The notes beneath the pieces are model-generated. The model searched no databases, was not told where the DNA came from, and saw nothing but the letters and a program-made list of their open reading frames with translations. 64,000 nt of DNA. Source: an uncultured Bdellovibrionales bacterium. GTDB taxonomy: Bacteria; Patescibacteriota; Minisyncoccia; Moranbacterales; UBA2206. The DNA lies in assembly GCA_964406815.1 (NCBI GenBank), contig CAYOTC010000003.1, positions 7,259-71,258 of the forward strand, in the 5' to 3' direction. This document shows positions 1 through 64,000 of this stretch, piece after piece (positions within the stretch are counted from its first letter, which is position 1; the number at the start of each line of letters is the position of its first letter). Both the position numbers and the translations under genes were made by a program.

Positions 1-1
1 A

Positions 2-238
2 GTTCCAAGAAACAAAACTAATGAGGAAAGAGCCTTGCATAATCAGGAAGAAATGCGGGATATCCGCTTCTTGCCGGAAGAAGAAATGACTTTTTCTCCA
101 GAAATTAATATCTATAACAATAAAATCCTGATTGCTTCTTGGAAAGAGAAAATGGCAATTCTCATTGAATCAAAAGAGCTCTCTGATCTTCAAAAGCTTA
201 CTTATAATCTTCTTTGGAATACTCTACCAAGAAATTGA
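2..238 (+). CDS. 3' end of a gene that starts upstream of the window (hypothetical protein, C-terminal part)
   Basis: Frame 2 is open from base 2 through the stop at 236-238; the listed 35..238 ORF is the inner part of it. Confidence 0.35.
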   Translation, partial: VPRNKTNEERALHNQEEMRDIRFLPEEEMTFSPEINIYNNKILIASWKEKMAILIESKELSDLQKLTYNLLWNTLPRN

Positions 239-330
239 CAGTTATTTTCTTGATTGGATTTATTGTTTCAGCTTCATTATAATTGAACCAAGTCAGGCAG
301 GTTTTTATAAAAAATATAAAATCAAAAATA

Positions 331-1002
331 ATGGCTTCGCAAATCGCTCACATCGTATATGCCAAGAAATATTTTGATTTTTTGGAATTCGGGAAATCTT
401 CAGAAAATTTCGAGGATATTGGGATTATAAATATTCCTGTAGCTAATCTTAATAAAGACCAGTTTCTTTTAGGTTGTGTTTTTCCAGATGTCAGGCGTAT
501 TGATTCCGAAATAAAAAGGAAAGACACTCATTTCCGTTTTGAAAAGCTTGATTTGGATTTTTCCGGTCTTAATTCTTTTCAAGCTGGCTGGAAGTTTCAT
601 CTTTATTGCGATATGAAACGGGAGGATATTTTAAACAGCAATGGATTTTATTCTTTGAGTGAAGCGGACGGCGAAACTCACAGCCAGTCAGCAAAACTTC
701 TGGAAGACGAGCTTGTTTATGACAGTTACAACAATTGGGAAAAGGTTATTAGTCTTTTTAGAAATCCTCCGGTTATTGATATTGGAATGAATGTGAGTCG
801 TGAGTCATTTGCTCTCTGGTATGCGGTGATGGCAAAATATCTTGAAGAAAAGCCGAATGATAAAAATATGAGAATATTTATAAGTAAGCTGATAGGTGTC
901 CAAGATAAAGTCGAAGAGATAATCAGTAATGTAGCTGACCTGCGAAAAGACAATAAAGCGGTTGAAATTCTCAGCGATATTAAAAATAAAATCTTAAAAT
1001 AA
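331..1002 (+). CDS. hypothetical protein
   Basis: Listed ORF 283..1002 begins at a TTG; first ATG at 331 (MASQIAHIVYAKKYF...); no recognisable domain. Confidence 0.5.
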   Translation: MASQIAHIVYAKKYFDFLEFGKSSENFEDIGIINIPVANLNKDQFLLGCVFPDVRRIDSEIKRKDTHFRFEKLDLDFSGLNSFQAGWKFHLYCDMKREDILNSNGFYSLSEADGETHSQSAKLLEDELVYDSYNNWEKVISLFRNPPVIDIGMNVSRESFALWYAVMAKYLEEKPNDKNMRIFISKLIGVQDKVEEIISNVADLRKDNKAVEILSDIKNKILK

Positions 1003-1031
1003 AACCGCTCCGATGTATTTCGGAGCAGTTT

Positions 1032-2240
1032 TTATATGTATTTTTTATTTTTCAATTCTTTCGGCAGATATTCTTGGTCACGGCTGTCTTCCAATGGAGT
1101 GTATTTGTATCCTTTGCCATAATCTAGTTCTTGCATCAATTTTGTCGGAGCGTTCCTAAGATGCAGTGGAACCGGAAGGTTGCCGAATTTTTCTACATCA
1201 GCCCTGGCTTTTCCGTAAGCAAGATAGGCGGTAACGTCTTTTTTTGATTTGGCCAAATAAATCACGCATTGGGCGAGATGGACATTGCATTCCGGGTATC
1301 CCAGTTTGTGGCAAGTATCAAAAACGGCATTCGCCAAAAGCAAAGCAGTATTATTAGCCAAACCGATATCTTCCGAAGCAAAACGGACCAAGCGTCTGGC
1401 AATGTAGAGCGGATCTTCCCCGCCTTCAATCATCCGGGCGAGCCAATAAAGCGAGGCATTTTCGTCTCCGCCACGCATTGATTTGTGAAGAGCAGAAATT
1501 ATATTATAATGTTCTTCTCCAGTCTTATCATAGAGCAGATGGGATTTTTGCAAAACTTCGCGGATAAGTTCGGGCGTGATTTTATTTTTCTGATTTATAG
1601 CAGCTTCGAGAGTATTGAGCGCCATCCGGGCGTCTCCGTTAGCAAGATTGGAAAGGAGTTTTATAACTTCATCTTCGATGGAAATTTTCTTATTAAGTTT
1701 AATTTTTTCCAAAGCGCGCCGGATTATTTTTTCCAAATCATCAGGTTCCAGTTTATCTAGGACGAAAACGCGGCTTCTGGAAACCAAAGCGGAGTTCACT
1801 TCGAAGCTGGGGTTTTCAGTGGTTGCTCCAATGAGTGTGATTGTTCCATTTTCAACATAGGGGAGAAGCGCATCCTGCTGGGCTTTGTTCCAGCGGTGGA
1901 TTTCATCGATGAAAAGAATCGTGCGAACGGAACGCAGTTTGTTATTCTTGGCCTGTTGGATAATTTCGAGGAGTTGTTTCTTGCCGGATGATACGGCGCT
2001 CAATTTTATAAAGTCAGATTTGGTTATTTTAGCAATGATATGAGCAAGGGTAGTTTTTCCACTTCCCGGCGGTCCCCAAAAAATCATTGAGGGAACTTTG
2101 TCGCTTTTGATAGCTTGGCGGAGATATGATTTTTTCCCAACCAACTTTTCTTGGCCGAAAAAATCTTCCAAAGTGTCCGGACGCAAATAGTCGGCCAAGG
2201 GCGTATCGTTTGACGGGATATTTTTGCTATTCTTAATCAT
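1032..2240 (-). CDS. rarA: replication-associated recombination protein A (AAA+ ATPase, RarA/MgsA)
   Basis: Walker A GPPGSGKTT, Walker B ILFIDEIHR, and the C-terminal MgsA-type helical region (HKSMRGGDENASLYWLARMIEGGEDP). Confidence 0.9.
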   Translation of the reverse strand: MIKNSKNIPSNDTPLADYLRPDTLEDFFGQEKLVGKKSYLRQAIKSDKVPSMIFWGPPGSGKTTLAHIIAKITKSDFIKLSAVSSGKKQLLEIIQQAKNNKLRSVRTILFIDEIHRWNKAQQDALLPYVENGTITLIGATTENPSFEVNSALVSRSRVFVLDKLEPDDLEKIIRRALEKIKLNKKISIEDEVIKLLSNLANGDARMALNTLEAAINQKNKITPELIREVLQKSHLLYDKTGEEHYNIISALHKSMRGGDENASLYWLARMIEGGEDPLYIARRLVRFASEDIGLANNTALLLANAVFDTCHKLGYPECNVHLAQCVIYLAKSKKDVTAYLAYGKARADVEKFGNLPVPLHLRNAPTKLMQELDYGKGYKYTPLEDSRDQEYLPKELKNKKYI

Positions 2241-2356
2241 AGTGCTGAATATTTATCATATAGTGATATTATATCACCGAAAAATAAAATTGGTAAGGTT
2301 CGGATTATCACGCTCCAAAATTAGACATTCTCCGTTTGGTTGCTATACTGGATAAT

Positions 2357-3199
2357 ATGGAAGGTAATACAATAAATGGGAAAAAGTTGGCGGAAAAACT
2401 GAGAGCTGAGATAAAATCAGATGTTTTAGGCTTGAAAGAGCGAAATATAGTGCCTGGATTGGCGGTTGTTCTGGTGGGAAATGACGAAGCTTCCGAGCTT
2501 TATGTCCACAAGAAAGAGGAGGCCTGCAAGGAATTGGGCATAGAATCTTTCATTCATAAAATGCCGGAAAATACGAATGAAGAAGAACTGCTTAGCCTGA
2601 TTTCCAGCCTTAATAATAACAACAAAGTGAGCGGTATTTTAGTTCAGTTGCCGCTTTCAAAGTCTATCAATGAGGAAAAAGTCATAAATCTGATAGATCC
2701 CAAGAAGGATGTCGATTGTTTCCATCCGGAAAATTTCGGTCTTCTGATGCGGAATGAGCCGAGATTTCTGCCTTGTACTCCGGCCGGGATAATGGAGCTT
2801 ATGTCTGAATACAAGATCAGTTTGGAAGGAAAAAATGTCGTGATTATCGGTCGGAGCAATATTGTCGGAAAACCGTTGGCGGCGATGCTTATGAATTATG
2901 ATGCGACAGTGACTCTTTGCCATTCAAAAACAGTAAATCTGAAAGCGGAATGTCTGCGGGCGGATATTCTTATTTCTTCCGTTGGAAAAACGGGAATAAT
3001 TACGGCTGATATGGTGAAGGAAGGAGCGGTTGTTATTGATGTTGGAACACGCCGATCGGAAGATGGAAAGCTTTTAGGAGATGTTGATTTTAAGAATGTT
3101 TCAAAAAAAGCGAGTCTTATTACGCCGGTTCCCGGAGGAGTAGGACCGATGACGGTTACAATGCTAATGAAGAATGTTATTAAGGCCAGTCAATTATAA
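2357..3199 (+). CDS. folD: bifunctional methylene-THF dehydrogenase / methenyl-THF cyclohydrolase
   Basis: N-terminus INGKKLAEKLRAEIK...LAVVLVGNDEASELYVHKKEEAC and the C-terminal NAD(P) fold (GKNVVIIGRSNIVGKP...PVPGGVGPMTV); ATG at 2357 is preferred over the TTG at 2336. Confidence 0.9.
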   Translation: MEGNTINGKKLAEKLRAEIKSDVLGLKERNIVPGLAVVLVGNDEASELYVHKKEEACKELGIESFIHKMPENTNEEELLSLISSLNNNNKVSGILVQLPLSKSINEEKVINLIDPKKDVDCFHPENFGLLMRNEPRFLPCTPAGIMELMSEYKISLEGKNVVIIGRSNIVGKPLAAMLMNYDATVTLCHSKTVNLKAECLRADILISSVGKTGIITADMVKEGAVVIDVGTRRSEDGKLLGDVDFKNVSKKASLITPVPGGVGPMTVTMLMKNVIKASQL

Positions 3200-3208
3200 T
3201 TCATCAAT

Positions 3209-3502
3209 ATGCAATTGGAAATAAAAAAAATAGAAGGCAATCCGGCTAATCTTTTGCGGCGTGCCGGGTATAGTTTTCAGCGGAATGAAGGCGAGGAGAT
3301 GAGTTTCATCCGGCCTTTGGCCGCTCAGGGTTATCCCAGATTTCATATGTATGTGAAAATAAAAGGTGTTGATATGTCAATAAATATCCACCTGGATGCA
3401 AAAAAAGAAACTTATGGGGAAGGTACCCGGCATCACGGTGAGTATGAAAATGACGGAGCTCTGAAAGAAGAAGTACGGCGGCTAAAAATTATTCTGGAAT
3501 GA
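3209..3502 (+). CDS. hypothetical small protein
   Basis: 97-aa ORF, no recognised motif, weak RBS. Confidence 0.4.
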   Translation: MQLEIKKIEGNPANLLRRAGYSFQRNEGEEMSFIRPLAAQGYPRFHMYVKIKGVDMSINIHLDAKKETYGEGTRHHGEYENDGALKEEVRRLKIILE

Positions 3503-3555
3503 TTTTTGTTGCTAAAATTATAATTAGCCGGTAATATTGGAAAGTTGAACATTAT

Positions 3556-3638
<83 letters not shown>

Positions 3639-3678
3639 GATTTAAAATAAAATATCAAAACTAAAAAATAAGTTTGTT

Positions 3679-3751
3679 GTCCAGATTGGCGGAATTGCCC
3701 GCCTCGCGTCGACGAGCGTCTCCGCGAGTCGAGGCGGGGTATACGAGCAGG
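3679..3751 (+). pseudogene. tRNA-Leu 5' fragment interrupted by a 41-nt GC-rich palindrome
   Basis: GTCCAGATTGGCGGAATTG matches the tRNA-Leu acceptor/D-arm, then CCCGCCTCGCGTCGACGAGCGTCTCCGCGAGTCGAGGCGGG (3698..3738), then GTATACGAGCAGG; no anticodon arm, T-arm or acceptor 3' strand follows. Confidence 0.5.
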
Positions 3752-3798
3752 TATTTTTTGAGAATAGAAAAGTTATATTATATTAAAATAAAACTTAT

Positions 3799-3882
3799 GC
3801 CTTGATGGCGGAATTGGTATACGCGCATGCTTCAGGAGCATGTGAGAGCAATCTCTTGGGAGTTCGAGTCTCCCTCAAGGCA
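3799..3882 (+). tRNA. tRNA-Leu (anticodon CAG)
   Basis: Manual fold: acceptor GCCTTGA/TCAAGGC, anticodon stem CATGC/GCATG with loop TTCAGGA, long variable arm. Confidence 0.85.
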
Positions 3883-3910
3883 CATAAAAAAATAAAATGG
3901 TGAGGGACAA

Positions 3911-3961
3911 GGGAGCATATGGGAGCAATCCCTTGGAGGTTCGAGTCCTCTTCCGGGCACA
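3911..3961 (+). pseudogene. tRNA-Leu 3'-half fragment (variable arm, T-arm and acceptor 3' strand only)
   Basis: GGGAGCATATGGGAGCAATCCCTTGGAGGTTCGAGTCCTCTTCCGGGCACA aligns to the 3' halves of the two intact tRNA-Leu genes; no 5' half is present. Confidence 0.5.
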
Positions 3962-4006
3962 ATGTTTAATTTTATATTTTTTTAAAAACTACATAATAAA
4001 AAATTT

Positions 4007-4885
4007 ATGCAGTTTGAAAATTTGCCACAACTTGAAAATAAGAAAATTGAAAAACGAAATCCTGATTTCTTAAAAATATTAGGAGAAATCGATTATTTTC
4101 TGGAAAAACCTGAGGAAGAACAAAGGAACTACATCGATAAACGTGTGGTTTTTTTGTCTAAAAACGCAGAATCAGGAGAAATATCGCATGTTGGTCGTGA
4201 TGTTTATAGCGGTTTTATTGGTCAAAAAATGGAAATTCGTCGCAATATTATGGTGGATCCTTTAGTTGTGGATGATTCTGATTTATACAGGGATCTTTTT
4301 GAAGTTATAAAGAAATTCAAATCAACTGATGGCTATAAAGAAAAATCTTTAAGGGAAATTATTCTTATTGCAATCCAATGGACTTTATCAAAATATTTCG
4401 GAAATATTGTGGCAAATTCCAATACGGATATCCAAAATAAGAAATTTTATCTCGATCATTCTTCAGCAGAAAGTCCATCAGTATCCATAAAAGAGTTAAA
4501 AGGAAAGGAATTTGCTGTTTGTGCGGAAAAGGCTGCTGCAGCACAAAATTTATTAGCATTTATAGGAATGAAAAGTGATATTATTGCATCAAGCAGATGC
4601 CGTATTCCAGCAGAAGCGGACGAAGAAGGCCATTACTACATATTAGTCCATGGTCCTAAAAGTGACATGATTTATGATCCAACTAATCCACGACTCTTAT
4701 TTGATAAGGAGGAAAAATTAATAAGCTACGGTCCAGCGATGTATCAAATTACTGCAGAACAAGTACAACATTTACTTAACGGCGAATCAGTTGTCGTTGA
4801 GCATGTGGATGATAAAATTGAAAAAGATGGACAACGTATTTCAAAAAAACAAAGCAGGATATATGCCGGACCAAAACTTAAATAA
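4007..4885 (+). CDS. transglutaminase-like (Cys-His-Asp) domain protein, putative
   Basis: Candidate catalytic Cys (GKEFAVCAEKAAAAQNLLAFIG), His (EGHYYILVH) and Asp (MIYDPTN) in the usual order for the transglutaminase-like cysteine peptidase fold; assigned by motif only. Confidence 0.4.
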   Translation: MQFENLPQLENKKIEKRNPDFLKILGEIDYFLEKPEEEQRNYIDKRVVFLSKNAESGEISHVGRDVYSGFIGQKMEIRRNIMVDPLVVDDSDLYRDLFEVIKKFKSTDGYKEKSLREIILIAIQWTLSKYFGNIVANSNTDIQNKKFYLDHSSAESPSVSIKELKGKEFAVCAEKAAAAQNLLAFIGMKSDIIASSRCRIPAEADEEGHYYILVHGPKSDMIYDPTNPRLLFDKEEKLISYGPAMYQITAEQVQHLLNGESVVVEHVDDKIEKDGQRISKKQSRIYAGPKLK

Positions 4886-5839
4886 ATGTTAATAATGAAA
4901 ATTATAATAGAAAAAAATCAATCCGGACAAAGGATAGATAAATTTCTCAAGGAGGAATCATTTTTGGATATGGAAATTACGCGGGGAGAAATTATTCGTC
5001 AGATAAAAAATGGAAAAGTTCTGGCAAACAATAAAATAATCAAGCCGAGCTATATTCTTAAGGAAAGCGATAAGATAGAAATAGATTTTGATTATTCGGA
5101 TAAGAAAGAATTGGAATCTAATTCTGATCTTGATATTTCAATAATTTATGAAGATAAAGATATAGTTGTGCTTGATAAGCCTGCTGGTATCCAGGTTCAT
5201 CCAGATGCGAATGAAAAGAAAAACACACTGGTAAATTTCTTACTCTATAAATATCCGGAAATAAAAAATGTTCACGATGATTCGCATGGTTCTGATTTTC
5301 GTCCAGGAATAGTTCATCGGCTGGACAAAGATACGAGTGGTGTAATCATTGTGGCAAAAAATAAAAAAACATATCTTGAGCTTAAGCGAAAATTCAGAGA
5401 AAGGGAAATTGAAAAAAAATATTGGGTAATTGTTTATGGTGAGATGGAGAATGATGAGGGAGCCATAGAAAAGCCGATTGCTCGCGCTTCGAACTATAAA
5501 AAACAAGTGATTGCCGGAGAAAAAACAAAAACTAAAATCAGAGAAGCCAAGACATATTATAAAGTAATTAAAAAATTCAATAATTATTCTTTGATTGAAG
5601 CGGCTCCAAAGACCGGACGGATGCACCAGATTCGAATTCATCTATCTTCAGTTGGTCATCCGGTCGTGGGAGACAAGCTTTATTCTTTCAGAAATACAAA
5701 GGATAAATTAGGGGCAAAAAGGCAGCTTCTTCACGCGAAAAAAATAAAATTTGAACTTTTTGGGGAGGAAAAAACGTTTGAAAGTGAAATCCCTGATGAT
5801 TTTGGAGATTTTCTTTCCAAACTTGACGAACAAAAATAA
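4886..5839 (+). CDS. RluA-family 23S rRNA pseudouridine synthase (RluD-like, S4 domain plus catalytic domain)
   Basis: Catalytic motif HRLDKDTSGVIIVAKN and downstream RMHQIRIHLSSVGHPVVGD. Confidence 0.85.
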   Translation: MLIMKIIIEKNQSGQRIDKFLKEESFLDMEITRGEIIRQIKNGKVLANNKIIKPSYILKESDKIEIDFDYSDKKELESNSDLDISIIYEDKDIVVLDKPAGIQVHPDANEKKNTLVNFLLYKYPEIKNVHDDSHGSDFRPGIVHRLDKDTSGVIIVAKNKKTYLELKRKFREREIEKKYWVIVYGEMENDEGAIEKPIARASNYKKQVIAGEKTKTKIREAKTYYKVIKKFNNYSLIEAAPKTGRMHQIRIHLSSVGHPVVGDKLYSFRNTKDKLGAKRQLLHAKKIKFELFGEEKTFESEIPDDFGDFLSKLDEQK

Positions 5840-6000
5840 AAAAGTTAGTATGTAGAGGCTGTTAAATCGCTATATTTGGTGTTTTCAGCTACTCATAATA
5901 ATGAGTAAGTTTTTAATTTATAGGTTAATTTGATATAATTTAAAGCATGAAATGGGCGTATTGCCGAAGATATCGGAGGCGCACATGCCAAGAAAATCAT

Positions 6001-6513
6001 ATGGACAAGAAAATTATTGAATTTAATAAGACTCAAAAAAGAAGTGATATGCAAAAATTCCGAACTGGAGATGTTGTTAATGTTTCTCTTCGGATTAAGG
6101 AAGGTGAAAAAGAGAGAACTCAAAATTTTGAAGGATTGATTATTGCGGTAAAAGGCGGACAGAGCTCAACGCAAATAATCACTGTCAGAAAAGTTTCCCA
6201 TGGAGTCGGAGTGGAACTCATAATTCCGGTTGGTTCAAAAAATGTTGAGAAAATTGAGCTTATTAAGAAAGCCAAGGTTAGAAGAGCGAAGCTTTATTAC
6301 ATCCGTAACCTCACCACCAAACAGAGCCGTATGAAATATAAAGATATCGAGACTTTTATAAAAGACGAAGAAGCTGGAACTCCCGGAGCGTCTAATGTTG
6401 AAAATATTACAGAAAATTCTTCAGAGAATATCGAGGATAAGGTTTCGGAAGTTAAAACTGCAGAAGTTAAAGCTGAAGAAAAGAACGAGGAAAAGACTGA
6501 AGAGAAAAAATAA
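6001..6513 (+). CDS. rplS: 50S ribosomal protein L19 with a ~55-aa acidic/lysine-rich C-terminal extension
   Basis: FRTGDVVNVSLRIKEGEKERTQNFEGLIIAVKG...TVRKVSHGVGVE...KVRRAKLYYIRNL; ATG at 6001 (MDKKIIEF) preferred over the upstream alternative start at 5947. Confidence 0.85.
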   Translation: MDKKIIEFNKTQKRSDMQKFRTGDVVNVSLRIKEGEKERTQNFEGLIIAVKGGQSSTQIITVRKVSHGVGVELIIPVGSKNVEKIELIKKAKVRRAKLYYIRNLTTKQSRMKYKDIETFIKDEEAGTPGASNVENITENSSENIEDKVSEVKTAEVKAEEKNEEKTEEKK

Positions 6514-6552
6514 TTTTCAGTCATTATTTTGATATTTCGATTGAGAATATGG

Positions 6553-6640
6553 GCGGATGTGGCGGAATTTGGTATACGCGCAAGCTTGAGGTGCTTGTGG
6601 GAGCAATCTCTTGGAGGTTCGAGTCCTCTCATCCGCACCA
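6553..6640 (+). tRNA. tRNA-Leu (anticodon GAG), CCA encoded
   Basis: Acceptor GCGGATG/CATCCGC, anticodon loop TTGAGGT, long variable arm, ends ACCA. Confidence 0.85.
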
Positions 6641-6646
6641 ATTTTT

Positions 6647-6719
6647 GGATCCTTAGCTCAATTGGTAGAGCATCTCGTTTACACCGAGGGGGTTATAGGT
6701 TCGAGTCCTATAGGGTCCA
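6647..6719 (+). tRNA. tRNA-Val (anticodon TAC)
   Basis: Acceptor GGATCCT/AGGGTCC (one G-T pair), anticodon stem TCTCG/CGAGG with loop TTTACAC. Confidence 0.8.
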
Positions 6720-6796
6720 CCGCATAAGTTTAAAGTTAATAAAGTTTTTAAAATTCATAAAACGTGCAGGTTTTATAAAGATTGCTGGATGTTTTT

Positions 6797-6868
<72 letters not shown>

Positions 6869-6965
6869 CAAAAGTAGAATTTCCAATTTTTAATTCTCAA
6901 TTTTCAAACAGGTAGGGGATAGATGTTATTTTGAAATTGAAAATTATAAATTTAAAATTAAACTT

Positions 6966-7037
6966 GCGGGTATCGTATAGCGGCTATTATACGTCCTTGC
7001 CAAGGACGAGATACGGGTCCGACTCCCGTTACCCGCT
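6966..7037 (+). tRNA. tRNA-Gly (anticodon GCC)
   Basis: Acceptor GCGGGTA/TACCCGC, anticodon stem CGTCC/GGACG with loop TTGCCAA, discriminator T. Confidence 0.8.
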
Positions 7038-7052
7038 CAAAAAAGAAAAGTC

Positions 7053-7077
7053 TGGGATTAATTCCCGGGCTTTTTTT
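7053..7077 (+). terminator. weak hairpin plus T7 run after the tRNA cluster
   Basis: GGGATTAATTCCC followed by TTTTTTT. Confidence 0.35.
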
Positions 7078-7132
7078 ATTTTAAAAATCAACCGTGTGAT
7101 ATAATACAACTATAAATAAATAAGAAAAAAAT

Positions 7133-7867
7133 ATGCAAAAAATACATGTATGGCTAGCTTCGCTTCTTATTATAACCGTAGGGGCGATTGTGATTGTGGC
7201 ATTGGTGATGGCTAATAAAAATAAAGACAGAGAATATTTTTCTGTTTCTGGAATCGCTTCTGTTTATGCGAAGGCTGATATTGCCAATATCAATGTCGGT
7301 TTGAAAAGCGGAACTATGAAGACAGCCGCAGAAGCCTCCCAAGAGAGCGCGAAAAAAATGAATAGTATTATTGAAGAATTGAAAAATCTTAAAATTGAAG
7401 AAAAAGATATTAAAACCAGCGATTATAATTTAAATCCGATTTATAATTGGACTGAGAGCAAGGGACAAGAATTGAGCGGATATGAAGTGACGCAAACACT
7501 GAGTCTGAAAATCAGAGATTTGAATATGATTGGAGATGTTATTTCAATGACGACGCAAAAAGGAGCTAATCAAATTGGCAATATTAATTTTACTATTGAT
7601 GACGAATTTGATTTGAAAAATCAAGCGCGAGAATTGGCTATTAAAAAAGCCAAAGAAAAAGCGATTCTGATCGCCAATCAGTCCGGAATGAAATTGGGAA
7701 AGATAAAAAATGTTATTGAAAATTATAATACTCCGATTTATCCGACATATGCGAACGCTAAAATTGATGGAGCAGGCGCTGGTCGAGAAGACGTCTCTGC
7801 GCCGGAGATTCAAACCGGTCAGAATGAGATAAAAATTGAAGTGACTCTTTCTTATGAAGTAAAATAG
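7133..7867 (+). CDS. SIMPL / DUF541 domain protein (periplasmic oxidative-stress-type protein)
   Basis: N-terminal TM anchor; NVGLKSGTMKTAAEASQESAKKMNSIIEELK...SGYEVTQTLSLKIRD is typical of the SIMPL family. Confidence 0.65.
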   Translation: MQKIHVWLASLLIITVGAIVIVALVMANKNKDREYFSVSGIASVYAKADIANINVGLKSGTMKTAAEASQESAKKMNSIIEELKNLKIEEKDIKTSDYNLNPIYNWTESKGQELSGYEVTQTLSLKIRDLNMIGDVISMTTQKGANQIGNINFTIDDEFDLKNQARELAIKKAKEKAILIANQSGMKLGKIKNVIENYNTPIYPTYANAKIDGAGAGREDVSAPEIQTGQNEIKIEVTLSYEVK

Positions 7868-7998
7868 GAATAGATGCAGAATGATTAGTTTTAGTTTCTG
7901 TCATTTACAAAAATGATTGCATATGATTGAATGGTATAATTATGTTTTAAAAAAGTTATTAATAGTTTTTTAACATCTAAATAGGGAGGAGACATTTT

Positions 7999-8625
7999 AT
8001 GCTGATTATTTTTGACTGTGATGGAGTTCTGCGTTCCTTTTCTTGGGAAGGAACATATGCTGCCTATGTGGCAATCGCTGAGCACTTCAATCTTGAAATA
8101 AGCGATTTCTGGCCGGATATCGATAGCTTTAGAAGAAAATTTGACAATAACTGGCATTCCAATCTTGCGATTATGGGGATAACTAACAAAGATCATTATC
8201 CGATTATCAATGATATATTTCATAGCGCTTACGATCCTTTAATTTCTAAATTTCCTTGGGTTGATGAAACGGCGAGACAACTTTCGCAAAAACATTCTTT
8301 GGCAGTTTTCACTTCTTCCATATCGAAATCAGTTTATGATTCATTGGGAGAATCAGCCAGATATTTCTCGCATATTATCGGATCCGGTGATGTAGAGAAT
8401 ATCAAGCCAGATCCAGAAGGAGTTAACTTGATAATAGAAAAATTAGGAGCCGATAAGAGAGAGGCTATTATGATTGGCGATTCAAGTGTGGATATTTTGG
8501 CGGGAAAGAAGGCTGGGATAACGACGGCCGGTGTGGCTTGGGGAATGATGGAGGAAAAAGAACTGGAGAAATTCAAACCAGACATTATGTTTCACGATCC
8601 AGAGGAGTTGAAATTCTTAAACTAA
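7999..8625 (+). CDS. HAD-superfamily hydrolase (phosphatase)
   Basis: Motif I IIFDCDGVL and motif IV IMIGDSSVDILAGKKAG; RBS GGGAGGA. Confidence 0.8.
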   Translation: MLIIFDCDGVLRSFSWEGTYAAYVAIAEHFNLEISDFWPDIDSFRRKFDNNWHSNLAIMGITNKDHYPIINDIFHSAYDPLISKFPWVDETARQLSQKHSLAVFTSSISKSVYDSLGESARYFSHIIGSGDVENIKPDPEGVNLIIEKLGADKREAIMIGDSSVDILAGKKAGITTAGVAWGMMEEKELEKFKPDIMFHDPEELKFLN

Positions 8626-8762
8626 TTTAAAAAGGAGAAGAAAAAATATTAATAATCCCGTTGTCTTAAAAAGGCAGCGGGTATTTTTTAAAATTATAAA
8701 ATAAAAAGGCGTGGCGGAAAATTTCCGTCGCGCCCTTTTCGATTATTCTTGGTCCTCCATTT

Positions 8763-9308
8763 TTAAAAAGTTGGTTGAAGATCCGGAATGTATATCACGT
8801 CATCGTCCTGAAAATTAAATCTATGAGAATTTATATCTTCCATAATTTGTAGATTATATAATTCCTCAGAATCTGAAAAATATAATCCTTCTGAATATAT
8901 AAATTCTGCCGGATTTTTTTTCTCAAAATCTGAAGGAGACGAGCCCTGTTTTATTTTAATTATTCCGTCGCGGATTAGTTTGTCTCGTAAAGTTTTTCCG
9001 CATTCAGGGCATTTATATCCGAGAGATCTTATAGGATCCCTTTCGAGCGTATTGTCATTGCCAACTATTGGACAACAACAATGGAAACAAAAGTTTTTAT
9101 ATTCGCTCATCCCAGAATTGAGGTTGTCGCAAATATCAAGAAAAACTACGCTTGATAATTTTTCTGTAGCTTGAGACATAAACTCCGTGCAACAATTATT
9201 TGGACATTGAAACAGCATCATATCAAATTGCTTATTGCCCCATATTGGAAACATTGAGTTGTTACATGAATTACATCTTGGAAATTTGTAAATATGCTCG
9301 AGAAACAT
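8763..9308 (-). CDS. cysteine-rich hypothetical protein (multiple CxxC / CC motifs)
   Basis: 181-aa ORF with CNSCNN, CPNNCC, CFHCCC and CPEC motifs. Confidence 0.45.
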   Translation of the reverse strand: MFLEHIYKFPRCNSCNNSMFPIWGNKQFDMMLFQCPNNCCTEFMSQATEKLSSVVFLDICDNLNSGMSEYKNFCFHCCCPIVGNDNTLERDPIRSLGYKCPECGKTLRDKLIRDGIIKIKQGSSPSDFEKKNPAEFIYSEGLYFSDSEELYNLQIMEDINSHRFNFQDDDVIYIPDLQPTF

Positions 9309-9592
9309 CTTAAAATCCTCCCTTTTCTAAAAAACTAAACTCCAATGCCGCTATTTTTAGCGGATATGCCCATACTTCTTTTTATTACCTCCTTTTTAAG
9401 ATTGTTGTAAAATGTTTACAGCTTTTAGCTGTTTATTAAATTATTTAAGAACTGCTTTGTCAGGGAGGGCTAGCATTTTAGGAGTTTTTTGTCAACTAGT
9501 TTAGAATAAAATCAGCACATAATTCGTAATAATATTTAGGCGTGTTGAATAATATCTCGAGGGGTGCTATCATATAGTCCGCAAAAGAAAAT

Positions 9593-10828
9593 ATGAACTC
9601 CTATTTCCATAATAATTTTTATATCAAAGAAAAAGAGAAAAAACGCTCAATTTTCTCTTTAAAGAAAACTTGGCTGATTTTGATAATCGGATTGGCTTTG
9701 GGTTTTTTCGTGTGGAAATTATTTTTTCAAGAAGAAAAAATAGAAAAAATAGAAGTGAATATTCCGGAAGCGGTCGAGGAAATAGACGAGAAAGAACAGA
9801 CGGCGGAGTTTGAAAATAGTGAGCCGGTTGAATATTTCTACAAACCTATTCCGATATCAATGGATGTAATAAAAAACAAAGGATGTGTGGCAGACGGACT
9901 TCTTTCCGGATATGGAAAAGACACAAAAAATGCCGTGAAGATGGTTAATCGGTCGGAGTGCCGATATTTGCATCGAGCGTTGGAAACTTGGGGAGCGGCG
10001 CCGGATTTCAAGAAAGCTAAAAAAATAATGGAAAAAATCGGGAGGGATGATTTGATTTATGGAATGTTTATTGCAGAGAATATTAAAAAAAATGAAGAAT
10101 ATGAATATGAAGATGAAGATCGTGACTTTAATTTTAGAAAAATGTGTAGTCCTGGGACGGATAATGTTTGGGGAGAACACACTTGTAAACCCAGTCTTAA
10201 AAAAGAAGAATATCGCAAATATGTTCTTTATATGACAAAGCAGGCAATGGATGCTGGAATCCAAAGTTTTCTTTTTGGTCAAGTATATTATCAAGATGTA
10301 GCCGATATTGAGAAGACAGAACTTTTGGATGTTATGGTTGAAATGCGCACATATGCCGCTTCGAAAAATATGGATATTGTTATTGGAGCACAAACGGGAA
10401 ATATCCAGGACGAAGAATATCTTAGAATGTTTGATTTTGTAGAGGGTGGAGTTGGCATAGGAGAGGATGGAAAAATTGAAGATGGTCCTTGCTGGAGCAG
10501 GCTTTCTAGTTGCTGGGCGCTTCTTTGGCATGAAAAATATTCAACAAAAGCGCATAATGTTCTTCTTCACCTTGATTGGAGCGGTGTGAGTTTTGATGAT
10601 TCGAGTGTTTTTGCCAGAATGAATAGGGAAAAAAGAAAAGAAACGCTTGAGGAATTATATTCCTATTTTACTTCAAGAAATATGGGATTTCTTTTGCCAC
10701 TTATGGCAACTCTAGACAAAAATAATGGGGGATGTTATGGCCCAAGCAAGGGATTTTATAGCGCTTATGACGGTTATCGGTGTAAAGACGAAAAGACTAT
10801 AAATGATATATTGAGAGGAAAAAAATAA
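9593..10828 (+). CDS. hypothetical membrane-anchored protein
   Basis: N-terminal TM (WLILIIGLALGFFVW); large C-terminal domain of unknown fold. Confidence 0.5.
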   Translation: MNSYFHNNFYIKEKEKKRSIFSLKKTWLILIIGLALGFFVWKLFFQEEKIEKIEVNIPEAVEEIDEKEQTAEFENSEPVEYFYKPIPISMDVIKNKGCVADGLLSGYGKDTKNAVKMVNRSECRYLHRALETWGAAPDFKKAKKIMEKIGRDDLIYGMFIAENIKKNEEYEYEDEDRDFNFRKMCSPGTDNVWGEHTCKPSLKKEEYRKYVLYMTKQAMDAGIQSFLFGQVYYQDVADIEKTELLDVMVEMRTYAASKNMDIVIGAQTGNIQDEEYLRMFDFVEGGVGIGEDGKIEDGPCWSRLSSCWALLWHEKYSTKAHNVLLHLDWSGVSFDDSSVFARMNREKRKETLEELYSYFTSRNMGFLLPLMATLDKNNGGCYGPSKGFYSAYDGYRCKDEKTINDILRGKK

Positions 10829-10961
10829 GCTTAGCATTTTAATCTTAAAAATGGCTCAATTTAGCCATTTTTTATTTGGGAGAATTTTTTAAAATTATGG
10901 CTTGCTTTAGCCTAGAACAGTAAAGTCTAAAAAATAAAAAGGCTTATTATAGATAAAATTA

Positions 10962-10990
10962 GGCATAGTTGATTGACTTCCGGCTTATTT
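10962..10990 (+). promoter_or_regulatory. sigma70-like promoter TTGACT-N17-TATACT
   Basis: ttgacttccggcttattttttgctatact upstream of the 3D-domain gene. Confidence 0.4.
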
Positions 10991-11093
10991 TTTGCTATAC
11001 TATTCAGTTAGGCTGAAGAAGCATTTCCGACCAAAACAAGAATATGGATTAGCCGAAAGTATCAGACTAACCTTAACAATTAAAAATTACTAC

Positions 11094-11630
11094 ATGCGTA
11101 TCATTAGCGCTTTAACCGTTATCCGGATGTTGATTCTGGTTATGCTCATTCCGAATGTAACCATAGCTTCTGGAGAAGTTAGTACTAATGAAACAAAAAT
11201 AAACTTTGAGCAAAAAGAAGAAAAAATAGTCACTACCAATCTCCTTGATATTTCACAGGATTTTTCCAATAGTAATCCTAAGATAATAAAGGAGATGAAA
11301 GAATTAAAAATTAAAAAAATACGTGAGAAGAAACTTCCGGAAGGAAAATTCACTATCAACGCTTCAGCCTATACGGCGGCGGCGGATGAATGTGGAAAAT
11401 CTGACGGAATAACCGCTTCAGGCAAGAAAGTTAAGGAAAATGAAACTATCGCTTGTCCTAAAAATTATCCCTTTGGTACTAAAATTAAGATTGAAGGGAT
11501 GGGTACATATGTTTGTCAGGATCGTGGGGGTGCGATCAAAGGGAATAAGATAGACATTTACATGGAGACCAAAGCGCAAGCTTTCGCCTTCGGTAGAAAA
11601 AATCTGACAGCAGAAATAGTCGAAATATAA
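11094..11630 (+). CDS. 3D-domain (MltA/RlpA-like) cell-wall-associated protein
   Basis: Signal peptide MRIISALTVIRMLILVMLIPNVTIASG; C-terminal INASAYTAAADECGKSDGITASGKKV...GTKIKIEGMGTYVCQDRGGAIKGNKIDIY is the 3D-domain signature. Confidence 0.75.
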   Translation: MRIISALTVIRMLILVMLIPNVTIASGEVSTNETKINFEQKEEKIVTTNLLDISQDFSNSNPKIIKEMKELKIKKIREKKLPEGKFTINASAYTAAADECGKSDGITASGKKVKENETIACPKNYPFGTKIKIEGMGTYVCQDRGGAIKGNKIDIYMETKAQAFAFGRKNLTAEIVEI

Positions 11631-11644
11631 TATTTAAATACGGA

Positions 11645-11680
11645 CAGTTCCGATTTATTCGGGACTGTTTTCGTATCTCT
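11645..11680 (+). terminator. rho-independent terminator
   Basis: 10-bp stem ACAGTTCCGA/TCGGGACTGT followed by TTTCGT. Confidence 0.45.
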
Positions 11681-11749
11681 AAAAGCCTTAATTGACTATC
11701 ATTGGGGCCTTTGTTAATATTGAATAAGTTATTGGTTCATATAAAATCC

Positions 11750-11820
11750 GGTCCGGTGGCCGAGCGGTTAGGCAAGGGTCTGCAAAACCCTGTACAGCAG
11801 TTCAATTCTGCTCCGGACCT
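11750..11820 (+). tRNA. tRNA-Cys (anticodon GCA)
   Basis: Acceptor GGTCCGG/CCGGACC, anticodon loop CTGCAAA, discriminator T. Confidence 0.85.
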
Positions 11821-11854
11821 CAAAAGAGTCTTTCTATTGAAAATGAAATTATAA

Positions 11855-11938
11855 GCCCGGATGGTGAAATTGGTAGACACAAGGGACTTAAAATCCCTCG
11901 GCAGAAATGCCTTGCGAGTTCGAGTCTCGCTCCGGGCA
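11855..11938 (+). tRNA. tRNA-Leu (anticodon TAA)
   Basis: Acceptor GCCCGGA/TCCGGGC, anticodon loop CTTAAAA, long variable arm. Confidence 0.85.
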
Positions 11939-12042
11939 CAAATCGTCGTTTGGTTTTTATATGTAGTTCTTTGGCTAGAAGCTGTTTTTATTTATCTTTA
12001 AACTCATCATAATTTTAAGGAGGAATGGTTTTATGGCGAAAT

Positions 12043-12177
12043 CCGGAGATGATACTGGACGTGGCAAATGTTCACCAGGAAGCAAGAAGGCTTTAAAAAG
12101 GAAAATAGATGAAGAGAGAAGAAATAGGAAGAAATTATTTCTGCGAAAAAAGATTAAAAAAAGATAAATAATTTTTT
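12043..12177 (+). CDS. unlisted 44-aa lysine/arginine-rich small protein (MAKSGDDTGRGKCSPGSKKALKRKIDEERRNRKKLFLRKKIKKR)
   Basis: AAGGAGGA 7 nt before the ATG and a strong terminator directly downstream; below the 60-aa cutoff of the ORF track. Confidence 0.35.
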
Positions 12178-12197
12178 TAAAAGAACTTTTTTATAAA

Positions 12198-12231
12198 GGG
12201 CGGCCGAAATTCGGACCGCCCCAGTTTTTTT
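12198..12231. terminator. bidirectional rho-independent terminator
   Basis: GGGCGGCCGAAATTCGGACCGCCCC followed by AGTTTTTTT; poly-A on the other side, so it can serve the convergent minus-strand UDG gene too. Confidence 0.6.
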
Positions 12232-12246
12232 ATAAACTAAGAAAGA

Positions 12247-12855
12247 TTATTTTTCACTCTCAATTTTTTCCAGCACTTTTGGAATACGTTTAAAATCTTT
12301 AATAAGCACTTCACGCATGCTGCCGTTATAAAGCGCGGCGGCTGGATGATAAAGAGTATAAAACACTTGTCTGACGGCAGGCAAGCCTGCTTCGCTTAGT
12401 CTTTCAATCTCCCGACGCATCGCTTTGCCATGCACTTCTGATATTTTCTGGCCGGGCAAAAATCTTTCCATTGAGTGACGGCCGAGAGTGACAATCAGTT
12501 TTGGTTGGATTATTTTTATTTGCGAAAGAAGCCATGGCCAGCAAGAGGTCGCTTCCTCCGGAAGCGGATCGCGGTTTTGCGGCGGACGACATTTCACAAC
12601 ATTGGCGATATAGACATCTTCACGCTTGAGATTGATTGATGATAGCATTTCATCTAAAAATTTTCCGGCCGCACCGACAAAAGGTTTACCGAGTTCATCC
12701 TCTTTTGCTCCCGGACCTTCGCCGATAAACATAATCTTTGCTTCAGCATTGCCATCACCGGGGACGACTTGCTTGCAGCCTTTCCGCAAAACGCATTTCG
12801 AGCAAGCCGACATGATTATATTGAGCTTTTCCAATTGTTCTTTTTTCGATTCCAT
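12247..12855 (-). CDS. family-4 uracil-DNA glycosylase
   Basis: Fe-S cysteines CSKC...C; FIGEGPGAKEDELGKPFVGAAGKFLDEML and VVKCRPPQNRDP. Confidence 0.85.
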   Translation of the reverse strand: MESKKEQLEKLNIIMSACSKCVLRKGCKQVVPGDGNAEAKIMFIGEGPGAKEDELGKPFVGAAGKFLDEMLSSINLKREDVYIANVVKCRPPQNRDPLPEEATSCWPWLLSQIKIIQPKLIVTLGRHSMERFLPGQKISEVHGKAMRREIERLSEAGLPAVRQVFYTLYHPAAALYNGSMREVLIKDFKRIPKVLEKIESEK

Positions 12856-12856
12856 G

Positions 12857-13450
12857 TTATTTCAAGTCATGAATTCTTATCAATTTAAAATCATCATCAG
12901 TGTTCCAAACAGCAAAAGTAGGAGGATATATTTCTCCAGCTGTCGTTCCAGGATTGAGCAAGGTGTATTCTCTTTGGTTTGCATCAGCTTTAGCTTTTTC
13001 AATCCAAGGTTTATGAGTGTGTCCATAAAAGACGAAATCATATTTTCCAGTGAGGGCCAAGCCTCTGGCTTTTTCAGGAAAATGGACGAAAGCGACGTTC
13101 TTTTTTTCAATAATGACTTCGCCAAAATCTTTGAATAAGTATATTTGTTTATATTTAGTTGTCATGCCGAACTTGTTTCGGAGTCTATTGTCTTGAGATT
13201 CTGAATCAAGTTCAGAATGACATTCTTTTTGTTTCTCTTCTGCTAATTCTCGCAAATCATCATATTCCGCATTTCCGAATGTAATGAGAATATTGCCGGA
13301 GAAATTGTCATTCAAAAAATCCAAGGTTTCTTTAGACGCAATATCTCCGCAGCAGATTATCGTGCCTATCTTTTCTTTCGCGCAATAATCCAGAACCTTT
13401 TTCAGATTCACTTCATTATTATGAATGTCGGAAATGATAGCGGTTAACAT
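12857..13450 (-). CDS. metallophosphoesterase (YfcE/MJ0936 family) carrying an in-frame palindromic-repeat insertion
   Basis: SDIHNN, CCGDI, GNAE and YGHTHKPW motifs; stop lies 1 nt from the UDG start, so operon-like. Confidence 0.75.
   Translation of the reverse strand: MLTAIISDIHNNEVNLKKVLDYCAKEKIGTIICCGDIASKETLDFLNDNFSGNILITFGNAEYDDLRELAEEKQKECHSELDSESQDNRLRNKFGMTTKYKQIYLFKDFGEVIIEKKNVAFVHFPEKARGLALTGKYDFVFYGHTHKPWIEKAKADANQREYTLLNPGTTAGEIYPPTFAVWNTDDDFKLIRIHDLK
13160..13222. repeat. composite short palindromic repeat: two inverted copies of the GATTCYGRA-N5-TYCRGAATGACA family
   Basis: TGTCATGCCGAACTTGTTTCGGAGTC...GATTCTGAATCAAGTTCAGAATGACA; the first copy has compensating T/C-to-G/C changes that keep the stem; sits in-frame inside the 12857..13450 CDS. 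Confidence 0.6.
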
Positions 13451-13465
13451 GGTTATTTTTTTAGT

Positions 13466-13999
13466 TTATTCCAATTCTCCTACGATTTTTGCCACAGACT
13501 GAATGGTTCCGGTCGTATCAAGAATATTTTTCTTAACAAATCCCTTTGCGCCGGCTGACAGAAATTCTTGATTATAATCCGGTTCGCTTGAAAATCCTAT
13601 GCAAACAATTTCCGGATTATGATGCATTATTACTCTAACCACATCAGCCCCATTGATTTTATTTGCAAGATTTTTGTCCATCAGGACTATATCTGGATTG
13701 TCTTTTAATATTTTACCGGCAAGCCCTCCGATTGTTTGATCAGTGTGGAGCAAAAACGAAGCATTATCATCTGTGGCGAGTATCAGTTCCGGAACAAAAT
13801 CAGAAATTATTTTAGCAAAATCATCAACCATAATGACTTTCTTGTCTTTTAGTGCTTCGCAATTTTCTATATTCCTTTCTATTTTCTTATAGCGCATAGT
13901 CAAACTCAATTTTTCCATTTCTTCATTTACTCTTTTTAATCTTTGCTGGTAAGCTTTTTCTTCCGGAGAGATTTCGATTGCAGGAGTCAGATTTTCCAT
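13466..13999 (-). CDS. response-regulator receiver (CheY-like) domain protein with N-terminal coiled coil and no output domain
   Basis: Receiver residues present: MVDD acidic pair, phospho-acceptor Asp in VLMDKNL, Ser in CIGFSS, Lys in GFVKK. Confidence 0.65.
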   Translation of the reverse strand: MENLTPAIEISPEEKAYQQRLKRVNEEMEKLSLTMRYKKIERNIENCEALKDKKVIMVDDFAKIISDFVPELILATDDNASFLLHTDQTIGGLAGKILKDNPDIVLMDKNLANKINGADVVRVIMHHNPEIVCIGFSSEPDYNQEFLSAGAKGFVKKNILDTTGTIQSVAKIVGELE

Positions 14000-14018
14000 G
14001 TTTTTTATTGTTAATAAT

Positions 14019-14843
14019 TTAGGACCAATAATCGTCAGATTCTTCGTCAGCTGGAGGATTATCTTTCGAATCTTTCGCAGTGGAATTCATTTCTTGCCAA
14101 GTCTTGCTGGCGTTCCAAAGCAGTTCATAAAAAACTCGCATAGTTTTAGTGTAGTCTTCGCTTTCTATGATAAGTCCGAAGCCTTCTTTGCGCGAGCTCA
14201 AAACAGCAACTTTATTATCCCAGATTCCAATAGCATCTGGAATGTCGATTTCTTTCGGAGCGAATCTTACTTTTCTAAGCGTCTCTTCATATGTCTTCGG
14301 GTCGGTATATTTGTATGTCTCAACTCCTCGGCTCAAAATATGAATGGAGCGTATCCAATAGCCCATCTTCTTTTTAGTTTCTACATATTTTTCCAAAAAA
14401 TCTTTACCTACTGTTTCTGTAACAGTACTAATTGGGGAGATCCAATCTGCTTTCTTATACTTAGCTTCAAGAGCTGTAATATAAATATTTCTCAAGCCAT
14501 CCCTTCCTTCATAATAGGTGATTTTTGGCTTCGTCGCGCTGGCATTGTTTAAAGATCGCAATTCCGGAAGCATCTGGCTCAAAAGCTGTTCTTTTTCCTT
14601 GATGTTATGCTTTAGTTTTTCCGGTTCGCTAGCTAAATAAGCCTTCCTTTTACCTTTTATGGATTCGGTTATTAGGCCTGAAGTAGACAGTTTTTTGATC
14701 ATTTCATAGACAGTGCTTCTTTTTATGCCTGATTTTTGGGTCAATTTTTGAATATTGGTCTCTCCAAGCTCAAGAGCGGCTAAATAAACTTTAGCTTCTT
14801 TTTCCTCCAAACCGAATCGTTGTAGGTCATTTTCTAGGCTCAT
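14019..14843 (-). CDS. TrmB-family transcriptional regulator
   Basis: N-terminal wHTH (KVYLAALELGETNIQKLTQKSGIKRSTVYEMIKKLSTSGLI) and C-terminal TrmB-type effector domain. Confidence 0.65.
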   Translation of the reverse strand: MSLENDLQRFGLEEKEAKVYLAALELGETNIQKLTQKSGIKRSTVYEMIKKLSTSGLITESIKGKRKAYLASEPEKLKHNIKEKEQLLSQMLPELRSLNNASATKPKITYYEGRDGLRNIYITALEAKYKKADWISPISTVTETVGKDFLEKYVETKKKMGYWIRSIHILSRGVETYKYTDPKTYEETLRKVRFAPKEIDIPDAIGIWDNKVAVLSSRKEGFGLIIESEDYTKTMRVFYELLWNASKTWQEMNSTAKDSKDNPPADEESDDYWS

Positions 14844-14949
14844 AATATATTAATTCTATAAAATAACGATAAAATTGTCAATATTTATATTATAAATAAT
14901 CTTTATTTAAAGAAATATTAATAATATAAATAAAAATTAGACAATATTA

Positions 14950-14978
14950 TTGACATTTTAATGATTTTGGAGTATAAT
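14950..14978 (+). promoter_or_regulatory. consensus sigma70 promoter TTGACA-N17-TATAAT
   Basis: ttgacattttaatgattttggagtataat about 60 nt upstream of the DUF4116 gene, whose RBS is AAAAGGAG. Confidence 0.5.
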
Positions 14979-15037
14979 TGCTTGTTACGATGAAATAACG
15001 ACCGAACATTAAAAACTTCATAAAAAAGGAGAACAAA

Positions 15038-15682
15038 ATGAAAAGTTTAAACGATTGCATCAATTATTTAAGGCGCAATAGAAATCATGTTGGTTGCATC
15101 ATGGATCTTCCTGAGAAATTCAGAAAAAACAAACTGATTGTTCTAGAGACAGTCAAACAGCTTGCTGAAAATCTTAAACATGTAGATAAGAAATTCCAAT
15201 CAGATAAAGAAGTTGTTCTTGAAGCGGTGAGAGCTGGTGGCGATGGATTTATTTGGGCGGATGAAAAGTTAAAAAATGATAGAAATTTCGCATTGGAAGC
15301 GGTAAAGATTAATAATGCTGCTTTCCAATATGTTTCGAAAATTTTTAAATCAGACAGGGAATTTGTATGGGAAGCAGTCGAGAATTTTTCATATGCACTT
15401 AGGTATTGCTCAACAGAATTCTTGAATGACAAAGAGTTAGTTTTAAAAGCAGTTAGAAATTCAAGCTGGGCATTCCAATATGTCTCCAAAGAATTGCAGG
15501 AAGATGAAGAAATAATTATTGAAGCTTTGCGGACATCAGAAAGGGAAGATGAAGATATAGACTACTTGGTACTCAGGTATGTTTTGGAGGATCTACAAGG
15601 TCACAGAAACATAGCCACCCAAATACTAAGTCGATATCCCCACTTAAAAATGTGGCATCCTCATTTGCTTAAAAATTTGTGA
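15038..15682 (+). CDS. DUF4116 repeat protein
   Basis: Repeated ~30-aa units of the form ...EAV..N..A(F/L)QYVSKE(L/F)..D.E(F/L)V(L/W)... Confidence 0.7.
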   Translation: MKSLNDCINYLRRNRNHVGCIMDLPEKFRKNKLIVLETVKQLAENLKHVDKKFQSDKEVVLEAVRAGGDGFIWADEKLKNDRNFALEAVKINNAAFQYVSKIFKSDREFVWEAVENFSYALRYCSTEFLNDKELVLKAVRNSSWAFQYVSKELQEDEEIIIEALRTSEREDEDIDYLVLRYVLEDLQGHRNIATQILSRYPHLKMWHPHLLKNL

Positions 15683-15749
15683 TTAAAATATCACAAAAGG
15701 CAGGAACTAAATCTAGTTCTTGCCTCTTTTTTATTTTTAAAAAGATATG

Positions 15750-16073
15750 TTAGGCTTTTCCGTATTCGAGAAATATTATTGCGGCGATACCGAGGCATAG
15801 CCCGGTAATTTTATAGGCGGTGATGTTTTCATGGAAGAAAAAATATCCGACTATCGTAAGTGTAATGATATTAAAAATGACCATCGCCATTGAAGCCACG
15901 GCGATGTTTTGATATTTATAACTGTGAGCCAAAAAATTCATGCTGATAAGATAGAGTAGGATTCCAACAATATATAATGACGGGTAGGATTTTATTACCC
16001 AGTTCTTGAGAACAATATCTCCAATTGTGAGGATTATTCCAGCTGCAATGACTAAGATTAGGGGTGTGCTCAT
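15750..16073 (-). CDS. small multidrug-resistance / EamA-like 4-TM transporter
   Basis: 107 aa with four hydrophobic helices. Confidence 0.5.
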   Translation of the reverse strand: MSTPLILVIAAGIILTIGDIVLKNWVIKSYPSLYIVGILLYLISMNFLAHSYKYQNIAVASMAMVIFNIITLTIVGYFFFHENITAYKITGLCLGIAAIIFLEYGKA

Positions 16074-16089
16074 TTTATATTTTTAAATT

Positions 16090-16911
16090 TTATTTCCTTA
16101 AAGACTTTAATATTTCTATATCATCTCTCACTTTGTCATGTTCGGTTTCCAAAATCATATCGATATCATTTTTCTTCGCAAACTTGACGATATTATCAAA
16201 AGCTTCTTTTCCGATGTTTCCTTCTCCGATATGAGCGTGACGGTCGCGGTTCGATCCACATTCAGTGGCACTGTCATTCGCATGGAAAAGTTTTATATTT
16301 TCCAAACCGATTTCTTCGTCTATCTTTTTGAGTGTTGATTTAAAATCGCGCCAATCATATCCGGAAGCAAAAGAGTGCTGTGTGTCCAGACATATTCCGG
16401 CGATATTATCGTTATCAACTTTTTTGATTATTTCTCCAAATTCCTTCAAACTATCTCCGATTATCATTCCGGCGCCGGCACTGTTTTCCAAAAGCAATTT
16501 GGCCGAACCGGAATAACCTTCCAAACATTTTTTGAGCATTTCAACAGTTTTTTCTTCAGCTTCTTTTTCTCCCAAATCTTTGGCGGTTCCAAGATGGGTC
16601 ATGACATATTTCGCACCGATAAGAGAGGCGCGTTCCAGTTCATCACGCACTACAGAGACACTGCCATAGCGGATTCTGTTATTACTCGAAGCGAAGTTTA
16701 TATAATACGGCGTATGGACGACGACAGTATTTATCTTATATTTCTCAACTAGCGATTTGAATTGGGAAATTATCTTTTCGGTAAGCTCGGGGGCTTTTCC
16801 TCCTTGCGGGGAGCGGGTGAAAATCTGCATGCACTCGCAACCTAAATCAGCGGCGCGTTCCGGCGCTTTATCGATTCCTCCTGCGATTGAAATGTGACAA
16901 CCGATGTTCAT
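16090..16911 (-). CDS. nfo: endonuclease IV (AP endonuclease, TIM barrel)
   Basis: MNIGCHISIAGG...MILETEHD; start at the ATG at 16909-16911, excluding the 20-aa extension in the ORF track. Confidence 0.85.
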   Translation of the reverse strand: MNIGCHISIAGGIDKAPERAADLGCECMQIFTRSPQGGKAPELTEKIISQFKSLVEKYKINTVVVHTPYYINFASSNNRIRYGSVSVVRDELERASLIGAKYVMTHLGTAKDLGEKEAEEKTVEMLKKCLEGYSGSAKLLLENSAGAGMIIGDSLKEFGEIIKKVDNDNIAGICLDTQHSFASGYDWRDFKSTLKKIDEEIGLENIKLFHANDSATECGSNRDRHAHIGEGNIGKEAFDNIVKFAKKNDIDMILETEHDKVRDDIEILKSLRK

Positions 16912-17100
16912 TTTAGTATTGAGTATAAAGTATCTCGTATTCAGTATAAGATAAAAAATATCAAATACCAAATTATTTTTTTCTAATTAAAAAGTGCCGC
17001 GGAGCGACACTTTATTTATTGTTGATATTTTTTCATACTGAATTTACCGTGCCTCGCCGGCAGGCGGGTTTCAGCATCTAGGATTATTTTGTTTTAGTTA

Positions 17101-17126
17101 GATTCTGAAACAAGTTCAGAATGACA
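17101..17126. repeat. short palindromic repeat GATTCTGAAACAAGTTCAGAATGACA
   Basis: Same family as the copies at 13160..13222 and 29666..29913; intergenic between nfo and nrnA. Confidence 0.55.
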
Positions 17127-17134
17127 TTATAAAA

Positions 17135-18094
17135 CTATTCAATTTTCCAACCATTTTCCGTCTCAATTATCCTTCCTTTGATTTCAAAGCCCGAGGCGAG
17201 TTTGTGGCCGCCACCGCCGAATTCGGCCGCCATTTTGGAAACGTCCACTCCTTTATATTCTTCAGAACGAAGGCTGCCTTTTATGATCCCGTCTTCTCGT
17301 TCAGAAAGTATCAAAGAAAATTTTGTTCCGGGAACGGTATTCAAAATTGAAGCGACTTGGGCAATATCATCTGTTCCGGCATTGCATTCATCCAGATCTT
17401 TCTTAGTTAGAACGGAAACAATCATACCGTTTTCTTGATTTATTTTGGCTCGATCAAATGCTTTGCCCCAAAGTTTCAGAGTGGAGATTTTTTTATTGCT
17501 GAAAGTGGAATTGACGATTTTTGATATAGGCGCGCCCTTTTTCATAAGGTCGGATATGATATTGAGGACAGTCGGAGTGGTATTGGAATGTTGAAGCATA
17601 CCGGTGTCGGAAAGAATTCCTAGCATAAGATAGGTTGCCATCTCTTTAGTAATTTCTATTTTATTGAAGGAAAAGAAATCATAAATCATTTCGCAGACCG
17701 AGGAGTACATCGGATCGATGATGGTGATGTCTCCTTTTATGGTTATATCCGGATGATGATCGATGAGGGCGATTATCTGTTCTTCTTTGATATTTGGCAA
17801 TATTTTTTCAAATCCTCTTTCGACACTGTCAGTGGCGATTATCAGTTTGTATTTTTCAAGTTTCAATTCATCCGGCGCCAGAAATTTTTCATCAGAAAAA
17901 GAACCAAGATATTCCGGAAATCGGTCGAAACAAGCAATTTCAACATTTTTTCCAAGACCTTGGATATATTCCTTGAGCGCAAGAACCGAACCGGTCGTGT
18001 CGCCGTCCGGCCGGGTATGCGCAAAAAGCAGGATATTGTCCGATCCCTTGATGGCATAATTCAATGTGTTGTAATCGCTGGCGAATTTTTTCAT
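17135..18094 (-). CDS. nrnA: DHH-family phosphoesterase (NrnA-like oligoribonuclease / pAp phosphatase)
   Basis: DHH motifs HTRPDGDTTGS and IDHHPD, DHHA1-type C-terminus with GGGGH. Confidence 0.8.
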   Translation of the reverse strand: MKKFASDYNTLNYAIKGSDNILLFAHTRPDGDTTGSVLALKEYIQGLGKNVEIACFDRFPEYLGSFSDEKFLAPDELKLEKYKLIIATDSVERGFEKILPNIKEEQIIALIDHHPDITIKGDITIIDPMYSSVCEMIYDFFSFNKIEITKEMATYLMLGILSDTGMLQHSNTTPTVLNIISDLMKKGAPISKIVNSTFSNKKISTLKLWGKAFDRAKINQENGMIVSVLTKKDLDECNAGTDDIAQVASILNTVPGTKFSLILSEREDGIIKGSLRSEEYKGVDVSKMAAEFGGGGHKLASGFEIKGRIIETENGWKIE

Positions 18095-18139
18095 AACATC
18101 TTAAAAAATAAAGCGCGAATTTTTTATCGCACTTTAGTT

Positions 18140-18469
18140 TTATATTTCTTTCAGAATTTTTTCTATTTCATCGGCTTTGGATTCTGTAAAATCGAGCCTG
18201 AATTCCACTTTCGGAAGCGGTTTCATAACAAGTTTTCTATTGAGGTTTGATTGGATGCGATGAAGCTCTTTTTTGAGCGTTTCTTTGGCATAGCCGATTT
18301 CTTTGTCCGGGAAAATACTCACGAACACCCGAGTATAGCGAAGATCGGGAGTTGTGTCAACTTTTGATATCGTTATGAAAACTCCCGGCTTAAGATTGAG
18401 TTCCAGGCTGATTATTTCGCCGACATGGCGTTTTACAAGTTCATTTATCTTCTCGATTCTTAGAGACAT
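18140..18469 (-). CDS. rbfA: ribosome-binding factor A
   Basis: RIEKINELVKRHVGEIIS...YTRVFVSIFP. Confidence 0.85.
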   Translation of the reverse strand: MSLRIEKINELVKRHVGEIISLELNLKPGVFITISKVDTTPDLRYTRVFVSIFPDKEIGYAKETLKKELHRIQSNLNRKLVMKPLPKVEFRLDFTESKADEIEKILKEI

Positions 18470-18573
18470 AGCTTATGAAAAATTTAAAGGTAAAGAGTAA
18501 AGATTTTTTTGGAAAATATAGGTTCTCAAACAATAACTCCAGATAAATTTTTTTAGTTATCTGGATATTTAGA

Positions 18574-20358
18574 TTAAAGAATTTTTTTCTTGGGAGTTTC
18601 TTGATAGGAAACAAGAGTGTCGCTGACTTTAATTTTTGTTTCTCCGATGAAAGTTATGCCACATTCCTTATTAGCCATACATTCATTTACATTGATTTTA
18701 TTTTCCTGAAGATTGCCAAGTTTCCCTTTGCCGATGGAATTGTCATCGCGCATTACTTCAACTAGAGATCCGTTAACTAATTTTCCAAAAGATACTTTTC
18801 CTCCCACGATCATATCTTTTTTTCCAGTTTTGAAAATTGCGAGCACTTTCATTTTTCCAAAATCAGTCCGTTCAAATTCTTGCGGAAGAAGATCAATGAG
18901 GCGTTTTTTTATTTCCTCAATCATTTCATAGATTATTTTGTAATTTTTTATTTCAACTTTGGAATTTTCCGCCATTCTTTTAGCAACGGGAGTGGTTTCA
19001 ACATTAAATCCAAAAATGATAGCATCAGAGCTGGAAGCGAATCTAACATCGGATTCGGTAATATTTCCGACTCCAATTAATATATAATCAACAGCAACTT
19101 CTTCCGATTTTATTTCGCCAAGAATTTGCTGGATAGCTTCTAAGGATCCCTGGACATCTGACTTAAGGATTATGTTTAATTTTTTGATTTTTTCATCTTC
19201 AATTGAACGGTGGATTTTTTGAGCGGTCGAGACGCCCCCAATATTTGTTTCAAAAGATCCGCTCCTTATTTCTTCCATTTTTGATTTTGCAACAGATTTG
19301 CTGGTAACAATTTGAAGGATATCATTTGATTCCGGAGTAGTGCTTAGTCCGATGAGACTTATGGGAGTTGATGGCAGAGCCTCGGCGATTCTTTTTCCGG
19401 TAAAATCTTCGATTCTTCTTACGCGTCCAAAAGTTTCTCCGACAACTACATCTTGACCTTCCTTGAGTGTCCCTGTTTTTACCAATATTGTAGAAACCGG
19501 TCCTTTTTGAGGATCAAGGTGAGATTCTAATACAACTCCGAGAGCATCACGTTTATAGTCAGATTTAAAATCTTCCATTTCTGTGATAAGCAGGATATTT
19601 TCCAGCAAGTCATCGATGCCGATGTTTTGCTTGGCACTGACTTTGGCAGATAGGACTTGACCGCCCCATTCTTCCAAAAGAATTCCATTTTCCGCCAATT
19701 CCTGTTTCACTCTCTGAACATTGGCTTCTGGTTTGTCTATTTTGTTTATGGCTACAACCGTTGGAATTTTTTTGGCTAAAAGATACTCAATAACTTCTTT
19801 TGTTTGTGGTCGAACTCCGTCATCGGCCGCAACAACCAAAACGGCGATATCGGCAAGGCTTACTCCACGTTCACGCATAGCGGAAAAAGCTTCATGTCCA
19901 GGAGTGTCGATAAAAGTTATAAGTTGGCCTTTTTTCTTTACTTGATAGGCATTAATATGTTGGGTTATTCCGCCGGATTCTTTCAGCGCCACATTAGTTT
20001 TTCTGATTGTATCAAGAAGAGTGGTCTTTCCATGATCAACATGACCCAAAATGGTTACGATTGGAGGACGCATTTTTAGATTTTCTCCCGAGTTGTGTTC
20101 TTTTTTAAGCGCTTCCAGGAGATCTTCCAATGTCATTTTCCCTTTATTTTCCGCCACTTCTTCGGATACTTCAAATCCAAGGTCTTGAGCGATAATAGAA
20201 GCGGTTTCAAAATCTATCGTTTCATTGATAGTCGCCAATATTCCGTTTTTCATCAGCTCGGTTATGACTATGTTAATAGGCATGTCAAGAACTTCACTGA
20301 ATTTTTTCACGGTGATTATGCGAGGGAGGGTTATTTTTTTTGCTTGGTCGTTTGTCAT
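18574..20358 (-). CDS. infB: translation initiation factor IF-2
   Basis: G1-G4 motifs (GHVDHGKTTLLD, DTPGHEAF, NKIDK) and the IF-2 C-terminal domains. Confidence 0.95.
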   Translation of the reverse strand: MTNDQAKKITLPRIITVKKFSEVLDMPINIVITELMKNGILATINETIDFETASIIAQDLGFEVSEEVAENKGKMTLEDLLEALKKEHNSGENLKMRPPIVTILGHVDHGKTTLLDTIRKTNVALKESGGITQHINAYQVKKKGQLITFIDTPGHEAFSAMRERGVSLADIAVLVVAADDGVRPQTKEVIEYLLAKKIPTVVAINKIDKPEANVQRVKQELAENGILLEEWGGQVLSAKVSAKQNIGIDDLLENILLITEMEDFKSDYKRDALGVVLESHLDPQKGPVSTILVKTGTLKEGQDVVVGETFGRVRRIEDFTGKRIAEALPSTPISLIGLSTTPESNDILQIVTSKSVAKSKMEEIRSGSFETNIGGVSTAQKIHRSIEDEKIKKLNIILKSDVQGSLEAIQQILGEIKSEEVAVDYILIGVGNITESDVRFASSSDAIIFGFNVETTPVAKRMAENSKVEIKNYKIIYEMIEEIKKRLIDLLPQEFERTDFGKMKVLAIFKTGKKDMIVGGKVSFGKLVNGSLVEVMRDDNSIGKGKLGNLQENKINVNECMANKECGITFIGETKIKVSDTLVSYQETPKKKIL

Positions 20359-20379
20359 TTAATTGAGTTTTTTCAAAAA

Positions 20380-20902
20380 TTATAATTTCATATCTAAGGG
20401 TTTTTGTTTCATTGCGATTTCAATAGCGTTTTTTTCTTCTTGAGTAAGGGGATGTTTTTCTGAAATGCCGTTTACGATTGATTTTACATAAACTCTGGTA
20501 CCTTCGCGGGAATATAATGAGCTTATTACTACGCCGTTATTTTTTCCGTTAAGCATAGCGATCGATGAGCTCTGGTCTCCGCCGATATCTCCGAAAGGAT
20601 TGAAGCGGACTAAAGCAACCTTGTGGACTCCTCTGAAAGCCAGATTGTGAATCTTGTTTGAAATATTATACAGTTCCTGAATATCCTTATCGAGAGACTG
20701 GAGATTTTTAGAGTGGTTCAATATTATCTCTTCCAGATTAGCGCCGTCTTTTCCGGAGAAGAGAATTTGATTATCTCTAAGTAATCGGTTTAGTTTTTTT
20801 TGAAGAAAGATATTCCAAACCAAAACAGCAATCAAAAAAACAGGTAAACTTGCCAAAATTATCCATAAATAGCTTTCAATTAGCTGTTTTATCGCTTCCA
20901 TA
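20380..20902 (-). CDS. membrane-anchored hypothetical protein (DUF4446-like)
   Basis: Single N-terminal TM then a soluble domain; start set at the internal ATG (MEAIKQL). Confidence 0.4.
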
Positions 20903-21075
20903 GATATTTTAAAACGATTTATTATAATTAAAACTAGCACTAAAAGGCTTTAATGTAAAGGTTTTTTTGGTTTTTAATTTTTATAAATTGCGATTATTAT
21001 GATTCTGCCAAAAATAAAAACGCTATTGATTTAGTGTTCTTATTTTTAAATGAAAAATATTATTTTTATAATCGG

Positions 21076-21702
21076 CTATTTTTTTTGTTTGTATTTCAAA
21101 TATTCAAAAATCATTGGAAGCAACGATATGAGGATTATCGCAAATATAACATATTCGAAGTTAGCTTTTATGAATGGAAGTCCTCCCAGAAAAAAACCTG
21201 CAAATATAAGAGATGTGACCCAGAGGAAAGCGCCAACTACATTATAGAAAAAGAAAGCTTTGTAATCCATTTTCCCGATACCGGCAACGAAAGGAGCGAA
21301 TGTCCTGATAATTGGGAGAAATCTCGCGATAATTATTGTTTTTCCTCCATATTTTTTATAGAAATTTTCAGTTTTTTCTAGATATTCTTTTTTAAATAAT
21401 CTTGAATTATTTCTGTTAAAAATTTTCGGCCCAAAATAATGTCCAATAAAATAATTAAAAGTGTCTCCAAGTATAGCTGCAAAAAGTAAAGTAAAATAAG
21501 ATGTGAATATATTAAGCATTCCACCACCTGCAAGTGTCCCAATCGCAAAAATCAAAGAATCTCCTGGCAAGAATGGAGTTATAACCAATCCTGTTTCTGC
21601 AAAAATAATTAAAAATAAGAAAACGTAGGTCCAAATTCCAAAAAAATCAATCATGACTGCTAGGTGTTTATCGATGTGCAAAACAAAATCAAAAATATCC
21701 AT
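21076..21702 (-). CDS. DedA/TVP38-family membrane protein
   Basis: LVITPFLPGDSLIFAIGTLAGGG and ARFLPIIRTFAPFVAG motifs. Confidence 0.8.
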   Translation of the reverse strand: MDIFDFVLHIDKHLAVMIDFFGIWTYVFLFLIIFAETGLVITPFLPGDSLIFAIGTLAGGGMLNIFTSYFTLLFAAILGDTFNYFIGHYFGPKIFNRNNSRLFKKEYLEKTENFYKKYGGKTIIIARFLPIIRTFAPFVAGIGKMDYKAFFFYNVVGAFLWVTSLIFAGFFLGGLPFIKANFEYVIFAIILISLLPMIFEYLKYKQKK

Positions 21703-21738
21703 AATTAAATAATTTGTGGCTGGTTATGATGTTATGAT

Positions 21739-21963
21739 TTATAATTTTTCAATTTCCTTTAGATCTTTATCGGGGATGTATAGAATAATGAGTCCGATGA
21801 TGATTCCGAAAAGACCGGTCCAAAAATGGCTGCCATTAAAAAATACCTTATCCATACTGTCTAGAACATGCCAAATTCCTCGCCAAACCAGAACAAGTCC
21901 GATTACAATGGAAATATTTTTTGCCAGATATTGCAGAGTTATTTTATTTTTTTTAATTTGCAT
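21739..21963 (-). CDS. small two-TM membrane protein, hypothetical
   Basis: 74-aa ORF with two hydrophobic helices. Confidence 0.35.
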   Translation of the reverse strand: MQIKKNKITLQYLAKNISIVIGLVLVWRGIWHVLDSMDKVFFNGSHFWTGLFGIIIGLIILYIPDKDLKEIEKL

Positions 21964-22046
21964 TGTTTTTTATTAATATTTAGAAATTAGTTTAATAATA
22001 CTAACCTTTTTTGAAATTTTTGTAAAATATCAAAAAACGTAAAACT

Positions 22047-22136
22047 TGGCGGAAGAGGTGGGATTCGAACCCACGGTACCCTTTCGAGCACACCTGATTT
22101 CGAGTCAGGCCCATTCGACCACTCTGGCACCCTTCC
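22047..22136 (-). tRNA. tRNA-Ser (anticodon CGA), CCA encoded
   Basis: Reverse complement GGAAGGGTGCCAGAGTGGTCGAATGGGCCTGACTCGAAATCAGG...GGGTTCGAATCCCACCTCTTCCGCCA; long variable arm. Confidence 0.85.
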
Positions 22137-22330
22137 AAAACATATAGCATATATCATGCAGCATATATAATATAATATGTAGCATGTGGCTATATTATTT
22201 AAATTATAGCAATATACGAATATAATCAATAGCAATAATTAAAAAAGTAAAAGGCATTGTTGGTTTTTGATTTTTATTGTAAAATATGAACATACGATTC
22301 ATATCATATTAAATACAAAATTATAAAAAA

Positions 22331-22921
22331 ATGAATAGCAATCTTTCAAATAGAGGATTGGGTGTTTCCGGAGGAATAGGATTTGGAGTCTCATTTATTG
22401 AGCCTCAAAAAATAATAGACAAACTTGAACTTAAGGAAGGAATGATGGTAGCTGATTTCGGTTGTGGAACCGGATATTTCTCTTTTCCTCTTTCCAAAAA
22501 AGTTGGAGATAGCGGTAGAGTTTATGCTTTTGATATATTGAAAGAAAAATTGGAAACGGTAGAAAGCCAAGCGAAGCTTTTGGGACTTAATAATATTATT
22601 ACCAAAAGAGCTAATCTGGAGCTTTTTGGCGGATCAAAATTAGATCGGGAAAGCATGGATTGGGTTTTTTTGGTCAATATGCTTTTTCAAAATGAAAATA
22701 AGGATGCTATTATCCAGGAAGCAAAAAGAGTTTTAAAAACTGGTGGAAAAATTCTGATTGTCGAATGGAATAAGGAAGATTCTTCTTTTGGTCCAGAACG
22801 CAGGTTAAAAATATCCAAAGAAGCAGTTGATGAGATAGCCGGAAAAAATGATCTGGCAGTAGTGGATGAAACGGAAGTGGGGGATTTTCATTTTGGTGTA
22901 ATACTTTCTAAACAAAGATAA
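22331..22921 (+). CDS. class I SAM-dependent methyltransferase
   Basis: Motif I VADFGCGTGYF and the post-I acidic residue (VYAFDI). Confidence 0.8.
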   Translation: MNSNLSNRGLGVSGGIGFGVSFIEPQKIIDKLELKEGMMVADFGCGTGYFSFPLSKKVGDSGRVYAFDILKEKLETVESQAKLLGLNNIITKRANLELFGGSKLDRESMDWVFLVNMLFQNENKDAIIQEAKRVLKTGGKILIVEWNKEDSSFGPERRLKISKEAVDEIAGKNDLAVVDETEVGDFHFGVILSKQR

Positions 22922-22929
22922 ATTAAAAA

Positions 22930-24297
22930 ATGAAAAAGAGTTTCAAAATCATATCAGCATTTGTCGTTTTGACGATTATGCTTTCATTGTCAGGATGCGG
23001 TTGTAAAGAAAAACCCGTAGAGTTAAATTTGGATTTGGAAATCTGGGGTTTTTTGGATGATAATGACGCTTTGGCGGAAATTTTTGAAAATTACAAGCAA
23101 ATAAATCCATCCGTCAAATCCATTACATATAGAAAGCTTGCCATCAATACTTATAAAGATGAACTTATAGAAGCTTTGGCATCAGGGCAAGGTCCGGATA
23201 TTTTTATGATTCATAATTCTTGGACTTTCGGTTTTTTAAACAAAGCTTTTCCCGCGCCGGAGGATATGATATCGGAAATTGATTACGGAAATAATTTTGT
23301 CGATGTGTGTATGGATGATTTTTTCGTGGAAGGAAGAGCTTTCGCTGTGCCGCTAAGCGTTGATTCCATTGGGCTCTACTATAATAAAGACATTTTCAAT
23401 GCTGCCGGAATAACTTTTCCGCCTAAAACTTGGAGCGAGTTTGTCGATTATTCAAGAAGAATGACAAAGGTGAGCAGTACCGGAGAAATAATCCAGTCGG
23501 GAGCAGCAATGGGAACGGCGGACAATATAAATCGTCCGACTGATATTCTTAATCTCTTGATGATGCAAAACGGTATTGAAGTGATTGATGAAAGCGGAAA
23601 AGCGAACTTAAGCGGAGGAGGAGCGACTGATGCTTTGGCATTTTATACACAATTCGCCAAAACTGATTCCGCCAGTTATTCTTGGAATAACAGGATGCAT
23701 TATTCCTTGGATGCTTTTGCTGAAGGAAATGTTGCGATGATGCTTAATTATTCTTGGCAGACAGCGGCGATTCGTGATAAATCTCCGAAACTTAATTTCT
23801 CCGTAACGGAAGTCCCACAGATTTCATTGGATGCGCCGAAAAATTTTGCCAATTATTGGGGCTATACGGTTTCAAAAAATAAATTTACCAATGCGGTGGC
23901 TAGTAATGGGATGATGGTGAATAATGAAATGAGAATAATTGAAGCTTGGAAATTTTTGATGTATCTTACGATGAAAACCAATATGGCATCCGCTTCCGGC
24001 GCGCAATCCAGCCTGGGAAATAAAGTCGACTTGAGTATGGAGCCGGCTTTTATATACTTATCAAAAACAAATCAGCCGGCAGCCAGGCGAGATCTTGTTG
24101 AGATGCAAATTTCCAATGCGGAGCTCGGACCTTTTGCCAAAGGAAATCTTATTGCTAAAAGTTGGATACAGGTAAATCCGGAAAGTGTGGAAGTTATTTT
24201 TCATGAAATGATAAATTCGGTAAATATCGGGGAATATGATCCGCGTGCCGCTCTTTTGAATGCGGCGGACAAAATCAATCAAGCCGCCGGAATGTAG
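22930..24297 (+). CDS. extracellular solute-binding lipoprotein (ABC-type sugar-binding family)
   Basis: Lipobox LSLSGC; SBP_bac_1-like length and composition; no permease or ATPase genes nearby. Confidence 0.6.
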   Translation: MKKSFKIISAFVVLTIMLSLSGCGCKEKPVELNLDLEIWGFLDDNDALAEIFENYKQINPSVKSITYRKLAINTYKDELIEALASGQGPDIFMIHNSWTFGFLNKAFPAPEDMISEIDYGNNFVDVCMDDFFVEGRAFAVPLSVDSIGLYYNKDIFNAAGITFPPKTWSEFVDYSRRMTKVSSTGEIIQSGAAMGTADNINRPTDILNLLMMQNGIEVIDESGKANLSGGGATDALAFYTQFAKTDSASYSWNNRMHYSLDAFAEGNVAMMLNYSWQTAAIRDKSPKLNFSVTEVPQISLDAPKNFANYWGYTVSKNKFTNAVASNGMMVNNEMRIIEAWKFLMYLTMKTNMASASGAQSSLGNKVDLSMEPAFIYLSKTNQPAARRDLVEMQISNAELGPFAKGNLIAKSWIQVNPESVEVIFHEMINSVNIGEYDPRAALLNAADKINQAAGM

Positions 24298-24339
24298 AAT
24301 TTTTTCGCGAGAGTTGTTTATAAGTTTATTTTTTAAAAT

Positions 24340-25437
24340 ATGAAAACAAAAATATTATTATTGACCTTTTTGAGCTTATTGATTTTTGGAGGATTTTTAA
24401 TCAATCCCAAAATCAGTAGAGCTGATAATATAACAGAAGATATAATAAATAGTGCCATCAACAATTTGAGCGCTGGCAGTGGCGGTTGCTGTGTTCGTCC
24501 AATATCAAAAGAAGCGGAGATAATAAGCGGAGCTGGCGATTGTATCATCAATGTGGATAATGATAAATGTTTTGCTAGCGGTGGAACTCTTTCAGGCAAT
24601 TGCGCTGGATTAAAAAATTGCGAAGCGGCTGAAACTGCAGACATATTTGATAAATGTTGTGTCCTAAAAAATAAGGCGTCCAATAGCCTTTATGGAACGT
24701 CTTTGAATTGCGACTTGAAAAACGAAACTTTATGTAAGGTTGCTGGCGGAACAATATATAATTGTAAATGTTCAGTTCTTAAACAATGCGATATAAATTT
24801 ATCAGACACAGCTTGTCCGTCAGATAAACCAGCTGCTAAATCAGCTGTATCAACCAGCGGATCAAAAACTCAAATTTTTACAAATCCTCTTGAATACACA
24901 ACACTGGAAGGATTTGTTCAAGTTGTCTTGAATCGTCTAAAAAGCATAGTGGCTATTTTGGCAATTTTGATGGCAGTTCTTGGCGGAGTGATGTATGTTA
25001 TCTCGGCGGGAAATCCGAAATTAGTTACAGCCGCCAAAGCTTGTTGGACTTCTGCGGCTATCGGTTTTGCAATTGTGATTGCCGCTCCATCTTTTCTGAA
25101 AGAAATTGGAGACATTTTTGGACTTACCTCAACCGGCAGTGCCGAAGTGGATAGAGCTCTTTCTCTGTCTCAAATCGCACTTAATATTCTCAATTTCTTA
25201 TTGTCAATAATCGGTATTCTTGCTATAATAATGATAGTCATCGGTGGAATAATGTATATGGTAGATTTCGGAAGTGAGAAACGATCGGAAATGGGAAAGA
25301 AAATTATCGGTTATGCGATTGTCGGATTGGTAGTGGCACTTTCTTCTTTGATATTAGTAAAACAAATAGGAAATATATTGACTCGTGGATCAGAACAAAA
25401 TAATACAAACACTCAAATTGAAGAAAGAAGAACTTGA
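24340..25437 (+). CDS. secreted Cys-rich protein with two C-terminal VirB2/TrbC-like pilin modules (paralog 1)
   Basis: Signal peptide, Cys-rich N-terminal domain, then two copies of the two-TM module AG(I/V)(M/L)Y(I/V)..AG(D/N)...AKK..(T/G)..I(I/V)G.VV.L. Confidence 0.55.
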   Translation: MKTKILLLTFLSLLIFGGFLINPKISRADNITEDIINSAINNLSAGSGGCCVRPISKEAEIISGAGDCIINVDNDKCFASGGTLSGNCAGLKNCEAAETADIFDKCCVLKNKASNSLYGTSLNCDLKNETLCKVAGGTIYNCKCSVLKQCDINLSDTACPSDKPAAKSAVSTSGSKTQIFTNPLEYTTLEGFVQVVLNRLKSIVAILAILMAVLGGVMYVISAGNPKLVTAAKACWTSAAIGFAIVIAAPSFLKEIGDIFGLTSTGSAEVDRALSLSQIALNILNFLLSIIGILAIIMIVIGGIMYMVDFGSEKRSEMGKKIIGYAIVGLVVALSSLILVKQIGNILTRGSEQNNTNTQIEERRT

Positions 25438-25498
25438 TAAAAAAGACAATTCTATAATAGCGATATAATAAAAATAAAAACAGAAAGGAGGTGTGTTT

Positions 25499-25864
25499 AT
25501 GAAGAAAAAAATATTTGCATTGGGAAGCTCAGCAATGGTTTTTATGTTGACATTGGTTCCGTCTATCGCGAAAGCGGCAGAAGGAAAAGGTTTTAATGTT
25601 TCTAATTTGAATCAGGCTCAGGGAGTGGCAAGTGGAACAGCTTCCGATATAGCTTGGAAACTCATCAATTGGCTTTTAGCAATCGTGGGAATTCTGGGCG
25701 TAGCTGGATTTGTGGTAGCTGGAATTCTTTATATACTCGCGGCTGGAGATGATACGAAACTCGTAAATGCCAAGAAAATTATGACCTTTTCGATTGTTGG
25801 AGTGGTAGTGGCGCTTCTCGGATATGTGGCGGTCAGCACGATTAAGAATGTGATAGTGGACTAA
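25499..25864 (+). CDS. VirB2/TrbC-like pilin-type small secreted protein (paralog 2)
   Basis: RBS AAAGGAGG; signal peptide; C-terminus WLLAIVGILGVAGFVVAGILYILAAGDDTKLVNAKKIMTFSIVGVVVALLG. Confidence 0.6.
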   Translation: MKKKIFALGSSAMVFMLTLVPSIAKAAEGKGFNVSNLNQAQGVASGTASDIAWKLINWLLAIVGILGVAGFVVAGILYILAAGDDTKLVNAKKIMTFSIVGVVVALLGYVAVSTIKNVIVD

Positions 25865-25903
25865 GGAAGATTTTTGAATTCAAAACTCTTATTTTTCAAT
25901 AAG

Positions 25904-25951
25904 AAAAAAAGCAATCCTGGTATATCAGGATTGCTTTGTTTTTTATATTAT
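25904..25951 (+). terminator. rho-independent terminator
   Basis: AGCAATCCTGGTATATCAGGATTGCT followed by TTGTTTTTT. Confidence 0.6.
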
Positions 25952-25988
25952 TGTATAATAAAGTAAAATAAGTATTAAAAATAAAAAG

Positions 25989-26441
25989 ATGAAAAAAATA
26001 AAAGTAGCTATAATATCAGCTTTGTTTATCTTCAGTTTTTTATTGCCAAACACGACCCAAGCGATGTCGGATAAATGGAAAAATGTTATTGGCGGCGCGA
26101 TTTTGGGAGGAACTTCAAATTATTTAAGAGAAACTAATGGCAGTAGCGGAAGCTATTATGGCGGTTATTGGGGATGGGGCACCCCTACTAATGAATATGG
26201 TCTTCCTAATAACACGATTACCGGAGTAATAAATATGGTTGTGAATTGGCTTTTGTCGCTTCTTGGAATTTTGGGTATTGCCGGATTTGTCGTAGCTGGA
26301 ATAATGTATATCGTGGCGGCGGGAGACAAAGATTCGATTGATCGGGCAAAAAAAGTAATGACTTTTTCCATAATCGGAGTAGTGGTGGGACTTTTGGGAT
26401 TGGTCGTGGTCAATACCATTGACAGCGTCTTACGTTATTAG
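25989..26441 (+). CDS. VirB2/TrbC-like pilin-type small secreted protein (paralog 3)
   Basis: Signal peptide; Gly/Tyr/Trp-rich region; C-terminus WLLSLLGILGIAGFVVAGIMYIVAAGDKDSIDRAKKVMTFSIIGVVVGLLG. Confidence 0.6.
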   Translation: MKKIKVAIISALFIFSFLLPNTTQAMSDKWKNVIGGAILGGTSNYLRETNGSSGSYYGGYWGWGTPTNEYGLPNNTITGVINMVVNWLLSLLGILGIAGFVVAGIMYIVAAGDKDSIDRAKKVMTFSIIGVVVGLLGLVVVNTIDSVLRY

Positions 26442-26482
26442 TGTTTCAATAATTTTGAAATCAATTCAAAAAAATAAAAATA

Positions 26483-27115
26483 ATGTTTTTTCTTATGCAA
26501 ACAAAGATGATGAAGTTTTTCTTAGGAATGATTTTTTTAAGCGCTATTTTTGCGGGAGTTTCAATTAAACAAGGAGCCGTTTTTGCTGGATGTTGTGTTC
26601 TTGACAATACATCTCCAGATAAAGAAGCCTGCAGGACAGCTCAACAGAAATCTAGTTGTAGTAATACCGAGACATTTTATGAAGAGAGTTGTTCTGAAAT
26701 GTCGCTATGTGAAGCTTTTGCACAAACGACAAATACTACTACAACAAGTGCTCGAGAAGAAGTTTCACAAGAAACTTCAGTTAATTCATCATCTGCAACA
26801 GCTAGTGGAAAAAGCAAAGATACAATACCCGGAGTTACAATTGGTGGAATATTTTATCCTAGTGGCACTAAGCTTCCGGATAATCCAGAGGGGGTTTTCG
26901 GAGTATTAAAAAAAATTATAAATTGGTTGCTTGGTATTGTTGGAACTTTGGCAATTTTGATTTTTATAGTTTCCGGAATTAAATATATTGTCTCTGTTGG
27001 AGATACCAAGGAAGCGGAAAGCGCCAAGAAAATGATGACGTTTGCTATAATTGGGTTAGTGGTGGCTTTGTCAGGATTAATTGTTGTTAATACTATTGAT
27101 AGCATTCTTAAATAG
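26483..27115 (+). CDS. VirB2/TrbC-like pilin-type secreted protein with Cys-rich and Ser/Thr-rich N-terminal region (paralog 4)
   Basis: Start may be the internal ATG at 26507 (MMKFFLG...); C-terminus WLLGIVGTLAILIFIVSGIKYIVSVGDTKEAESAKKMMTFAIIGLVVALSG. Confidence 0.6.
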   Translation: MFFLMQTKMMKFFLGMIFLSAIFAGVSIKQGAVFAGCCVLDNTSPDKEACRTAQQKSSCSNTETFYEESCSEMSLCEAFAQTTNTTTTSAREEVSQETSVNSSSATASGKSKDTIPGVTIGGIFYPSGTKLPDNPEGVFGVLKKIINWLLGIVGTLAILIFIVSGIKYIVSVGDTKEAESAKKMMTFAIIGLVVALSGLIVVNTIDSILK

Positions 27116-27157
27116 AACTTTTAGCTTAGCAATTCCAGATCATAAAATTTTATAATT

Positions 27158-27466
27158 ATGAAAAGTTTTTTTTTACGAATAATTCTTTTAGGGGTTGTCT
27201 TTTTTCCGCAAATGGTTTTTGGCGCGGAGGAAGTTCCCGGAGTAAAAGATCTTTTAATGTCTTTTCTTAAATGGCTTTTGGGAATTTCTGCGATAATAGC
27301 GGTTATCAGTTTTGTTGTCGGAGGCATTCAATATTTGATGTTTTCCGCCGATGAGAAAATGGCAGAGATGGCAAAAAAAACAGTCCTATTTTCAATAATA
27401 GGACTGGTTGCGATTCTTGCGAGTTATATCTTAGTGACTTCAATCAGTAAGATCATTCAAAACTAG
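27158..27466 (+). CDS. VirB2/TrbC-like pilin-type small secreted protein (paralog 5)
   Basis: Signal peptide; WLLGISAIIAVISFVVGGIQYLMFSADEKMAEMAKKTVLFSIIGLVAILAS. Confidence 0.55.
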   Translation: MKSFFLRIILLGVVFFPQMVFGAEEVPGVKDLLMSFLKWLLGISAIIAVISFVVGGIQYLMFSADEKMAEMAKKTVLFSIIGLVAILASYILVTSISKIIQN

Positions 27467-27496
27467 ATTTTCATAACTTCAATTTTTTCCATAATA

Positions 27497-27528
27497 AAGG
27501 GCATGCAAGTTTGCATACCCTTTTTGAC
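27497..27528. terminator. bidirectional terminator between convergent genes
   Basis: AAGGGCATGCAAGTTTGCATACCCTTTTT. Confidence 0.5.
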
Positions 27529-27543
27529 TACCAGGTTTCCATC

Positions 27544-28617
27544 CTAGTAGGAATTGATTTTGTAAAGCTGACCTTCAAACACTCCGCTTCCCTCGTGCCC
27601 GATGAGCACGGTTTGTTTTTCAGAAACAGAGAACCGGTCGGTCATTTTTGAATTTCCGTCTACCATTACGAGCATGGCTTTACTCATCTCGTAATCTCCT
27701 TTATCAAGCTCATACTCTTTGTGAGTTGAACCTTCAATCCGGAGAAAGCAGACTTCGTCCCTTTTTGTCATATCAGAGAGTGGAATCATTTTTCCATTCT
27801 TGATATTAGAAAGAAAGATTTGATACTGCTCTGGCAGCGGTTTACTTGGGTTGGCTTTCTGCCATGCTTGGATTTTTTCGATATCAGTATTAATGACATC
27901 TTCCTTTTGCATGGCAATGATCTTGTCAACCTTCGCCACATTCTTGGCAGTCGATGTCGGAATGATTACCGAGGAAATCGCACTGCCGATTCTGGTCTGT
28001 ATGCCGATTTGAGGAAGCAACATCGCAGAGTGAACGAAGAGTAGGCACAGTACGAATACTGATGCTAACCAATTCGTTGCACTAAGAGCTTTCCCTTTGA
28101 AAGCAATAGCAACAGCCACTGCGATTGTTGGGAACAGGACCACAAACATCGGATTATTTCTAAGTGGCAGAACAGGAATAAGCAGAAAAGCAACTATAAC
28201 GAAGAAGTAAATCTGCAGTGATACGTTCCAGAACATCGTTGACAGCGGATTAATAACCACTGCTGCCGATCCCTGGTCGTTATTATTCCTCGGTGTTATC
28301 CGAGAAATTTCAGCTGCTTCTCCCGTAAGAGTGATTGAGGTTATTCTCCTTATATTGAAAAGTGCGAAAGTGCTTAATATTGAGAGAATAAGGCCAAAAA
28401 TGGCAGACAATGTATAATTGTTAAAAATAAGTTGGAATATACATATAGCATAAAGAAATCCAACTAGCCACATAAAAGAGTTGCGTAAACCGCGAAGCTC
28501 TTCTGTTGCCATGCGAGGAAGCACTCCAAGGAAAGCCACTATATTATTCCAGAGATTTGTCATTTTTTCTCCTTTTTTGATTTGGGTGATTTTAGAATTG
28601 ATCGCGGAACCATTCAA
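27544..28617 (-). CDS. polytopic membrane protein, hypothetical (N-terminal multi-TM domain plus C-terminal soluble domain)
   Basis: Six or more hydrophobic helices; likely start at the internal Met (MTNLWNN, 28563); overlaps the upstream gene by 26 nt, so operon-like. Confidence 0.5.
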   Translation of the reverse strand: MNGSAINSKITQIKKGEKMTNLWNNIVAFLGVLPRMATEELRGLRNSFMWLVGFLYAICIFQLIFNNYTLSAIFGLILSILSTFALFNIRRITSITLTGEAAEISRITPRNNNDQGSAAVVINPLSTMFWNVSLQIYFFVIVAFLLIPVLPLRNNPMFVVLFPTIAVAVAIAFKGKALSATNWLASVFVLCLLFVHSAMLLPQIGIQTRIGSAISSVIIPTSTAKNVAKVDKIIAMQKEDVINTDIEKIQAWQKANPSKPLPEQYQIFLSNIKNGKMIPLSDMTKRDEVCFLRIEGSTHKEYELDKGDYEMSKAMLVMVDGNSKMTDRFSVSEKQTVLIGHEGSGVFEGQLYKINSY

Positions 28618-29362
28618 ACCACATAATCGGGTTTATTCGATGCCATTTATTGGTAGCTATCTTAGCTCTCCTGGCAATGGCGCGATTTTCCTTTTTGTTA
28701 TACTGATCATTTATCCAGGTTGTTGCTTTTCCGATTTCATCTCCAATGGAATCAGCGATGGAGTCTATCTTGATCCAAACAGCCTTGGCATTAGATGTTG
28801 ATTTTTCGATTAGTTCTTCCAGTGTTACCTTGTCCTGATTGTTCTTGCCAAAATGCATTATTCTCTGCTCGAGAGCAGCTAGTTTTGCATTTTTGTTCGG
28901 AAGGACGGAAATTCTGAAAAAGATCATCTTCCAAATTTCTTTGGCGAGGATATGTCTTTTGGTAGGATCAGGATCCTCAATGGATTTATCTTCAGCAATC
29001 AGGAAGATTATACCCTTTGCCATTTTTTCCATTTTTTTCAACTTTACGATCTGATCAGGAGCCTTTCCGGTAAAATCAGGAAAGAGCATTTCAGCATGCT
29101 TTTCCAAAAATAGTTCTTTGAGTTCATCGGAGACTTCCGTATTGGGTATATTGGAAAGCGAAGAAATGAAAGCCATTTCATCGTTTCTGTCTCTGCCGTT
29201 TTTTGAAATTTCTATAATTTTCTCTCCTAATTTTTTGGTAAGTTCAGGGTGATTTAAAATGAACTTATCAAATAAAGGCTTTACAAAGACATGTAACGCT
29301 GTCAACCAAGAAACCAATCCTTCAATTTTTCCTCCTAGCATAATTTTTCTCCTTTTCTCCAC
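28592..29362 (-). CDS. hypothetical protein
   Basis: 256-aa ORF, co-directional and overlapping with 27544..28617. Confidence 0.45.
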   Translation of the reverse strand: MEKRRKIMLGGKIEGLVSWLTALHVFVKPLFDKFILNHPELTKKLGEKIIEISKNGRDRNDEMAFISSLSNIPNTEVSDELKELFLEKHAEMLFPDFTGKAPDQIVKLKKMEKMAKGIIFLIAEDKSIEDPDPTKRHILAKEIWKMIFFRISVLPNKNAKLAALEQRIMHFGKNNQDKVTLEELIEKSTSNAKAVWIKIDSIADSIGDEIGKATTWINDQYNKKENRAIARRAKIATNKWHRINPIMWFEWFRDQF

Positions 29363-29665
29363 TTCTCAGTGGAAATGCTATTGATATTATTTTGTCAAAG
29401 AGCCCGACTTCGGCTCATTATATATGTTTGCCTAGTTACCTCCTTTGGTAACACTCTATACTAGCACAAAAAACGAAAAAAGTCAATCGATATTATGGCT
29501 TAAATAAGGAATAAATATTTCTGTATATAAAGGAAGGAGAATTAAGGTGGAAAAAAATATGAGAAAAAACATATTTTTTGGCTTAAATTAAGCTAAAATA
29601 GGCAAAAATCAGACAAAAATGTCTGATTTTTGCCTAAAAATGCTTTATTTAAGGTATTTTTTATA

Positions 29666-29691
29666 GATTCCGGACTAAATCCGGAATGACA
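29666..29691. repeat. short palindromic repeat GATTCCGGACTAAATCCGGAATGACA
   Basis: Family GATTCYGRA-N5-TYCRGAATGACA. Confidence 0.55.
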
Positions 29692-29768
29692 ACTTTTAGT
29701 GTATTTTAATAGGTGGTATTTATAAAAATGGCTTATTTATACTATTTATTATTATTTAACTAGCATTT

Positions 29769-29794
29769 TGTCATTCTGAACTAGTTTCAGAATC
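29769..29794. repeat. short palindromic repeat in inverse orientation (TGTCATTCTGAACTAGTTTCAGAATC)
   Basis: Same family. Confidence 0.55.
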
Positions 29795-29887
29795 TTTTAA
29801 TTTATAAAAAATTTCTTTTTTTATCTTATAAATTAATAAAACTAACCTATTTCAGCTTTTTTTAAATAATTAAAAAATAAATTTTTA

Positions 29888-29913
29888 GATTCCGGATCAA
29901 GTCCGGAATGACA
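29888..29913. repeat. short palindromic repeat GATTCCGGATCAAGTCCGGAATGACA
   Basis: Same family. Confidence 0.55.
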
Positions 29914-30027
29914 GGAATTATTTTTTCAATATAATTTGACATATTCAAAGGTTTTCTGCTAGAATCCGGTTGAAGGATAGTTACTGGAAGTTCGCTTGAA
30001 GCGAACTTTATTTATTAAATGGCTTAA

Positions 30028-30429
30028 TTGCTGAATGGTTATATGGCTGAAAAGAGTGAAAAGAAATATCTTACACTAAATCAGATAGGAGCTTATAGAA
30101 AATCATTTAATTTATCTAATTACGGATGGGATATAATTTTCAAGTGGGATAATTTTTCTAAAAATACTATTGGAAGCCAATTTGTGAGATCATTAGATTC
30201 GATTTCTGCTAATATCGCCGAAGGATTTGGAAGGTACGGAAAGAAAGATAAGATAGTTTTTTATAGAATCGCCAGGGCATCGGTTTATGAATCATTGGAT
30301 TGGTTAGAAAAATCAAGAAGAAAACTTATCAAAGAGAAGGACTATGAATATATTTTTTCAATACTGCAAAATTTTCCGAAAGAAATAAATGCACTTATAA
30401 AATACACAAATAACAATTTATCAATATAA
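30028..30429 (+). CDS. four-helix-bundle protein (family commonly found inside 23S rRNA intervening sequences)
   Basis: SISANIAEGFGRY...FYRIARASVYESLDWL signature. Confidence 0.75.
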   Translation: MLNGYMAEKSEKKYLTLNQIGAYRKSFNLSNYGWDIIFKWDNFSKNTIGSQFVRSLDSISANIAEGFGRYGKKDKIVFYRIARASVYESLDWLEKSRRKLIKEKDYEYIFSILQNFPKEINALIKYTNNNLSI

Positions 30430-30450
30430 CCATTTAACAATTTATTTACT

Positions 30451-31806
30451 ATGCCAAGAAAAAAAACAACTGCAAAAAGCGAAGACCAGAATCCGGCGGG
30501 GAAAGTCGGGGATTTTGGAAGCGCGATCGCTCAAATTTGTGATGAAAAAGGGATCTCCAAGGACAAAGTAATCGAGACGATTGAAGCGGCTCTTTCCGCC
30601 GCCTATAAAAAAGATTATGGCAAGAAAGGCCAGAACATCAAAGCTATCTTCAATGAAGTCGATGGCAGCACCAAATTCTTTCTAGTGAAAGAAGTGGTGG
30701 ATGAAACGATGCGGGAATTTGTCGAGGAAGAAGAGGAGGAAGTGGAAAATGTAACTGAAGAAAAAAATAAGAAAGATGAAGAAAATATCTCCGAGACAGA
30801 AGAGGAGACTGATGAAGAAAAAATGCCTCGTTTCAATCCGGAACGCGATCTGACTGTTGAACAAGCGAAGGAATTGAAAGCTGATGCGGTGGTTGGAGAT
30901 GTTATTGAAATTGCTCTTCCGGAACAGAAAGATTACGGCCGTGTTGCAGCGCAGACTGCCAAGCAAGTTATTATTCAGCGGATCCGCGAAGCCGAAAGAG
31001 ATTCGATGTATGACGAATATAAGAACAAAGAAGGAGAAGTGATAAGCGGAGTGGTCCAAAGAATCGAAGGACGCAACGTTTTCATTGATTTGGGAAAATC
31101 TATCGGTGTGCTTTTCCCGGCGGAACAGATTGAACGGGAAAGCTATCGGATCGGACAAAGGATAAAAGTATATCTCCAAAAAGTTGATGCCGGATCAAAA
31201 GGTCCGGGCATTACTTTAAGCCGGACTAGTCCGGATATGATTAAGAAACTTTTCGAACTAGAGGTGCCGGAAATTTTTGCGGGAACGGTGGAGATAAAGT
31301 CTATTGCTCGGGAAGCCGGTGAAAGATCGAAAATTGCCGTTTCTTCAACTGAAGAGGGAATCGATCCGATTGGATCTTGTGTTGGACAAAAAGGCACCAG
31401 AGTGCAAGCGATAATCGATGAGCTTGGAGGAGAAAAAATAGACATCATTCTCTGGAATGATAACATTGCGAAATTTATTTCAGCAGCTCTTAGTCCGGCG
31501 AAAGTTTTGAAAGTCGATGTCAATGAAGCGACGAAGGAAGCGACGGTGGTTGTGCCGGAAGAACAGCTTTCATTGGCAATCGGAAAGCGCGGACAAAATG
31601 TTCGGCTGGCGGCTAAACTTACCGGTTGGAAAATCGATATTTCCGGAGCAACCATAAAAGGCGAGGAGGATGAAGAGATTAACGAAGAAGATTTGGACAA
31701 GATGATTGAGGAAGCGGAAGATGTTTCAGAAGAAAAAGAAGAAGTGAAAGAAGAGACAAAAAAAGAAGTTAAAGAAGAAATTGTTGAAGAAAAAACTGAA
31801 GAATAA
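30451..31806 (+). CDS. nusA: transcription termination/antitermination factor NusA with acidic insert and acidic C-terminal tail
   Basis: NusA N-terminal domain (KGISKDKVIETIEAALSAAYKKDYG), S1 domain (GEVISGVVQRIEGRNVFIDLG), two KH domains (GSCVGQKGTRVQAII, GKRGQNVRLAAKLTGWKIDI). Confidence 0.9.
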   Translation: MPRKKTTAKSEDQNPAGKVGDFGSAIAQICDEKGISKDKVIETIEAALSAAYKKDYGKKGQNIKAIFNEVDGSTKFFLVKEVVDETMREFVEEEEEEVENVTEEKNKKDEENISETEEETDEEKMPRFNPERDLTVEQAKELKADAVVGDVIEIALPEQKDYGRVAAQTAKQVIIQRIREAERDSMYDEYKNKEGEVISGVVQRIEGRNVFIDLGKSIGVLFPAEQIERESYRIGQRIKVYLQKVDAGSKGPGITLSRTSPDMIKKLFELEVPEIFAGTVEIKSIAREAGERSKIAVSSTEEGIDPIGSCVGQKGTRVQAIIDELGGEKIDIILWNDNIAKFISAALSPAKVLKVDVNEATKEATVVVPEEQLSLAIGKRGQNVRLAAKLTGWKIDISGATIKGEEDEEINEEDLDKMIEEAEDVSEEKEEVKEETKKEVKEEIVEEKTEE

Positions 31807-31885
31807 TAAATGTTCAAAATGTTTAAATTGTTGTAAGTGTTCTAAATGTTAGTGTTAATAATTTAATTAATTCATACCAAAACCT

Positions 31886-33874
31886 ATGGCAACGATATTT
31901 ATCCTGGGGGGAGCGGTAATGGCGATAATCTATGGCCTTACTCTCATCGAAAGTATCACCAAACTTCCGGAAGGAAATGAAAAGATGCGCTCAATCGCGA
32001 AAGCGATTCAGGAGGGCGCGAAAGCTTATCTTAATCGCCAATACAAAACAGTGGCGATAGTTGCAGCAGTATTGTTCGTGATAATTTGGTTAATTAAACC
32101 GCTCGGACTTTCAACCGCAGTGGCTTTCATCATTGGGGCTTTCCTTTCAGCATTGGCTGGATATATCGGAATGAATGTTTCCGTGAGAGCAAATGTAAGG
32201 ACAACGGAAGCAGCTCGAGGTGGAATGCAAAAAGCTTTGAATGTGGCTTTTCAAGGAGGAACCATAACCGGACTTTTAGTTGTAGGACTTGCACTTTTAG
32301 GAACAGCCGGTTTTTATTTCATAACCAGAGATATTCATGCTCTCGTCGGATTTGGATTCGGAGGATCATTGATTTCAATTTTTGCTCGTTTAGGAGGAGG
32401 AATTTTCACTAAAGCAGCGGATGTAGGAGCAGACTTAGTCGGAAAAGTGGAAGCAGGAATTCCCGAAGACGATCCGAGAAATCCAGCGGTTATTGCTGAC
32501 AATGTGGGAGATAATGTCGGGGATTGCGCCGGAATGGCAGCGGATCTTTTTGAGACATATTCAGTCACTTCAATTGCGACAATGATTTTGGGTGCGCTTA
32601 TTTTCGGCAATTATGCGGAAAGCGCTATTTTATACCCCCTGGTGCTTGGAGCAATTTCAATCATTGCTTCAATCATCGGAACTTTCTTTGTAAGACTGGG
32701 AAAGAAAAAAAATATAATGGGCGCTCTTTACAAGGGTCTTATCGCTTCGGGAATAATTTCCGCGGTAGCTTTTTATCCGGCGACTAAATATATAATGGAA
32801 GATAATGGAAAATACTCTAGTTTAAATTTATATTTTGCATCTCTTGTCGGATTAGTTGTGACTGGCGCAATGGTTATTATTACAGAATATTACACTTCGA
32901 CGAGCTATAAGCCGGTGAAAGATATTGCCAAAGCATCGCAAACCGGACACGGAACAAATGTTATTGCGGGACTTGCAGTTTCGATGAAATCGACTGCTTT
33001 GCCGATAATTGTGATTGTGGCAGCCACATTGATTTCTTTTGAACTTGCGGGAATATACGGAGTAGCGGTGAGCGCAATGGCGATGCTTTCGATGGCTGGA
33101 ATAATCGTGGCGATTGACGCCTACGGACCGATTACTGACAATGCTGGGGGAATTGCGGAAATGGCGGAACTGGGAGATGATGTGAGAGATATTACTGATC
33201 CATTAGACGCAGTCGGCAACACCACTAAGGCAGTAACTAAGGGTTATGCGATTGCCTCGGCGGCTTTGGCGGCTCTGGTTTTATTTTCCGATTTTACTCA
33301 TAAGATTGTTGGAGATGTGGAATTCTTAATCGATGATCCGAAAGTTTTGGCGGGACTTTTTATTGGTGGACTTTTACCTTATTATTTTGGCGCGCTTTCG
33401 ATGCAGGCGGTTGGCAAAGCGGCCGGGGCGGTTGTGGAAGAAGTGAGGAGCCAATTTAAAAACAAACCCGGAATAATGACGGGAACTGAGAAGCCTGATT
33501 ATGCTAGCGCAGTGGATATTGTGACGAAAGCTGCAATCAAAGAAATGATTATCCCGGCTCTTATTCCGGTAGTTGTTCCGATTTTAGTTTGGGCGCTTCT
33601 GGACATTCAAGGGTTGGGAGGTCTTTTGGTCGGAACGATTGTGACAGGAATATTTGTGGCAATCTCGATGACCAGTGGAGGAGGAGCTTGGGACAACGCC
33701 AAGAAATATATTGAAAAAGGAAATTTTGGCGGCAAAGGTTCATTTGCTCATCAAGCGGCCGTGACCGGAGACACTGTCGGCGATCCATACAAAGATACAG
33801 CCGGACCAGCCATTAATCCAATGATAAAAATCGTTAATATTGTAGCTCTTCTCATTGTCGGTTGTTTGCTCTAG
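31886..33874 (+). CDS. hppA: membrane-bound proton (or sodium)-translocating pyrophosphatase
   Basis: [41 protein letters not shown], and 15-16 TM helices. Confidence 0.9.
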
Positions 33875-33977
33875 GATTTTTTAACGCATAGGGATTTGAG
33901 TTTTTGCAAATCATTATTTTGTTTTTATTATGGCGGAGTAGAAAAGAAATAATCCATTAAATTAATCAATAAAGAAA

Positions 33978-35261
33978 ATGATAAAAAAATTGCCGAAATC
34001 TAAAATAGAAATAGAGCGGGAAATCGCTTGGAAAGATTGGGAAAATTATATCAATCAAGCAGTGGCGGAAATATCGGAAGAGTTTAAATTCCCGGGATTT
34101 CGTCCGGGGAAAGCTCCGAGAAATCTTGTCGAGCAACGTGTCGGGAAAGAAATGATTCTCAATAATGCGGCGGAAAAAGCGATTCGGAAAGATTATGTTG
34201 ATTTTGTCGTGAAAGAAAAAATTGAAACGATTGGAAATCCGGAGGTTGAAATAAAAAAAATTGAAGAAGGTAATGAGCTTGTTTATTCTGCCAAAGTCGA
34301 TGTGATGCCGGAAGTTGAATTGAAAGATGAATACAGGGAAAAAATGAAGAAAATAAATCAGGAATATGAAGACAAAACTCCGGAAGCGGATGAAGAAGAA
34401 TTGAAGCTTGAATTGGAAAGATTGGCAAACAGTCGAGCGAAATTGGTGACAGTGAATCGCGAAGCGAAAAACGGGGATGCGGTTGTAGTGGATTTTTCCG
34501 TGAGTGTCGGCGGGGCAGTAATTGAAGGCGGAACCAGTAAAGATCATTCTTTGATTATCGGAAAAGGAGTTTTTATTCCCGGCTTTGAAGAAAATATTAT
34601 CGGAATGAAGTTGGATGATGAAAAAGAATTCGAACTTAATTTTCCGAAAGATTATCACAAGAAAGATTTGGCGGGGGTTTTGGCAACCTTCAAGGTGAAA
34701 ATGAAACTTGTCCAAGAGAGGCAGATTCCGGAGATTAATGACGAATTTGCCAAGTCGCTCGGAAAATTTGAAAATCTTGAAGCGCTCAAAAATAATATGC
34801 GCGATGGGATGAAGCACGAGAACGAACATAAAATCAAAGAAGAGAAAAATGCGAAATTTGTAGAAGCGATGGTTTTAAGTCTGGAAGGAGAAATTCCGGA
34901 AGCGTTGATTGCTCAGGAATTGGATAAGATGCTTCATGAATTCGAATATCAAATTCAATCAATGCAAATGAATTTGGACGATTATTTTTCCAAGATTGGA
35001 AAAACCAAAAAAGATATTGAGAAAGAGTGGGAACCGCAGGCGATAAAAAGAGTGAAATCCGCCTTGGCTCTCCGAGAAGTTGCCAAAAAAGAAGAAGTAA
35101 AAGCAACCTCTGAAGAAGTGGAAGCTGAAATGAATAAGACTTTGCAATACTACAAAAATGTCAAAGATTTCGAGAAGAATATTGATATGGAAAGATTGTA
35201 TAACTATTCGAAGTCTATTTTGGAAAATGAAAAAGTTTTCCAGATATTGGAAAAGATGTAA
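33978..35261 (+). CDS. tig: trigger factor
   Basis: FKFPGFRPGKAPRNLVEQR N-domain and FKBP-type PPIase middle domain. Confidence 0.9.
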   Translation: MIKKLPKSKIEIEREIAWKDWENYINQAVAEISEEFKFPGFRPGKAPRNLVEQRVGKEMILNNAAEKAIRKDYVDFVVKEKIETIGNPEVEIKKIEEGNELVYSAKVDVMPEVELKDEYREKMKKINQEYEDKTPEADEEELKLELERLANSRAKLVTVNREAKNGDAVVVDFSVSVGGAVIEGGTSKDHSLIIGKGVFIPGFEENIIGMKLDDEKEFELNFPKDYHKKDLAGVLATFKVKMKLVQERQIPEINDEFAKSLGKFENLEALKNNMRDGMKHENEHKIKEEKNAKFVEAMVLSLEGEIPEALIAQELDKMLHEFEYQIQSMQMNLDDYFSKIGKTKKDIEKEWEPQAIKRVKSALALREVAKKEEVKATSEEVEAEMNKTLQYYKNVKDFEKNIDMERLYNYSKSILENEKVFQILEKM

Positions 35262-35313
35262 ATGTTATTATTGAAGAATTAAAATTTTTCAATAATTTAT
35301 TAAAATTAATTTT

Positions 35314-35898
35314 ATGAAAAATCAATATCTTATTCCGACGGTCATTGAAAAAACTAGTTATGGCGAGCGGGTTTATGATATCTATTCCAGACTTCTTAGG
35401 GATCGCATTATATTTCTTGGCGGACCGATTGACGACGGTGTAGCTAATAGTATTATTGCCCAGTTACTTTTTTTGGATTCGCAAAATTCAAAAGAAGATA
35501 TAAAAATCTATATCAATTCTCCCGGCGGACAAGTGACTTCGGCTTTGGCGATATATGATACGATGCAATATGTGAAAGCGGATGTTTCCACGATTTGTAT
35601 CGGCATGGCGGCTTCTGCGGCGGCGCTTCTTCTTGCAGCCGGAGAAAATGGAAAAAGGATAATCTTGCCGAACGGGGAAGTGATGATCCATCAGGTGATG
35701 GGTGGAACGCAAGGACAAGCGACTGATATAGATATCCACGCCAAACATATTTTGAGTATCAAAGAACGCTTGAATGAAATTCTTTCGAAGCATACCGGAC
35801 AAACGCTTTCAAAAGTTTCAGCGGACACGGAGCGTGATTATTTCATGAGCGCGATGGAAGCCAAAAAATACGGCGTAGTGGATAAGATTATAAAATAG
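35314..35898 (+). CDS. clpP: ATP-dependent Clp protease proteolytic subunit
   Basis: Catalytic Ser in [11 protein letters not shown], with His and Asp; [15 protein letters not shown]. Confidence 0.95.
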
Positions 35899-35917
35899 AT
35901 TTTTCTTGAATAAATAA

Positions 35918-35950
35918 AAAACCGCTTAAATAAGGCGGTTTTTTTAAATA
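35918..35950 (+). terminator. rho-independent terminator after clpP
   Basis: ACCGCTTAAATAAGGCGGT followed by TTTTTTT. Confidence 0.5.
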
Positions 35951-36061
35951 TGGTCTTTGGCTATTGACATAAGTGATATTGTATGATATAAATGTTGGTT
36001 ATTCTATTTTGGGTAATGTGGATTTCTTTAAAAAAATAATAAAAAATTAAGGAGAGAAAAA

Positions 36062-36847
36062 ATGAAAAAAATGCTCACAGTTTTAGTAGTATTGGCAATG
36101 ATGGGATTGTTGGTTGGTTGTAATGATGAAACAAAAAATGTAACAACAGAATCTTCGACCTATGTGACGACAATAGAATCATCTGAGAGTGAGGAAGTAA
36201 TAGAATATTCTATTAATAAAAATCCTAACACCGATGATCCAGCAGTGGGAATGTTTCAGGTTTGGGATGGTATTTGGCATTCTATTTCAGCTGAAATAGA
36301 TGGCACAATAGTTGTTATATTGTATTCAACGGACCTTGGAGTCGATCAAGAAGACGGGTTCATGATTGAATTTAATGGTGGACCATATTTCATCCCAGAA
36401 GGAGAGCCTTTGAGGCTTCTTTCGGGTCATCAGTATGACCTTTTTGTTTCCCGCGTTTTTAATACAGACAGAGGTTTGGTCGTGGGAAGTGGAGAATTTT
36501 TTTCAATTAATCCGGACGGAGAATATTATCCGGATGAGACATTTGATCTCGAAACAATTGGCGAAATATATACATTTTTGTATGCGCCAAAGTTAAGAGT
36601 TAATTTGTCTACTGCCAGTCTGACAGTTTTTTCGGATGGTTTGCCAGACGACGTAAAAGTACGATTCGATTCTATAGTTGACGATATGGAATCTATTGTG
36701 AATTATATTGATTTGGCAGATGAGACTATAACTTTACCTGAGGATAATTGGTACAATTCAATTTTTGCTCAGGCGAGAATCTATGATGTCAAAAATAACC
36801 GAGTGATAGTTACAGAATCGGTTAAAGCATCATATCGAATAAAGTAG
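36062..36847 (+). CDS. lipoprotein, hypothetical
   Basis: RBS AAGGAGAG; lipobox LLVGC. Confidence 0.5.
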   Translation: MKKMLTVLVVLAMMGLLVGCNDETKNVTTESSTYVTTIESSESEEVIEYSINKNPNTDDPAVGMFQVWDGIWHSISAEIDGTIVVILYSTDLGVDQEDGFMIEFNGGPYFIPEGEPLRLLSGHQYDLFVSRVFNTDRGLVVGSGEFFSINPDGEYYPDETFDLETIGEIYTFLYAPKLRVNLSTASLTVFSDGLPDDVKVRFDSIVDDMESIVNYIDLADETITLPEDNWYNSIFAQARIYDVKNNRVIVTESVKASYRIK

Positions 36848-36967
36848 TTTCAAAGCCCCGCTTAAAATATAAGCGGGGCTTGATTTTTTTAAAAATTATA
36901 TTTGACAAAAAACAGAAAATGGAGTATCAAGGTTAGTATTATAAATATATTTTTAGGAGGATATAGG

Positions 36968-37360
36968 ATGAGAAAATTTGTTCTTTTTATGGCAACACTG
37001 GCAATTGTTTCGTGGAGTGTGGCTTCCCAAGCAGATGTACACCTTATAACTTATTTGTGCGGTTTTTACAGCACAGTGAATGGTGAGTGTCATATTACCA
37101 ACTCCAAAGTTGGAGAAAAAAAATGGATAATCAGTAAGGATGCCGAAATCTTTCTAGATGGAAAGAAATCCTCACTTGCAGACCTTGAAGGTAAGTCATT
37201 AGTTGTAGAAATTTATTTTATGGTCGCTCCGAGGGAAAATGCTAAAGATAGATATGAGGCGATTGTTATGAAGGCGACAGCTGTTTCCAAGGAGGATGCG
37301 GAGGCTGGTATTGTCGTGAAAACAATAAACTTAGAATTGGAGCCAAATATAGAGAAATAA
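36968..37360 (+). CDS. small secreted protein, paralog A of a tandem duplicated cassette
   Basis: RBS TAGGAGGA; signal peptide; YLCGFYSTVNGECHITNSK...LDGKKSSLADLEGK shared with 37540..37929. Confidence 0.5.
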   Translation: MRKFVLFMATLAIVSWSVASQADVHLITYLCGFYSTVNGECHITNSKVGEKKWIISKDAEIFLDGKKSSLADLEGKSLVVEIYFMVAPRENAKDRYEAIVMKATAVSKEDAEAGIVVKTINLELEPNIEK

Positions 37361-37539
37361 AAAATATTTTTCTCCAATTCTATTTTAAAGACCCGTAGTT
37401 TTGATTAACCAACGGGTCTTTGTTTTTTATTATCTCAAAGTATCAAATATGTTTTTGTCATTACAAATTTATATTTGACAAAAAACGAAAAATGGCGTAG
37501 TAATATTAACATTAAAAACATTTTAGGAGGATATTGAAG

Positions 37540-37929
37540 ATGAAAAAAATAGTTCTTTTTATGGCAATGCTGATGATTGCTTCGTGGGGAGCGATTTCCC
37601 ATGCAGATCCGACATTGATAAGGTATGTGTGCGGTTTTTATAGCACAGTGAATGGCGAAGGTCACATTACTAACTCTAAAGGTGGAGAAGATGACTGGAG
37701 GATCAGCAAAGACGTCGCCATTTATTTGGACGGCAAAAAATCTTCACTTGCCGATCTTGAAGGCAAACCTTTAAGTATAAAAATAGAATTTACATTCACT
37801 ACAGTCAACAATAAAGATGATCATGAAGCAGTTGTTATGAAAGCAAGAACTGTTTCGAAAGAAGAGGCAGTATCCGGCGTTGTGCTAGCACAAGATAAAT
37901 TATCCTGGAATATAATCAGAGAAGAATAA
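37540..37929 (+). CDS. small secreted protein, paralog B of a tandem duplicated cassette
   Basis: Same RBS, signal peptide and core as paralog A; upstream TTGACA element and downstream AAAGACCCGT...ACGGGTCTTT terminator are also duplicated. Confidence 0.5.
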   Translation: MKKIVLFMAMLMIASWGAISHADPTLIRYVCGFYSTVNGEGHITNSKGGEDDWRISKDVAIYLDGKKSSLADLEGKPLSIKIEFTFTTVNNKDDHEAVVMKARTVSKEEAVSGVVLAQDKLSWNIIREE

Positions 37930-38007
37930 TGCTTCTCTCAGGTTAAAATTTAAAGACCCGTATATCGTTTACGGGCCTTTTTTTATTACAAAAGTTTTTT
38001 AGATTTT

Positions 38008-39570
38008 TTAATTTTGCAAAGTGAAAATCAAGCTGTCTCCAGTAATCTCTTTTGGTTTTTCAATTTCCATTAGTTCCAAAATGGTGGGAGTAATATCACT
38101 CAGTATCCCTTCGACTCTGATTGGACTTTCTGGATTTTCTGTTTCAGAATGATTTTCTCCAGTAATAAGCCAGAGCGGAACGGGGTTGGTGGAATGCTCA
38201 GTATCCGGTTCGCCGGTTTTTCTGTTTATCATTTCTTCGGCATTACCATGATCGGCAGTAACCAATAAGCAACCTTTTTGGTGCAAGACTTCCTGGATAA
38301 GTTTTCCGAGGCATTCGTCTACAGTTTCAATAGCTTTTATGCCAGCTTTTAAATTTCCAGTATGTCCAACAATATCAGCATTGGCATAATTAATTAAAAT
38401 AAAATCGTATTTATTTTCTTTAACAAAATTAATCACTTTTTCGGTTATTTCGAAAGCACTCATTTCCGGCGCCTCAACGAAAGTCGCTACATTTTTTGAA
38501 GGAACTATGACACGATCCTCTCCTGGAAATGGTTCTTCTTTTCCTCCGTTGAAAAAATAAGTTACATGGGCAAATTTTTCAGTTTCAGAAATGCGAAGTT
38601 GTCTTTTATTATGCTTGCTTAAAATTCCTCCAAGACATTCTTTAATTTCAATTGGAGGATAGGCAACTTCAGTCGGAAGATCGGCTTCATATTCTACCAT
38701 CGAAACGAAAAGAAGATTTTTAATTTCTTTTCTTTCGAATTTATTAAATCCCGGCAAGACAAAAGCCTTGGTTATTTGTCTGGCGCGGTCTTCTCGGAAA
38801 TTAAAGAAAATTATCGCATCGTTGTCGCTTATCTTAGTCAGTGGCTTGCCATCTTTCAAAATAACAGCCGGTTCGATATATTCGTCGAATACTTCTCTTT
38901 TATATGACTCCTCAAGATATTTTATCGGATCTTCTATCTGTTCTCCTTCACCGGAAACCATTGATTTGTAAGCTTTTTCAATCCGGTCCCAGTTGTTATT
39001 TCGATCCATCCCGAAATATCTTCCGCCAAGCGTGGCAATTTTTCCGATTCCATATGTTTTTAAGCGTTCTTCGAGTTCTCGAATGCATTCCACATCCGCA
39101 GTCGGTGAAGAATCACGTCCATCAGTGAAAATATGCAAAAAAACATTTTCCGCTTTCTGGTCGCGCATAAGTTCTAGCATGGCATAAAGATGGTCGGTAG
39201 TCGAATGGATTCCACCTTTTCCCAACAGTCCCATTATATGAAGATTGGAAGAATTTTTTTTAGTGTGTTCGATGGCTTTCAAAAAAGATGGATTTTTGAA
39301 AAAATTTCCGCTTTGGATATCCAAAGTGATGCGTGGCATATTTTGGTAAATAACCTGTCCGGTTCCGAGCGAAATATGTCCAACCTCCGAATTTCCCGGT
39401 TCTCCCCAAGGAAGCCCGACGGAAATACCGGAAGCTTGGATAGCTATATGTGGATAAAAACTATTTAACTTATCGGCGGTAGGAGTATTAGCTTCAAGGA
39501 CTGCGTTACCTTTTTCTGCTTCTCCTATCCCCCAACCATCTAAGATTACTAAAATAACTGGTTTATACAT
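38008..39570 (-). CDS. gpmI: 2,3-bisphosphoglycerate-independent phosphoglycerate mutase
   Basis: MYKPVILVILDGWG N-terminus and metalloenzyme-domain motifs. Confidence 0.9.
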   Translation of the reverse strand: MYKPVILVILDGWGIGEAEKGNAVLEANTPTADKLNSFYPHIAIQASGISVGLPWGEPGNSEVGHISLGTGQVIYQNMPRITLDIQSGNFFKNPSFLKAIEHTKKNSSNLHIMGLLGKGGIHSTTDHLYAMLELMRDQKAENVFLHIFTDGRDSSPTADVECIRELEERLKTYGIGKIATLGGRYFGMDRNNNWDRIEKAYKSMVSGEGEQIEDPIKYLEESYKREVFDEYIEPAVILKDGKPLTKISDNDAIIFFNFREDRARQITKAFVLPGFNKFERKEIKNLLFVSMVEYEADLPTEVAYPPIEIKECLGGILSKHNKRQLRISETEKFAHVTYFFNGGKEEPFPGEDRVIVPSKNVATFVEAPEMSAFEITEKVINFVKENKYDFILINYANADIVGHTGNLKAGIKAIETVDECLGKLIQEVLHQKGCLLVTADHGNAEEMINRKTGEPDTEHSTNPVPLWLITGENHSETENPESPIRVEGILSDITPTILELMEIEKPKEITGDSLIFTLQN

Positions 39571-39809
39571 ATTTTTCTTATTTATCTTTTATAGAAATTT
39601 TCCTAAGGCAATAACTGGATATAATAATACCACTTTAAGCCGTCTTTGACAAAAATCTTTTGCTGTAATAGTATTTAGTAAGAATATAATTTATTAAAAA
39701 CTAGTCTGGTTATATTGATAAACAAGTCAGAAAAAGCATAAAAAGCCTTATCTTAGACAAAATTATAATAATGAGCTTATGATTTATCAATCGAACAGAA
39801 AAAAAACAT

Positions 39810-41342
39810 ATGGAAGTGAGTTTAACGATTCTTGGAGTCGTAATTTTATCTTTGGCAGTGGGTTCATTTTTAGGTTACTATACAAGACAGACAATCGCTA
39901 AGAAACAACTACATACCGCCGAAGGACGGGCTACTAAACTTATTGAAGAATCTGAGAAAAAATCTCAGGAGCTTGTGCTTGAGGCAAAAAACAAGGCTTT
40001 AAACATACTTGAAGAAGCTAAGAAAAAGGAGCAAGAAAGGGAAAATCAACTGATGCGTTTTGAGGAGAGATTGGAAAAAAGAGATGCGACTATTGACACT
40101 AAGATGGCTGAGATTGAAAAGGGCAAAGTGGCATTGGAAAAGAAAGCGGAAGAAATCAGAATGATCAGAAAAGAAGTGGATGAAACCAGAAAGCAGGAAC
40201 TTAAGAGGTTGGAAAAAATCGCTGAACTTTCCAAGGAATCAGCCAAAAAAATCCTTCTTCAACTTACTGAAGAGGAAAATCGGGAAATGATTGTCAAAAA
40301 AATTAAGCAATTGGAAGTTAGTGGACGAGAAGAACTTGAAAAGAAAGCTCGGGACATTATGACTCAAGCGATTCAAAAATATGCGGGATCGCACGCAGCA
40401 GATGTGACAACCAGCACAGTGAGCATTCCTTCTGATGAAGTTAAGGGAAGGATTATCGGAAGAGAAGGGCGCAATATTAAAGCACTGGAAAGACTTACCG
40501 GAATTGAAATTATCGTAGATGATACGCCGGAAGCGATTGTTATTTCCGGATTTGATCCGGTCCGAAGGGAAACTGCCAGAATTGCGATTGAACGACTCAT
40601 AAGCGATGGACGCATACATCCGACCAAAATTGAAGAAGCGGTTGAATTTGCTAAGAATGAAATTAATAATAAGATTCGCGAAGCTGGAGAAGCGGCTGCC
40701 TATGATGTAGGAGTAGCCGGACTTGATCCGAAACTCGTTCATATTCTCGGACGTCTGCGTTATAGAACCAGTTACGGTCAAAATGCGCTGCTGCACTCTC
40801 TTGAGGTGGCACATCTTTCCGGAGCGTTGGCAGCAGAACTCGGATGCGATGTTACTTTGGCTAAGAAAGCCGGGCTCCTTCACGATATCGGGAAAGCTAT
40901 TGATCATGAAGTACAAGGAACTCATGTGGAAATCGGAATAAAGATTTTGGAAAAATTCCATGTTGATAAAGAAATAATTGAAGTGATGAAATGTCATCAT
41001 GAAGATTACCCATTTTCTTCTCCGGAATCGATGATTGTTTCAGCGGCTGACGCGATTTCTGCCAGTCGTCCGGGAGCCAGAAAAGATACTTTAGAAAATT
41101 ATCTCAAACGTCTGGAAGAACTTGAAGCGGTGGTTAATTCTTTTGAAGAGGTGGAAAAAACTTATGCGATCCAAGCGGGAAGGGAAATTAGAGTATTTGT
41201 AAAACCCGATAAAGTTGATGATCTTGGCGCTATCAAACTTTCTAAAGCTATCGTAGAAAAAATTGAAAAAGAATTGAAATATCCAGGGGAAATAAAGATA
41301 AATGTTATTCGGGAAACCAGAGTGGTGGATTATGCAAGATAA
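39810..41342 (+). CDS. rny: ribonuclease Y
   Basis: N-terminal TM, coiled coil, KH domain (GRIIGREGRNIKALE), HD domain (HSLEVAHLSGALAAELG...HDIGKA). Confidence 0.9.
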   Translation: MEVSLTILGVVILSLAVGSFLGYYTRQTIAKKQLHTAEGRATKLIEESEKKSQELVLEAKNKALNILEEAKKKEQERENQLMRFEERLEKRDATIDTKMAEIEKGKVALEKKAEEIRMIRKEVDETRKQELKRLEKIAELSKESAKKILLQLTEEENREMIVKKIKQLEVSGREELEKKARDIMTQAIQKYAGSHAADVTTSTVSIPSDEVKGRIIGREGRNIKALERLTGIEIIVDDTPEAIVISGFDPVRRETARIAIERLISDGRIHPTKIEEAVEFAKNEINNKIREAGEAAAYDVGVAGLDPKLVHILGRLRYRTSYGQNALLHSLEVAHLSGALAAELGCDVTLAKKAGLLHDIGKAIDHEVQGTHVEIGIKILEKFHVDKEIIEVMKCHHEDYPFSSPESMIVSAADAISASRPGARKDTLENYLKRLEELEAVVNSFEEVEKTYAIQAGREIRVFVKPDKVDDLGAIKLSKAIVEKIEKELKYPGEIKINVIRETRVVDYAR

Positions 41343-41348
41343 TAGATT

Positions 41349-41378
41349 AAGTTCATAAAGTTTATAAAGTTTGTAAAG
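41349..41378. repeat. three tandem copies of a 9-bp unit AGTTYRTAA immediately after the rny stop
   Basis: aagttcataa agtttataa agtttgtaa ag; same unit recurs after rpoB at 58961..59000. Confidence 0.55.
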
Positions 41379-41559
41379 AATAGATAAAATCCAGTAGTTA
41401 TAAGCCTAAAAAGCTAATCAGCTAACAAGCTAAAAATTTGCTTGGTAACTGTGCATAAAATCGATTTGCTTTATTTGAGGCAAAAGATGTAGAATATATA
41501 AGTAAGCTATTCAAGTTTTAGAAAATTAGTAAAATATTTATTTGAAAGGAGGTGGCACT

Positions 41560-41844
41560 ATGGCAAACAATATAAACAAGGATGCTTTGGTAACAGCAAT
41601 CAGCGGAAAAACTGAGCTTTCCAAGAAAGATATTGAGCTCGTTATTGACACTATGACTGAAGAGATTACAAAATCTCTCCAAGCTGGTGACAAAGTTACT
41701 TTGACAGGTTTTGGAACTTTTAGAATTTCTGATCGCGCAGCTCGCGAGGGAATCAATCCTCAGACCAAAGAGAAAATCCAGATTCCTGCTATGAAAGTTC
41801 CTAAGTTTACTGCCGGAAAAGCATTGAAAGAAGCCGTGAAATAA
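41560..41844 (+). CDS. hup: HU-family nucleoid DNA-binding protein
   Basis: GFGTFRISDRAAREGINPQTKEKIQIPAMKVPKFTAGKALKEAV; RBS GGAGG before the ATG at 41560. Confidence 0.85.
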   Translation: MANNINKDALVTAISGKTELSKKDIELVIDTMTEEITKSLQAGDKVTLTGFGTFRISDRAAREGINPQTKEKIQIPAMKVPKFTAGKALKEAVK

Positions 41845-42010
41845 TTACAATATCGAACTTGTTTTCTTTTTTAAGATAACAAGCAAGAAGATAGCGGTGA
41901 AATCCCTGGAAACAGGGATTTTGCTTTAGGGGGATAAAATATTGTTTTATTGACGGATGGGATTTTTCTCGTTATGATGGACTAGTTAATTGTTGCAAGA
42001 AAATTATAAA

Positions 42011-42081
42011 CGGAGCGTGGTGTAGTGGTAGCACGAGTGGTTTGGGACCATTTAGCCCGAGTTCGACTCTCGGCGCTCCGA
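42011..42081 (+). tRNA. tRNA-Pro (anticodon TGG)
   Basis: Acceptor CGGAGCG/CGCTCCG, anticodon loop TTTGGGA. Confidence 0.8.
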
Positions 42082-42088
42082 CAGGAAT

Positions 42089-42128
42089 AGTATTTAGTAT
42101 TTCGTATTTAGTATTTTGTATATTGTAT
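42089..42128. repeat. 7-bp tandem repeat (GTATTTN) x5
   Basis: agtattt agtattt cgtattt agtattt tgtatat tgtat, between tRNA-Pro and tRNA-Gly. Confidence 0.5.
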
Positions 42129-42272
42129 CCGGCTAAGAACGGATTCTTGATTTTTTCTAATGATTGCGATATTCTAGATAAGGATTAAAGTTGAAAATTT
42201 AATAGAAGTTCGCCTTTGCGGACTACTAAGCGGGATTGCCTCGCCGTAGTCACGCTAGAGGCGTGAATAGAA

Positions 42273-42344
42273 GCGGGTGTCGTATAGTGGCTATTATATC
42301 AGCCTTCCAAGCTGAGGAGGGGGGTTCGATTCCCCCTACCCGCT
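42273..42344 (+). tRNA. tRNA-Gly (anticodon TCC), used as the integration site
   Basis: Acceptor GCGGGTG/TACCCGC, anticodon stem TCAGC/GCTGA with loop CTTCCAA; the last 17 nt are repeated at 50884..50900. Confidence 0.85.
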
Positions 42345-43949
42345 CAACATAGTAGAAACAGCTTCCAAATGAGCTGTTTTTGCTTTTTCAGAAGCAAATT
42401 CTGCTGGTTCTAACGCGCCAAATTCAACCTTGATCAAATTCACACCGTTTTGGATTAGTTCATATTGTTTTTGCAGTTGAATGCTCAATTTTTGGTCTTT
42501 AAGAACAAAGTTAGAACCTAATGCTCTCAAAATTGCTGACTTATCTTCATAAGTTCCCTCCGAAAACCAATACTTGCTGTAAGTTGCAAACTTAAATGTT
42601 TTTTCTGTTAGATCTATCCATTCGTTTATTCTTTCGTCTAAATTTTTAAGTTCTCGCTGAATCCCGGACTTTTCTTTAAGCAGAACAGATTTCTGTTCCC
42701 TAAATTCTTCGTCGGATAGCAATTCTCTGTTGGCATTATCAGAAGATATGTAAAGCTTGATAAGATTATCTATCCTTTTTGTGCAGTCAATAAACGCTTT
42801 CTGCTGATTTTTAATCAAAAGCTCTCTATTGACACTCTCTTTTTCATTTTCCCTGTTCAAAATTTCAATGGCAAGGTTGAAATAACTTTCTGGTATGGAA
42901 ATACTATCTATAATTTGGAATGCTTGGCTTTCCAGCTCTGAATAGTTTATGGGTTTTTGGTTACAGGTTATTCCGGCTTTTCTTTTTGTGCAACGGTGAT
43001 AGATGTATGAATGTATCTTTCCCTCCGATTTTACATACTTGGTCTTTTCGTCCGCAGTTATTGCACAACCGCATTCTCCACAAAATATCAATCCAGTTAA
43101 AGGAAGTTTCTTATGCTTCGCGCGCGGCTTTCCTTTTCTTCCCAATATTTTCTGAACCTGATCATATTCTTCTGGTGTAATCATTATTTTATGTTGTCCC
43201 TGATAAACTTTTCCGGCGTATTCAAATTCCCCATAGTAAAAAGTGTTTGTGAAAATCCGGTAGATGTGCGACAAGCTCAATCTCGTTTGCCTTTTGTAAT
43301 AGCTGGTGCGAAGTCCCCATTGGTCATTAACTATTTCAGCTATTTGAGGAACTGTATAGTTTCCAGTAAGCATTAGTTCCCACATTTTTCTTACTAAATT
43401 AAATTTTTTCTCATCAACTAAAATTTCCTTGCTTCCCTTATCTTGATACCTGTCATTTAAATATCCTATCGGAGCAAGTCCCGGACGCCAACCCTTTTCT
43501 GCTTTTGATACAAGCCCTCTTTTTACATCTTTGGATAAATCAAGGACAAACTGGTTTGCCATTCCCAATTCAACACTCATCATCATCACATTATCTCCCG
43601 TCCTATATTCGCGTGAGGGCGTCTGAATTGAGCGTAGGGAGCTTTCTTGCAATAACCACTGTATTTCACCCCCATCAATCGGATTTCGGGAAAGGCGGTT
43701 GATTTTCCAACAAAGTATTCCATTTGCTCCGCCTCTTTTAATTTCCTCCAACATCTTATTAAATTCAATTCTGCCGGGAGCTTTGGCTGATTTATTTTCC
43801 TCATAAAAACCAACTACTTCCAAATTAAGCAGTTTGGCGTATTTTTCCAGCTCTTTGCGCTGATCTTCAATGGATTGAATCTGCCGATCTTCTGAATCGG
43901 TAGATTTTCTTAAATACATAAGATATTTAATTTTTTCTGAATTCTCCAT
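42336..43949 (-). CDS. large serine recombinase (resolvase catalytic domain, recombinase domain, Zn ribbon, coiled coil)
   Basis: N-terminus YLRKSTDSEDRQIQSIEDQR with catalytic Ser, ...GILCWKINRLSRN; CxxC pairs (CGECGC...C); C-terminal coiled coil; 3' end overlaps the tRNA-Gly 3' end. Confidence 0.85.
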   Translation of the reverse strand: MENSEKIKYLMYLRKSTDSEDRQIQSIEDQRKELEKYAKLLNLEVVGFYEENKSAKAPGRIEFNKMLEEIKRGGANGILCWKINRLSRNPIDGGEIQWLLQESSLRSIQTPSREYRTGDNVMMMSVELGMANQFVLDLSKDVKRGLVSKAEKGWRPGLAPIGYLNDRYQDKGSKEILVDEKKFNLVRKMWELMLTGNYTVPQIAEIVNDQWGLRTSYYKRQTRLSLSHIYRIFTNTFYYGEFEYAGKVYQGQHKIMITPEEYDQVQKILGRKGKPRAKHKKLPLTGLIFCGECGCAITADEKTKYVKSEGKIHSYIYHRCTKRKAGITCNQKPINYSELESQAFQIIDSISIPESYFNLAIEILNRENEKESVNRELLIKNQQKAFIDCTKRIDNLIKLYISSDNANRELLSDEEFREQKSVLLKEKSGIQRELKNLDERINEWIDLTEKTFKFATYSKYWFSEGTYEDKSAILRALGSNFVLKDQKLSIQLQKQYELIQNGVNLIKVEFGALEPAEFASEKAKTAHLEAVSTMLSG

Positions 43950-44210
43950 AGATATTTAATTTAAGAATACTAAAAGGACGGACTGGTTGACCCAACTTAC
44001 CACGAATGATTTGTCGGCAGTCCGCCCTTTTAGGACGACAAAAAACAAAAATTCGTGGAATTTGATTGGGTCAACACTTAAATTATAGTGTAAATGTTAA
44101 CATTTGTCTACATTTTCTGATATTTTAAACCGTAACAATATTATTTTGTAAATGCTATCATTTGCTATCATATTCAGATATTTTGATATGTATAATACCA
44201 TCATTTACCA

Positions 44211-44459
44211 CTATTCTCTGATATTTTCTATGCGTAGCGCGTATTCTCGTAAACTATCATCTAACAATATCAGTCCTTGATTTTCCACCAAAATTGCCAA
44301 TTCAGTCCAGTTCATACCATATGATATTTTTCTTGCATAGCTATCGCTAAAACCAGCTTTCAATGCAGATCTGTAATAATTATGGCAAGTTTCACTTTCC
44401 GGAGAAAAATAATAGCGCGCAAATTCCAGTTTTCTTTCTGATAGTTTATATCTATTCAC
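44211..44459 (-). CDS. phage terminase small subunit-like HTH protein (Terminase_2-type N-terminal domain)
   Basis: LSERKLEFARYYFSPESETCHNYYRSALKAGFSDSYARKISYGM matches the conserved TerS pattern L(T/S)xKQxxFxxxY...AxxxAGYSxxxAR. Confidence 0.5.
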   Translation of the reverse strand: MNRYKLSERKLEFARYYFSPESETCHNYYRSALKAGFSDSYARKISYGMNWTELAILVENQGLILLDDSLREYALRIENIRE

Positions 44460-44576
44460 AAAATATAAATAATTTATTTACCCTTATTTAGAGGAATAAT
44501 ATAGATTATAGTTATTACTACAGTATTTATCTAAAGTAATGAGGTGCAATTTGTATTACTATAGTATTCAACTTAT

Positions 44577-44891
44577 TTAATGTTCTTTAACTATCGGCAT
44601 ACTTGCGTAATCATACTGCCTTAATACTTCGTCAGAAATCTTTTTCCAAAGCGTTTTTTCAACAAGTAAATATTTAAAAGGCGGAAATCTTCTTTGTGGC
44701 ACTTGAACATTTAACCCACCATATTGGCTTTTCCAAACTGTAAAACCAGTGATTGTAAAATATTGTCCGGTAATCCCTCTGAAAGAAACCGTAGCATTGG
44801 CAAGCAAATTAGGGTGTCTTTTGGAATTTTTGTCTGAAAATGGCTTGACCTTACAAACAAACTCATTAAGATCAATTTGTGTGTTTTGCAT
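44577..44891 (-). CDS. SpoVG-like protein, putative
   Basis: NLLANATVSFRGITGQYFTITGFTVWKSQYGGLNVQVPQRR resembles the SpoVG core (...[23 protein letters not shown]); remembered similarity only. Confidence 0.35.
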   Translation of the reverse strand: MQNTQIDLNEFVCKVKPFSDKNSKRHPNLLANATVSFRGITGQYFTITGFTVWKSQYGGLNVQVPQRRFPPFKYLLVEKTLWKKISDEVLRQYDYASMPIVKEH

Positions 44892-44917
44892 ACTAATTTA
44901 AATTTTAATAATTATTT

Positions 44918-45202
44918 TTAGTTTATTTCTCCCCGCCTCGTTTTTGATAAGGCGTTTAGCCACTTTAAATTGCTTTGTGGCACAAAAATCAGGATAGCAT
45001 CTGGCATAACAGTGCCTCCGGATACAAATTCTCGCTCGTTAATCTTTGCTGGCTTGGGTTCTCTCATAAATCGGCACTTGTCTTGATTCCTACCACTTCT
45101 CAAATGGAGTTCAGGGTCTAATGGACAAAAGTTTTGGGAGCAACTCTTAAAATGCGGACATTTCCCCATATTATCTGTAAATGATTGGCATTGTTTTTTC
45201 AT
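44918..45202 (-). CDS. small Cys-rich hypothetical protein
   Basis: 94 aa with seven Cys (e.g. CPHFKSC, CSQNFC), likely metal-binding. Confidence 0.4.
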   Translation of the reverse strand: MKKQCQSFTDNMGKCPHFKSCSQNFCPLDPELHLRSGRNQDKCRFMREPKPAKINEREFVSGGTVMPDAILIFVPQSNLKWLNALSKTRRGEIN

Positions 45203-45449
45203 AGGATTTTAATCTTAATTTATTAGAAAACGCTTCATAATTTGTTTTTTTGATTGGCTTATAAACCCTTTTTAATAGCCCCACCAAATTTCTGATGCAT
45301 TCAAAAGATTCTTCGGAAGAAATAGCTTGTCCGGTTTCAATTTTATATAGTTTTTGGAATTTTTTTGCGTCAGATTCAGTGATCATTTTTTTAGTTATAA
45401 ATTCTTCCTTTTGTTTCTTTTTGGATTGAGATAAACTTTTTTGGTTCAA
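45171..45449 (-). CDS. small hypothetical protein (overlaps neighbours, phage-like packing)
   Basis: 92-aa basic ORF. Confidence 0.3.
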   Translation of the reverse strand: MNQKSLSQSKKKQKEEFITKKMITESDAKKFQKLYKIETGQAISSEESFECIRNLVGLLKRVYKPIKKTNYEAFSNKLRLKSYEKTMPIIYR

Positions 45450-45624
45450 CCAATAGTTTATTTTGATAAAAATTTTCTAAAATTTTCTCAGTATCCTCTT
45501 GTTTTTCCAAATGGAAAATGCACCGATTAGCATTACTTTTATCAACTTTGATTAGCTGGTGATTGAGATATTGCAAAACTACGCAGATATTTAGATCGGA
45601 AGTTTGAAAAAATTTTCTAATCAT
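45391..45624 (-). CDS. small hypothetical protein
   Basis: 77-aa ORF overlapping 45171..45449 in another frame. Confidence 0.3.
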   Translation of the reverse strand: MIRKFFQTSDLNICVVLQYLNHQLIKVDKSNANRCIFHLEKQEDTEKILENFYQNKLLVEPKKFISIQKETKGRIYN

Positions 45625-45697
45625 AATTTTTGTAACTAAAAAAGCATACTTTCAGTATGCTCTTTTTAATGGTTCTGTCGTTTTTATCTACCTATTT

Positions 45698-46462
45698 CTA
45701 CCTATTCCCATTTTTAAAGTTTCCTAATTCATTTTTTAATTTTGTTATGTCTATCGGATCAATAACCGTTACTTGCTTGATCAATCTAATTTTCTGTTTG
45801 GCGACATTGAATAGATACTTCCTCAAAGCTCCTTTTATTTTTATATCATTCAAAAAATTATTGAAGGGCTTTATTTCCCTTTTTAATTCTTCCTTTAATT
45901 CGCTTTTTAAAAACACTTTTCCATCATTTTCAAATAAAAAGGCGATAATTGAATCATTTGAAGATTCAAAATCTGGTCTTGCAATTAAAATATTATTTAT
46001 TTTTATTTCCCTTGTTTTTTCATTATAGTCCAATCTTAAATCAAATATGGGAGAATTATTTACCTGAAAGTTTTTTAGAAATTCTGCAATTTTTTTTGGA
46101 TAAAATTTGCATTTGGCTCTCAAAAGAATATAATTAACATCTTTAAGATGAGCTTCATTGATCTGTTGCAAATAATCTATTGGATCAAAATACCTTTCTT
46201 CCACCAGTTGGGAATCGTCCGGTTCATATTTTTCAAGTTTATAGCTTACAATAACGTTCTTTCCTTTTAAATATTTGAGTTCATTTTCCTTATCCCACGC
46301 ATAATCAAAATTATCATAATCGCCCAGTATAACATTACCTGTTTGTATGTTTTTGCCAATTCTCTTATTTTTTATCCCTTTTTCTAATTGATCAATAATT
46401 TGTTTTAGAATTACAGGATTTGGCTCGGTGGTTTTTTCTGTTTTCTTGTTTACGTTTGCCAT
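45698..46462 (-). CDS. hypothetical protein (largest non-integrase gene of the leftward module)
   Basis: 254-aa ORF, no recognised motif. Confidence 0.45.
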   Translation of the reverse strand: MANVNKKTEKTTEPNPVILKQIIDQLEKGIKNKRIGKNIQTGNVILGDYDNFDYAWDKENELKYLKGKNVIVSYKLEKYEPDDSQLVEERYFDPIDYLQQINEAHLKDVNYILLRAKCKFYPKKIAEFLKNFQVNNSPIFDLRLDYNEKTREIKINNILIARPDFESSNDSIIAFLFENDGKVFLKSELKEELKREIKPFNNFLNDIKIKGALRKYLFNVAKQKIRLIKQVTVIDPIDITKLKNELGNFKNGNR

Positions 46463-46736
46463 TTTAATGTCATTTTAATTTCTTTTATTTTAACCCTGAT
46501 TTTGCCCAATATCAAGCAAAAAGTTGTTTTTTTGTCTATCTTGTATTAAAGTATAGATGTCTATACATTCACATAAGTTCAGAAGTGGAAACACTATTTT
46601 AGTGTTATTGATCGTGATTTTAAGCGGGCGACTCCGACGACACGATCAGACCACTTCGGTGATTTTGTGAGTGTATAGACCGTCGGGTCGTCCACTCAAA
46701 AGAACTTCCTGACGGCTTAACTATTAAGTCGTTTTT

Positions 46737-47978
46737 ATGTTCAAGAAAATAGTAATTATCCCATTATTTTTACTTCTTCCCCTATTCTCCTACGCCTCTG
46801 ATAATAGACTTTTGGATCAATATGATGAATGGAAAGCGGAGCAAGACGAAAAGACATCAGTAAACCAAGCCGACGAAACCAAACAAGAAAACGGACAACC
46901 CACATTGTATAGAAATGATGATTATAAATTCAGAATAAATTTTCCTGCCGGTTGGGAGTTAAAAGATGGCGATGGCAAACACGTTGTCAAAAAAGCTGTC
47001 AAAGATGGTTGCACTGTCCTTGTTTTGGTTAAAGATTCACAAGAAGAAAAAAACACATTATCCACAAACGAAAGAGCTGAATTAAATTCTTTTGAGTTTA
47101 GCGATTTTTCCGATGAAGAAGCGGATGAGCTCATAAACGAAATGATCAAAGAAAATGAAACTGCTTTCCCTGGTAGTAAAACGATTGAAAAAGGAATTAG
47201 ATATTTGGATAACCGCAAGGCGGGTTATTATAAAGTTTCCACTCCCTATAAAGTAGCTAATATTGAAGCAAAAGCTATTGCTATCAATTATTTGACGATT
47301 CATAAGGGCAGATTTTATCAAATTATTGGATCATACCCGATAGAGCCAGTAACCGAACAAAATAAAGAGCCAGTTATAAATGCTTCTTTAATGACTTTTG
47401 TTTTTGAAGATTGGAACAATCAAGATAATGTTAATTCTATTTCTGAAAATTCAAACAATCCAGTTAAAGAGGCTCTTTTAGATTCTTATGGTGAAAATCT
47501 TAATAACTTTGGATTATTTTTGGCTGTAATTTTAAGCATCTTATTTACTTGGGGGTTTGGTCTTTTAATTCCAGTATTGATTCGCTTTGTTTTTTTGAAA
47601 AGACCTCTTTCAGGGGGGTTATCTTTTTTGATTGTTTTTATCACTTATTTAATCCAGTTTTCAATTCCATATCTTATAGGTGATATAAAAAGTGAGGATA
47701 GACCTCGCATTGCACTAATTCTCGTTGCTTTTGTTGCTTATAAGATATTAAGAAAAAAAGTATCTAATAAAATAAACAATGAAGAAAGCGATATTAGCAA
47801 AGAAGAAATAATTAAATATTGTAAAGAATGTGGCAATAAGATCAATGCTTCATCTACAATTTGCGATAAATGTCATATCCAAAAATCCAAAAAAAGACGG
47901 AAAGAATTATTATTAGCGTTTTTAGCTATTGTCTTGATTACAATGTTAATACTATTTGTAGCCATATTGTTTAGTTAA
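46737..47978 (+). CDS. signal-peptide membrane protein with cytoplasmic zinc ribbon
   Basis: Signal peptide MFKKIVIIPLFLLLPLFSYA; three TM helices; CKECGNKIN...CDKCH; terminal TM. Confidence 0.5.
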   Translation: MFKKIVIIPLFLLLPLFSYASDNRLLDQYDEWKAEQDEKTSVNQADETKQENGQPTLYRNDDYKFRINFPAGWELKDGDGKHVVKKAVKDGCTVLVLVKDSQEEKNTLSTNERAELNSFEFSDFSDEEADELINEMIKENETAFPGSKTIEKGIRYLDNRKAGYYKVSTPYKVANIEAKAIAINYLTIHKGRFYQIIGSYPIEPVTEQNKEPVINASLMTFVFEDWNNQDNVNSISENSNNPVKEALLDSYGENLNNFGLFLAVILSILFTWGFGLLIPVLIRFVFLKRPLSGGLSFLIVFITYLIQFSIPYLIGDIKSEDRPRIALILVAFVAYKILRKKVSNKINNEESDISKEEIIKYCKECGNKINASSTICDKCHIQKSKKRRKELLLAFLAIVLITMLILFVAILFS

Positions 47979-48000
47979 AAATTTCAATAAGAATAAAAAT

Positions 48001-48297
48001 ATGATTTGTAAAAAATGCCAAAAAGAAATAGATGATGATAGCAAATTCTGCGAATTTTGTGGAAATAAATTGGTAGAAAACACCAAGGATATAGCGCACA
48101 GAATTATAAAAACCGAACATAAGGAAGATAAGCTTCGTTTTTATACGAAAAATACAATTTTAATTTTTTCCGTCCTGATGGTAACCAGTTTTTTCCTTGA
48201 GAATTATTTTGGCGATAATGGTCTTATTTTGTCTATTCCAGCAACAATTTTAATAATTTTTATTTATAACAAGATTGCTAAAAAATTTAATTTATGA
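48001..48297 (+). CDS. zinc-ribbon plus TM small protein
   Basis: CKKCQKEIDDDSKFCEFCGNKL then two hydrophobic helices. Confidence 0.45.
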   Translation: MICKKCQKEIDDDSKFCEFCGNKLVENTKDIAHRIIKTEHKEDKLRFYTKNTILIFSVLMVTSFFLENYFGDNGLILSIPATILIIFIYNKIAKKFNL

Positions 48298-48854
48298 AAA
48301 TGATAAAAAACTTTTTTCAAAATAACAGAACTGCTCTGCTTGCAATAGTTATAACAGTAGTAGCAACTTCGGCAGTCGCATACGGTTTTTTTGTGATAAA
48401 AAACGAAAGGAAAAGTGCCAATCAGAGAGTTGAAGCCTTGCAAAAATCAGTGGAAGAATTACAAGCCAAAAATGAGACAAATCAAGAAATAAGCGAAGAG
48501 CCAGAAAAGGATATTCCTGTTGAAGAAACTTCTGTTCAACAATCCCCGATAGTCAAAAAGAGCGCGGTGGTTGCTCCAATAAAAACCGAGGAGGCGGAAG
48601 AAAAGCTAGTATCCTGTGTAGCTTTTAACGGTGATACCCTTAAGGTTAGCAAGGATGAATGTGATGAAATAAAGCAGAAGAATGTTATAGCTCAAAAAGC
48701 GTTGGATAAATATGAAGAATGTATTTCAAGCGCAGAAGAAGAATTTCAAGAAAATTTAAAAAGTGGTTACAGCTCGTCTTATCCGGAAGAATACAATAGG
48801 AGTGTTAATGAATGCGCAGAAGAAAGAAATGCGAAATTAGAAAAACTTTTGTAG
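48294..48854 (+). CDS. membrane-anchored coiled-coil protein, hypothetical
   Basis: N-terminal TM, coiled coil, Cys-containing C-terminus; start overlaps the previous stop (ATGA). Confidence 0.45.
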   Translation: MKMIKNFFQNNRTALLAIVITVVATSAVAYGFFVIKNERKSANQRVEALQKSVEELQAKNETNQEISEEPEKDIPVEETSVQQSPIVKKSAVVAPIKTEEAEEKLVSCVAFNGDTLKVSKDECDEIKQKNVIAQKALDKYEECISSAEEEFQENLKSGYSSSYPEEYNRSVNECAEERNAKLEKLL

Positions 48855-48925
48855 TTTCAGTTTTCTTGATTTCTGGCACATATTGGTGATACCATTAAAT
48901 ATCATACGCCTAAAAGCACACTCAT

Positions 48926-49855
48926 ATGCGCCTTAAATTGAAAAAAGCTATGTTTATAACCAGTGCTTTTTGTGCTGTTTTTTTATTTTCCAGTCCGGCT
49001 TTAGCCCATCCGGGGAAAACCGCATCTGACGGATGTCATTATTGCCGAACGAATTGTGACAAATGGGGCGTTCCGTGGAATCAGAGGCATTGCCACGGCG
49101 GAAGCGTCAGTCCGCCTACTGTAATCCCAAATCCAGCGCCAAGCAACGGATCAGGCAATGGTTCGGCAACTTCCAATACGCCAGTAACAGAAGTCAAAAA
49201 GTTATGCTCTAATAAAGATACTTGCACAGCCAAAGCCAACATTGTTATTGATGGCGACACGATAGTTTTAGATACGGGCGAAAAAGTTCGTTATATTGGA
49301 ATTGATACTTCGGAAACTGTTGATCCGCGAAAGCCAGTCCAGTGTTTCGGAAAAGAAGCGTCAGAAAAAAATAAAGAGCTTGTGGAGGGTAAGGAGGTTA
49401 GATTGGTTAAAGATATTTCTGATAAAGATAAATACGGACGGCTTTTGAGGTATGTTTATATTGGTGATGAATTTATTAACGATTCTTTGGTTAAAAACGG
49501 ATTTGCTCATTCTTCCAGCTATCCGCCGAACATAAAATACCAAGAGCAATTTAGTAAGTCAGAGGAGGAAGCAAGAAACAATAAAAACGGGCTCTGGGCT
49601 GACGGAGTATGCGGAAATCCGGTTAATGCCGAAACGGAAAACAAACCGGCAGAGCAGGAAAATATAGTCAATCAAGAAGAAATTGTTCAAAATCAGCCGC
49701 AAGACAGTGAAGTTGCTCAAACTACAAATAATACGGAGAATGATATGAATAAACCGGAAAGTAGTAGAGCAAGATTTAGCACAAAAGAAAGAATTTTTAT
49801 GTCATTATCCGGTGCAATCGGGGGGATTTATTACTTCGTAAAATCTATATTATAA
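48926..49855 (+). CDS. secreted staphylococcal-type (thermo)nuclease domain protein with Cys/His-rich N-terminal module
   Basis: Signal peptide ...SSPALA; SNase core VIDGDTIVLDTGEKVRYIGIDTSE...GRLLRYVYIGDEFINDSLVKNGFAH; Gln/Asn-rich tail. Confidence 0.7.
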   Translation: MRLKLKKAMFITSAFCAVFLFSSPALAHPGKTASDGCHYCRTNCDKWGVPWNQRHCHGGSVSPPTVIPNPAPSNGSGNGSATSNTPVTEVKKLCSNKDTCTAKANIVIDGDTIVLDTGEKVRYIGIDTSETVDPRKPVQCFGKEASEKNKELVEGKEVRLVKDISDKDKYGRLLRYVYIGDEFINDSLVKNGFAHSSSYPPNIKYQEQFSKSEEEARNNKNGLWADGVCGNPVNAETENKPAEQENIVNQEEIVQNQPQDSEVAQTTNNTENDMNKPESSRARFSTKERIFMSLSGAIGGIYYFVKSIL

Positions 49856-49864
49856 AAACACTCA

Positions 49865-50602
49865 ATGTCAGAGAATAATCCAAATATTAGTTTTGATATT
49901 ATTGATATTTTGTTAAAGACAGGATCTCTTTTGGGCTTTGTAGCATTCTTTTATACTTTAAGAATAAATGCCAGAAATGTGCCAAAATTTTATTTTGATT
50001 TCGGACATTTTTCCGGAATAAACAAGCTAAATAGCTCTGATGGAAAAATACACTTCGCGTGCACTTTTGGTGGAACAATAATCAATCAAAGTTCCGAAAG
50101 TAATTACATAAAAAAGATCTACTTAGCTGTCTGGGAAAACACTAAAAAACGAGATAAAACCTTAAGATTTGGTTACGGTGGCATAGATAAGATTAACGAC
50201 AAAGTTACGGAAGAGGATTTAGAACTACCCATAGAATTCAAACCCAAAGAGGGCAAACGAATTGAAATTAGATTTCTGCAACAAGCTACAGGAACTTGTG
50301 ATGAAAAACTTATTGAAGAAGCTAAGCCGGTAGCGTATATACTTCCAACCAATCCAATCCTTAGATTATTTGCCAAAAATAAGCATAGTATTTGCAGAAG
50401 TGGATATGAATTAGTTTTTGAAGATACAAAAGGCAATATGTTTGATCAAAAGGGCAAAATTATAAGCGGAAAGGTATTAAATTTAACCTGGACACTTTCA
50501 AGTTACAAAGGAATGAAACGAATTAGACAAGAAGTTAAAGTGCGCTATTATAAGTTAACTTTCTACCTTAAATCAGTTTTTATGAAACTTGGTTTCTTTT
50601 AG
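49865..50602 (+). CDS. membrane-anchored hypothetical protein
   Basis: N-terminal TM (ILLKTGSLLGFVAFFYTL), soluble domain. Confidence 0.45.
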   Translation: MSENNPNISFDIIDILLKTGSLLGFVAFFYTLRINARNVPKFYFDFGHFSGINKLNSSDGKIHFACTFGGTIINQSSESNYIKKIYLAVWENTKKRDKTLRFGYGGIDKINDKVTEEDLELPIEFKPKEGKRIEIRFLQQATGTCDEKLIEEAKPVAYILPTNPILRLFAKNKHSICRSGYELVFEDTKGNMFDQKGKIISGKVLNLTWTLSSYKGMKRIRQEVKVRYYKLTFYLKSVFMKLGFF

Positions 50603-50710
50603 TTTTTGGAGAAATTGGCTTCTTATGATAAATTTGGAATATAAAAAAAGTTACTGTTGAACATAAAGAAAGTTCTAACTTCCTCCACAGTTCGGCTCAA
50701 AAAGAAAAAA

Positions 50711-50740
50711 TCCAGGATTTATTCCTGGATTTTTTCTTTT
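50711..50740. terminator. bidirectional rho-independent terminator
   Basis: TCCAGGATTTATTCCTGGA flanked by an A-run and a T-run. Confidence 0.6.
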
Positions 50741-50883
50741 GGTCGAGGAGTGGAATCGAACCCGGCAGAAGCGAGATGCGATCCGCCATTGGCGGATAGT
50801 AATCAAGCGCCGGAAAATTCGAGCGAGTGAGGATTTTCCGCTGCCGAGGGCAACGAGTCTCGCCGCGGCGGGACGAGGCGATA

Positions 50884-50900
50884 GATTCCCCCTACCCGCT
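50884..50900 (+). repeat. attR: 17-bp copy of the tRNA-Gly(TCC) 3' end (GATTCCCCCTACCCGCT)
   Basis: Exact direct repeat of 42328..42344. Confidence 0.75.
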
Positions 50901-51038
50901 TATTCTCAAAAAACAGCTCCATTCAAGCTGTTTTTTTATTTTGAAATATAGTCAGCTTCTTGACAGTAATATATAATGGGTATATATTCATAATATAGAC
51001 TCAATTAATAAATTAAAATAGAAAGGAAGGTGATTAAT

Positions 51039-51293
51039 ATGCCAAGACAAAATGGAACAGGTCCGATGGGAATGGGTCCAATGACTGGACGAGGAATGGG
51101 TCCTTGTGGGGCAGGTTTTGGTTCGGGTTTGGGAATGGGCAGGGGTTATGGTAGGGCGATGTGCGGATGGTTTTATAGGAAATATCAGACAATGCCAAAG
51201 GGTGAAAGAAAAGAGTTGTTAAAAACGGAAATTGAAGATCTGAAACAAGAAATGCAAATGGTCGAAGAAGAACTGAAACAGCTAGAGAAATAG
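51039..51293 (+). CDS. DUF5320-family glycine-rich coiled-coil protein
   Basis: MPRQNGTGPMGMGPMTGRGMGPCGAGFG...coiled coil; RBS AAAGGAAGG; TTGACA-N17-TATATT promoter at about 50968. Confidence 0.65.
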   Translation: MPRQNGTGPMGMGPMTGRGMGPCGAGFGSGLGMGRGYGRAMCGWFYRKYQTMPKGERKELLKTEIEDLKQEMQMVEEELKQLEK

Positions 51294-51387
51294 TTTCCAT
51301 CGAAAGTAGCCTTTCTCCTTCTTGAGCTAGCAAGGAGGGAGGAGATTATTTTTAATGGTATAATAGTATTAAAATTAATATAATTTT

Positions 51388-51663
51388 ATGGTAAGACCAA
51401 GAATGTGCCGAAGATTGAGATTTAAACCAAAGGCGCACTATTTTAAGCCCCAAGGAATTCCGATGAATCAATTGGAAGAAACTGTTTTAACTAAAGAAGA
51501 AATGGAGGCGATAAAGCTCAAAGATTTTGATGGATTGGAGCAAATTGAAGCTTCAGAAAAAATGAATACTTCCCAAAGTACTTTTCAGCGAATCCTGTCT
51601 TCTGCCAGAGTTAAAATTGCCAGGGCGGTTGTCAATGGTGAGGCCTTAAGGATTGAAGAATGA
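51388..51663 (+). CDS. DUF134 / UPF0251-family predicted DNA-binding protein
   Basis: MVRPRMCRRLRFKPKAHYFKPQGIP...EAIKLKDFDGLEQIEASEKMNTSQSTFQRILSSARVKIARAV. Confidence 0.65.
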   Translation: MVRPRMCRRLRFKPKAHYFKPQGIPMNQLEETVLTKEEMEAIKLKDFDGLEQIEASEKMNTSQSTFQRILSSARVKIARAVVNGEALRIEE

Positions 51664-51707
51664 AAAAAGTATAATTTAAAACGATATTTTTGTTTTTTAT
51701 TATAATA

Positions 51708-51736
51708 TTGACAAATTATCAAAATAAAAGTAATAT
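51708..51736 (+). promoter_or_regulatory. sigma70-like promoter TTGACA-N17-TAATAT placed immediately before a terminator
   Basis: ttgacaaattatcaaaataaaagtaatat. Confidence 0.4.
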
Positions 51737-51744
51737 ATTTGCAA

Positions 51745-51785
51745 AAGAAAGGCTTTCGTTGACTTCGAGCCTTTCTTTTGTTTTT
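51745..51785 (+). terminator. rho-independent terminator (10-bp stem)
   Basis: AAGAAAGGCT-ttcgttgacttcg-AGCCTTTCTT followed by TTGTTTTT. Confidence 0.6.
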
Positions 51786-51924
51786 CCCTAAAATAAAGTA
51801 AAAGTTAGGAACCTGTGGATAACTTTAAAAATTGCCTATAAAACTGCTGAAAAAAGAAAATCTCTTTATTTTTTGGTAAAATTTATATTTTTTATATATG
51901 GATTAAGAGATGAAAATTCTGCTG

Positions 51925-51965
51925 AAGAGATTTTTGGCTATAAATAGCCAAAAATCTCTTTTTTA
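51925..51965. terminator. perfect 17-bp-stem hairpin plus T-run
   Basis: AAGAGATTTTTGGCTAT-aaa-ATAGCCAAAAATCTCTT followed by TTTTT. Confidence 0.6.
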
Positions 51966-52031
51966 AAACCCTAAAATTAGGAAAAATGTTGATTTTAAGC
52001 CAAAAATAGTGTATAATTAGGTCAGAAGAAA

Positions 52032-52217
52032 GTGCAAAAACCTTTATTAAAGGAGTTTGTTATGTTTATAGTAAATGCTGATAGTGTTGCAAGAATGATA
52101 AAAAAAGGCGATATTGACTTTCAAAAGTATCTCAATGTGTTAAGAAAAAGCCTTGAGATGCTTAAGAAAAAAAATATCATTGAGGTAACTTCAAATCCAA
52201 CCATGTTTATTGTCTAA
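52032..52217 (+). CDS. small hypothetical protein
   Basis: 61-aa ORF preceded by TTGATT-N17-TATAAT and followed by the terminator at 52250..52290. Confidence 0.3.
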   Translation: MQKPLLKEFVMFIVNADSVARMIKKGDIDFQKYLNVLRKSLEMLKKKNIIEVTSNPTMFIV

Positions 52218-52249
52218 TTCGACAAAAACAAAAACAAAAACACTTTTTC

Positions 52250-52290
52250 TCGCCAGGATCGGTTCTCCGACTCCTGGCGAAAATGTTTTT
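52250..52290 (+). terminator. rho-independent terminator
   Basis: TCGCCAGGA-tcggttctccgac-TCCTGGCGA followed by AAATGTTTTT. Confidence 0.55.
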
Positions 52291-52596
52291 AGGGATATTT
52301 TTTTTCTCTAACTTTTCTTGTCAGCAAGAAAAGTTACAAAAGAACTGTCCGCACGAATTCGCTCAGTATAAATTTTCGCTCATTCGTTCAAAATCCAGGT
52401 TATTCCTTCTGCAATAAGACCGGATTTTTTCACTCATTCACTCAATTTATAAACCTCGCGAATTAAGTGCGGAATTATAAAATGCTAAATACGCGCTTCG
52501 CAAAGTTTGGATTTGGAATGCAAGAATATAATAAATACTTTTGGATAATAAAAAACCGCCAGCATAACTGACGGTTTTTTTATTTATATCTAGTAT

Positions 52597-52950
52597 CTAG
52601 GCGATTTTCCGGAAAGTTATCTTGTAGACCGGTTCATAAGAATTCTGGTATTCATCTTTGATTTCCAGAGTCTTTCCTTCCATTAAGGTGCTCATAGCGA
52701 TGTCGGTAATAAGCTGGTTGGTTTCGTCAGATTTTTTCTTAAGATCTTCCAATCGGGCATACTTCGCTCCCATCCGGCCTTTGGTAATGTTCTCAATCTG
52801 TTTTTTCTTCTCTCGAAGTCTTTTCAGCTCGTCGGTGGTCTCTTCATATTCGTTGGCGTTTATCAGCGCATCTTTGTAGTCGCGGTTGATTTCCTTCATT
52901 TCTTTCTTCATTTCTTGGAGCTTGTCGAATAATTCCTGTACGTTTTGCAT
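52597..52950 (-). CDS. coiled-coil hypothetical protein
   Basis: 117-aa ORF with a hairpin plus T-run terminator downstream (52563..52590 region). Confidence 0.5.
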   Translation of the reverse strand: MQNVQELFDKLQEMKKEMKEINRDYKDALINANEYEETTDELKRLREKKKQIENITKGRMGAKYARLEDLKKKSDETNQLITDIAMSTLMEGKTLEIKDEYQNSYEPVYKITFRKIA

Positions 52951-53100
52951 TTTTATATTGTTAAGTGGTTAAATTGTTGAATTGTTAGAAACAGAAACAA
53001 CAAAATAAATCTTAGCACAGATTTTTTATTTTAGAAAATAAACCGTCAAATAGTGCGAAAAAATAGCGATGTGTTAGAATAAAGCATAAGATAGAATCCT

Positions 53101-53847
53101 ATGATTTCAAAAAAAATATCAATAATTCTTATCACTTTAATTATCGGCTTAGTTTTTGTTGCTGGCGGATTTATGTTTTTCAGAAAAACTCGCACAGAAA
53201 CAATAATTTTGCCAAATAATCAGGAAGAAAATAAAATTAAAGAGGAAAAGCAAATAGCAGAAAATAGCGTTAAGGAAACAAAAGAGGAAATTATAAAGGA
53301 AGCCAAGGAGGAAAGTGAGATTCCAAAGAAGGAATCTGCAAATGAGATAACAAAAAAACCTGAAATCCAAGAAGAAAATAAAAGCGATTTGAAAATAAAC
53401 GACAAGCTCATCAGTTGGGGATATGCGTCTTCCGATTCACGAAAGATTGATACAATTATCATCCATTCATCTTACGATGCTTTGGGAGATGATCCATTCA
53501 GTGTAAACGGGATAATCGCGGAATATAAGCAATACGGTGTTTCGGCCCATTATCTCATCGGTCGCGACGGAAAAATTTATCGCTTGGTCAAGGATAAAGA
53601 TATTGCCTATCATGCCGGAGTTTCAAAAATGCCGGACGGCAGAACCGGAGTTAATAATTTTTCCATCGGAGTTGAAATTGTGAACACTAAAACAGGAAAA
53701 ATTACTGCTGAGCAATATTCTTCTCTAAAAAAATTAATCGCTGAAATTAAAGGAAAATATAGCATAAAATATGTTCTCGGTCACAAAGATATCGCTCCGG
53801 ACCGGAAAGACGATCCTTGGGGATTTGATTGGAATAATATAAAATAA
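53101..53847 (+). CDS. N-acetylmuramoyl-L-alanine amidase (Amidase_2 / PGRP fold), membrane-anchored
   Basis: N-terminal TM; IIIHSS...AHYLIGRDGKIYRLV...AYHAGVS...GVEIVN...VLGHKDIAPDRKDDPWGFDW. Confidence 0.85.
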   Translation: MISKKISIILITLIIGLVFVAGGFMFFRKTRTETIILPNNQEENKIKEEKQIAENSVKETKEEIIKEAKEESEIPKKESANEITKKPEIQEENKSDLKINDKLISWGYASSDSRKIDTIIIHSSYDALGDDPFSVNGIIAEYKQYGVSAHYLIGRDGKIYRLVKDKDIAYHAGVSKMPDGRTGVNNFSIGVEIVNTKTGKITAEQYSSLKKLIAEIKGKYSIKYVLGHKDIAPDRKDDPWGFDWNNIK

Positions 53848-53892
53848 AACGTAAGGAGCAAAAATCTTTGTTCCGTACAAATCATAAAAAAT

Positions 53893-54156
53893 ATGCAAAT
53901 CATAATCGAAATCAAAAATAAGGTTACCAAGCTGATTCTCAAGGAGGGTGGTGCGATTTTGGATGAGTTTACTTTTCCGGAAGATCATAATATATCCGAA
54001 AGGCTTTTACCTTTGATTGATGAGCTTCTCAAGAGGCACGATTTAACTCCGAAAGATATCAAAAACTTTTCAGTGGAAACCGATTTGGGCGATTCCTATA
54101 CATCTCGCCGCATTGCCGAAATCGTGGCGAATGTATTCAATTGGGAAAACAAATAA
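53893..54156 (+). CDS. small hypothetical protein
   Basis: 87-aa ORF with a terminator 15 nt downstream. Confidence 0.4.
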   Translation: MQIIIEIKNKVTKLILKEGGAILDEFTFPEDHNISERLLPLIDELLKRHDLTPKDIKNFSVETDLGDSYTSRRIAEIVANVFNWENK

Positions 54157-54172
54157 ATTCTTAACAAAAATA

Positions 54173-54199
54173 AGCCGCCTCAAAAGGCGGTTTTTGTTA
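54173..54199 (+). terminator. rho-independent terminator
   Basis: AAGCCGCCTCAAAAGGCGG followed by TTTTTGTT. Confidence 0.55.
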
Positions 54200-54332
54200 T
54201 GTCTGATTGACAATTATTAAGAAGTATAATAAAAATATATCGCGTTATCATCGTATTAATAGCGCAAATAGAACCTTAAAAATAAATTATGACATAAAAA
54301 ACTATTAATAACTTTTGAAAAAGGGGTAAAAA

Positions 54333-55142
54333 ATGGAAGATTTAGCAAAATTGCAGGAAAACTGCATATGTGGGAATGGAGGATTTTTCAAAAGGCACGA
54401 TAGTTTATTGTCTAAAACTATAAAAAGAGCGATTAATATCTTTTTGTTTCTTTTGATTATTTTGTGGTCCCAATTTGCATTATCGGAACCTGGTAAGGCA
54501 TTATCAAAAAAACCTGGGTCTTTTTATTATGTAACTTCTTCACCAGCAGGAGGTCACTATTTAGTCATTGGTTTAAAAAAGATTTCTTCTCCAATAGAGA
54601 TGTTTGAGGACATCGATATTCCCGGATTGCCAAAAATAAATAATTTTAAATTTATTTATACGGTTTGGGATGGAGATATCGGCGAGGACGTGAAAGGTTT
54701 TAATCATTTTTTTCTAAATAATAGGGATTCTTTGTGGCCAATAACTTTCTTTCCGGTAATATTAAGAAATCACGGAAAAGATACGATAATACACGAAATG
54801 TATCATTCCGGATTTGTAGTAGCGATGTATAAAGCTGGTGTCGACATTAGGATTTTCGAAGCATATGGAAGAAATTATCTTTTTACATATGATAAAAAGA
54901 GGTGGAGTATTCTTCAGCTGTCTGAGGCGGTTGCGGAAGTTGGCTTTGTAAGAAAATTCGGAAAAGGAAAAACAAGAAAGGAAGTTGTTGCTCGCCATGA
55001 AGGACTAGCGAAAATAGACAATATAGATTATGCCATTGTTAAACATTTGATTGAAAAAGCTAAGGGAAATCCCGAAGCGTATCTGGTGGAATTGGAGAAG
55101 TTAATCAAGGATCTTCTGCCAAGTCTGAAAAAAATCGACTAG
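54333..55142 (+). CDS. hypothetical protein with one TM segment
   Basis: 269-aa ORF; hydrophobic segment INIFLFLLIILWSQFAL. Confidence 0.45.
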   Translation: MEDLAKLQENCICGNGGFFKRHDSLLSKTIKRAINIFLFLLIILWSQFALSEPGKALSKKPGSFYYVTSSPAGGHYLVIGLKKISSPIEMFEDIDIPGLPKINNFKFIYTVWDGDIGEDVKGFNHFFLNNRDSLWPITFFPVILRNHGKDTIIHEMYHSGFVVAMYKAGVDIRIFEAYGRNYLFTYDKKRWSILQLSEAVAEVGFVRKFGKGKTRKEVVARHEGLAKIDNIDYAIVKHLIEKAKGNPEAYLVELEKLIKDLLPSLKKID

Positions 55143-55238
55143 TTATTTAAAACGTCTTATTTTCAAAGAAAGTAAGGCGTTTTAATATTCTCAAATTTTA
55201 GCTTTAATAAAGAATAAAAATTATAATTTAATAAATAT

Positions 55239-55266
55239 TTGACACAATTAAAATAACAGTTATAAT
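55239..55266 (+). promoter_or_regulatory. sigma70-like promoter TTGACA-N16-TATAAT upstream of rpoB
   Basis: ttgacacaattaaaataacagttataat; implies a ~250-nt rpoB leader. Confidence 0.45.
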
Positions 55267-55513
55267 GTAAATACAATATAAAATTTCTTTTCGGGTGAAT
55301 CAAAAAAGAACTGCTACGACGAAGTGGAAGGCTTGCGCTATTTTCTGGTTTGTGTATAATAGCCTATAGTTTGAAATTTCTTAGTAACTATTGACAAAAG
55401 TCAATAGTGAAATTTAATAATCTGTATAAAATCAACAAGTAAACTTAATATTTTAACATAAGATCTCATTTAAATTGCTTATTCCCAAGAAAATCAGCGG
55501 AATCGGTAAGGTA

Positions 55514-58500
55514 ATGAGCGCTATTTCTATGTCCAAAGTTGAAAAAAGCCTTAAGGTAAAAAGAGTTTTCAGTTCAGCTTCGTCTATTTCTAAGCGAAAA
55601 TTCTTTAAGCCAATGACATTCGTGTCTTTGCCAAACTTAATTGAAATACAGATTGACTCATACGACTGGTTTTTGGAAAAAGGCTTAAAAGAGCTTTTGG
55701 ATGAAGTAAATCCCATTAAGGATTTTACTGAAAAAGATTTGGAATTATCTTTCGGAGAATATTATTTAGACGATCCGAAATACGACGAAGTGACGGCAAA
55801 AAGTAAGAATATTTCTTATGAGGCGCCTCTTCGTTGCAAAGTCCAGCTTCTTATAAAGAAAACTGGAGAAATAAAAGAACAGGAAATATATCTTGGTGAT
55901 TTCCCTTTAATGACAGACAGAGGAACCTTTATCATAAATGGCGTGGAAAGAGTGGTGGTTAGTCAGATAATCAGAAGTCCTGGTGTGTTTTTTACTATGG
56001 ATTACCAAAAAGGTCGCAAGCTTTTCGGGGCAAAAATTATTCCAAACCGAGGCGCTTGGCTGGAAATCGAAACTGATTTTGACGGAGCTATTTATGTGAA
56101 AATTGATCGTAAGAGAAAAGTTCCAATTACTTCGCTTTTGCGAGCTTTTGGATATTCGACTGATAAACAACTGGAGGATGCTTTTAAAGGTGCGGATAAT
56201 GGTGAAATTTCCTATATCACAGAAACAATCAAGAAAGATATCGCTAAGAATCAAGGAGAAGGATATAAAGAAGTCTATAAAAGAGTCCGTCCGGGTGATT
56301 TGGCGACGGAATCAAACGCGAAACAGGTTATTGACGCGATGTTTTTTAACTATGATAAATATGACTTTGGAGCGGTGGGACGCTATCGTCTTAACCAGCG
56401 TCTTCAGGTAGAAAAGAATGATAATGAAGAAAACCGTGTTCTTAATCGCGAGGACCTGATTCTTATTATAAAAGAAATAATCAAATTAAATAATGATCCT
56501 CAAGCGATATCAGATGATATTGATCACTTGGGAAACAGGAGAGTCCGTTCAGTCGGGGAATTGGTACAAAATAAATTGCGAGTCGGATTTTCTAGAACTG
56601 TTCGGAATATTAAAGATAAGATGAGCACTTGTGATATCGCGACTGTTGTTCCGGGACTTTTGGTGAATTCCCGTCCGATTGCCGCTTCCATTAAAGAGTT
56701 TTTTGCCAGTTCTCAATTGTCGCAGTTTATGGACCAGGTCAATCCTTTGGCTGAGTTGGAACATAAGAGAAGACTTAGCGCGATGGGACCGGGAGGACTA
56801 ACCCGTGAGCGGGCTGGTTTTGAAGTTCGTGACGTGCACAATTCTCATTATGGTCGAATATGTCCGGTGGAGACTCCGGAAGGTCCGAATATCGGGCTGG
56901 TGGGACATTTGGCGACTTATACGAAAATAAATGAGTTTGGATTTTTGGAAACTCCATATCTTAAGATTGCGCATGAAGTTGAAAATAATGAAGAAAAACT
57001 TGTCGGACGTATTTTATTTGAAGATATTGCCGGAATAAAAGCTGGAACAAAAATTGATTCGGAAGCAGCCAAAAAAATTGTGAAAGAGAAAAAGATAAAA
57101 TCAATCAAAGTCAAAGCATACGTTGTTTATGAAATCGAATATATCAATGCGACAGTGGAAGACAGGAAAAACATTGCGCATGCCGGAATAAGTATCGATG
57201 AGGATGGAAATATTTTGGATGAAGTTGTCGGAGCAAGAGTGAAGGGGCAAGCGACTGAAATTGAAGTTGCAAAACTTGATTATATCGATGTTTCCGCCAA
57301 GCAATGTATTTCGGTGGCGACTTCGCTTATTCCATTTTTGGAACACGATGACGCTAACCGTGCTCTTATGGGTTCTAATATGCAGCGTCAGGCAGTTTCT
57401 TGCGTGAAACCGCAAGCTCCACTGGTTGGAACCGGAATTGAAGATAAGGCGGCAGCTGATTCCGGACAAGTGGTTATAGCAAGAGTGGACGGGATCGTTT
57501 CTGAAGTTGATGCCGATCATATTATAATCAAAGAGGAAGCTCCAGTCGGGGCAAAGAAACCTTTTATAAAGAGAGAATATCGGCTCCAAAGTTTTGAAAA
57601 ATCAAACGCTTTCACTTCGATGAACCAAGTTCCGAGAGTTTTGAAAAATGAAGAAGTAAAGAAAGGACAAGTTTTGGCGGATGGCGCTTCAACCGATCAT
57701 GGAGAGCTCGCGCTTGGACAAAATATCTTAGTAGCTTTTGTTCCGTGGGAAGGTTCAAACTATGAAGACGCTATTATTATTTCAGAAAGATTGGTGCAAG
57801 ATGATCGATATAGTTCGATCCATATCGAAGATTTTTCAATCGATGTTAGAGATACCAAACTTGGACCGGAGGTGGTGACTCGCGATATTCCGAATATCGG
57901 AGAAGATCGCTTAAAGAATCTTGACGAAACAGGAATTATCCGCATCGGAGCGGAAGTGGTTTCCGGTGATATATTGGTCGGAAAAATTTCTCCGAAAGGT
58001 GAAGGTGATCTAACTTCGGAAGAGAGACTATTGCGGGCAATCTTCGGAGAAAAATCACGTGATGTCAAAGACAGCTCACTATATCTTCCTCACGGAGAAT
58101 ACGGAAAAGTTGTGGATATAAAAATATTCTCCAGAGAGCAAGGGGATAAACTTTCAACCGGAGTCATTGAACAAATTCAGGTTTCTGTGGCGCAACTCAA
58201 GAAGATTTCTGTCGGTGACAAACTGGCCGGACGTCACGGAAACAAAGGTGTTATTTCCAGAATCGCGCCGGTGGAAGATATGCCATATTTACCCGACGGC
58301 ACGCCAGTCGATATGATTCTAAATCCTCTTGGTGTGGCTTCTCGTATGAATATCGGACAGATTTTGGAAACTCATCTTGGTTGGGCGGCATTGAAACTCG
58401 GGTATAAAGCGGCGACCCCGGCTCTTGAAGGAGTGACGGAAGATCAAATAAAGGAAGAATTAAAAGCAGCCGGTCTTCCGGAAGAGGGAAAAGTCAAATT

Positions 58501-58954
58501 GGTAAATGGAAGAACAGGCGAACATTTTGATAACGAATCGACAGTAGGTGTGATGTATGTAATGAAGCTCCATCATTTGGTGGATGACAAGATTCATATG
58601 CGTTCAATCGGACCTTACTCTCTCATTACCCAGCAACCACTTGGAGGAAAAGCTCAGTTCGGAGGACAGCGGTTCGGAGAAATGGAAGTGTGGGCATTGG
58701 AAGGATATGGTGCGGCTTATACTTTGCAAGAAATGATTACCATAAAATCTGATGACCAAATGGGAAGATCAAAAGCCTATGAATCAATTATCAAAGGCGA
58801 ACCGATCAAGAGTCCCAATATTCCGGCTTCATTCCATGTGCTTGTAAGCGAGCTTAAAGGTCTCGGATTGGATGTCGAGCTTACAGAAAAAACCCCCAGG
58901 GAATCGTTTGAAGGATCAACTTCCCAAGAGGAAGAAGATGTTGATGTTGCTTAA
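55514..58954 (+). CDS. rpoB: DNA-directed RNA polymerase subunit beta
   Basis: Conserved rpoB blocks throughout; ATG at 55514 with RBS GGTAAGGT preferred over the TTG at 55475. Confidence 0.95.
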   Translation: MSAISMSKVEKSLKVKRVFSSASSISKRKFFKPMTFVSLPNLIEIQIDSYDWFLEKGLKELLDEVNPIKDFTEKDLELSFGEYYLDDPKYDEVTAKSKNISYEAPLRCKVQLLIKKTGEIKEQEIYLGDFPLMTDRGTFIINGVERVVVSQIIRSPGVFFTMDYQKGRKLFGAKIIPNRGAWLEIETDFDGAIYVKIDRKRKVPITSLLRAFGYSTDKQLEDAFKGADNGEISYITETIKKDIAKNQGEGYKEVYKRVRPGDLATESNAKQVIDAMFFNYDKYDFGAVGRYRLNQRLQVEKNDNEENRVLNREDLILIIKEIIKLNNDPQAISDDIDHLGNRRVRSVGELVQNKLRVGFSRTVRNIKDKMSTCDIATVVPGLLVNSRPIAASIKEFFASSQLSQFMDQVNPLAELEHKRRLSAMGPGGLTRERAGFEVRDVHNSHYGRICPVETPEGPNIGLVGHLATYTKINEFGFLETPYLKIAHEVENNEEKLVGRILFEDIAGIKAGTKIDSEAAKKIVKEKKIKSIKVKAYVVYEIEYINATVEDRKNIAHAGISIDEDGNILDEVVGARVKGQATEIEVAKLDYIDVSAKQCISVATSLIPFLEHDDANRALMGSNMQRQAVSCVKPQAPLVGTGIEDKAAADSGQVVIARVDGIVSEVDADHIIIKEEAPVGAKKPFIKREYRLQSFEKSNAFTSMNQVPRVLKNEEVKKGQVLADGASTDHGELALGQNILVAFVPWEGSNYEDAIIISERLVQDDRYSSIHIEDFSIDVRDTKLGPEVVTRDIPNIGEDRLKNLDETGIIRIGAEVVSGDILVGKISPKGEGDLTSEERLLRAIFGEKSRDVKDSSLYLPHGEYGKVVDIKIFSREQGDKLSTGVIEQIQVSVAQLKKISVGDKLAGRHGNKGVISRIAPVEDMPYLPDGTPVDMILNPLGVASRMNIGQILETHLGWAALKLGYKAATPALEGVTEDQIKEELKAAGLPEEGKVKLVNGRTGEHFDNESTVGVMYVMKLHHLVDDKIHMRSIGPYSLITQQPLGGKAQFGGQRFGEMEVWALEGYGAAYTLQEMITIKSDDQMGRSKAYESIIKGEPIKSPNIPASFHVLVSELKGLGLDVELTEKTPRESFEGSTSQEEEDVDVA

Positions 58955-58960
58955 TTAATT

Positions 58961-59000
58961 TAGTTTATAAAGTTCGTAAAGTTTATAAAGTTCATAAAGA
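58961..59000. repeat. four tandem copies of the 9-bp unit AGTTYRTAA in the rpoB-rpoC spacer
   Basis: tagtttataa agttcgtaa agtttataa agttcataa aga; same unit as after rny. Confidence 0.55.
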
Positions 59001-59041
59001 CGATACGAATGATTTATTAAACCTTTTAATCTTAAATTAAT

Positions 59042-62000
59042 ATGGATTCGATTACTAATACCAAAACGAGCAATTTCAACAGCGTTAAACTGAAAATTGC
59101 TAGCCCGGAAGGGATTATGGAATGGTCTCACGGAGAGGTAACCAAGCCGGAGACAATAAACTACAGGACTCAGCGCTATGAAAAGGATGGGCTTTTTTGC
59201 GAGAAAATATTCGGGCCTTCTCGTGACTGGGAATGCTATTGCGGAAAATATAAACGCATTCGTTATAAGGGAATTGTTTGCGACAAATGCGGAGTGGAAG
59301 TGACAAGAAGCATAGTAAGACGGGAGCGCATGGGACACATCAAATTAGCCGTGCCGGTTTCGCATATCTGGTTTTTGCGTGGCGTTCCTTCTAAAATCGG
59401 ACTCGCGCTCGGAATGGGCGTGCAGGATTTGGAAAAGGTTATTTATTTTTCAAGCTATGTTGTCATGGGTGTGGATGAGAGCGAAAGAGAAAAAGCGCTT
59501 GCACAGCTTGAACAAGAATTTAAAACCAAGCAGAAGGAGATAAATAAGAATTTTCAAGGAGATGAAACACAGAGCAAAGACAAAAATGAAGAATTGAAAA
59601 ATATCTATCGCACTTCCAAAGAAGAATTGAAGAGTTTGCAAAAATTCCAAATCGTTTCTGAAATAGAATATTTTAATCTGTCTTCCAAATACGGCCAGGT
59701 TTTTAATGCCGGAATCGGAGCCGAAGCTATAAGAAAGCTTTTGGAAAATATTGATCTCAAGGAAGAAATGAAGAGGCTTAAAAAAATGCTCGAAGGAGAT
59801 GAAGAAGTTCCTGATCGGAAAAAACTTTTGAGAAGAATCAAACTTTTCAATGGACTGCTTGCGGCCAATTTGCGCCCAGAATGGATGTTGCCGACTGTCA
59901 TTCCAGTCATTCCGCCAGATCTTCGCCCGATGGTGGCGTTGGATGGAGGACGTTTTGCCACTTCAGACCTTAATGATCTCTATCGAAGAATAATAAACAG
60001 AAATAATCGTCTTAGGAAACTGATTGAAATCGGCGCTCCGGAAGTTATCACCAGAAATGAGAAAAGAATGTTACAGGAAGCAGTGGATGCGCTTTTTGAC
60101 AACAGTGCCAGAAGAAGCCAAGTTAGCGTGGCGGCTTCAACTGGGCAAAGAAGAGCCCTGCGTTCTCTTGCAGATACTTTGAAAGGAAAACAGGGGCGTT
60201 TCAGACAGAATCTCCTTGGAAAACGTGTTGACTATTCCGGACGTTCGGTGATTGTGGTTGGACCGAAATTAAAATTGCATCAGTGCGGACTGCCGAAGAA
60301 AATGGCACTCGAACTTTTCAAACCTTTTATTATCAACAAACTTATCGAACGTGAGCTGGCTTATAATGTCAGAAGCGCCGGAAAGATGGTGGAAGCGGAA
60401 TCGGAAGAAGCTTATGATATTTTGGACGAAATAATCAGTCATCACTATGTGCTTCTTAATCGCGCTCCAACCCTGCATCGTTTGTCTATTCAAGCTTTTC
60501 AGCCGGTGCTTATTGAAGGAAAAGCGATCCAAATACATCCGATGGTTTGCAGCGCTTTCAATGCTGACTTCGACGGAGACCAGATGGCGGTGCATGTTCC
60601 TCTTACTGACAAAGCTAGATGGGAAAGTGAGAATCTGATGCTTTCATCCAGAAATCTTTTAAAGCCGGCTTCCGGAGAACCGATCACAACTCCAACTCTG
60701 GATATGGTGCTTGGTTGTTATTACATTACGCATATTTTGGCTGGAGCGAAAGGCGAAGGAAAAATTTTTGCTTCAGAAGAAGAGGCGATAATGGCTACAG
60801 AGCTGGGGTATATTGACATAAGAGCCAAGGTTAAAGTTTTGGTAAATGGCGAAGTTTTGGAAACTTCTGTCGGACGGTTAAACCTTAACGCAATCATTCC
60901 GGAAGAAATCGGTTACCAAAATTATGAAATGACGAAAAAGGAACTTAAGTCTCTAGTGGCTAAGGTCTTGGAAATTTCTGGAGCGGAAGAAACGGCAAAA
61001 TTTGTGGATCGAATCAAGAATCTCGGATTTAGTTCTGTGACCAAATCAGGAATCAGTTGGGGAATGGCTGACTTGGCGATACCACTTGGCAAGAAAGATA
61101 TATTGAGCGAAGCGGAAGAAAAAGTCGAGGTTATTAAAAAGCAATATAATATGGGTCTTCTTACTGAAGACGAAAGAAAGGGAAAAGTTATTGAAATCTG
61201 GAATGACGCTAAAAACAGAATTGCCGACAGTGTGCGTGAATCAATCGACAAAGAAGGCCCAGTTTATTCCATGGTTTATTCCAAAGCGAGAGGTTCGGAA
61301 TCAGTGGTTGTCCAGATGGCCGGTATGAAAGGGCTTATGGCCGGACCAACCGGAGAGACTATCGAACTTCCAATCAAAAGCAGTTTCAAAGAGGGTCTTA
61401 ATGTTTTGGAATATTTCATCTCCACTCACGGAGCAAGAAAAGGTATGGCGGACACAGCTCTTCGAACAGCGACTGCCGGATACCTCACTCGTCGTTTAGT
61501 GGATGTTTCTCAGGATGTTATTATCCGTGAAGAAGATTGCAAAGATAAGGAAGGAGCTTATATTTATCGGGAAGATTCCGATCGGATTGGCCAGAATTTC
61601 ATCAATCGCGTCGTCGGAAGAGTTTTGGCAGAAGATATAAAGAATCCGAAAACAAATGAAGTTTTGGTGAAAAAAGGAAATGTTGTAACCAAAGCCGAAG
61701 GTGAGATTATTGAAAAATTGAAGTTAGACAAAATCAAGATCAGAACTGTGGTTACTTGCAAGGCAATCCGCGGAGTATGTCGAAAGTGTTACGGAACGGA
61801 TCTTGGAAGAGGAAATCTCGTGGAAATCGGGCAGGCGGTTGGAATCGTGGCAGCGCAGGCGATCGGAGAGCCGGGAACCCAGCTGACTATGCGTACTTTC
61901 CATATTGGAGGTATTGCGGGATCTGACATTACCCAAGGGCTTCCTCGGGTGGAAGAAATTTTTGAAGCTAGGCCACCAAAAGGAGAATCGGTTATTTCCG

Positions 62001-62635
62001 AAGTTGATGGAAAAGTTGTTGGCATAGAAAGTACCGACAAGACCATAATCATCAAAGTTGAAGCCAATGATAAGATTAAGACACTGAAAGAATATCAAGT
62101 GATGCAAGGTGCAACTCTCAAAGTTAATATTGGTGACTTGATCGGAAAAGGAACACAACTCAGTGAAGGTCATATTGATCTTAAAAAACTTTATTCAACG
62201 ATGGGATGGGAAGAAGTTTATCGCTATATTATCAGAGAAATTCAGGAAGTTTATGCGGCACAGGGCGAGGGAATTAATGACAAGCATATTGAAATCATAG
62301 TGCGTCAGATGTTTAGCCGAATTTCGATTTTGGAAGCAGGTGATTCCAATTTTCTTGCCGGAGATGTTGTGGAGGCGGATGAGTTTAATGAAGCTAATGA
62401 AACAATAAAATCTCAAGGCGGAAAAGAAGCGGTTGGAGAGCGTCTTCTTATGGGAATCACGAAAGTGGCTCTTTCGACCGAAAGTTTCCTTTCAGCAGCG
62501 TCTTTCCAGGAAACTGCCAAAGTGCTTATTAGTGCGGCAGTCCAGGGTAAGGAAGATAAATTGAGAGGTCTTAAGGAAAACGTTATTATTGGAAAACTTA
62601 TCCCAGCCGGAACCGGATTCAAGGGAGAGAAATAA
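59042..62635 (+). CDS. rpoC: DNA-directed RNA polymerase subunit beta'
   Basis: Zn-binding CxxC...CxxC N-terminus, NADFDGD active site, trigger loop and bridge helix blocks. Confidence 0.95.
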
Positions 62636-62652
62636 TTTTTCCTGTATATCTG

Positions 62653-62693
62653 AAGACCGCGCCCCGCATTTGCGGGGCGCGGTCTTCTTTTTT
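62653..62693 (+). terminator. strong rho-independent terminator after rpoC
   Basis: Perfect 15-bp GC-rich stem AAGACCGCGCCCCGC/GCGGGGCGCGGTCTT followed by T7. Confidence 0.85.
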
Positions 62694-62958
62694 AAAAATA
62701 TAAAATAATAATGTTTTATCTCTAAATAAAGCCAAAAAATATAAAATAAAAGAAAATCTATTTTTTTAATGAAAATATTAATTTAAGTTAACATTTTATT
62801 TGTCAATAAAGGGCTTATTTTGGGAAAAAATTGACAAATGTATTATTTTAAGTTATACTAGGTATGTAAGTTTAAAAAAAGCCAAAGCGACTTAGTTTTT
62901 CTCTCATTTTATTTTTTCAAAGGGGATGAAATTAAAATAAACATAAACAGATAAAAGA

Positions 62959-64000
62959 ATGTGCTTTCTGGAGAAGCAAAAAAGGGATTCGAGAAATAAT
63001 TTTTTTAGAAGAAATATTTCTTCAAATGGCTTTTTATTATCTTCAAATAATTTTTTTATAAATAAATCAGTCAATCTGATTTTTTTATTTTTATTAATCT
63101 TCTTTTCTTTAGGGTTGACACATAAGGCGAGTGCTTTAAGTGCTGGCATGGACAGCGTTACTCCTTCTCAAACCTCGGTTTATGCCTGTGCATCTTTTAG
63201 TTGGGCGATGGAGAATAGTGAAACCTATTTTGCTGACCTTCAGGAAATTCGGATATATACTAGTGGAGGCAGTTATGTTGGATCATGCAATCTTGATCCA
63301 ATACAAGAAAGTTCCACTTGCTGTACAAGAACTGGTCTAACTCCCAGCACTTCATATAAAGCTCAGTCTTATACCCATGGCATTGTGTATGATCAATGGG
63401 CGCAACTGGTCGGGGACGATTATGCACTTAGTACTTTTTCGAATTTTTCCACCACTAGTTCGGTATCTATTCCAACTGTCTCCACTAGTGCAGTTTCAGG
63501 AATTGGAGCAAGCTCTGCTACCGGAAACGGAAATCTTACTTCTACCGGAGGCGCTTCGACGACAAGGTATATTCAGTGGGGAACATCTTCCGGAACATAT
63601 ACCAGCAACTGTAATGCCGGAGCCACTTCATCAACTGGAGCTTATTCCTGTTCAATGACTGGACTATCTTCATATACTACATATTACGTCCGGGCTTATG
63701 CCACCAACAGTGCTGGGACTGGCTATGGATCGGAAGTAAGTTTTACAACTGCTGACGCAACTCCCCCATGGATTACCAGTTGGGGAACATATAATACTTG
63801 GACTACTGGCACAACTTTGACATTCACCGATAACGTCAGCATGTCTGGCGGAGGTGTCCGCTGCCAGTTCGGCAGCTGGCCAACCGATAGTAATCCGGGA
63901 GACAGCAGCACTTCCTGCACTATCGGTGGAGAACAGAATGGCGCCATTTTATATATCAGAGTATGGGATCATCAAGGCAATCAGACGACATATAATTCTG
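62959..64000 (+). CDS. secreted Ser/Thr/Gly-rich surface protein with fibronectin-III-like repeats; 3' end beyond the window
   Basis: Frame 1 is open from ATG 62959 to the window end; signal-peptide-like LIFLFLLIFFSLGLTHKASALSAG; repeats TSSGTYTSNCNAGATSSTGAYSCSMTGLSSYTTYYVRAYATNSAGTGYGSEVSFTT; not in the ORF track because no stop lies in the window. Confidence 0.5.
   Translation, partial: MCFLEKQKRDSRNNFFRRNISSNGFLLSSNNFFINKSVNLIFLFLLIFFSLGLTHKASALSAGMDSVTPSQTSVYACASFSWAMENSETYFADLQEIRIYTSGGSYVGSCNLDPIQESSTCCTRTGLTPSTSYKAQSYTHGIVYDQWAQLVGDDYALSTFSNFSTTSSVSIPTVSTSAVSGIGASSATGNGNLTSTGGASTTRYIQWGTSSGTYTSNCNAGATSSTGAYSCSMTGLSSYTTYYVRAYATNSAGTGYGSEVSFTTADATPPWITSWGTYNTWTTGTTLTFTDNVSMSGGGVRCQFGSWPTDSNPGDSSTSCTIGGEQNGAILYIRVWDHQGNQTTYNS

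Follow-up and report, generated by a model that had tools for sequence, protein, structure and literature searches.

A TGTC-tagged hairpin doublet inserted in frame in a phosphoesterase gene of a Moranbacteria-like bacterium, and its probable kinship with Ssn-type repeats

The phosphoesterase gene and the repeat units of the window

The window, by which we mean the whole 64-kb stretch of DNA that was analyzed, has a G+C content of 37% and comes from a CPR (Moranbacteria-like) bacterium. One of its genes encodes a metallophosphoesterase and harbors two short hairpins in inverted orientation, arranged as follows:

12857..13450, minus strand: MJ0936/YfcE-type metallophosphoesterase gene, 197 aa, Pfam Metallophos_2 at 1.7e-20; hosts the doublet
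13157..13231, minus strand: segment missing from the closest empty ortholog, 75 nt or 25 codons, composed on the coding strand of CAAAAAGAA, the 63-nt doublet, and ACT
13197..13222, minus strand: unit A of the doublet, TGTC, ATTCTGAA, CTTGA, TTCAGAAT, C; perfect 8-bp stem and 5-nt loop; encodes CHSELDSES
13186..13196, no strand: doublet spacer, 11 nt between units A and B
13160..13185, plus strand: unit B of the doublet, TGTC, ATGCCGAA, CTTGT, TTCGGAGT, C; two stem mismatches; the gene strand encodes LRNKFGMT

It had been predicted earlier that the composite repeat lies within the coding sequence of a YfcE-type phosphoesterase without breaking the frame, and this proved correct: the open reading frame 12857..13450 reads ...KQKECHSELDSESQDNRLRNKFGMTTKYK... 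across the doublet. Homologs of the protein, annotated as YfcE family phosphodiesterase, are from Candidatus Moranbacteria and from other Parcubacteria or Patescibacteria, and its nearest solved structure is MJ0936. When the protein was aligned with 30 orthologs (alignment A1), all the invariant columns, including D8, H10, D36, N60, H123, H144, and H146 and the metal-binding motifs, were found to be retained. Most of the orthologs are 167–175 aa long, compared with 197 aa in the window, and lack the extra segment. The closest ortholog without the insert, P0003, is 90% identical to the window protein at the amino acid level in this alignment, and its gene is exactly 75 nt shorter. The presence of an extra segment was thus borne out, but its predicted size of approximately 22 aa needs to be amended to 25 aa (75 nt) relative to the closest empty ortholog, of which the doublet itself makes up 21 aa (63 nt).

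A second alignment (A2), consisting of the window gene, an empty locus (L001, run SRR8925779), and a filled one (L002), displayed neither a target-site duplication nor direct repeats flanking the 75-nt segment, one site being compared. An assembly artefact was rejected, since three assemblies that are independent of one another, those of the window, of Logan L127 (run SRR8925738), and of ENA L002, contain the filled allele. Judged from these alignments, the doublet is a genuine in-frame insertion. In the AlphaFold model of the phosphoesterase (mean pLDDT 86), the confidence dips only over the inserted residues, with positions 84–94 below 50, and the modelled insert sits between the helix 64–80 and the strand 97–100. 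The structural check suggested with the original prediction thus placed the insert where a model that is confident elsewhere has low confidence. As the invariant residues are kept and the model confidence falls only at the insert, the gene looks functional, with its catalytic motifs intact, and the insert looks like a tolerated flexible segment.

We searched the window with the pattern of the original prediction, allowing up to three mismatches and using shuffled sequence as the control. The search yielded seven matches, against 0.03 expected from the shuffles, and these represent six copies, of which the palindromic one at 13197–13222 is matched a second time in reverse. Both the six hairpin copies of about 26 nt and the enrichment of the motif within the window were thereby confirmed. 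The units outside the phosphoesterase gene, including a probable seventh one, are:

17031..17078, plus strand: probable seventh unit with the degenerate tag TTTC; TTTCATACTGAA, 27-nt loop, TTCAGCATC
17101..17126, minus strand: perfect unit, stem ATTCTGAA, loop CTTGT; in the spacer between a DHH gene and an AP-endonuclease gene
29666..29691, minus strand: perfect unit, stem ATTCCGGA, loop TTTAG; intergenic
29769..29794, plus strand: perfect unit, stem ATTCTGAA, loop CTAGT
29888..29913, minus strand: perfect unit, stem ATTCCGGA, loop CTTGA; stem and loop are those of the right doublet unit of the ortholog L126

Read with the tag first, the 26-nt unit consists of TGTC, AT plus 6 nt, a loop of 5 nt, 6 nt plus AT, and C, i.e. 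an unpaired 5' TGTC tag, an 8-bp stem that opens with AT, a 5-nt loop, and a C immediately 3' of the palindrome. In this reading the copies at 13160–13185 and 29769–29794 are on the plus strand, and those at 13197–13222, 17101–17126, 29666–29691, and 29888–29913 are on the minus strand. Five of these six copies have a perfect 8-bp stem (ATTCTGAA in three and ATTCCGGA in two), with CTTGA, CTTGT, CTAGT, or TTTAG as the loop. All six clear copies start with TGTC, and each keeps both GTC and the trailing C. The 3' tail is CTA in four copies and otherwise CTC or CTT; the C after the palindrome is invariant.

Unit A folds as DNA at -5.6 kcal/mol. In unit B, two positions at the stem base are unpaired (ATGCCGAA versus TTCGGAGT), and the counterpart of this unit in L002, a relative, forms a ATGCCGAA/TTCGGCAT hairpin without mismatches; unit B is therefore a decayed copy and not a compensated variant. 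Together, the two units constitute an inverted doublet (13160–13222) with the tags outward and an 11-nt spacer. As single-stranded DNA, it folds into one long imperfect hairpin (-12.6 kcal/mol, z -4.4, for the 69-nt region around the doublet). The segment 17031–17078 is probably, to judge from its sequence, a seventh copy with an enlarged loop. This 27-nt loop encloses a nested GC hairpin, GCCTCGCCGGCAGGCGGG (17051–17068), and the same 18-mer is also found inside the loop of a unit in L123. With the unit at 17101–17126, it forms a second tags-outward doublet, the fold of 17028–17129 reaching -16.6 kcal/mol (z -4.5). The units at 29769–29794 and 29888–29913 make up another tags-outward pair, with an AT-rich spacer of 93 nt. 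The tags thus face outward in all three composites of the window, and the units and doublets fold as single-stranded DNA far better than their shuffles do. At gathering thresholds, Rfam found only tRNAs in the window, and no described RNA family therefore covers the units. A chance origin was rejected on the basis of the seven matches against 0.03 expected, the wide occurrence of the units, and the complementarity of their stems.

Occurrence in other genomes and proximity to Ssn-like GIY-YIG genes

A scan with TGTCATTCYGRAYTNRNTYCRGAATC of one genome per species (596 Gb) showed the exact 26-mer pattern in at least 120 stretches from many phyla, whereas approximately 0.3 matches would be expected by chance, a figure that is our own estimate and assumes uniform base composition. 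The hosts among the matches listed include Treponema, Gastranaerophilales, Vampirovibrio, Flavobacteriaceae, Ignavibacteria, Dehalococcoidia, Elusimicrobia, Rickettsiales, and several CPR groups. Two stem pairs are left free by the pattern, and both were Watson-Crick pairs in 130 of the 131 matches listed outside the window, against an expectation of 25%. The complementarity of the stem is thus strongly non-random, which supports a constraint on the stem. The original prediction had argued from compensated stem variants; the stem constraint stands, but the copy at 13160 that had been counted among those variants is a decayed one.

The matches listed also define the shape of the unit in other genomes. 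Perfect 8-bp hairpins were preceded by TGTC in 204 cases and by CGTC in 18, the loci having been selected with the TGTC pattern. Among these 222 hairpins, 203 had stems starting with AT and 199 had 5-nt loops. The 3' tails of the matches listed were CCA (57), CTC (52), and CTA (50). Unit pairs no more than 150 nt apart had their tags outward in 57 cases, inward in 12, and in the same orientation in 14 (matches listed), and the dominant arrangement of gene-less units was a tags-outward pair with a spacer of about 10–30 nt. The unit can be read without a stop codon in three of its six frames, and 12 of 136 copies among the matches listed lie within long open frames, where they are read in the stop-free frames as CHSELDSES, RFRNKFGMT, or ILNQVQND.

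To compare the neighbors of the hairpins, we clustered 1,459 ORFs all against all; they came from 120 of the loci with hairpins among the matches listed. The results showed that: (i) a small GIY-YIG protein (PF01541) of about 95–105 aa was the only recurrent non-housekeeping neighbor among the matches listed, and (ii) there was no recurrent transposase-like family beside the hairpins in the clustered ORFs of these 120 loci. In a Patescibacteria MAG (L074, 5319–5710), TGTCATTCTGAACTTGATTCAGAATC is followed by 14 nt, a 105-aa GIY-YIG ORF at 5359–5673, 11 nt, and an inverted unit; both units that frame this 392-bp cassette are identical to unit A of the window and have their tags outward. A similar proximity of a GIY-YIG gene and a unit was observed in L079, L008, L046, and L059.

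A reciprocal sample consisted of 80 metagenomic loci picked solely because they encode a relative of the GIY-YIG protein. A tagged hairpin was found within 150 nt of the gene in 38 of the 80 loci, and on both sides in 26, where 0.05 would be expected per 180 nt. These hairpins had their tags outward in a ratio of 30:7 upstream and 30:11 downstream of the gene, and their stems ranged from the Neisseria-like ATTCCCGC to ATTCCGGA, ATCCTGAA, and ATGCTGAA. The exact variant of the window is thus linked to Ssn-like genes in other genomes, where the label Ssn-like refers to the Pfam GIY-YIG domain, the size, the single-domain structure, and the repeat context of the proteins, and not to a direct comparison with SsnA of N. 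meningitidis. In a PDB sequence search, the nuclease of L074 gave a weak match (E 0.0088) to the uncharacterised UPF0213 protein 1zg2. A profile search of the six-frame translations of the 64-kb window and of L001, L002, and L123–L127 found no GIY-YIG/Ssn gene.

Relation to published repeat families

The superfamily of CGTC-tagged REPs was defined by Di Nocera et al. 2013 (PMC3733652). Its members have the tag CGTC, or often TGTC or CCTC, stems of 8–9 bp that almost always start with AT, loops of 4–5 nt, and a short unpaired 3' tail with the consensus CCA (PMC3733652). They occur mostly as head-to-head (inverted) dimers, often heterodimers, with some intragenic copies; they have no dedicated transposase, and no tyrosine transposase flanked by the repeats was found (PMC3733652). 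The term "head-to-head" of that paper is equated here with tags outward, a reading of our own. The same paper equates RPE-4/-6 of Rickettsia and dRS3 of Neisseria with the superfamily and lists CGTC REPs from five phyla, mostly from Alphaproteobacteria (PMC3733652). The window units resemble CGTC-2 to -4 in their tag, in a stem of 8 bp that opens with AT, in a loop of 5 nt, and in having a short tail, as well as in the predominance of head-to-head heterodimers, the intragenic copies, and the lack of an adjacent dedicated transposase. They differ in having CTA, CTC, or CTT as the tail instead of the consensus CCA, which is common in the other genomes sampled, and the 26-mer of the window was seen in many more lineages than those five phyla, including CPR.

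A nuclease partner has been described for related repeats. SsnA, a 94-aa single-domain GIY-YIG protein, binds the NTS CGTCATTCCCGCGMAVGCGGGAATCYRG, an oriented form of dRS3 (Chenal et al. 2025, PMC11893778). It acts on single-stranded DNA only, and only on the tagged strand, which is nicked a few nt upstream of the tag; cutting depends critically on the three nucleotides GTC that precede the palindrome, and binding on the C after it (PMC11893778). The characterised members of the Ssn family, cd10448-like single-domain proteins of about 95 aa, are those of Neisseria (NTS/dRS3) and Wolbachia, and hairpins of the Ssn-related motif (SRM) type are found near ssn genes in many bacteria, with at least one nearby in 71% and one on both sides in 42% (PMC11893778). 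The demonstrated role of the Neisseria Ssn is to restrict incoming single-stranded DNA during transformation, whereas the movement of its motifs by Ssn was raised by the authors as a hypothesis only; intragenic NTS are rare (2% in N. meningitidis) (PMC11893778).

Like SRM, the window units are oriented hairpins: they carry an HGTC tag, their arms are ATTC...GAAT, and the palindrome is directly followed by a C. Their tags-outward pairs match the SRM-ssn-SRM layout, and in other genomes Ssn-like genes are flanked by units identical to those found here. The AT-rich core of the stem (TCTGAA, CCGGA) and the 5-nt loop CTTGA/T set them apart, as do the CPR host, the window without an ssn gene, and the intragenic position of the copy studied. 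The published SRM search string, HGTCWYN(0-2)YYVSBRHN(0-5)WNVSBRGN(0-2)RNCYNB, which was built from 29 genomes, matched none of the six window units, while the Neisseria NTS used as the control was matched. The string misses the window units because it demands G/C at stem positions that are A/T here, and surveys built on it therefore undercount the family, the AT-rich subtype being invisible to them.

Rickettsia palindromic elements (RPE) are in-frame inserts in protein-coding genes (reviewed in PMC10969869). The present insert resembles them in being an in-frame palindromic repeat in a housekeeping-type enzyme that adds a peptide and is tolerated at a surface position. The first-described RPEs are, however, about 150 bp long and specific to Rickettsia, while the insert here, from an unrelated phylum, is a doublet of 63 nt made up of 26-nt units. 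The REP/REPIN-RAYT systems of Gammaproteobacteria and the Ssn-type repeats both consist of short tagged hairpins with inverted doublets as the likely unit, and in both a single-copy nuclease gene that recognizes single-stranded DNA is framed by its own repeats; the tag is GTAG and the enzyme an HUH Y1 transposase in the former, as opposed to TGTC and a GIY-YIG nuclease in the Ssn type. The mobility of REPINs has been observed, whereas that of SRM has not.

The repeats of the window are probably TGTC-tagged stem-loops of the CGTC-REP/SRM superfamily, and the doublet a gene-less, non-autonomous shell of an SRM-ssn-SRM cassette. The 63-nt doublet is read as such a shell because a tags-outward pair also frames the ssn genes. 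In the mechanism that we propose, Ssn would nick transiently single-stranded DNA at the units, on the tagged strand and a few nt upstream of the tag, as the characterised members do, and host repair or recombination after the nick could lead to the spread, loss, or replacement of doublets. The biochemistry of Ssn is taken from the literature on those members and would hold for the window units by analogy. By the same analogy, the source genome would be expected to encode an ssn gene, and Ssn or another agent may move the units. The persistence of the doublet in the phosphoesterase would be explained by its position in a flexible stretch that links a surface helix to the following strand, combined with the three stop-free frames of the unit. 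The two nicks predicted for a tags-outward doublet would be on opposite strands. Since this is unlike the excision of IS200/IS605 elements, there is no worked-out chemistry for transposition, and the boundaries of the insert fit the predicted cut sites poorly, as the empty and filled alleles differ by 75 nt and not by 63 or 69 nt.

The element belongs to an already described family (CGTC/TGTC REP, SRM) and is not a new kind. Both the family and its partner nuclease are on record, as are in-frame palindromic inserts in Rickettsia, and the basic finding therefore leaves the general picture unchanged. We found no earlier report of a CPR (Moranbacteria-like) host for Ssn-type repeats or of an AT-rich stem variant that escapes the published SRM string. 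The results extend the reach of Ssn-type repeats into CPR/Patescibacteria, with one 26-nt subtype near-identical across very distant phyla. The Ssn of the Patescibacteria MAG L074 is 60–65% identical to Flavobacteriaceae proteins, and this likeness, taken together with the near-identical subtype in distant phyla, suggests horizontal spread.

The same site in phosphoesterase orthologs

The interest of the locus lies mainly in the series of orthologs at a single site. We surveyed the linker between GNxxxD(D) and xYKN in 119 orthologs. The linker is 8 residues long in most of them. Hairpin-encoded peptides (CH[PS]E...G[MT]T) were present in about 17 of the 119, mostly in a more distant clade, and other linkers contained apparently decayed versions (e.g. 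RHPMSSD... and GHSVPNR...) or other extra segments. In the clade of the window itself, only P0001 and P0002 are filled, and they share the insert; P0003 is much closer to P0001, yet it is empty. When four distant orthologs were read as DNA, doublets were found near the position equivalent to that in the window. Their left unit is TGTCATCCTGAACTTG(A/T)TTCAGGATC, with an enlarged loop in L125, whereas their right units differ, their spacers measure 2, 11, 11, and 13 nt, and the lengths of their left linkers vary. The spacers at the phosphoesterase site in orthologs are 11, 11, 13, 11, and 2 nt.

As far as the sequences go, this series fits repeated insertion or replacement at a tolerant, and perhaps preferred, site, and it also fits an old insert whose left hairpin was conserved or homogenised as DNA and which was cleanly lost several times. 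In the former case, the phosphoesterase loop would be a recurrent landing or turnover site for Ssn-type doublets across a CPR lineage, with a near-invariant left unit, right units and spacers that are swapped, and gain and loss that preserve the frame and leave no duplication. We propose this tentatively and consider it rather doubtful. If true, it would provide the first comparative record of how Ssn-type repeats move or convert and would point either to a preference for this target or to selection, at the DNA level, on an Ssn site within a gene. We found no earlier report of a phosphoesterase loop that holds different doublets, decayed remnants, or nothing, or of a left unit that stays near-identical despite third-position divergence.

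The possibility of an old, vertically inherited insertion that is now immobile, with at least the left hairpin under nucleic-acid-level selection for a host function, such as a programmed site of single-stranded DNA nicking or recombination or a transcript structure, appears unlikely, although several observations speak for it. The left unit is identical between orthologs at 23–26 of its 26 nt despite a third-codon-position identity of just 39–59%, and exactly one compensated pair (T-A to C-G) sets the unit of the window clade apart from that of the distant clade. In all six filled genes that were read as DNA, the insert ends on its right side two codons (one in L124) 5' of the conserved Y-K, and in L123–L125 the doublet is the sole unit within 13–20 kb. 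However, the insert is patchy on the ortholog tree, P0001 and P0002 being filled and P0003, with 90% amino acid identity to P0001, empty; the right units and the spacers (2–13 nt) differ beyond what palindrome-preserving point mutation would produce, the left linkers also being variable; and the decayed remnants in several orthologs argue that the hairpin is not generally required.

The doublet could also be imagined as a classical REP/REPIN mobilised by a RAYT (an IS200/IS605-type Y1 HUH transposase), as it consists of short tagged hairpins, folds into a longer hairpin, and shows no target-site duplication. The tag is TGTC and not GTAG, no tyrosine transposase was found flanked by CGTC-type repeats (PMC3733652), and the 120 loci from the matches listed contained no recurrent transposase-like family by all-against-all ORF clustering, which makes this explanation very improbable. 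Descent as a MITE from an insertion sequence with a DDE transposase, the two units being its terminal inverted repeats, is extremely improbable: although the inverted ends TGTCAT...ATGACA, the shortness of the element, and the existence of empty and filled alleles would suit it, there is no target-site duplication at the sole site that allows a comparison of both alleles, units often occur singly and form a palindrome on their own, spacer lengths run from 2 to over 90 nt, and no insertion sequence with such ends was seen in any locus among the matches listed. Of the MITE/REP-like mobile hairpin originally proposed, the REP-like character was thus upheld, whereas a strict MITE was not supported, as no target-site duplication was seen at the one site compared and no associated transposase in the 120 loci. 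We infer the mobility of the element from presence/absence patterns only. Ssn-type repeats of the CGTC-REP/SRM superfamily are the reading that we prefer.

The gain and loss of CGTC-type REPs could be traced with the phosphoesterase orthologs, which offer, as a natural series, one and the same site in the empty, filled, replaced, and decayed state. The syntenic regions of relatives contained no units other than the intragenic doublet, and the syntenic spacer between the DHH and AP-endonuclease genes in L124 is 75 nt long and carries no unit.

Probable transfer of an Ssn-like cassette and units in viral contigs

When the GIY-YIG protein encoded at 5359-5673 of L074, a Patescibacteria MAG locus in which the small single-domain nuclease gene is framed by inverted units, was compared with Flavobacteriaceae proteins (Tamlana, Muricauda, Oceanihabitans; P0126, P0128, P0135), the identity was 60-65%. 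Since this likeness is far above the relatedness of the phyla, the sequence comparison suggests that the cassette was recently transferred horizontally. Predicted viral contigs from IMG/VR likewise contain the 26-mer pattern of the TGTC-tagged hairpin, with 27 matching stretches (L208-L234). One of these stretches (L234) carries an Ssn-like gene at 541-840, followed by four tagged hairpins clustered at 886-1035.

Intragenic units and a hairpin nested in unit loops

In a Treponema MAG (L043), two separate units lie in frame within one minus-strand open frame of 815 codons and would encode the peptides CHSEFSSES and CHSELDSES; the frame is a further case of multiple intragenic unit copies, here in a spirochaete. 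The empty phosphoesterase allele, without the unit doublet (L001), and the filled allele (L127) came from runs with neighbouring accession numbers, SRR8925779 and SRR8925738, respectively, and the two runs are possibly from one study site.

The 18-mer GCCTCGCCGGCAGGCGGG, a small GC hairpin in its own right, occurs in exact copies at 17051-17068 of the window and at 10262-10279 of L123, the locus of a distant filled ortholog, in both cases within the loop of a TGTC-tagged unit. The two places are unrelated and belong to two Moranbacteria-like genomes, and the orientation of the 18-mer relative to the tag of the enclosing unit is opposite in the window and L123. Judged from these copies, GCCTCGCCGGCAGGCGGG looks like a second tiny element landing in the loops of TGTC-tagged units.

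Genes beside the units and the phosphoesterase

The following genes were found beside units or near the phosphoesterase:

Window 30028-30429 (+), '23S rRNA-intervening sequence protein' gene (PF05635, 1.7e-18)
L123 11593-12336, LAGLIDADG-type ORF (weak match)
L124 11501-11974, HNH-type ORF (weak match)

The PF05635 gene, one of a small, multi-copy type, is separated by approximately 115 nt from the cluster of three units at 29666-29913, on the right side of the cluster, and lies directly upstream of nusA. The two weakly matching ORFs of the distant filled loci L123 and L124 each lie in the region directly downstream of the UDG gene, which itself follows the phosphoesterase, and the phosphoesterase-UDG neighbourhood in relatives seems to collect selfish nuclease genes.

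Other inverted repeats in the window

Long perfect inverted repeats with stems of 16-18 bp are located in the window as follows:

29599-29636
50700-50740
51925-51960
62652-62687

These repeats have no relation to the TGTC family and are probably terminators. The repeat at 62652 is GC-rich and comes after a 1197-aa ORF that ends at 62635.

Follow-up and report, generated by a model that had tools for sequence, protein, structure and literature searches.

Patescibacteria, most of them uncultured, account for a large share of bacterial diversity and live attached to host cells. Divergent VirB2-like pilins encoded in arrays are already on record in this group (PMC12102498, PMC10633639, PMC12857230); 441 arrays of 2-11 genes were found in 383 Patescibacteria assemblies (Quinonero-Coronel et al. 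2025, PMC12102498), and Ca. Southlakia epibionticum ML1 has an essential array of six pilins (Wang et al. 2023, PMC10633639). In the single Patescibacteria species tested genetically, the T4SS and the pilin array are essential, yet a VirB2-type pilus, an "intriguing possibility", has to date been observed on no Patescibacterium (PMC12857230). Similar two-helix proteins outside the group are the TrbC/VirB2 pilins of diderm bacteria (PF04956; T-pilus VirB2, RP4 TrbC and F TraA), the 80-residue "pilin-like conjugal transfer protein" Mbov_0395/MMCAP2_0565 of Mycoplasma ICEs (NCBIfam NF045849), which belongs to MPF-FATA-type conjugation in wall-less monoderms, and the VirB2-like hairpin pilins of the archaeal Ced/Ted pili (CedA1/TedC; 8dfu), whose hosts have no outer membrane.

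Here we describe five genes, P1 to P5, in a 64-kb stretch of DNA that was analysed as a whole (hereafter the window). They share with the published Patescibacteria arrays the family (PF18895), the tandem layout, the phylum and Sec-type signal peptides, the last of which also characterize the TM7x array, originally named "Sec secreted array". Since such arrays have already been published, the locus is a further example and not a new type; the first-pass annotation had interpreted it correctly. Identity within the array (21-55%) compares with a mean of 25% and a maximum of 54% in published arrays (PMC12102498). The window array differs in belonging to Paceibacteria, whereas the published arrays are most abundant in Microgenomatia and Saccharimonadia (PMC12102498), in lying outside a T4SS cluster, in a conserved housekeeping slot flanked by nusA and the gene of an ABC solute-binding protein, and in having a conserved, fused two-module pilin with a Cys-rich head, a form unmentioned in the text of PMC12102498. 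The locus thus adds nothing fundamentally new, but it is a clean, well-delimited Paceibacteria example whose position in the chromosome is fixed and for which a sister strain allows comparison. We consider it probable that the five genes are a chromosomal VirB2-like pilin array (PF18895) of a Moranbacteria-like Patescibacterium and encode subunits of a T4SS-assembled pilus.

Gene layout and protein architecture

The array spans 24340-27466 on the plus strand as five consecutive ORFs separated by spacers of 41-124 nt (Table 1). As the first-pass annotation had described from the same strand, ORF coordinates and alignment give five genes ending in one module, with two modules in P1. The ORF of P2 opens at a GTG (25493-25864, 123 aa), but the ATG at 25499, with GGAGG ~10 nt upstream, is more likely to be the start, and the gene is called as 121 aa in both L001 and the sister strain L009. 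For P4, a start at 26495 or 26507 is more likely than one at 26483; the sister-strain gene is called as 206 aa. Because a terminator-like hairpin lies between P2 and P3, it is suggested that P1-P2 and P3-P5 form separate transcription units. An extended -10-like motif, TGTATAAT, is also seen 5' of P3 at 25952-25959, although the match is weak and the DNA AT-rich. A module profile search of the 673 six-frame ORFs of the window found no copy beyond the five genes; for this reason, and because the PF18895 matches are independent, the array is not a product of chance.

Table 1 Features of the pilin-family array, in positions of the window.
Feature	Position	Strand	Description
P1	24340..25437	+	365 aa, two-module pilin-family protein
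P2	25499..25864	+	121 aa from ATG 25499, single-module pilin-family protein
Terminator-like hairpin between P2 and P3	25908..25947	+	Intrinsic type, 13-bp stem with 5 GC pairs, then GTTTTTTATA; pattern match
Promoter-like site upstream of P3	25942..25969	+	TTTATA-16-TAAAAT; putative, weak consensus match in AT-rich DNA
P3	25989..26441	+	150 aa, single-module pilin-family protein
P4	26483..27115	+	210 aa from first ATG, single-module pilin-family protein
P5	27158..27466	+	102 aa, minimal pilin-family protein: signal peptide, then module directly

All five proteins begin with a signal-peptide-like N-terminus, continue with a variable N-region and end in a shared two-helix hydrophobic module of ~80 aa. 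Hydropathy shows one hydrophobic hairpin per module and AxA-like predicted cleavage sites, and in the alignment the loop G...AKK is conserved across modules, with invariant loop residues. In P1, the predicted signal peptide (aa 1-28, ...ISRA↓DN) is followed by a Cys-rich N-domain (aa ~45-160) with two CC..C..C..C..C units and 14 Cys within aa 50-159, a Ser/Thr/Pro linker, module A (aa 181-261, nt 24880-25122, with NPL...AAPSFLKEI motifs), module B (aa 269-348, nt 25144-25383) and a charged C-tail; hmmsearch found the module twice, with E values of 1e-32 and 1e-33. The other predicted signal peptides end in ...SIAKA↓AEG in P2, before a short N-region; in ...TTQA↓MSD in P3, before a Gly/Tyr/Trp-rich N-region; in ...AVFA↓GCC in P4, before a 6-Cys unit (CC-x11-C-x8-C-x10-C-x5-C) and a Ser/Thr-rich linker; and in ...MVFG↓AEE in P5, whose N-region is essentially nil. 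The diversity of N-regions noted earlier, from nil in P5 to Cys-rich in P1 and P4 with the Ser/Thr-rich linker of P4, was therefore seen again. The Cys-rich regions of P1 and P4 are alike in Cys spacing (pairwise BLAST E 0.07-0.2), suggestive of a common domain.

The expectation that the C-terminal module forms a helical hairpin agreed with AlphaFold2, which gave helix-loop-helix models: in P1, hairpins at 189-259 and 276-364 (pLDDT 80-91) behind an N-domain with pLDDT <50, and in P5 a signal-peptide helix and a hairpin at 29-61 and 66-101 (mean pLDDT 76). A predicted cleavable signal peptide, two hydrophobic helices and a short basic loop match the layout of TrbC/VirB2-type pilins. PDB searches, by fold or by sequence, did not discriminate; as a fold, the helical hairpin is too simple for this. 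The best Foldseek match had an E value of 0.47, and the sole pilin retrieved was 8dfu, an archaeal conjugation pilus (probability 0.54, E 2.5, TM 0.56 on the target, 75 columns). This match to the Ced/Ted type is non-significant, and no sequence similarity to these pili, which come from a different domain of life, was detected. Profile search of PDB sequences retrieved no solved pilin, only spurious matches to membrane and designed proteins.

Family membership of the module

The first-pass annotation had suspected a VirB2/TrbC-like pilin module, and the profiles bear this out, with T4SS_pilin (PF18895) as the first family. All five window proteins reached its gathering score of 26.6 bits, a whole-protein score, with 69.9 bits for P1, where the match covers two stretches, 28.6 for P2, 33.6 for P3, 41.7 for P4 and 41.8 for P5. 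Published arrays were recognized by at least two PF18895- or PF04956-positive genes that lie in tandem or have one non-pilin gene between them (PMC12102498); here there are five consecutive ones. TrbC/VirB2 was the second match and below threshold: P1, P3 and P4 scored 22.4, 18.9 and 19.0 bits (E 1e-4 to 2e-3), P2 and P5 had no listed match, and none of the five reached the gathering score of 27.9 bits. In a set of 29 modules from the window array and related arrays, PF18895 was matched by all 29, TrbC/VirB2 by 11 (best E 9e-8), NF045849 by 25 at E<=0.01 (best E 3e-13) and pLS20_p028 by two. Homologues carry the NCBI names "pilin" or "TrbC/VirB2 family protein", the module family counts 57,876 cluster representatives at E<=1e-3, and proteins with 2-17 concatenated modules were present in the global search.

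The similarity to TrbC/VirB2 is thus weak and consistent, and it is accompanied by a likeness in the long signal peptide, the two helices, the basic loop and the small size. On the other hand, the window proteins differ from diderm TrbC/VirB2 in that they score below threshold, gave no sequence match to solved pilins and come from a monoderm host, and their type comprises many paralogues, extra N-domains and fused multi-module forms, with no adjacent virB operon. Type IV pilins (T4P/T2SS pseudopilins) were rejected as relatives. These carry a class III signal peptide (G↓F/M-xxx-E), one N-terminal hydrophobic helix and a globular C-domain, whereas the window proteins show signal peptides of the classical kind and a hairpin at the C-terminus; Pfam gave no N_methyl or pilin match for any of the five. 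P5 also matched MatE (27.0 bits; gathering score 24.9), which we dismissed as a compositional false positive because a 102-aa hairpin cannot form a 12-TM transporter.

Against NF045849, P5 scored 35.0 bits (E 8e-9) and P3 had an E value of 8.8e-6, and no window protein reached the equivalog cut-off of 40 bits. Judged from these profiles, the window modules are homologous to this family but not equivalog members of it. In Mycoplasma ICEs the pilin-like protein comes from one gene, carried on a mobile element, whereas the window holds a chromosomal array; the match bears on the published question of a possible co-option of the pilin from diderm systems. It also bears on the idea that the five proteins are internal parts of a monoderm T4SS, namely channel or stalk components in the manner of a VirB2/VirB3-like lining, with no extended pilus. 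Small two-TM proteins (PrgI/TrsC, VirB3-like) occur in monoderm MPF-FATA systems, and such an internal role would suit both the matches of 25 of the 29 modules to the Mycoplasma ICE family and of two to pLS20_p028, and a weak VirB3 match of P5 (E 0.024). The hosts of these two conjugation systems are not known to make conjugative pili. However, the VirB3 match is non-significant, the five to seven subunits per genome, some of them large-headed, exceed what lining a channel needs, and separate VirB3/PrgI homologues have been detected in Patescibacteria (PMC12102498), so that we regard an internal role as quite unlikely.

Chromosomal slot, related arrays and the sister strain

Judged from homologues and gene order, the host is a Moranbacteria-like Patescibacterium of the class Paceibacteria, in line with the Patescibacteria attribution of the first-pass annotation. 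The named array homologues are from Candidatus Moranbacteria, NusA shows 74% identity to its counterpart at a Moranbacteria MAG locus, and related loci have the same gene order across ~20 kb. The slot IF2-DUF4446-MTase-SBP-[array]-NusA-trigger factor-ClpP-iPGM-RNase Y is common to the window, L005, L006 and L007/L008, and the same SBP-array-NusA position is found in at least four related genomes. Each of these related arrays contains one two-module gene and 4-5 single-module genes. Copies on plasmids or phages were not found by tblastn, and P5 had no match in the plasmid collection. When the genome collection was scanned with a three-module alignment, only two loci were retrieved, a Staskawiczbacteria array and a contig labelled Gammaproteobacteria.

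In the module tree, modules A and B each form their own clade across four genomes, and P1 has 107 homologues of the same architecture. Each Moranbacteria-type array holds exactly one such ancient two-module pilin, whose Cys-rich head is hypervariable. By its sequence, P1 belongs to a two-module subfamily that is old and conserved, and it is not a local duplicate, which qualifies the earlier description of five paralogs in tandem. P2 and P3 are sisters in the tree and for this reason are indicated to be a recent local duplication. P4 has a likely orthologue in L005 (9166-9609) with a module 57% identical, and several array paralogues have orthologues in other genomes.

The near-identical sister strain L009 carries the same five genes, identical in number and length, at dS 0.08-0.25. 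The genes are real and under purifying selection, since dN/dS against L009 is 0.09 for P1, 0.02 for P2, 0.18 for P3, 0.23 for P4 and 0.22 for P5. Changes between the strains affect 25 of 472 residues outside the modules and 13 of 472 inside, a difference that amounts to a trend (p=0.07), and strain-level hypervariability of the N-regions was therefore rejected. The first-pass annotation had suggested display or variation of an adhesive appendage, to be checked by comparing N-domains between strains; purifying selection in an identical sister array argues against rapid variation of this kind. The same comparison weighs on the possibility that the array is a set of antigenic or phase-variation cassettes, in which one pilin is expressed and the others are silent donors as in Neisseria pilE/pilS. 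Tandem related genes with divergent exposed regions would fit such a system, and an analogy to the VirB2 paralogues of Bartonella and Anaplasma has been drawn (PMC12102498). But no copy lacks a start codon, a signal peptide or a full module, and purifying selection acts on each of them in an array unchanged in number and length at the above dS. Module identity of 21-55% at the protein level is too low for homologous recombination, and the orthologues of several paralogues in other genomes also speak against it. We consider cassettes highly improbable.

T4SS linkage and a possible route to assembly

When ~48 ORFs of the 64-kb window were compared with Pfam, no VirB4, VirB6, VirD4 or any other T4SS gene was found, which extends to the whole window the earlier observation that none is adjacent to the array. 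Likewise, in the related genomes L005-L008, the array has no VirB4 or other T4SS gene within 10 kb. Such unlinked arrays are common, because pilins near virB4 were found in only 1135 of 1948 VirB4-positive assemblies (PMC12102498), and in part of Table S1 of the same paper 13 of 15 Moranbacteria assemblies are VirB4-positive. A link to the T4SS is also seen in L006, where an SLT (VirB1-type) lytic transglycosylase that itself carries a pilin module is encoded directly upstream of the array.

The separation from T4SS genes in the window and four related genomes would also be expected if the proteins were membrane-anchored surface proteins, with the hairpin as a non-polymerising anchor and the N-regions displayed, without involvement of a T4SS, as adhesins or receptors. 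That the variability is greatest in the predicted extracellular N-regions, that proteins of 2-17 modules are easier to picture as polytopic membrane proteins than as subunits of a regular helical filament, and that a pilus has never been observed all favour this explanation. It is difficult to reconcile with P5 and P2, which display little or nothing and yet are under strong purifying selection (dN/dS 0.22 and 0.02), and with the module being the conserved part, whose invariant loop residues are as expected of a surface for polymerisation or interaction with a machine. Moreover, the sequences are linked to conjugation pilin families (PF18895, TrbC, NF045849), and Saccharimonadia arrays lie inside the essential T4SS cluster. 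A role as surface anchors thus seems unlikely to us.

The preferred reading, a T4SS-assembled pilus, could be realized in five steps, the first two of which rest on sequence and models and the other three on what is known of VirB2/TrbC pilins and the Patescibacteria T4SS. Each protein would be exported by Sec and its signal peptide cleaved at an AxA-type site, and the module would then form a hairpin in the cytoplasmic membrane with the basic G...AKK loop in the cytoplasm and both ends outside. The Cys-, Ser/Thr- and Gly/Tyr-rich N-regions would be extracellular, because the ends of the hairpin face outside. Subunits could be extracted from this membrane pool and polymerised into a pilus or a pilus-like stalk by a monoderm-type T4SS (VirB4, TrsD, VirB3/PrgI, VirB6) encoded elsewhere in the genome. 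Purely by conjecture, P2, P3 and P5 would make the shaft, whereas P4 and the two-module P1 would supply surface-exposed heads. P1 would in effect be a heterodimer whose two modules, both old and distinct, are covalently joined, with a disulfide-rich head that evolves fast; it is also the best candidate for the role of specialised minor subunit, be it tip, nucleator or adhesin. The finished structure may serve contact or exchange with the host cell that carries the bacterium.

A polytopic membrane protein of 357 aa downstream of the array had been pointed out on the other strand, but it is not a conserved partner and has no family match. Its relatives number two, three of the four syntenic lineages lack it, and neither it nor the neighbouring 256-aa protein matched a family in Pfam or NCBIfam. 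The two proteins have no counterpart in L005-L008 and recur in one other lineage only, L010/L011, hhalign to the L006 neighbour gave a probability of 0.5%, and we rejected them as VirB6-like partners within the system.

The locus offers one concrete hypothesis, a role as specialised subunit for the conserved pilin that joins two modules to a variable Cys-rich head. A bolder version, which we put forward tentatively and regard as unlikely, is that P1-type proteins are the tip, nucleator or adhesin of a heteropolymeric pilus assembled in trans by a distant VirB4 machine, that "polypilins" of 2-17 modules represent an undescribed mode by which Patescibacteria build T4SS-type filaments or envelope structures, and, in relation to this, that the module arrived with a monoderm system of the MPF-FATA, Mycoplasma-ICE-like kind instead of being co-opted from diderm T4SSs.

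Five pilin-family genes in tandem

The five open reading frames of the array were found exactly where the first-pass annotation had placed them, all on the + strand and separated by spacers of 41-124 nt. Each encoded protein starts with a signal-peptide-like segment with an AxA-type site at its end, and terminates in a module of ~80 residues, in which two hydrophobic stretches flank a short loop; the array modules are 21-55% identical to each other in pairwise comparison. P1, the paralog that was believed to carry two modules, has them at aa 181-261 and aa 269-348. The N-regions also agree with their earlier description: P5 has none and P2 a short one, that of P3 is rich in Gly/Tyr/Trp, that of P4 contains 6 Cys and, after them, a linker rich in Ser/Thr, and that of P1 is Cys-rich as well, with 14 Cys within aa 50-159. 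When a module profile was run against 673 six-frame ORFs, no additional copy of the module was detected in the window.

Coordinates of the array genes and of other features in the window
Feature	Position	Strand	Remark
DUF4116-repeat protein	15038-15682		214 aa
P1	24340-25437	+	365 aa
P2	25493-25864	+	likelier start ATG 25499 with GGAGG ahead, giving 121 aa
Terminator-like hairpin	25908-25937		followed by T-tract; between P1-P2 and P3-P5
P3	25989-26441	+	150 aa
P4	26483-27115	+	210 aa; 206 aa in the sister-strain gene call
P5	27158-27466	+	102 aa
Polytopic membrane protein	27544-28617	-	357 aa, convergent to array
256-aa protein gene	28592-29362	-	beside membrane-protein gene
Hyper-divergent segment	28592-30429
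Membrane H+-pyrophosphatase	31886-33874		PF03030, 908 bits
Probable integrated element	42273-50900		~8.6 kb, in tRNA-Gly(TCC)
tRNA-Gly 3' end	42321-42344		repeated at 50877-50900
Large serine recombinase	42336-43949	-	Resolvase + Recombinase + Zn_ribbon_recom
SNase-domain protein	48926-49855		element cargo

In a Pfam scan, all five array proteins exceeded the curated gathering score (26.6 bits) of PF18895, 'Type IV secretion system pilin' (69.9, 28.6, 33.6, 41.7 and 41.8 bits for P1-P5), and TrbC/VirB2 (PF04956) was a recurrent second match below its threshold (19-22 bits vs 27.9); this supports the reading of the module as VirB2/TrbC-like pilin. The nearest NCBIfam model was NF045849, the Mycoplasma ICE 'Mbov_0395 family pilin-like conjugal transfer protein', against which P5 scored 35.0 bits, under the cut-off of 40. 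Among 29 modules drawn from the window array and related arrays, PF18895 matched 29/29, NF045849 25/29 (best E 3e-13), TrbC 11/29 (best E 9e-8) and pLS20_p028 2/29. With a limit of E<=1e-3, an exhaustive profile search gave 57,876 cluster representatives, and homologues are labelled 'pilin' or 'TrbC/VirB2 family protein' at NCBI; by tblastn, P5 had no match in annotated plasmids and P3 none in phages. We are nearly certain that the array proteins belong to the T4SS pilin family.

P5 also scored above the MatE gathering score (27.0 vs 24.9 bits) and its relatives bear the same precomputed label, but for a 102-aa hairpin this is a compositional false positive that could mislead automatic annotation. 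Two neighbouring pilin-module ORFs were also seen at 4643-5352 of a 6 kb contig (L004) labelled 'uncultured Gammaproteobacteria bacterium', which points either to contamination of the bin or to a family that extends beyond Patescibacteria.

The helical hairpin that had been predicted for the C-terminal module appeared in the AlphaFold2 models, both of P5 (a signal-peptide helix followed by a hairpin, 29-61 / 66-101; mean pLDDT 76) and of the P1 C-terminal half (two hairpins, 189-259 and 276-364, pLDDT about 80-91), while the Cys-rich N-domain of P1 had a pLDDT below 50 and no confident fold. The hairpin topology is thus supported by modelling, although a fold this simple cannot prove family membership. 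The best Foldseek match in the PDB had an E of 0.47, the sole pilin in the Foldseek lists was the Aeropyrum pernix conjugation pilus (8dfu, probability 0.54), and sequence profile searches of the PDB for a solved pilin returned spurious matches only.

Chromosomal address of the array

The named homologues of P1 are from Candidatus Moranbacteria. The organism of the window is present in the source samples SRR8925737 and SRR8925779. The gene order of the window is common to three independent loci, L005 (GCA_030648835.1, 635 kb contig), L006 (GCA_030699645.1) and L007/L008, and runs IF2(-), DUF4446(-), methyltransferase, ABC solute-binding protein, the pilin array, a variable slot, NusA, pyrophosphatase, trigger factor, ClpP, iPGM(-) and RNase Y. 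Between the window and these loci, identity is 64-74% for NusA, 47-51% for the solute-binding protein and 35-51% across modules for the pilins. Because the related loci share this order, the array is an old, fixed-address chromosomal feature of the lineage, and not mobile-element cargo. A Staskawiczbacteria genome (L003) has five single-module pilin genes downstream of gyrA.

The absence of adjacent VirB4, VirB6 and VirD4 genes held up in the Pfam scan of about 48 window ORFs, which found none of these nor VirB8; in the related loci, too, none of them lay less than 10 kb from the array. In L006, the gene immediately 5' of the array (6794-7957) codes for a VirB1-type SLT lytic transglycosylase (PF01464) whose sequence includes a divergent pilin module (E 1e-8, residues 68-134). 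The counterpart in L005 (7181-7672) keeps the module and is missing the SLT domain, and the window has no equivalent.

Evolution of the array and a possible pilus

In every Moranbacteria-type array, exactly one gene has two modules and four or five others have one; the former leads the array in the window and in L007, and ends it in L005 and L006. When these short module sequences were placed in a neighbour-joining tree, built without bootstrap, the two modules of P1-type proteins, A and B, form one clade apiece, each across all four genomes, showing that the fusion is ancient and the halves are not equivalent. In the same tree, single-module groups also cross genomes (P5 with L007 and L006 genes, P4 with an L005 gene), and recent local duplicates are seen (P2/P3 in the window, pairs in L005 and L007). 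Among 30 P1-type proteins, NPL and AAPSFLKEI are invariant in module A and LNFLLS...GG.MY is conserved in module B; their Cys-rich heads are unalignable, with a several-fold length range.

The five-gene array is identical in L009, a sister strain that shares about 94% DNA identity, and dN/dS between the two is 0.09, 0.02, 0.18, 0.23 and 0.22 for P1-P5. The first-pass annotation had suggested variation of an adhesive appendage, but this identity and such low ratios speak against rapid antigenic variation; we give a very low probability to a cassette-type system of variation. Amino-acid changes between the strains are about twofold more frequent outside the modules (25/472 residues) than inside (13/472), though this is a trend only (p=0.07). 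The picture is one of slow birth-and-death with purifying selection, and the sequences show that the array genes are maintained by selection.

Some proteins from the profile search contain 6-17 concatenated modules per polypeptide, such as P0036 (1775 aa, 17 modules), P0016 (1147 aa, 11) and P0120 (966 aa, 10), and also P0009, P0006 and P0008; the sequences of P0006, P0008 and P0016 are true head-to-tail hairpin repeats. No mention of these 'polypilins' was found in the main text of the survey PMC12102498.

In that work, 3,035 Patescibacteria genomes were searched with PF18895 and PF04956, and VirB2-like pilins were reported in 1,948 VirB4-positive assemblies, near virB4 in 1,135 of the 1,948; 441 arrays of 2-11 pilin genes occurred in 383 assemblies, with a mean identity of 25% and a maximum of 54%. 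Among 15 Moranbacteria assemblies considered from its Table S1, 13 are VirB4-positive. Our locus fits the description of these arrays in every tested respect. The first reading was essentially right, and the array is one more example of a type of locus that has already been published. What it adds is modest: a conserved chromosomal address in Moranbacteria-like genomes; in each array, a single two-module pilin that is ancient and bears a hypervariable Cys-rich head, of which the text of PMC12102498 makes no mention; evidence of purifying selection on the array genes; and a sequence link to the monoderm ICE 'pilin-like' family, which bears on the remark in PMC12102498 that the pilin may derive by co-option from other T4SS classes.

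By sequence and model, the proteins have Sec-type signal peptides and one membrane hairpin per module, with the N-regions on the mature N-terminus side of the membrane. Going by VirB2/TrbC biology and the published work on Patescibacteria cited here, the loop would be cytoplasmic in the membrane-stored form and lumen-lining in a filament; a VirB4-driven monoderm T4SS encoded elsewhere would extract and polymerise the subunits, with short pilins forming the shaft and P4 and P1 bearing exposed heads, and the structure may serve in host contact or exchange. Predicted pilin subunits are essential in S. epibionticum (Wang et al. 2023, PMC10633639), and a 2025 review (PMC12857230) calls the Patescibacteria pilus an intriguing possibility, not yet observed. 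We consider the full pilus model moderately probable. It seems unlikely that the products are membrane-anchored surface proteins that do not polymerise, and slightly less likely still that they are internal channel or stalk components, these being the main alternatives to a pilus.

The variable slot and other features of the window

The polytopic membrane protein noted downstream on the other strand is present, but it is not a conserved partner of the array. Neither it nor the neighbouring 256-aa protein matched any family or has a counterpart in L005-L008; absent from the three syntenic genomes, the pair fills the variable slot. Only two relatives of the 357-aa protein were found. The more distant of them (39% identity) occupies the same slot, with a pilin gene on one side and nusA on the other, next to a gene whose product and the 256-aa protein have a C-terminal motif in common. 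The orphan pair recurs in this slot in one other lineage (L010 4592-6396, L011 4154-5958).

Two strains that are near-identical elsewhere are hyper-divergent in part of the slot, with identities of 55% for the 256-aa protein (dS about 2) and 78% for a 23S_rRNA_IVP-family protein, against 92-99% for the flanking genes (dS 0.08-0.29). Judged from these sequences, recombination in the variable slot that separates the array from nusA seems to have replaced one allele by another. After nusA, the window has a membrane H+-pyrophosphatase where syntenic relatives have a soluble inorganic pyrophosphatase (PF00719) or, in L007/L008, a DHH/DHHA2-family protein; this swap is a non-homologous replacement with the same function at a fixed locus.

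The case for the probable integrated element includes the repeat of the tRNA-Gly 3' end (21/24 bases match, 17 contiguous). The serine recombinase abuts the tRNA-Gly, the GC content drops as low as 0.31 between 44 and 48 kb, and the cargo includes several ORFs without family besides the SNase-domain protein. In an otherwise housekeeping neighbourhood, the 214-aa protein has six DUF4116 repeats (234 bits).

Follow-up and report, generated by a model that had tools for sequence, protein, structure and literature searches.

In this study, we find that positions 42345-50883 of the window, the 64-kb stretch of DNA analysed here, probably form a small integrated mobile island of 8.5 kb in a Moranbacteria genome, a tycheposon-like cargo island that is moved by its own tRNA-targeting large serine recombinase (LSR). 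The element is a member of a large and apparently undescribed family that extends across Patescibacteria. Its recombinase clade targets tRNA genes as a rule, which is the main point missed by the earlier note on this DNA. The features of the locus are as follows.

42273..42344, plus strand: tRNA-Gly(TCC), the intact target gene (ARAGORN; Rfam tRNA, 57 bits)
42328..42344, plus strand: attL identity block, 17 nt (exact repeat; alignment of both junctions)
42336..43949, minus strand: int, large serine recombinase (integrase) of 537 aa, Int537 (Pfam PF00239, PF07508, PF13408; PHROG 95)
42359..42381, plus strand: terminator hairpin carried by the element within the last part of the int coding sequence, serving the regenerated tRNA (from sequence)
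43950..44227, minus strand: int promoter and leader region (conserved in related loci L140, L060 and L142)
44211..44459, minus strand: p82, small HTH protein of 82 aa (AF2, Foldseek, hhalign)
44577..44891, minus strand: p104, SpoVG-fold protein (AF2 pLDDT 87.5; Foldseek)
44918..45202, minus strand: p94, Cys-rich protein, cluster C10 (no family match in Pfam or PHROG)
45171..45449, minus strand: p92, family backbone protein, cluster C1 (clustering; C1 in 55 loci)
45391..45624, minus strand: p77, DUF5659, family backbone protein, cluster C2 (Pfam PF18903, 2e-7; conserved position)
45698..46462, minus strand: p254, 254 aa, first gene of the leftward operon
46463..46736, no strand assigned: divergent control region between backbone and cargo operons (30-nt inverted repeat)
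46737..50602, plus strand: cargo operon of p413, p98, p186, SNase309 and p245 (Pfam; PADLOC)
50700..50740, no strand assigned: perfect 18-bp hairpin, bidirectional terminator 3' of the cargo operon (inverted-repeat analysis)
50752..50883, plus strand: GC-rich structured right-end module of ~130 nt, abutting the attR block (covariation)
50884..50900, plus strand: attR identity block; original 3' end of tRNA-Gly, now displaced (exact repeat)
50908..50936, plus strand: original host terminator of tRNA-Gly (AAAACAG...CTGTTTTT type, as after tRNA-Gly in relatives)

A repeat of the tRNA end delimits the island. As the earlier note had reported, the last 17 nt of tRNA-Gly(TCC), GATTCCCCCTACCCGCT, which begin midway in the T-loop and end with the discriminator base, recur exactly at 50884-50900. 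These are the only two copies in the 64-kb window, even with 2 mismatches allowed, and two matches were obtained in none of 100 shuffles. The intact tRNA gene stands at one end; at the other, its displaced 3' fragment forms a direct repeat. Alignment of both junctions showed that a hairpin of the form AACAGCT-loop-AGCTGTTTTT follows each copy and that the two loops are unlike each other, again as previously described. The attL hairpin encodes the conserved K-A-K-T-A residues of int (consensus C-terminus), and the same hairpin lies in the int 3' end of two siblings (L056 and L058) that are both inserted in tRNA-Gly(GCC). Because it is kept in siblings inserted in another tRNA, the attL hairpin is the element's own. 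The proposal that the element brings its own tRNA end holds, with both a tRNA 3' end and a terminator supplied at attL.

The int ORF is intact and occupies the attL end. All three profiles suggested for checking the recombinase matched, namely Resolvase (PF00239, 1.2e-17, residues 11-153), Recombinase (PF07508, 1.2e-7) and Zn_ribbon_recom (PF13408, 5.9e-10), and PHROG 95 (integrase) was matched at 1e-66. As in LSRs generally, Int537 combines a catalytic domain bearing the nucleophile serine with Recombinase and zinc-ribbon domains in a large C-terminal part. The catalytic serine is likely S16, as placed by the YLRKST motif, and Y12, R14, K15 and S16 are invariant across 35 homologues. The gene ends in Ser-Gly-stop, codons that correspond to CTACCCGCT read on the opposite strand and lie inside the tRNA, so that the stop falls within the tRNA 3' end as the earlier note had stated. 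Upstream, the promoter and leader region contains three 26-nt direct repeats (44101-26, 44159-84 and 44202-27), and the leader holds a long inverted repeat.

From this anatomy, we propose that the island is mobilised by site-specific recombination with its own LSR as the catalyst. In the circular form, attP would join the GC-rich right end to the int 3' end through the 17-nt block. Recombination of attP with the T-loop-to-discriminator part of tRNA-Gly(TCC) would split the tRNA gene; the element's copy of the 3' end, together with the terminator hairpin within the int coding sequence, would restore it, and the original 3' end and terminator would be displaced to attR. The crossover dinucleotide would have to fall within this block, with the left edge, in the T-loop, as the probable position, and from the crossover point onward the 3' part of the present tRNA gene would be element-supplied. 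The right-end module, which presumably holds the P arm of attP, has a GC content of 61% vs about 35% in its surroundings. Its structure comprises 21 pairs, 12 of them with compensatory changes (0 of 500 shuffles), and it has homologues at L042, L052 and L058 and no match in Rfam.

The same site is found without the element in other species. The gene order iPGM-RNaseY-HU-tRNAPro-tRNAGly(TCC)...amidase-rpoB is kept in 54 Moranbacteria loci, and int and cargo are absent at all of them. Moreover, no second copy of the tRNA 3' end is present at 27 of the 29 related Moranbacteria loci with tRNA-Gly(TCC), all of which represent other species (RNase Y 66-86% identical); the region 3' of tRNA-Gly varies between species. 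Neither an excised form or attP junction nor an attB allele at strain level was observed. Together with the attL and attR bounds and the element's own LSR, these loci uphold the earlier call of an integrative element in tRNA-Gly(TCC).

Int537 has 2982 homologues at E<=1e-20, and the int loci that we sampled were drawn from these about 3,000 proteins. Flanks were long enough to look for a target at 77 loci. At 64 of them a tRNA gene converges on int, with the 3' ends of the two genes adjoining or overlapping, and in nearly all of those 64 the ORF extends into the end of the tRNA gene. The target follows integrase phylogeny: close relatives use tRNA-Gly (24 of 24 members with at least 47% identity and a found tRNA), and distant ones use Asn, His, Gln, Trp and others. 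As a sign of mobility, siblings whose Int is 85-89% identical occupy different species, in either Gly-TCC or Gly-GCC. No relative shows the tRNA end directly repeated at a distance of up to 10 kb from int, and the window therefore holds the only complete, delimited copy. Relative to the L140 sibling, element genes (52-88%) and host genes (61-77%) have diverged about equally; therefore, recent transfer is not proven by that pair.

The family has a fixed backbone, in which a head gene, DUF5659, a p92-like gene, a replication protein and small proteins precede int, and a variable cargo operon on the opposite strand that carries, for example, restriction-modification systems or a secreted nuclease. 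A Toprim or Prim-Pol primase gene is present in most members, and helicase genes are also found in relatives. With a primase of their own, these members probably replicate after excision. The window copy has no primase; Cys-rich p94, SpoVG-fold p104 and p82 stand in its place (putative DNA-binding), with p94 at the very position of the primase. Cluster C10, to which p94 belongs, has 9 members in related elements, and the p94, p104 and SNase genes also accompany an unrelated LSR that splits a comM-like gene. Gene-less miniature remnants occur at L042 and L052, where a terminator, the GC-rich module and a second tRNA 3' end lie 170-300 nt after tRNA-Gly. The two trailers at L042 are identical, and a local duplication fits there too.

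Within the backbone operon, the SpoVG-like label of the earlier note is backed at the level of the fold only: Foldseek aligned the p104 model with SpoVG (2i9z_B) at E 0.043, probability 1.0 and TM 0.54/0.65, and p104 is probably a nucleic-acid-binding protein. By profile, p104 itself matched the SpoVG family (PF04026) in neither Pfam nor PHROG; one of its 15 homologues gave a SpoVG Pfam match (0.0064), and the gene at its position in L142 clears the Pfam SpoVG threshold. The true start of p92 is probably Met22, which would give a protein of ~71 aa; tblastn matches begin at that residue. The C-terminal ~100 aa of p254 are a domain common to 146 representative proteins, possibly a winged helix, with weak MarR-like matches (E about 0.03). 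No repressor family was detected in the element beyond this weak winged-helix-like signal, and the window copy yielded no recognisable master repressor, replication module or capsid-redirecting gene. The arms of the inverted repeat in the divergent control region lie at 46559-88 and 46651-80.

The cargo was described correctly in outline. SNase309 is a secreted SNase-type nuclease whose SNase domain was confirmed by Pfam and by PADLOC (SNc+LTD, 4e-29), p413 has an apparent signal peptide, TM segments and a zinc ribbon, and p98 has a zinc ribbon and an apparent TM segment; signal peptides, TM segments and the secreted or membrane nature of these proteins were read by eye from the sequences. The p413, p186 and SNase genes are shared with L056, L061, L140 and L148, and a look-up of p245 on other contigs gave no match. 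The TerS-like and SpoVG-like labels in the same list have no support from Pfam or PHROG profiles for the window proteins.

The earlier note proposed the island as a phage-satellite (PICI-like) candidate. As a PICI-like or PICMI-like satellite, it would be induced by a helper phage of Moranbacteria, and the helper's large terminase would package the 8.5-kb genome, with p82 as a TerS-like specificity factor that perhaps binds the three 26-nt repeats as a pac site. We regard this reading as unlikely. The island does share with PICI/SaPI and other satellites its small size (about 5-15 kb in PICIs), att sites, an integrase at one end, a divergent control region, the lack of virion and lysis genes, and primase or helicase genes in relatives; satellites such as P4 and PICIs also carry such genes. 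As the note had claimed, scans of the element's own proteins against Pfam, PHROGs, NCBIfam and PADLOC revealed no virion genes. However, the primase-replicase module of PICIs was not found in the window copy (Pfam, PHROG, NCBIfam) and is present in relatives only. Unlike PICI/SaPI, the island has no recognisable master repressor, full-length TerS, capsid-redirecting or interference genes, or known helper, and its integrase is a serine and not a tyrosine recombinase. A search of 2.9 million IMG/VR contigs gave no relative.

The satellite reading turns on p82. All of its best structural and sequence neighbours are small terminases, and the three direct repeats adjoin its gene. The AF2 model (pLDDT 77) retrieved TerS proteins as the top 3 PDB matches in Foldseek (best E 1.4) and a TerS in BFVD (E 0.03, probability 1.0), with E values of 0.03 to 1.8 over the databases; tblastn in 50,697 phage records gave two matches only, both small terminases; and hhalign against Javan226 TerS reached a probability of 89.8% over 35 columns. 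This alignment ends at residue 47, and the similarity to the N-terminal HTH of Terminase_2 (PF03592) small terminases is confined to residues 8-47. The TerS-like label is backed by this partial similarity only and not by profile, as p82 matched nothing in Pfam, PHROG, NCBIfam or PADLOC. Terminase_2 proteins have a central oligomerisation region, a C-terminal TerL-binding region and an adjoining terL; no counterpart of either region was found in p82, nor any terL in the element (Pfam, PHROG). Its 7 homologues all fall within one sub-clade, and most family members have other small proteins beside int; p82 is therefore not a hallmark of the family. Its gene lies beside int and the repeats overlap the int promoter, an arrangement equally compatible with a regulator or directionality factor, and p82 is possibly a regulator, a recombination directionality factor or a packaging-site binder. 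Because its likeness is limited to the first ~40 residues, the PICI or satellite label depends on one weak, partial similarity and is not established; HTH resemblance alone is too little for calling the island a satellite.

An extended version of this idea is similarly doubtful. The island, and perhaps the whole family, would be a hitchhiker: the window variant would have given up its primase and would depend on a helper, a Moranbacteria phage or an autonomous sibling; p82, as a cut-down TerS HTH, would bind the adjoining 26-nt repeats and so mark the DNA for packaging; and the GC-rich module, fused to the displaced end of the tRNA, would give rise to an RNA of the element in the integrated state as well as in the excised one. 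If true, the Candidate Phyla Radiation would gain its first described satellite system.

It is very unlikely that the island is a decaying, immobile remnant, fixed for host-useful envelope and nuclease genes after loss of its replication module. The primase of most relatives is indeed missing, the miniature remnants show in-place decay within the family, and the region after tRNA-Gly is variable, but all ORFs are intact, the repeat is perfect (17/17) and the int catalytic motif is kept. Moreover, at least 5 siblings at 64-89% identity have the same arrangement without a primase (p94, p104 or SpoVG, p82, int), which points to maintenance of the variant and not to random decay. A full prophage stripped of its structural genes is highly improbable, for although Int537 matches a phage integrase PHROG and, of 89 neighbouring proteins from relatives, one weakly matched 'major tail protein' (1.6e-11), all 84 related loci share the same compact non-viral backbone, with no terminase, portal or capsid among the best 25 of the 45 PHROG families matched by those proteins, and no relatives turned up in IMG/VR.

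By analogy, the function of the island is best read as resembling that of the cargo-carrying tycheposons of Prochlorococcus more than that of a demonstrated phage satellite. Compared by description, both are small cargo islands in streamlined genomes that sit at tRNA genes, where the integrase adjoins the tRNA and the opposite end carries a partial one, many members have a replication module (primase or helicase), and degenerate remnants lie beside the tRNA. The order of tRNA-proximal integrase, replication module, cargo and distal partial tRNA is seen at the family level; the window copy is without the replication module. Tycheposon integrases are tyrosine recombinases in 910 of 937 cases and LSRs in the remainder (Hackl et al., bioRxiv 10.1101/2020.12.28.424599), whereas the whole Patescibacteria family uses an LSR, with an int ORF that overlaps the tRNA 3' end. 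The host phylum also differs, and the backbone genes (DUF5659, p92-like, C3, C5, C6) appear unrelated. Since most element proteins are without known function, they may include an unrecognised packaging or transfer function.

Int537 has the same three-domain architecture as the LSRs of phages and ICEs (Bxb1, phiC31, A118, TP901-1, SPbeta type) and probably the same mechanism. These enzymes cut short att sites at their centre with a 2-bp stagger, and excision needs a directionality factor. As integration sites, tRNA genes are considered the preserve of tyrosine integrases, and the targets of known LSRs are mostly protein-coding genes. In one survey, use of tRNA or t(m)RNA genes was recorded for 14 of 297 S-Ints and called previously unreported (Mageeney et al. 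2020, PMC7192596). The Int537 clade, in contrast, uses tRNA 3' ends as the rule. The L042 and L052 remnants, reduced to the terminator, the GC-rich module and the second tRNA 3' end, resemble CIMEs, which are att-flanked derivatives of integrative elements that have no recombination genes.

Mobile elements are poorly known in Patescibacteria. The family described here supplies many natural LSR/att-site pairs with short, highly conserved targets, which are useful for genome engineering, and it represents a main vehicle of gene flux in Patescibacteria, carrying restriction-modification systems, nucleases and envelope proteins.

The gene for tRNA-Gly(TCC) occupies 42273-42344 (ARAGORN and Rfam), and the 17-mer at its 3' end, GATTCCCCCTACCCGCT, is present in exactly two copies in the window, at 42328-42344 (attL) and 50884-50900 (attR), with no more at up to two mismatches. 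Two matches were obtained in none of 100 shuffles. The 17-nt block begins at the centre of the T-loop (TTC/GATT) and ends with the discriminator base, and an AACAGCT-loop-AGCTGTTTTT hairpin stands directly 3' of each copy, the loop sequence not being shared by the two sites. The integrase gene, int, adjoins attL:

42336-43949, minus strand: int ORF, 537 aa (Int537), with Resolvase, Recombinase and Zn_ribbon_recom domains

Among PHROGs, Int537 hits family 95, integrase (1e-66). Its final codons (Ser-Gly-stop) correspond to CTACCCGCT read on the opposite strand, which places the end of int inside the tRNA gene. The earlier note had claimed an exact repeat of the tRNA end, hairpins with differing loops after both copies and a serine recombinase whose stop lies within the tRNA 3' end; the window search, the sequences of both sites, and the domains and ORF end agree with these claims, and its description of an integrative element is right and well supported.

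Two sibling elements, L056 (Int 88% identical) and L058 (66%), are inserted in tRNA-Gly(GCC), beside rplS. In both, the attL hairpin and the TTTTTGCTTT run are kept directly after the tRNA, within the int coding region, where they encode the conserved K-A-K-T-A residues of Int. The retention of this hairpin at a different tRNA gene demonstrates that the element supplies its own tRNA 3' end and terminator, both carried inside the 3' end of int, which fits the model of a serine recombinase. The crossover region would lie in the T-loop, where the identity block has its left limit, a cut position that we infer, and the right limit, at the discriminator base, would be dictated by the requirement that a functional tRNA be restored. 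A scan of the reconstructed attP and attB revealed only modest dyad symmetry (10-12 of 24 positions), too little to fix the crossover dinucleotide; in the reconstructed attP, GCGGG of the P arm faces CCCGC of the P' arm. Two contigs of relatives break at the att region: that of L005 (12215-12273) breaks off at ...GGTTCGATT, after 4 nt of the 17-nt block, and that of L148, at 10,976 nt, is almost exactly one sibling element, ending in a tRNA T-arm at one side and a conserved right-end motif at the other. Such breaks are as expected from heterogeneous occupancy in an assembly, and are only suggestive.

The element is flanked on the left by iPGM, RNase Y, HU and tRNA-Pro, and on the right by DUF5320, DUF134, amidase, rpoB and rpoC. 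Scanning species-representative genomes with RNase Y gave 54 loci with the same iPGM-RNaseY-HU-tRNAPro-tRNAGly(TCC) order, almost all from Candidatus Moranbacteria or Parcubacteria MAGs; none of the 54 carries the recombinase or any other element gene at the tRNA-Gly(TCC) site. The distance from HU to amidase is 11.3 kb in the window and 1.7-8.2 kb in the relatives. The search for an empty site in related genomes that the earlier note had proposed was thus positive: in 27 of 29 loci with tRNA-Gly(TCC), all from other species (RNase Y 66-86% identical), the last 14 nt of the tRNA have no second downstream copy. In these relatives, a terminator of the form AAAACAG...CTGTTTTT comes after the tRNA, resembling the terminator to the right of 50900. 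Therefore, what was inserted is the segment that the two repeats enclose, and the sequence right of attR is the tRNA trailer of the ancestral site.

Other variable sequence was noticed around this site. Between attR and the conserved p117-amidase pair lie the DUF5320 and DUF134 genes and an untranslated stretch of about 900 nt (51030-52950), which are missing at the same position in relatives; this points to a second variable segment beside the island. In the relative L025, a variable region after tRNA-Gly (13488-17367) carries a Mrr-type restriction endonuclease and a Bro-N protein, suggesting that accessory genes have a general hotspot here. The window also contains a tRNA-Gly(GCC) at 6966-7038, the target type of sibling elements such as L056, whose 3' end (GACTCCCGTTACCCGCT) matches the att block at all but 3 of 17 positions. 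Neither an Int paralogue nor a further GC-rich module was found elsewhere in the window, and this tRNA-Gly(GCC) appears unoccupied.

At the right end of the element stands a GC-rich segment, which has homologues in three other loci:

50752-50883, plus strand: GC-rich segment of 132 nt, 61% GC, directly inside attR
L042 6426-6567: homologous segment
L052 12571-12683: homologous segment
L058 13830-13957, minus strand: homologous segment

The L042 and L052 copies lie 170-300 nt after tRNA-Gly(TCC); each is followed by a second copy of the tRNA 3' end as it occurs in that host, and the interval holds no element genes. The L058 copy follows tRNA-Leu, and its repeat has decayed. These three segments look like miniature remnants of the family, and as they carry the GC-rich segment, the latter is probably the right-end module of the element. 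The order in L042 (6208-6690) and L052 (12441-12740) is tRNA-Gly, terminator, GC-rich module, tRNA 3' copy, terminator; in L042, there is duplication of both trailers and of a 55-nt stretch downstream, and N-masking covers part of the interval. Reading the repeat at 50884 as an older scar of the L052 kind was rejected, because a new insertion beside a scar would give three tRNA-end copies, one more than the window contains. A remnant of a tRNA or tmRNA on the minus strand, GGTTCGATTCC-like and at 50745-50770, was considered too and discarded, a tRNA-like fold being unsupported.

A consensus structure of the four copies contains 21 pairs, of which 12 show compensatory changes, and 94% of its cells are paired; this was not matched by any of 500 shuffles, and slid controls reached 32-47% paired. 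Single-sequence folding is unexceptional (z -1.9 and -1.5). The G-U pairs fall on the plus strand, and an RNA of the module would run in the tRNA direction and finish at the tRNA terminator. At a permissive threshold, Rfam matched only two tRNAs between 41.5 and 52 kb and assigned the module to no RNA family; in 1.8 Mb of locus sequence, nhmmer and a covariance model found no convincing copy besides the four.

Protein clustering across all loci revealed one backbone, with int last:

1, variable head gene, 220-790 aa
2, DUF5659 protein
3, p92-like protein, 55 loci
4, large replication protein
5, one or two small proteins (clusters C5/C6, C3)
6, int

As replication protein, the elements encode a zinc-finger-Toprim primase (about 720 aa), a DnaG zinc ribbon with an ATPase, or a Prim-Pol with AAA_25. 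Cargo lies on the opposite strand and is variable, including DNA methyltransferases, restriction enzymes and MerR-type HTH proteins, and the same secreted SNase nuclease recurs in several elements. When 89 non-redundant neighbour proteins of 200-750 aa were screened against PHROGs, the best 25 of the 45 matched families were helicases, methyltransferases, primases, ParB and ATPases, with no terminase, portal or capsid family among these 25; one neighbour gave a single weak match to 'major tail protein'.

In the window copy, p254, the DUF5659 protein p77, p92 and int represent the backbone, and the position of the primase is occupied by the Cys-rich p94, p104 and p82 (numbers give lengths in aa). 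The same primase-less layout recurs in L060, L061, L140, L142 and L148 (Int 85-89% identical), indicating a maintained variant. An island in locus L147 (5339-15616; about 8.6 kb) shares p94 (54%), p104 (73%) and SNase (52%) with the window element, and it encodes a different large serine recombinase of 591 aa and is inserted within a comM/yifB-like (Mg-chelatase) gene; modules are thus exchanged among elements. p104 has no Pfam match; its AlphaFold model (pLDDT 87.5) resembles SpoVG (Foldseek, 2i9z_B, probability 1.0, E 0.043), and the L142 gene in the same position exceeds the Pfam SpoVG threshold. The C-terminal ~100 residues of p254 (45698-46462) form a domain present in 146 representative proteins of unknown function, with weak similarity to MarR-type winged helices (E ~0.03). 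PDB profile searches with p82, p104 and p254 gave nothing significant, p245 was found on no other record, and PADLOC detected no defence system in the element besides the SNase domain.

The earlier note had proposed a phage satellite, with p82 as its TerS-like gene. p82 matched nothing in Pfam, PHROGs, NCBIfam or PADLOC, and only seven homologues exist among 5.8 billion proteins. The structures nearest to its model (pLDDT 77) are small terminases, at weak scores (Foldseek; PDB E 1.4-1.8, BFVD E 0.03), and tblastn in a phage collection gave only two matches, both annotated as small terminases (E 0.7-0.9). Profile comparison with one of these, a true Terminase_2 member, scored 89.8% over 35 columns (residues 8-47 of p82 against 3-37). 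By sequence and model, the N-terminus of p82 may therefore be said to partially resemble a TerS-type HTH; nothing corresponding to the regions by which a small terminase oligomerises and binds TerL was found in p82. Its gene adjoins int, with three 26-nt direct repeats between them (44101-44227), the first overlapping the best promoter-like site of int; a leader of about 110 nt with a long inverted repeat, GTTGACCCAA...TTGGGTCAAC, follows (region 43950-44227). Repeats and structured leader are kept in L140, L060 and L142. p82 could regulate int or be a recombination directionality factor, and either would agree with this arrangement no less well than a packaging function.

A satellite would share with this island its integrase, att sites, small size and absence of virion genes, and only these; however, the window copy lacks a replication module and a recognisable master repressor, and its packaging gene comes down to a partial HTH resemblance restricted to a small sub-clade. 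We consider the satellite reading unlikely, and this part of the earlier note is not well supported. Taken together, the element is probably a self-integrating cargo island that works in a tycheposon-like manner.

Int537 has 2982 homologues at E<=1e-20, mainly in Patescibacteria assemblies, and none was found among the 2.9 million contigs of IMG/VR. We fetched 84 loci (85 examined with the window), and in 64 of the 77 with sufficient flank the int ORF abuts or enters a convergent tRNA gene at its 3' end. All members with at least 47% identity and a tRNA found are at tRNA-Gly (GCC 13, TCC 7, CCC 4), with an overlap of 10-12 nt in 22 of 24; distant members (44-50%) are at Asn (10), Gln (8), His (6), Trp (5), Ser (4), Arg (2), Pro (2), Glu (2) and Met (1) tRNAs. 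The identity of the target tracks integrase phylogeny. No distal att repeat of at least 12 nt was found within 10 kb of int in the 46 relatives searched, whose far ends fall outside the fetched flanks, and the few 11-nt matches are chance-like; size figures come only from L147 and L148 (>10.9 kb). According to a 2020 survey of integrative elements, tRNA genes were not previously a known target of serine integrases; the survey found such tRNA use in only 14 of 297 serine-integrase cases and termed it unreported (PMC7192596). Our literature search found no paper on the present integrase family. The family-level result is therefore the more interesting one: a large clade of Patescibacteria serine integrases is dedicated to tRNA 3' ends, with int overlapping its own target.

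Follow-up and report, generated by a model that had tools for sequence, protein, structure and literature searches.

A short protein with a small-terminase-type helix-turn-helix encoded upstream of the serine integrase gene of a tRNA-Gly island

A small DNA-binding protein encoded beside the integrase gene is a familiar feature of mobile elements, examples being AlpA/Xis in PICIs and P4 and Cox/Apl in P2/186, where the protein serves as recombination directionality factor (RDF) and repressor. Terminase-derived genes also occur on small integrase-bearing islands: the small terminase subunit (TerS) of SaPIs and PICIs redirects the packaging of the helper phage. PICI TerS proteins are full-length terminase subunits and are encoded in the packaging module, far from int. 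In phages such as SPP1 and P22, pac sites often lie beside or inside the terS gene. The RDFs of HP1 and P2 double as repressors. Those of large serine integrases have been recruited from phage proteins of diverse structure and bind the integrase rather than DNA (PMC11795197).

The locus described here was found in a stretch of 64,000 nucleotides, which was analysed as a whole (the window). It encodes a short protein with a TerS-type DNA-binding domain, named mini-TerS, on an integrase-bearing island. Patescibacteria-type bacteria are poorly characterised for mobile elements, and we found no description of such islands in these bacteria in the literature. A small helix-turn-helix (HTH) factor next to an integrase is a known kind of protein; the terminase origin of the present one, seen in the comparisons below, is unusual.

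The mini-TerS gene and the ancestry of its DNA-binding domain

An earlier sequence-only reading of this DNA had described the open reading frame correctly with respect to position and length, and the peptide quoted there corresponds to residues 6-49 of mini-TerS. Six close homologues (85-86 aa; 68-73 % identity, alignment A1) have an ATG at the position of the mini-TerS start codon. Pairwise dN/dS was approximately 0.13-0.3 for most pairs, with a maximum of 0.43, and was low in the N-terminal and C-terminal halves alike. The coinciding starts and the low dN/dS values indicate that the open reading frame is a genuine, conserved gene under purifying selection.

With the single mini-TerS sequence as query, no matches were obtained in Pfam, NCBIfam and PDB (phmmer), and a tblastn search of 50,697 phage records yielded nothing or faint matches only. 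In PHROG the top match was phrog_17390 (E 0.006), a 69-position profile of phage proteins with no annotated function, and the TerS family phrog_51 was detected only faintly (E 0.19). Because the single-sequence searches were empty or faint, profiles were required. A mini-TerS family profile made from seven sequences was scored against 1.84 billion representatives and found 87 proteins with an E-value of 1e-3 or better. A few of these are 73-99 aa long; the remainder are mostly 100-250 aa, typically 130-200 aa, and the longer ones align mainly over about 50 residues near the N-terminus. When the 87 proteins and the mini-TerS query were scanned, PF03592 (Terminase_2, Pfam) was matched by 48 of the 88 sequences, phrog_51 by 39 and phrog_17390 by 50. 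The phrog_17390 family appears to be built on the same TerS-type HTH as mini-TerS.

A joint/extended profile matched the solved SF6-like TerS structures 3zqp (E 6e-9) and 3zqq in the PDB, as well as the isolated DNA-binding domain of SF6-like TerS (2cmp, 4zc3). Comparison by hhalign of 14 short proteins with 16 long TerS-like relatives (the nine checked ones adjoin terL) gave 99.3 % and an E-value of 1.7e-20, over residues 7-48 only. The AF2 model of mini-TerS (pLDDT 77) consists of five helices, with H1 (residues 8-18), H2 (28-34) and H3 (39-48) in the DNA-binding domain. Searching the model with Foldseek ranked the SF6 G1P DNA-binding domain first in the PDB and gave mostly TerS matches in BFVD, the E-values being weak in both cases. 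Sigma region 4 chains ranked below the SF6 TerS chains, and no unrelated HTH family outranked TerS in Pfam or among the fold matches.

Taken together, the profile matches, the hhalign result and the fold matches show that the HTH of mini-TerS is terminase-derived, residues 7-48 being homologous to the N-terminal HTH of SF6/SPP1-type small terminases such as G1P from Bacillus phages (PF03592; 3zqp, 3zqq, 2cmp, 4zc3). The motif common to G1P and mini-TerS is L-S-x-K-x-x-F-x-x-Y-Y ... N-x-Y-x-S-A-L-K-A-G-Y-S-x-S-Y-A. By these comparisons the resemblance to TerS goes far beyond chance, but it is seen only with profiles. The proposal of the sequence-only reading that the N-terminus is a TerS-type HTH was thus borne out by hhalign, PF03592 and 3zqp; structure prediction agreed, and the confident assignment to an unrelated HTH family (sigma-70 region 4, for example) that would have spoken against it did not arise. 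The expected match to PF03592 was obtained with the profile of the relatives, whereas the single mini-TerS sequence stayed under the Pfam threshold. The DNA-binding surface is the most conserved portion of the protein, and the putative recognition helices RSALKAGYSDSYARKI have stayed alike between elements in which the remaining proteins have diverged.

The same reading had described the protein as a DNA-binding domain and little else, which fits the confinement of the TerS homology to residues 7-48. The final 34 residues are conserved within the subfamily and specific to it. No alignment of this part to TerS was obtained, and the central helical oligomerisation domain, which forms the ring, is absent. 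The TerL-binding C-terminal region is absent by length, mini-TerS having 82 aa and TerS proteins such as G1P 140-190 aa. Mini-TerS itself does not pass the curated TerS models of Pfam and NCBIfam, nor does it reach more than the faint phrog_51 match given above. In contrast to G1P, it has no adjacent terL: this gene was not found in the 8.6-kb element, and mini-TerS does not lie in a head-packaging module. It would seem, judging from these absences, that everything that makes a terminase subunit has been lost and only the DNA-binding head has been retained.

The island and the neighbours of mini-TerS

The features of the locus are collected in Table 1, in which related elements are denoted by L numbers.

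Table 1. Positions of features in and around the mini-TerS island (window coordinates)
Feature	Position	Strand	Basis or remark	Counterparts in related elements
HU-RNase Y-iPGM-ClpP-trigger factor locus	38000-42350		host locus	L071
tRNA-Gly(tcc), integration target	42273..42345	+	3' end supplied by element (left junction)	
Large serine recombinase, 537 aa	42336..43949	-	Pfam Resolvase, Recombinase, Zn_ribbon_recom; phrog_95 integrase	
Conserved structured leader in the integrase mRNA (helices P1 and P2, apical hairpin, loop-to-tail pairing)	43947..44077	-		L001 5926-6050; L003 10391-10520; L006 10298-10420; L051 3508-3633; L053 6653-6803; L061 720-833; L065 433-554; L066 4240-4390; L069 5862-5995; L070 5884-6003
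Integrase promoter P_int, TAGACA-17-TATAAT	44082..44110	-	11/12 consensus positions, best in 42-47 kb	
Two palindromes AAATGWTAWCATTT	44092-44105, 44150-44163 (span 44092..44163)	.	only matches with <=1 mismatch in window	
Three direct boxes AAATATCWGARWAT	44213-44226, 44170-44183, 44112-44125 (span 44112..44226)	-		L001, L003, L051, L061, L065, L053
Mini-TerS gene, 82 aa, GTG start	44211..44459	-	ORF list, homologues, dN/dS	
Two helices, codons 49-82	44214..44315	-	specific to integrase-linked subfamily; not aligned to TerS oligomerisation domain	
TerS-type HTH, codons 7-48	44316..44441	-	hhalign, PDB 3zqp/2cmp/4zc3, AF2 model	
Promoter-like site TAGATA-17-TATAAT upstream of mini-TerS	44505..44533	-	10/12 consensus positions; consensus match only	
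Upstream genes, same transcription direction as mini-TerS	44577..46462	-		
SpoVG-like	44577-44891	-		
Cys-rich	44918-45202	-		
p92	45171-45386/45449	-		L070 5697-5867; L071 5785-5964; L069 3246-3413
DUF5659	45391-45624	-		
p254	45698-46462	-		
Second conserved structured non-coding block	46600-46736	+	upstream of membrane-protein gene	L001 ~3000-3180 (-); L003 ~7535-7720 (-); L006 ~6310-6437 (-)
Divergent cargo: membrane protein, zinc-ribbon protein, p186, secreted SNase-type nuclease, p245	46737..50602	+		
Membrane-protein gene, 413 aa	46737-47978	+		protein common to L001, L006, L051
Right-end GC-rich block	50740-50880	+		
Displaced tRNA-Gly 3' fragment GATTCCCCCTACCCGCT, right junction	50884..50900	+	0 expected by chance	
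DUF134/sigma-region-4-like small protein	51388-51663	+	just outside island	
Amidase_2 cell-wall hydrolase	53101-53847	+	just outside island	

The stop codon of the recombinase gene falls within the tRNA-Gly gene, and at the right junction the final 17 nt of this tRNA are repeated. On the basis of the second 3' copy, and of the similar terminator hairpin that follows both copies, the island is about 8.6 kb long and extends from the tRNA-Gly to the displaced fragment (approximately 42.33-50.90 kb). The element has defined att ends and an integrase, and mini-TerS lies within it, 261 nt upstream of the recombinase gene and on the same strand. Near the right end, the GC-rich block holds an inverted fragment resembling a tRNA 3' end with CCA, which reads TGGTCGAGGAGTGGAATCGAACCC on the + strand; neither ARAGORN nor Rfam detected a gene in this block, which may have been left behind by a previous integration event or may belong to attP.

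No packaging, capsid, capsid-remodelling or replication gene was recognised in the element with Pfam, PHROG and NCBIfam, and head-and-packaging PHROG matches were limited to the faint TerS match of mini-TerS itself. A replication module (primase/rep) is present only in the relatives L006, L070 and L071. The possibility that the island is a cryptic inovirus, raised by a published account of inoviruses in CPR bacteria, was rejected, as the cargo has no Walker-A or Zot-like morphogenesis ATPase and no matching family hits.

Island DNA is 82-84 % identical to that of L001 in the integrase and membrane-protein genes and 74-78 % identical in the small-gene region, and the host flanks of the two are 67-75 % identical. 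Source names on the relatives of the recombinase include Candidatus Moranbacteria, Parcubacteria group and Patescibacteria group. L071 shares the host locus of the window (HU to trigger factor, Table 1), with flanking proteins approximately 81-82 % identical. Most likely, therefore, the host of the window island belongs to the Patescibacteria. This locus, with tRNA-Gly in the window and in L001, holds different islands in different genomes (integrases 58 % and 88 % identical to that of the window in L071 and L001, respectively), and it looks like a hotspot at which elements of this family integrate. Some of the islands at this locus carry a DnaG-type primase and a large unannotated protein.

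The genes adjacent to the relatives of mini-TerS differ between short and long proteins. In nine distinct loci encoding short relatives (73-99 aa) with enough downstream DNA, a large serine recombinase gene is located 150-300 nt downstream on the same strand. These loci are the window copy, L001/L002, L003, L051, L006, L053, L061, L065 and L066/L067; P0009 and P0015, whose contigs end before the downstream gene, are left out of the count. The recombinases of the other loci are 24-88 % identical to that of the window, and the targets in the set comprise tRNA-Gly, tRNA-Asp and tRNA-His. Only one copy departs from this arrangement: it comes from a CPR genome, is truncated to 74 aa and has no recombinase nearby. 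Nine of the ten long relatives tested, all from viral contigs, have terL directly downstream. The conserved partner of mini-TerS is the large serine recombinase, not terL. A scan of IMG/VR viral contigs yielded 42 loci with full-length TerS genes only and no element combining a short gene with an integrase. In three sister elements, whose integrases are 58-66 % identical to that of the window, the 6 kb flanking the integrase gene on each side do not encode mini-TerS, and the upstream slot is occupied by a p92 homologue or by a 180-aa zinc-finger protein.

All elements of the integrase clade of the window encode the small conserved protein p92, which has approximately 55-71 aa and the motif KKFQxLYxxETGxxIS...VYKPIKK. 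Since its gene is directly upstream of the integrase gene in two sister elements, p92 is an alternative candidate for an RDF. Restriction-modification genes were noticed in related islands (L003 4224-6254, L053 330-3278), namely a C5 methylase accompanied by an Eco47II-type endonuclease, or else an N6/N4 methylase-Mrr-like nuclease fusion, and L053 also encodes a Schlafen/AlbA_2 protein; the restriction-modification genes suggest defence cargo.

Repeat array, integrase promoter and structured leader

The space between mini-TerS and the integrase gene contains repeats. The first of the three AAATATCWGARWAT boxes (44213-44226) falls within the last codons of mini-TerS. Exact copies of AAATATCWGARWAT occur only at these three places in the 64 kb; with up to one mismatch there are 7 matches, against 1.0 expected. 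Arrays of AAATATCWGAAAAT boxes in the same place and orientation were found in seven of the nine elements with mini-TerS; the three sister elements devoid of the gene have no such array, and the two divergent mini-TerS elements L006 and L066 have no recognisable boxes. The distance between box and -10 differs between elements. Each of the three boxes is followed by a AAATGWTAWCATTT-type palindrome, the third of which is degenerate, and palindromes of this type are present in the window and in close relatives. The proximal palindrome (44092-44105) fills the spacer between the -35 and -10 hexamers of P_int, so that the box/palindrome unit nearest to P_int, which is the strongest promoter in this region, borders on it or overlaps with it. 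Because the array accompanies the gene in seven of nine elements and is missing from all three elements without the gene, mini-TerS and the array go together as a single module before the integrase promoter.

The conserved leader begins a few nt after the -10 hexamer, and the aligned loci share a TATAAT hexamer a few nt ahead of the leader. The leaders of the window and of L006 are 81 % identical at the nucleotide level, though protein identity between these elements is no higher than 34-47 %. A loop segment of 16-17 nt is complementary to the 16 nt directly after P1, and this loop-to-tail pairing could form a pseudoknot or act as a switch. Since the register of P2 stayed ambiguous in the covariance-model alignment, covariation was assessed by comparing the energies of duplexes formed within a sequence (cis) and between sequences (trans) for nine loci. 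The following mean values (within/between, in kcal/mol) were obtained: -15.2/-9.2 for P1, -10.9/-3.2 for P2 and -25.1/-16.7 for the loop-to-tail pairing; in all three the strands paired much better in cis. Compensatory changes back all pairings, and the G-U pairs are compatible with the sense strand only. The covariance model found one copy of the leader upstream of the recombinase gene in 11 distinct element loci, two of them without mini-TerS. Rfam has no family for this leader; it could represent a novel class of cis-regulatory RNA that serves serine integrase genes in genomes of Patescibacteria type.

A second structured block precedes the membrane-protein gene. Its identity between elements is 69-78 %; it contains some compensatory pairs and has the motif GGGCG...CGTCC in common with the integrase leader.

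Possible roles of mini-TerS

The reading that we favour, with a confidence somewhat short of an even chance, is that mini-TerS works as a DNA-binding regulator of TerS descent, which through the array sets the expression of the integrase. The protein, descended from the N-terminal HTH of an SF6/SPP1-type small terminase, would have kept sequence-specific DNA binding; together with the downstream AAATATCWGAAAAT boxes and AAATGWTAWCATTT palindromes its gene forms a module, flanked on one side by the small-gene operon and on the other by the gene of the tRNA-targeting large serine recombinase with its promoter and leader. Mini-TerS, probably as a dimer or higher oligomer formed via its two C-terminal helices, would bind the array and, since the -35/-10 spacer of P_int is taken up by one of the palindromes, would thereby set the level of integrase transcription, whether by repression or by activation. 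On the integrase level, in turn, it would depend whether the 8.6-kb island is excised or integrated. The restriction of the homology to the DNA-binding domain and the conservation of both the box and the recognition helices are consistent with a regulator. Against it, L006 and L066 have mini-TerS but no recognisable boxes, the box-to-promoter distance varies, the SpoVG-like, the Cys-rich or the DUF5659 protein could bind the array instead of mini-TerS, and an array beside a terS-derived gene is also how a captured pac site would look. The sequence-only reading had offered two possibilities, a minimal TerS or a TerS-derived transcription regulator; the integrase partner and the array favour the latter, and the former lacks positive support.

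It is unlikely, in our estimate, that mini-TerS is an RDF, which would bind to the large serine recombinase and turn its activity from integration towards excision, like other scavenged phage proteins. The xis-like position directly upstream of the integrase gene, in the same element and on the same strand, has been kept over deep integrase divergence, the last 34 residues are conserved in a subfamily-specific manner, and such a role would fit the literature on scavenged RDFs (PMC11795197). However, the absence of mini-TerS from the vicinity of the integrase gene in the three sister elements weakens the idea of an essential RDF, p92 is more widely shared and an equally good candidate, and the most conserved part of mini-TerS is the DNA-binding surface, which an RDF binding the integrase would not need.

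We assign a comparably low probability to a minimal satellite packaging factor, which would bind the array as a pac site and recruit the terminase of a helper phage, with transduction of the island as the result. The terminase-derived DNA-binding domain, the repeats beside and inside the mini-TerS gene, where pac sites often lie, the small size of the integrase-bearing island and the Toprim primase-helicase of the relative L006, which resembles PICIs in this respect, are compatible with packaging. The sequence-only reading had seen in mini-TerS the key packaging-hijack signature of a PICI-like satellite. This view is not borne out: it is opposed by the missing oligomerisation and TerL-binding regions, by the lack of recognised packaging, capsid, capsid-remodelling and replication genes in the window element, by the strict partnership with the integrase rather than terL and by the operator-like array at the integrase promoter. 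Moreover, the IMG/VR scan gave full-length TerS genes only. In the 42 viral loci whose full-length TerS is closest to mini-TerS, a search for mimicry of a pac site had a negative outcome, terS having neither box clusters nor palindromes in its vicinity. Quite improbable is the variant in which mini-TerS and the array represent the captured 5' part of a terS gene with its pac site, on a Patescibacteria island that has no structural genes and is packaged by a helper terminase. If this were true, TerS would have been reduced to the DNA-binding domain in a satellite, and the island would be, to our knowledge, the first phage satellite described in Patescibacteria.

An anti-phage decoy, defence cargo that would occupy the pac site of an invading phage and block packaging, is very unlikely: restriction-modification genes and a Schlafen/AlbA_2 protein in related islands, the secreted nuclease of the window island and the notion that a DNA-binding domain without the rest of TerS could in principle be dominant-negative would suit it, but mini-TerS has a conserved place in the core and not in the cargo, is tied to the array at the integrase promoter and has no known target phage.

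In the favoured reading, a regulator of the integrase, the locus looks like a case of domain exaptation, in which the DNA-recognition head of a packaging protein became fixed as a core gene of tRNA-targeting serine-integrase islands. Mini-TerS marks a compact control region, consisting of boxes, palindromes, promoter and a covarying RNA leader, that is directly testable and might be useful for serine-integrase tools. The locus also calls for caution, in that a TerS-like motif on an island is not by itself evidence of a phage satellite. Descriptions of TerS-domain proteins as regulator, RDF, minimal satellite TerS or decoy were not found in the literature.

Compared with the TerS proteins of SaPIs and PICIs, mini-TerS comprises the DNA-binding domain only and is encoded beside the integrase gene, in an element with no packaging module. 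Its setting is closer to that of AlpA/Xis and Cox/Apl: like the genes of these integrase-adjacent regulators, the mini-TerS gene immediately precedes int, and an operator-like array is found at the promoter. It differs from them in that its HTH is of TerS origin, with no HTH_17/MerR or other Pfam match, and in that its partner is a large serine recombinase and not a tyrosine recombinase.
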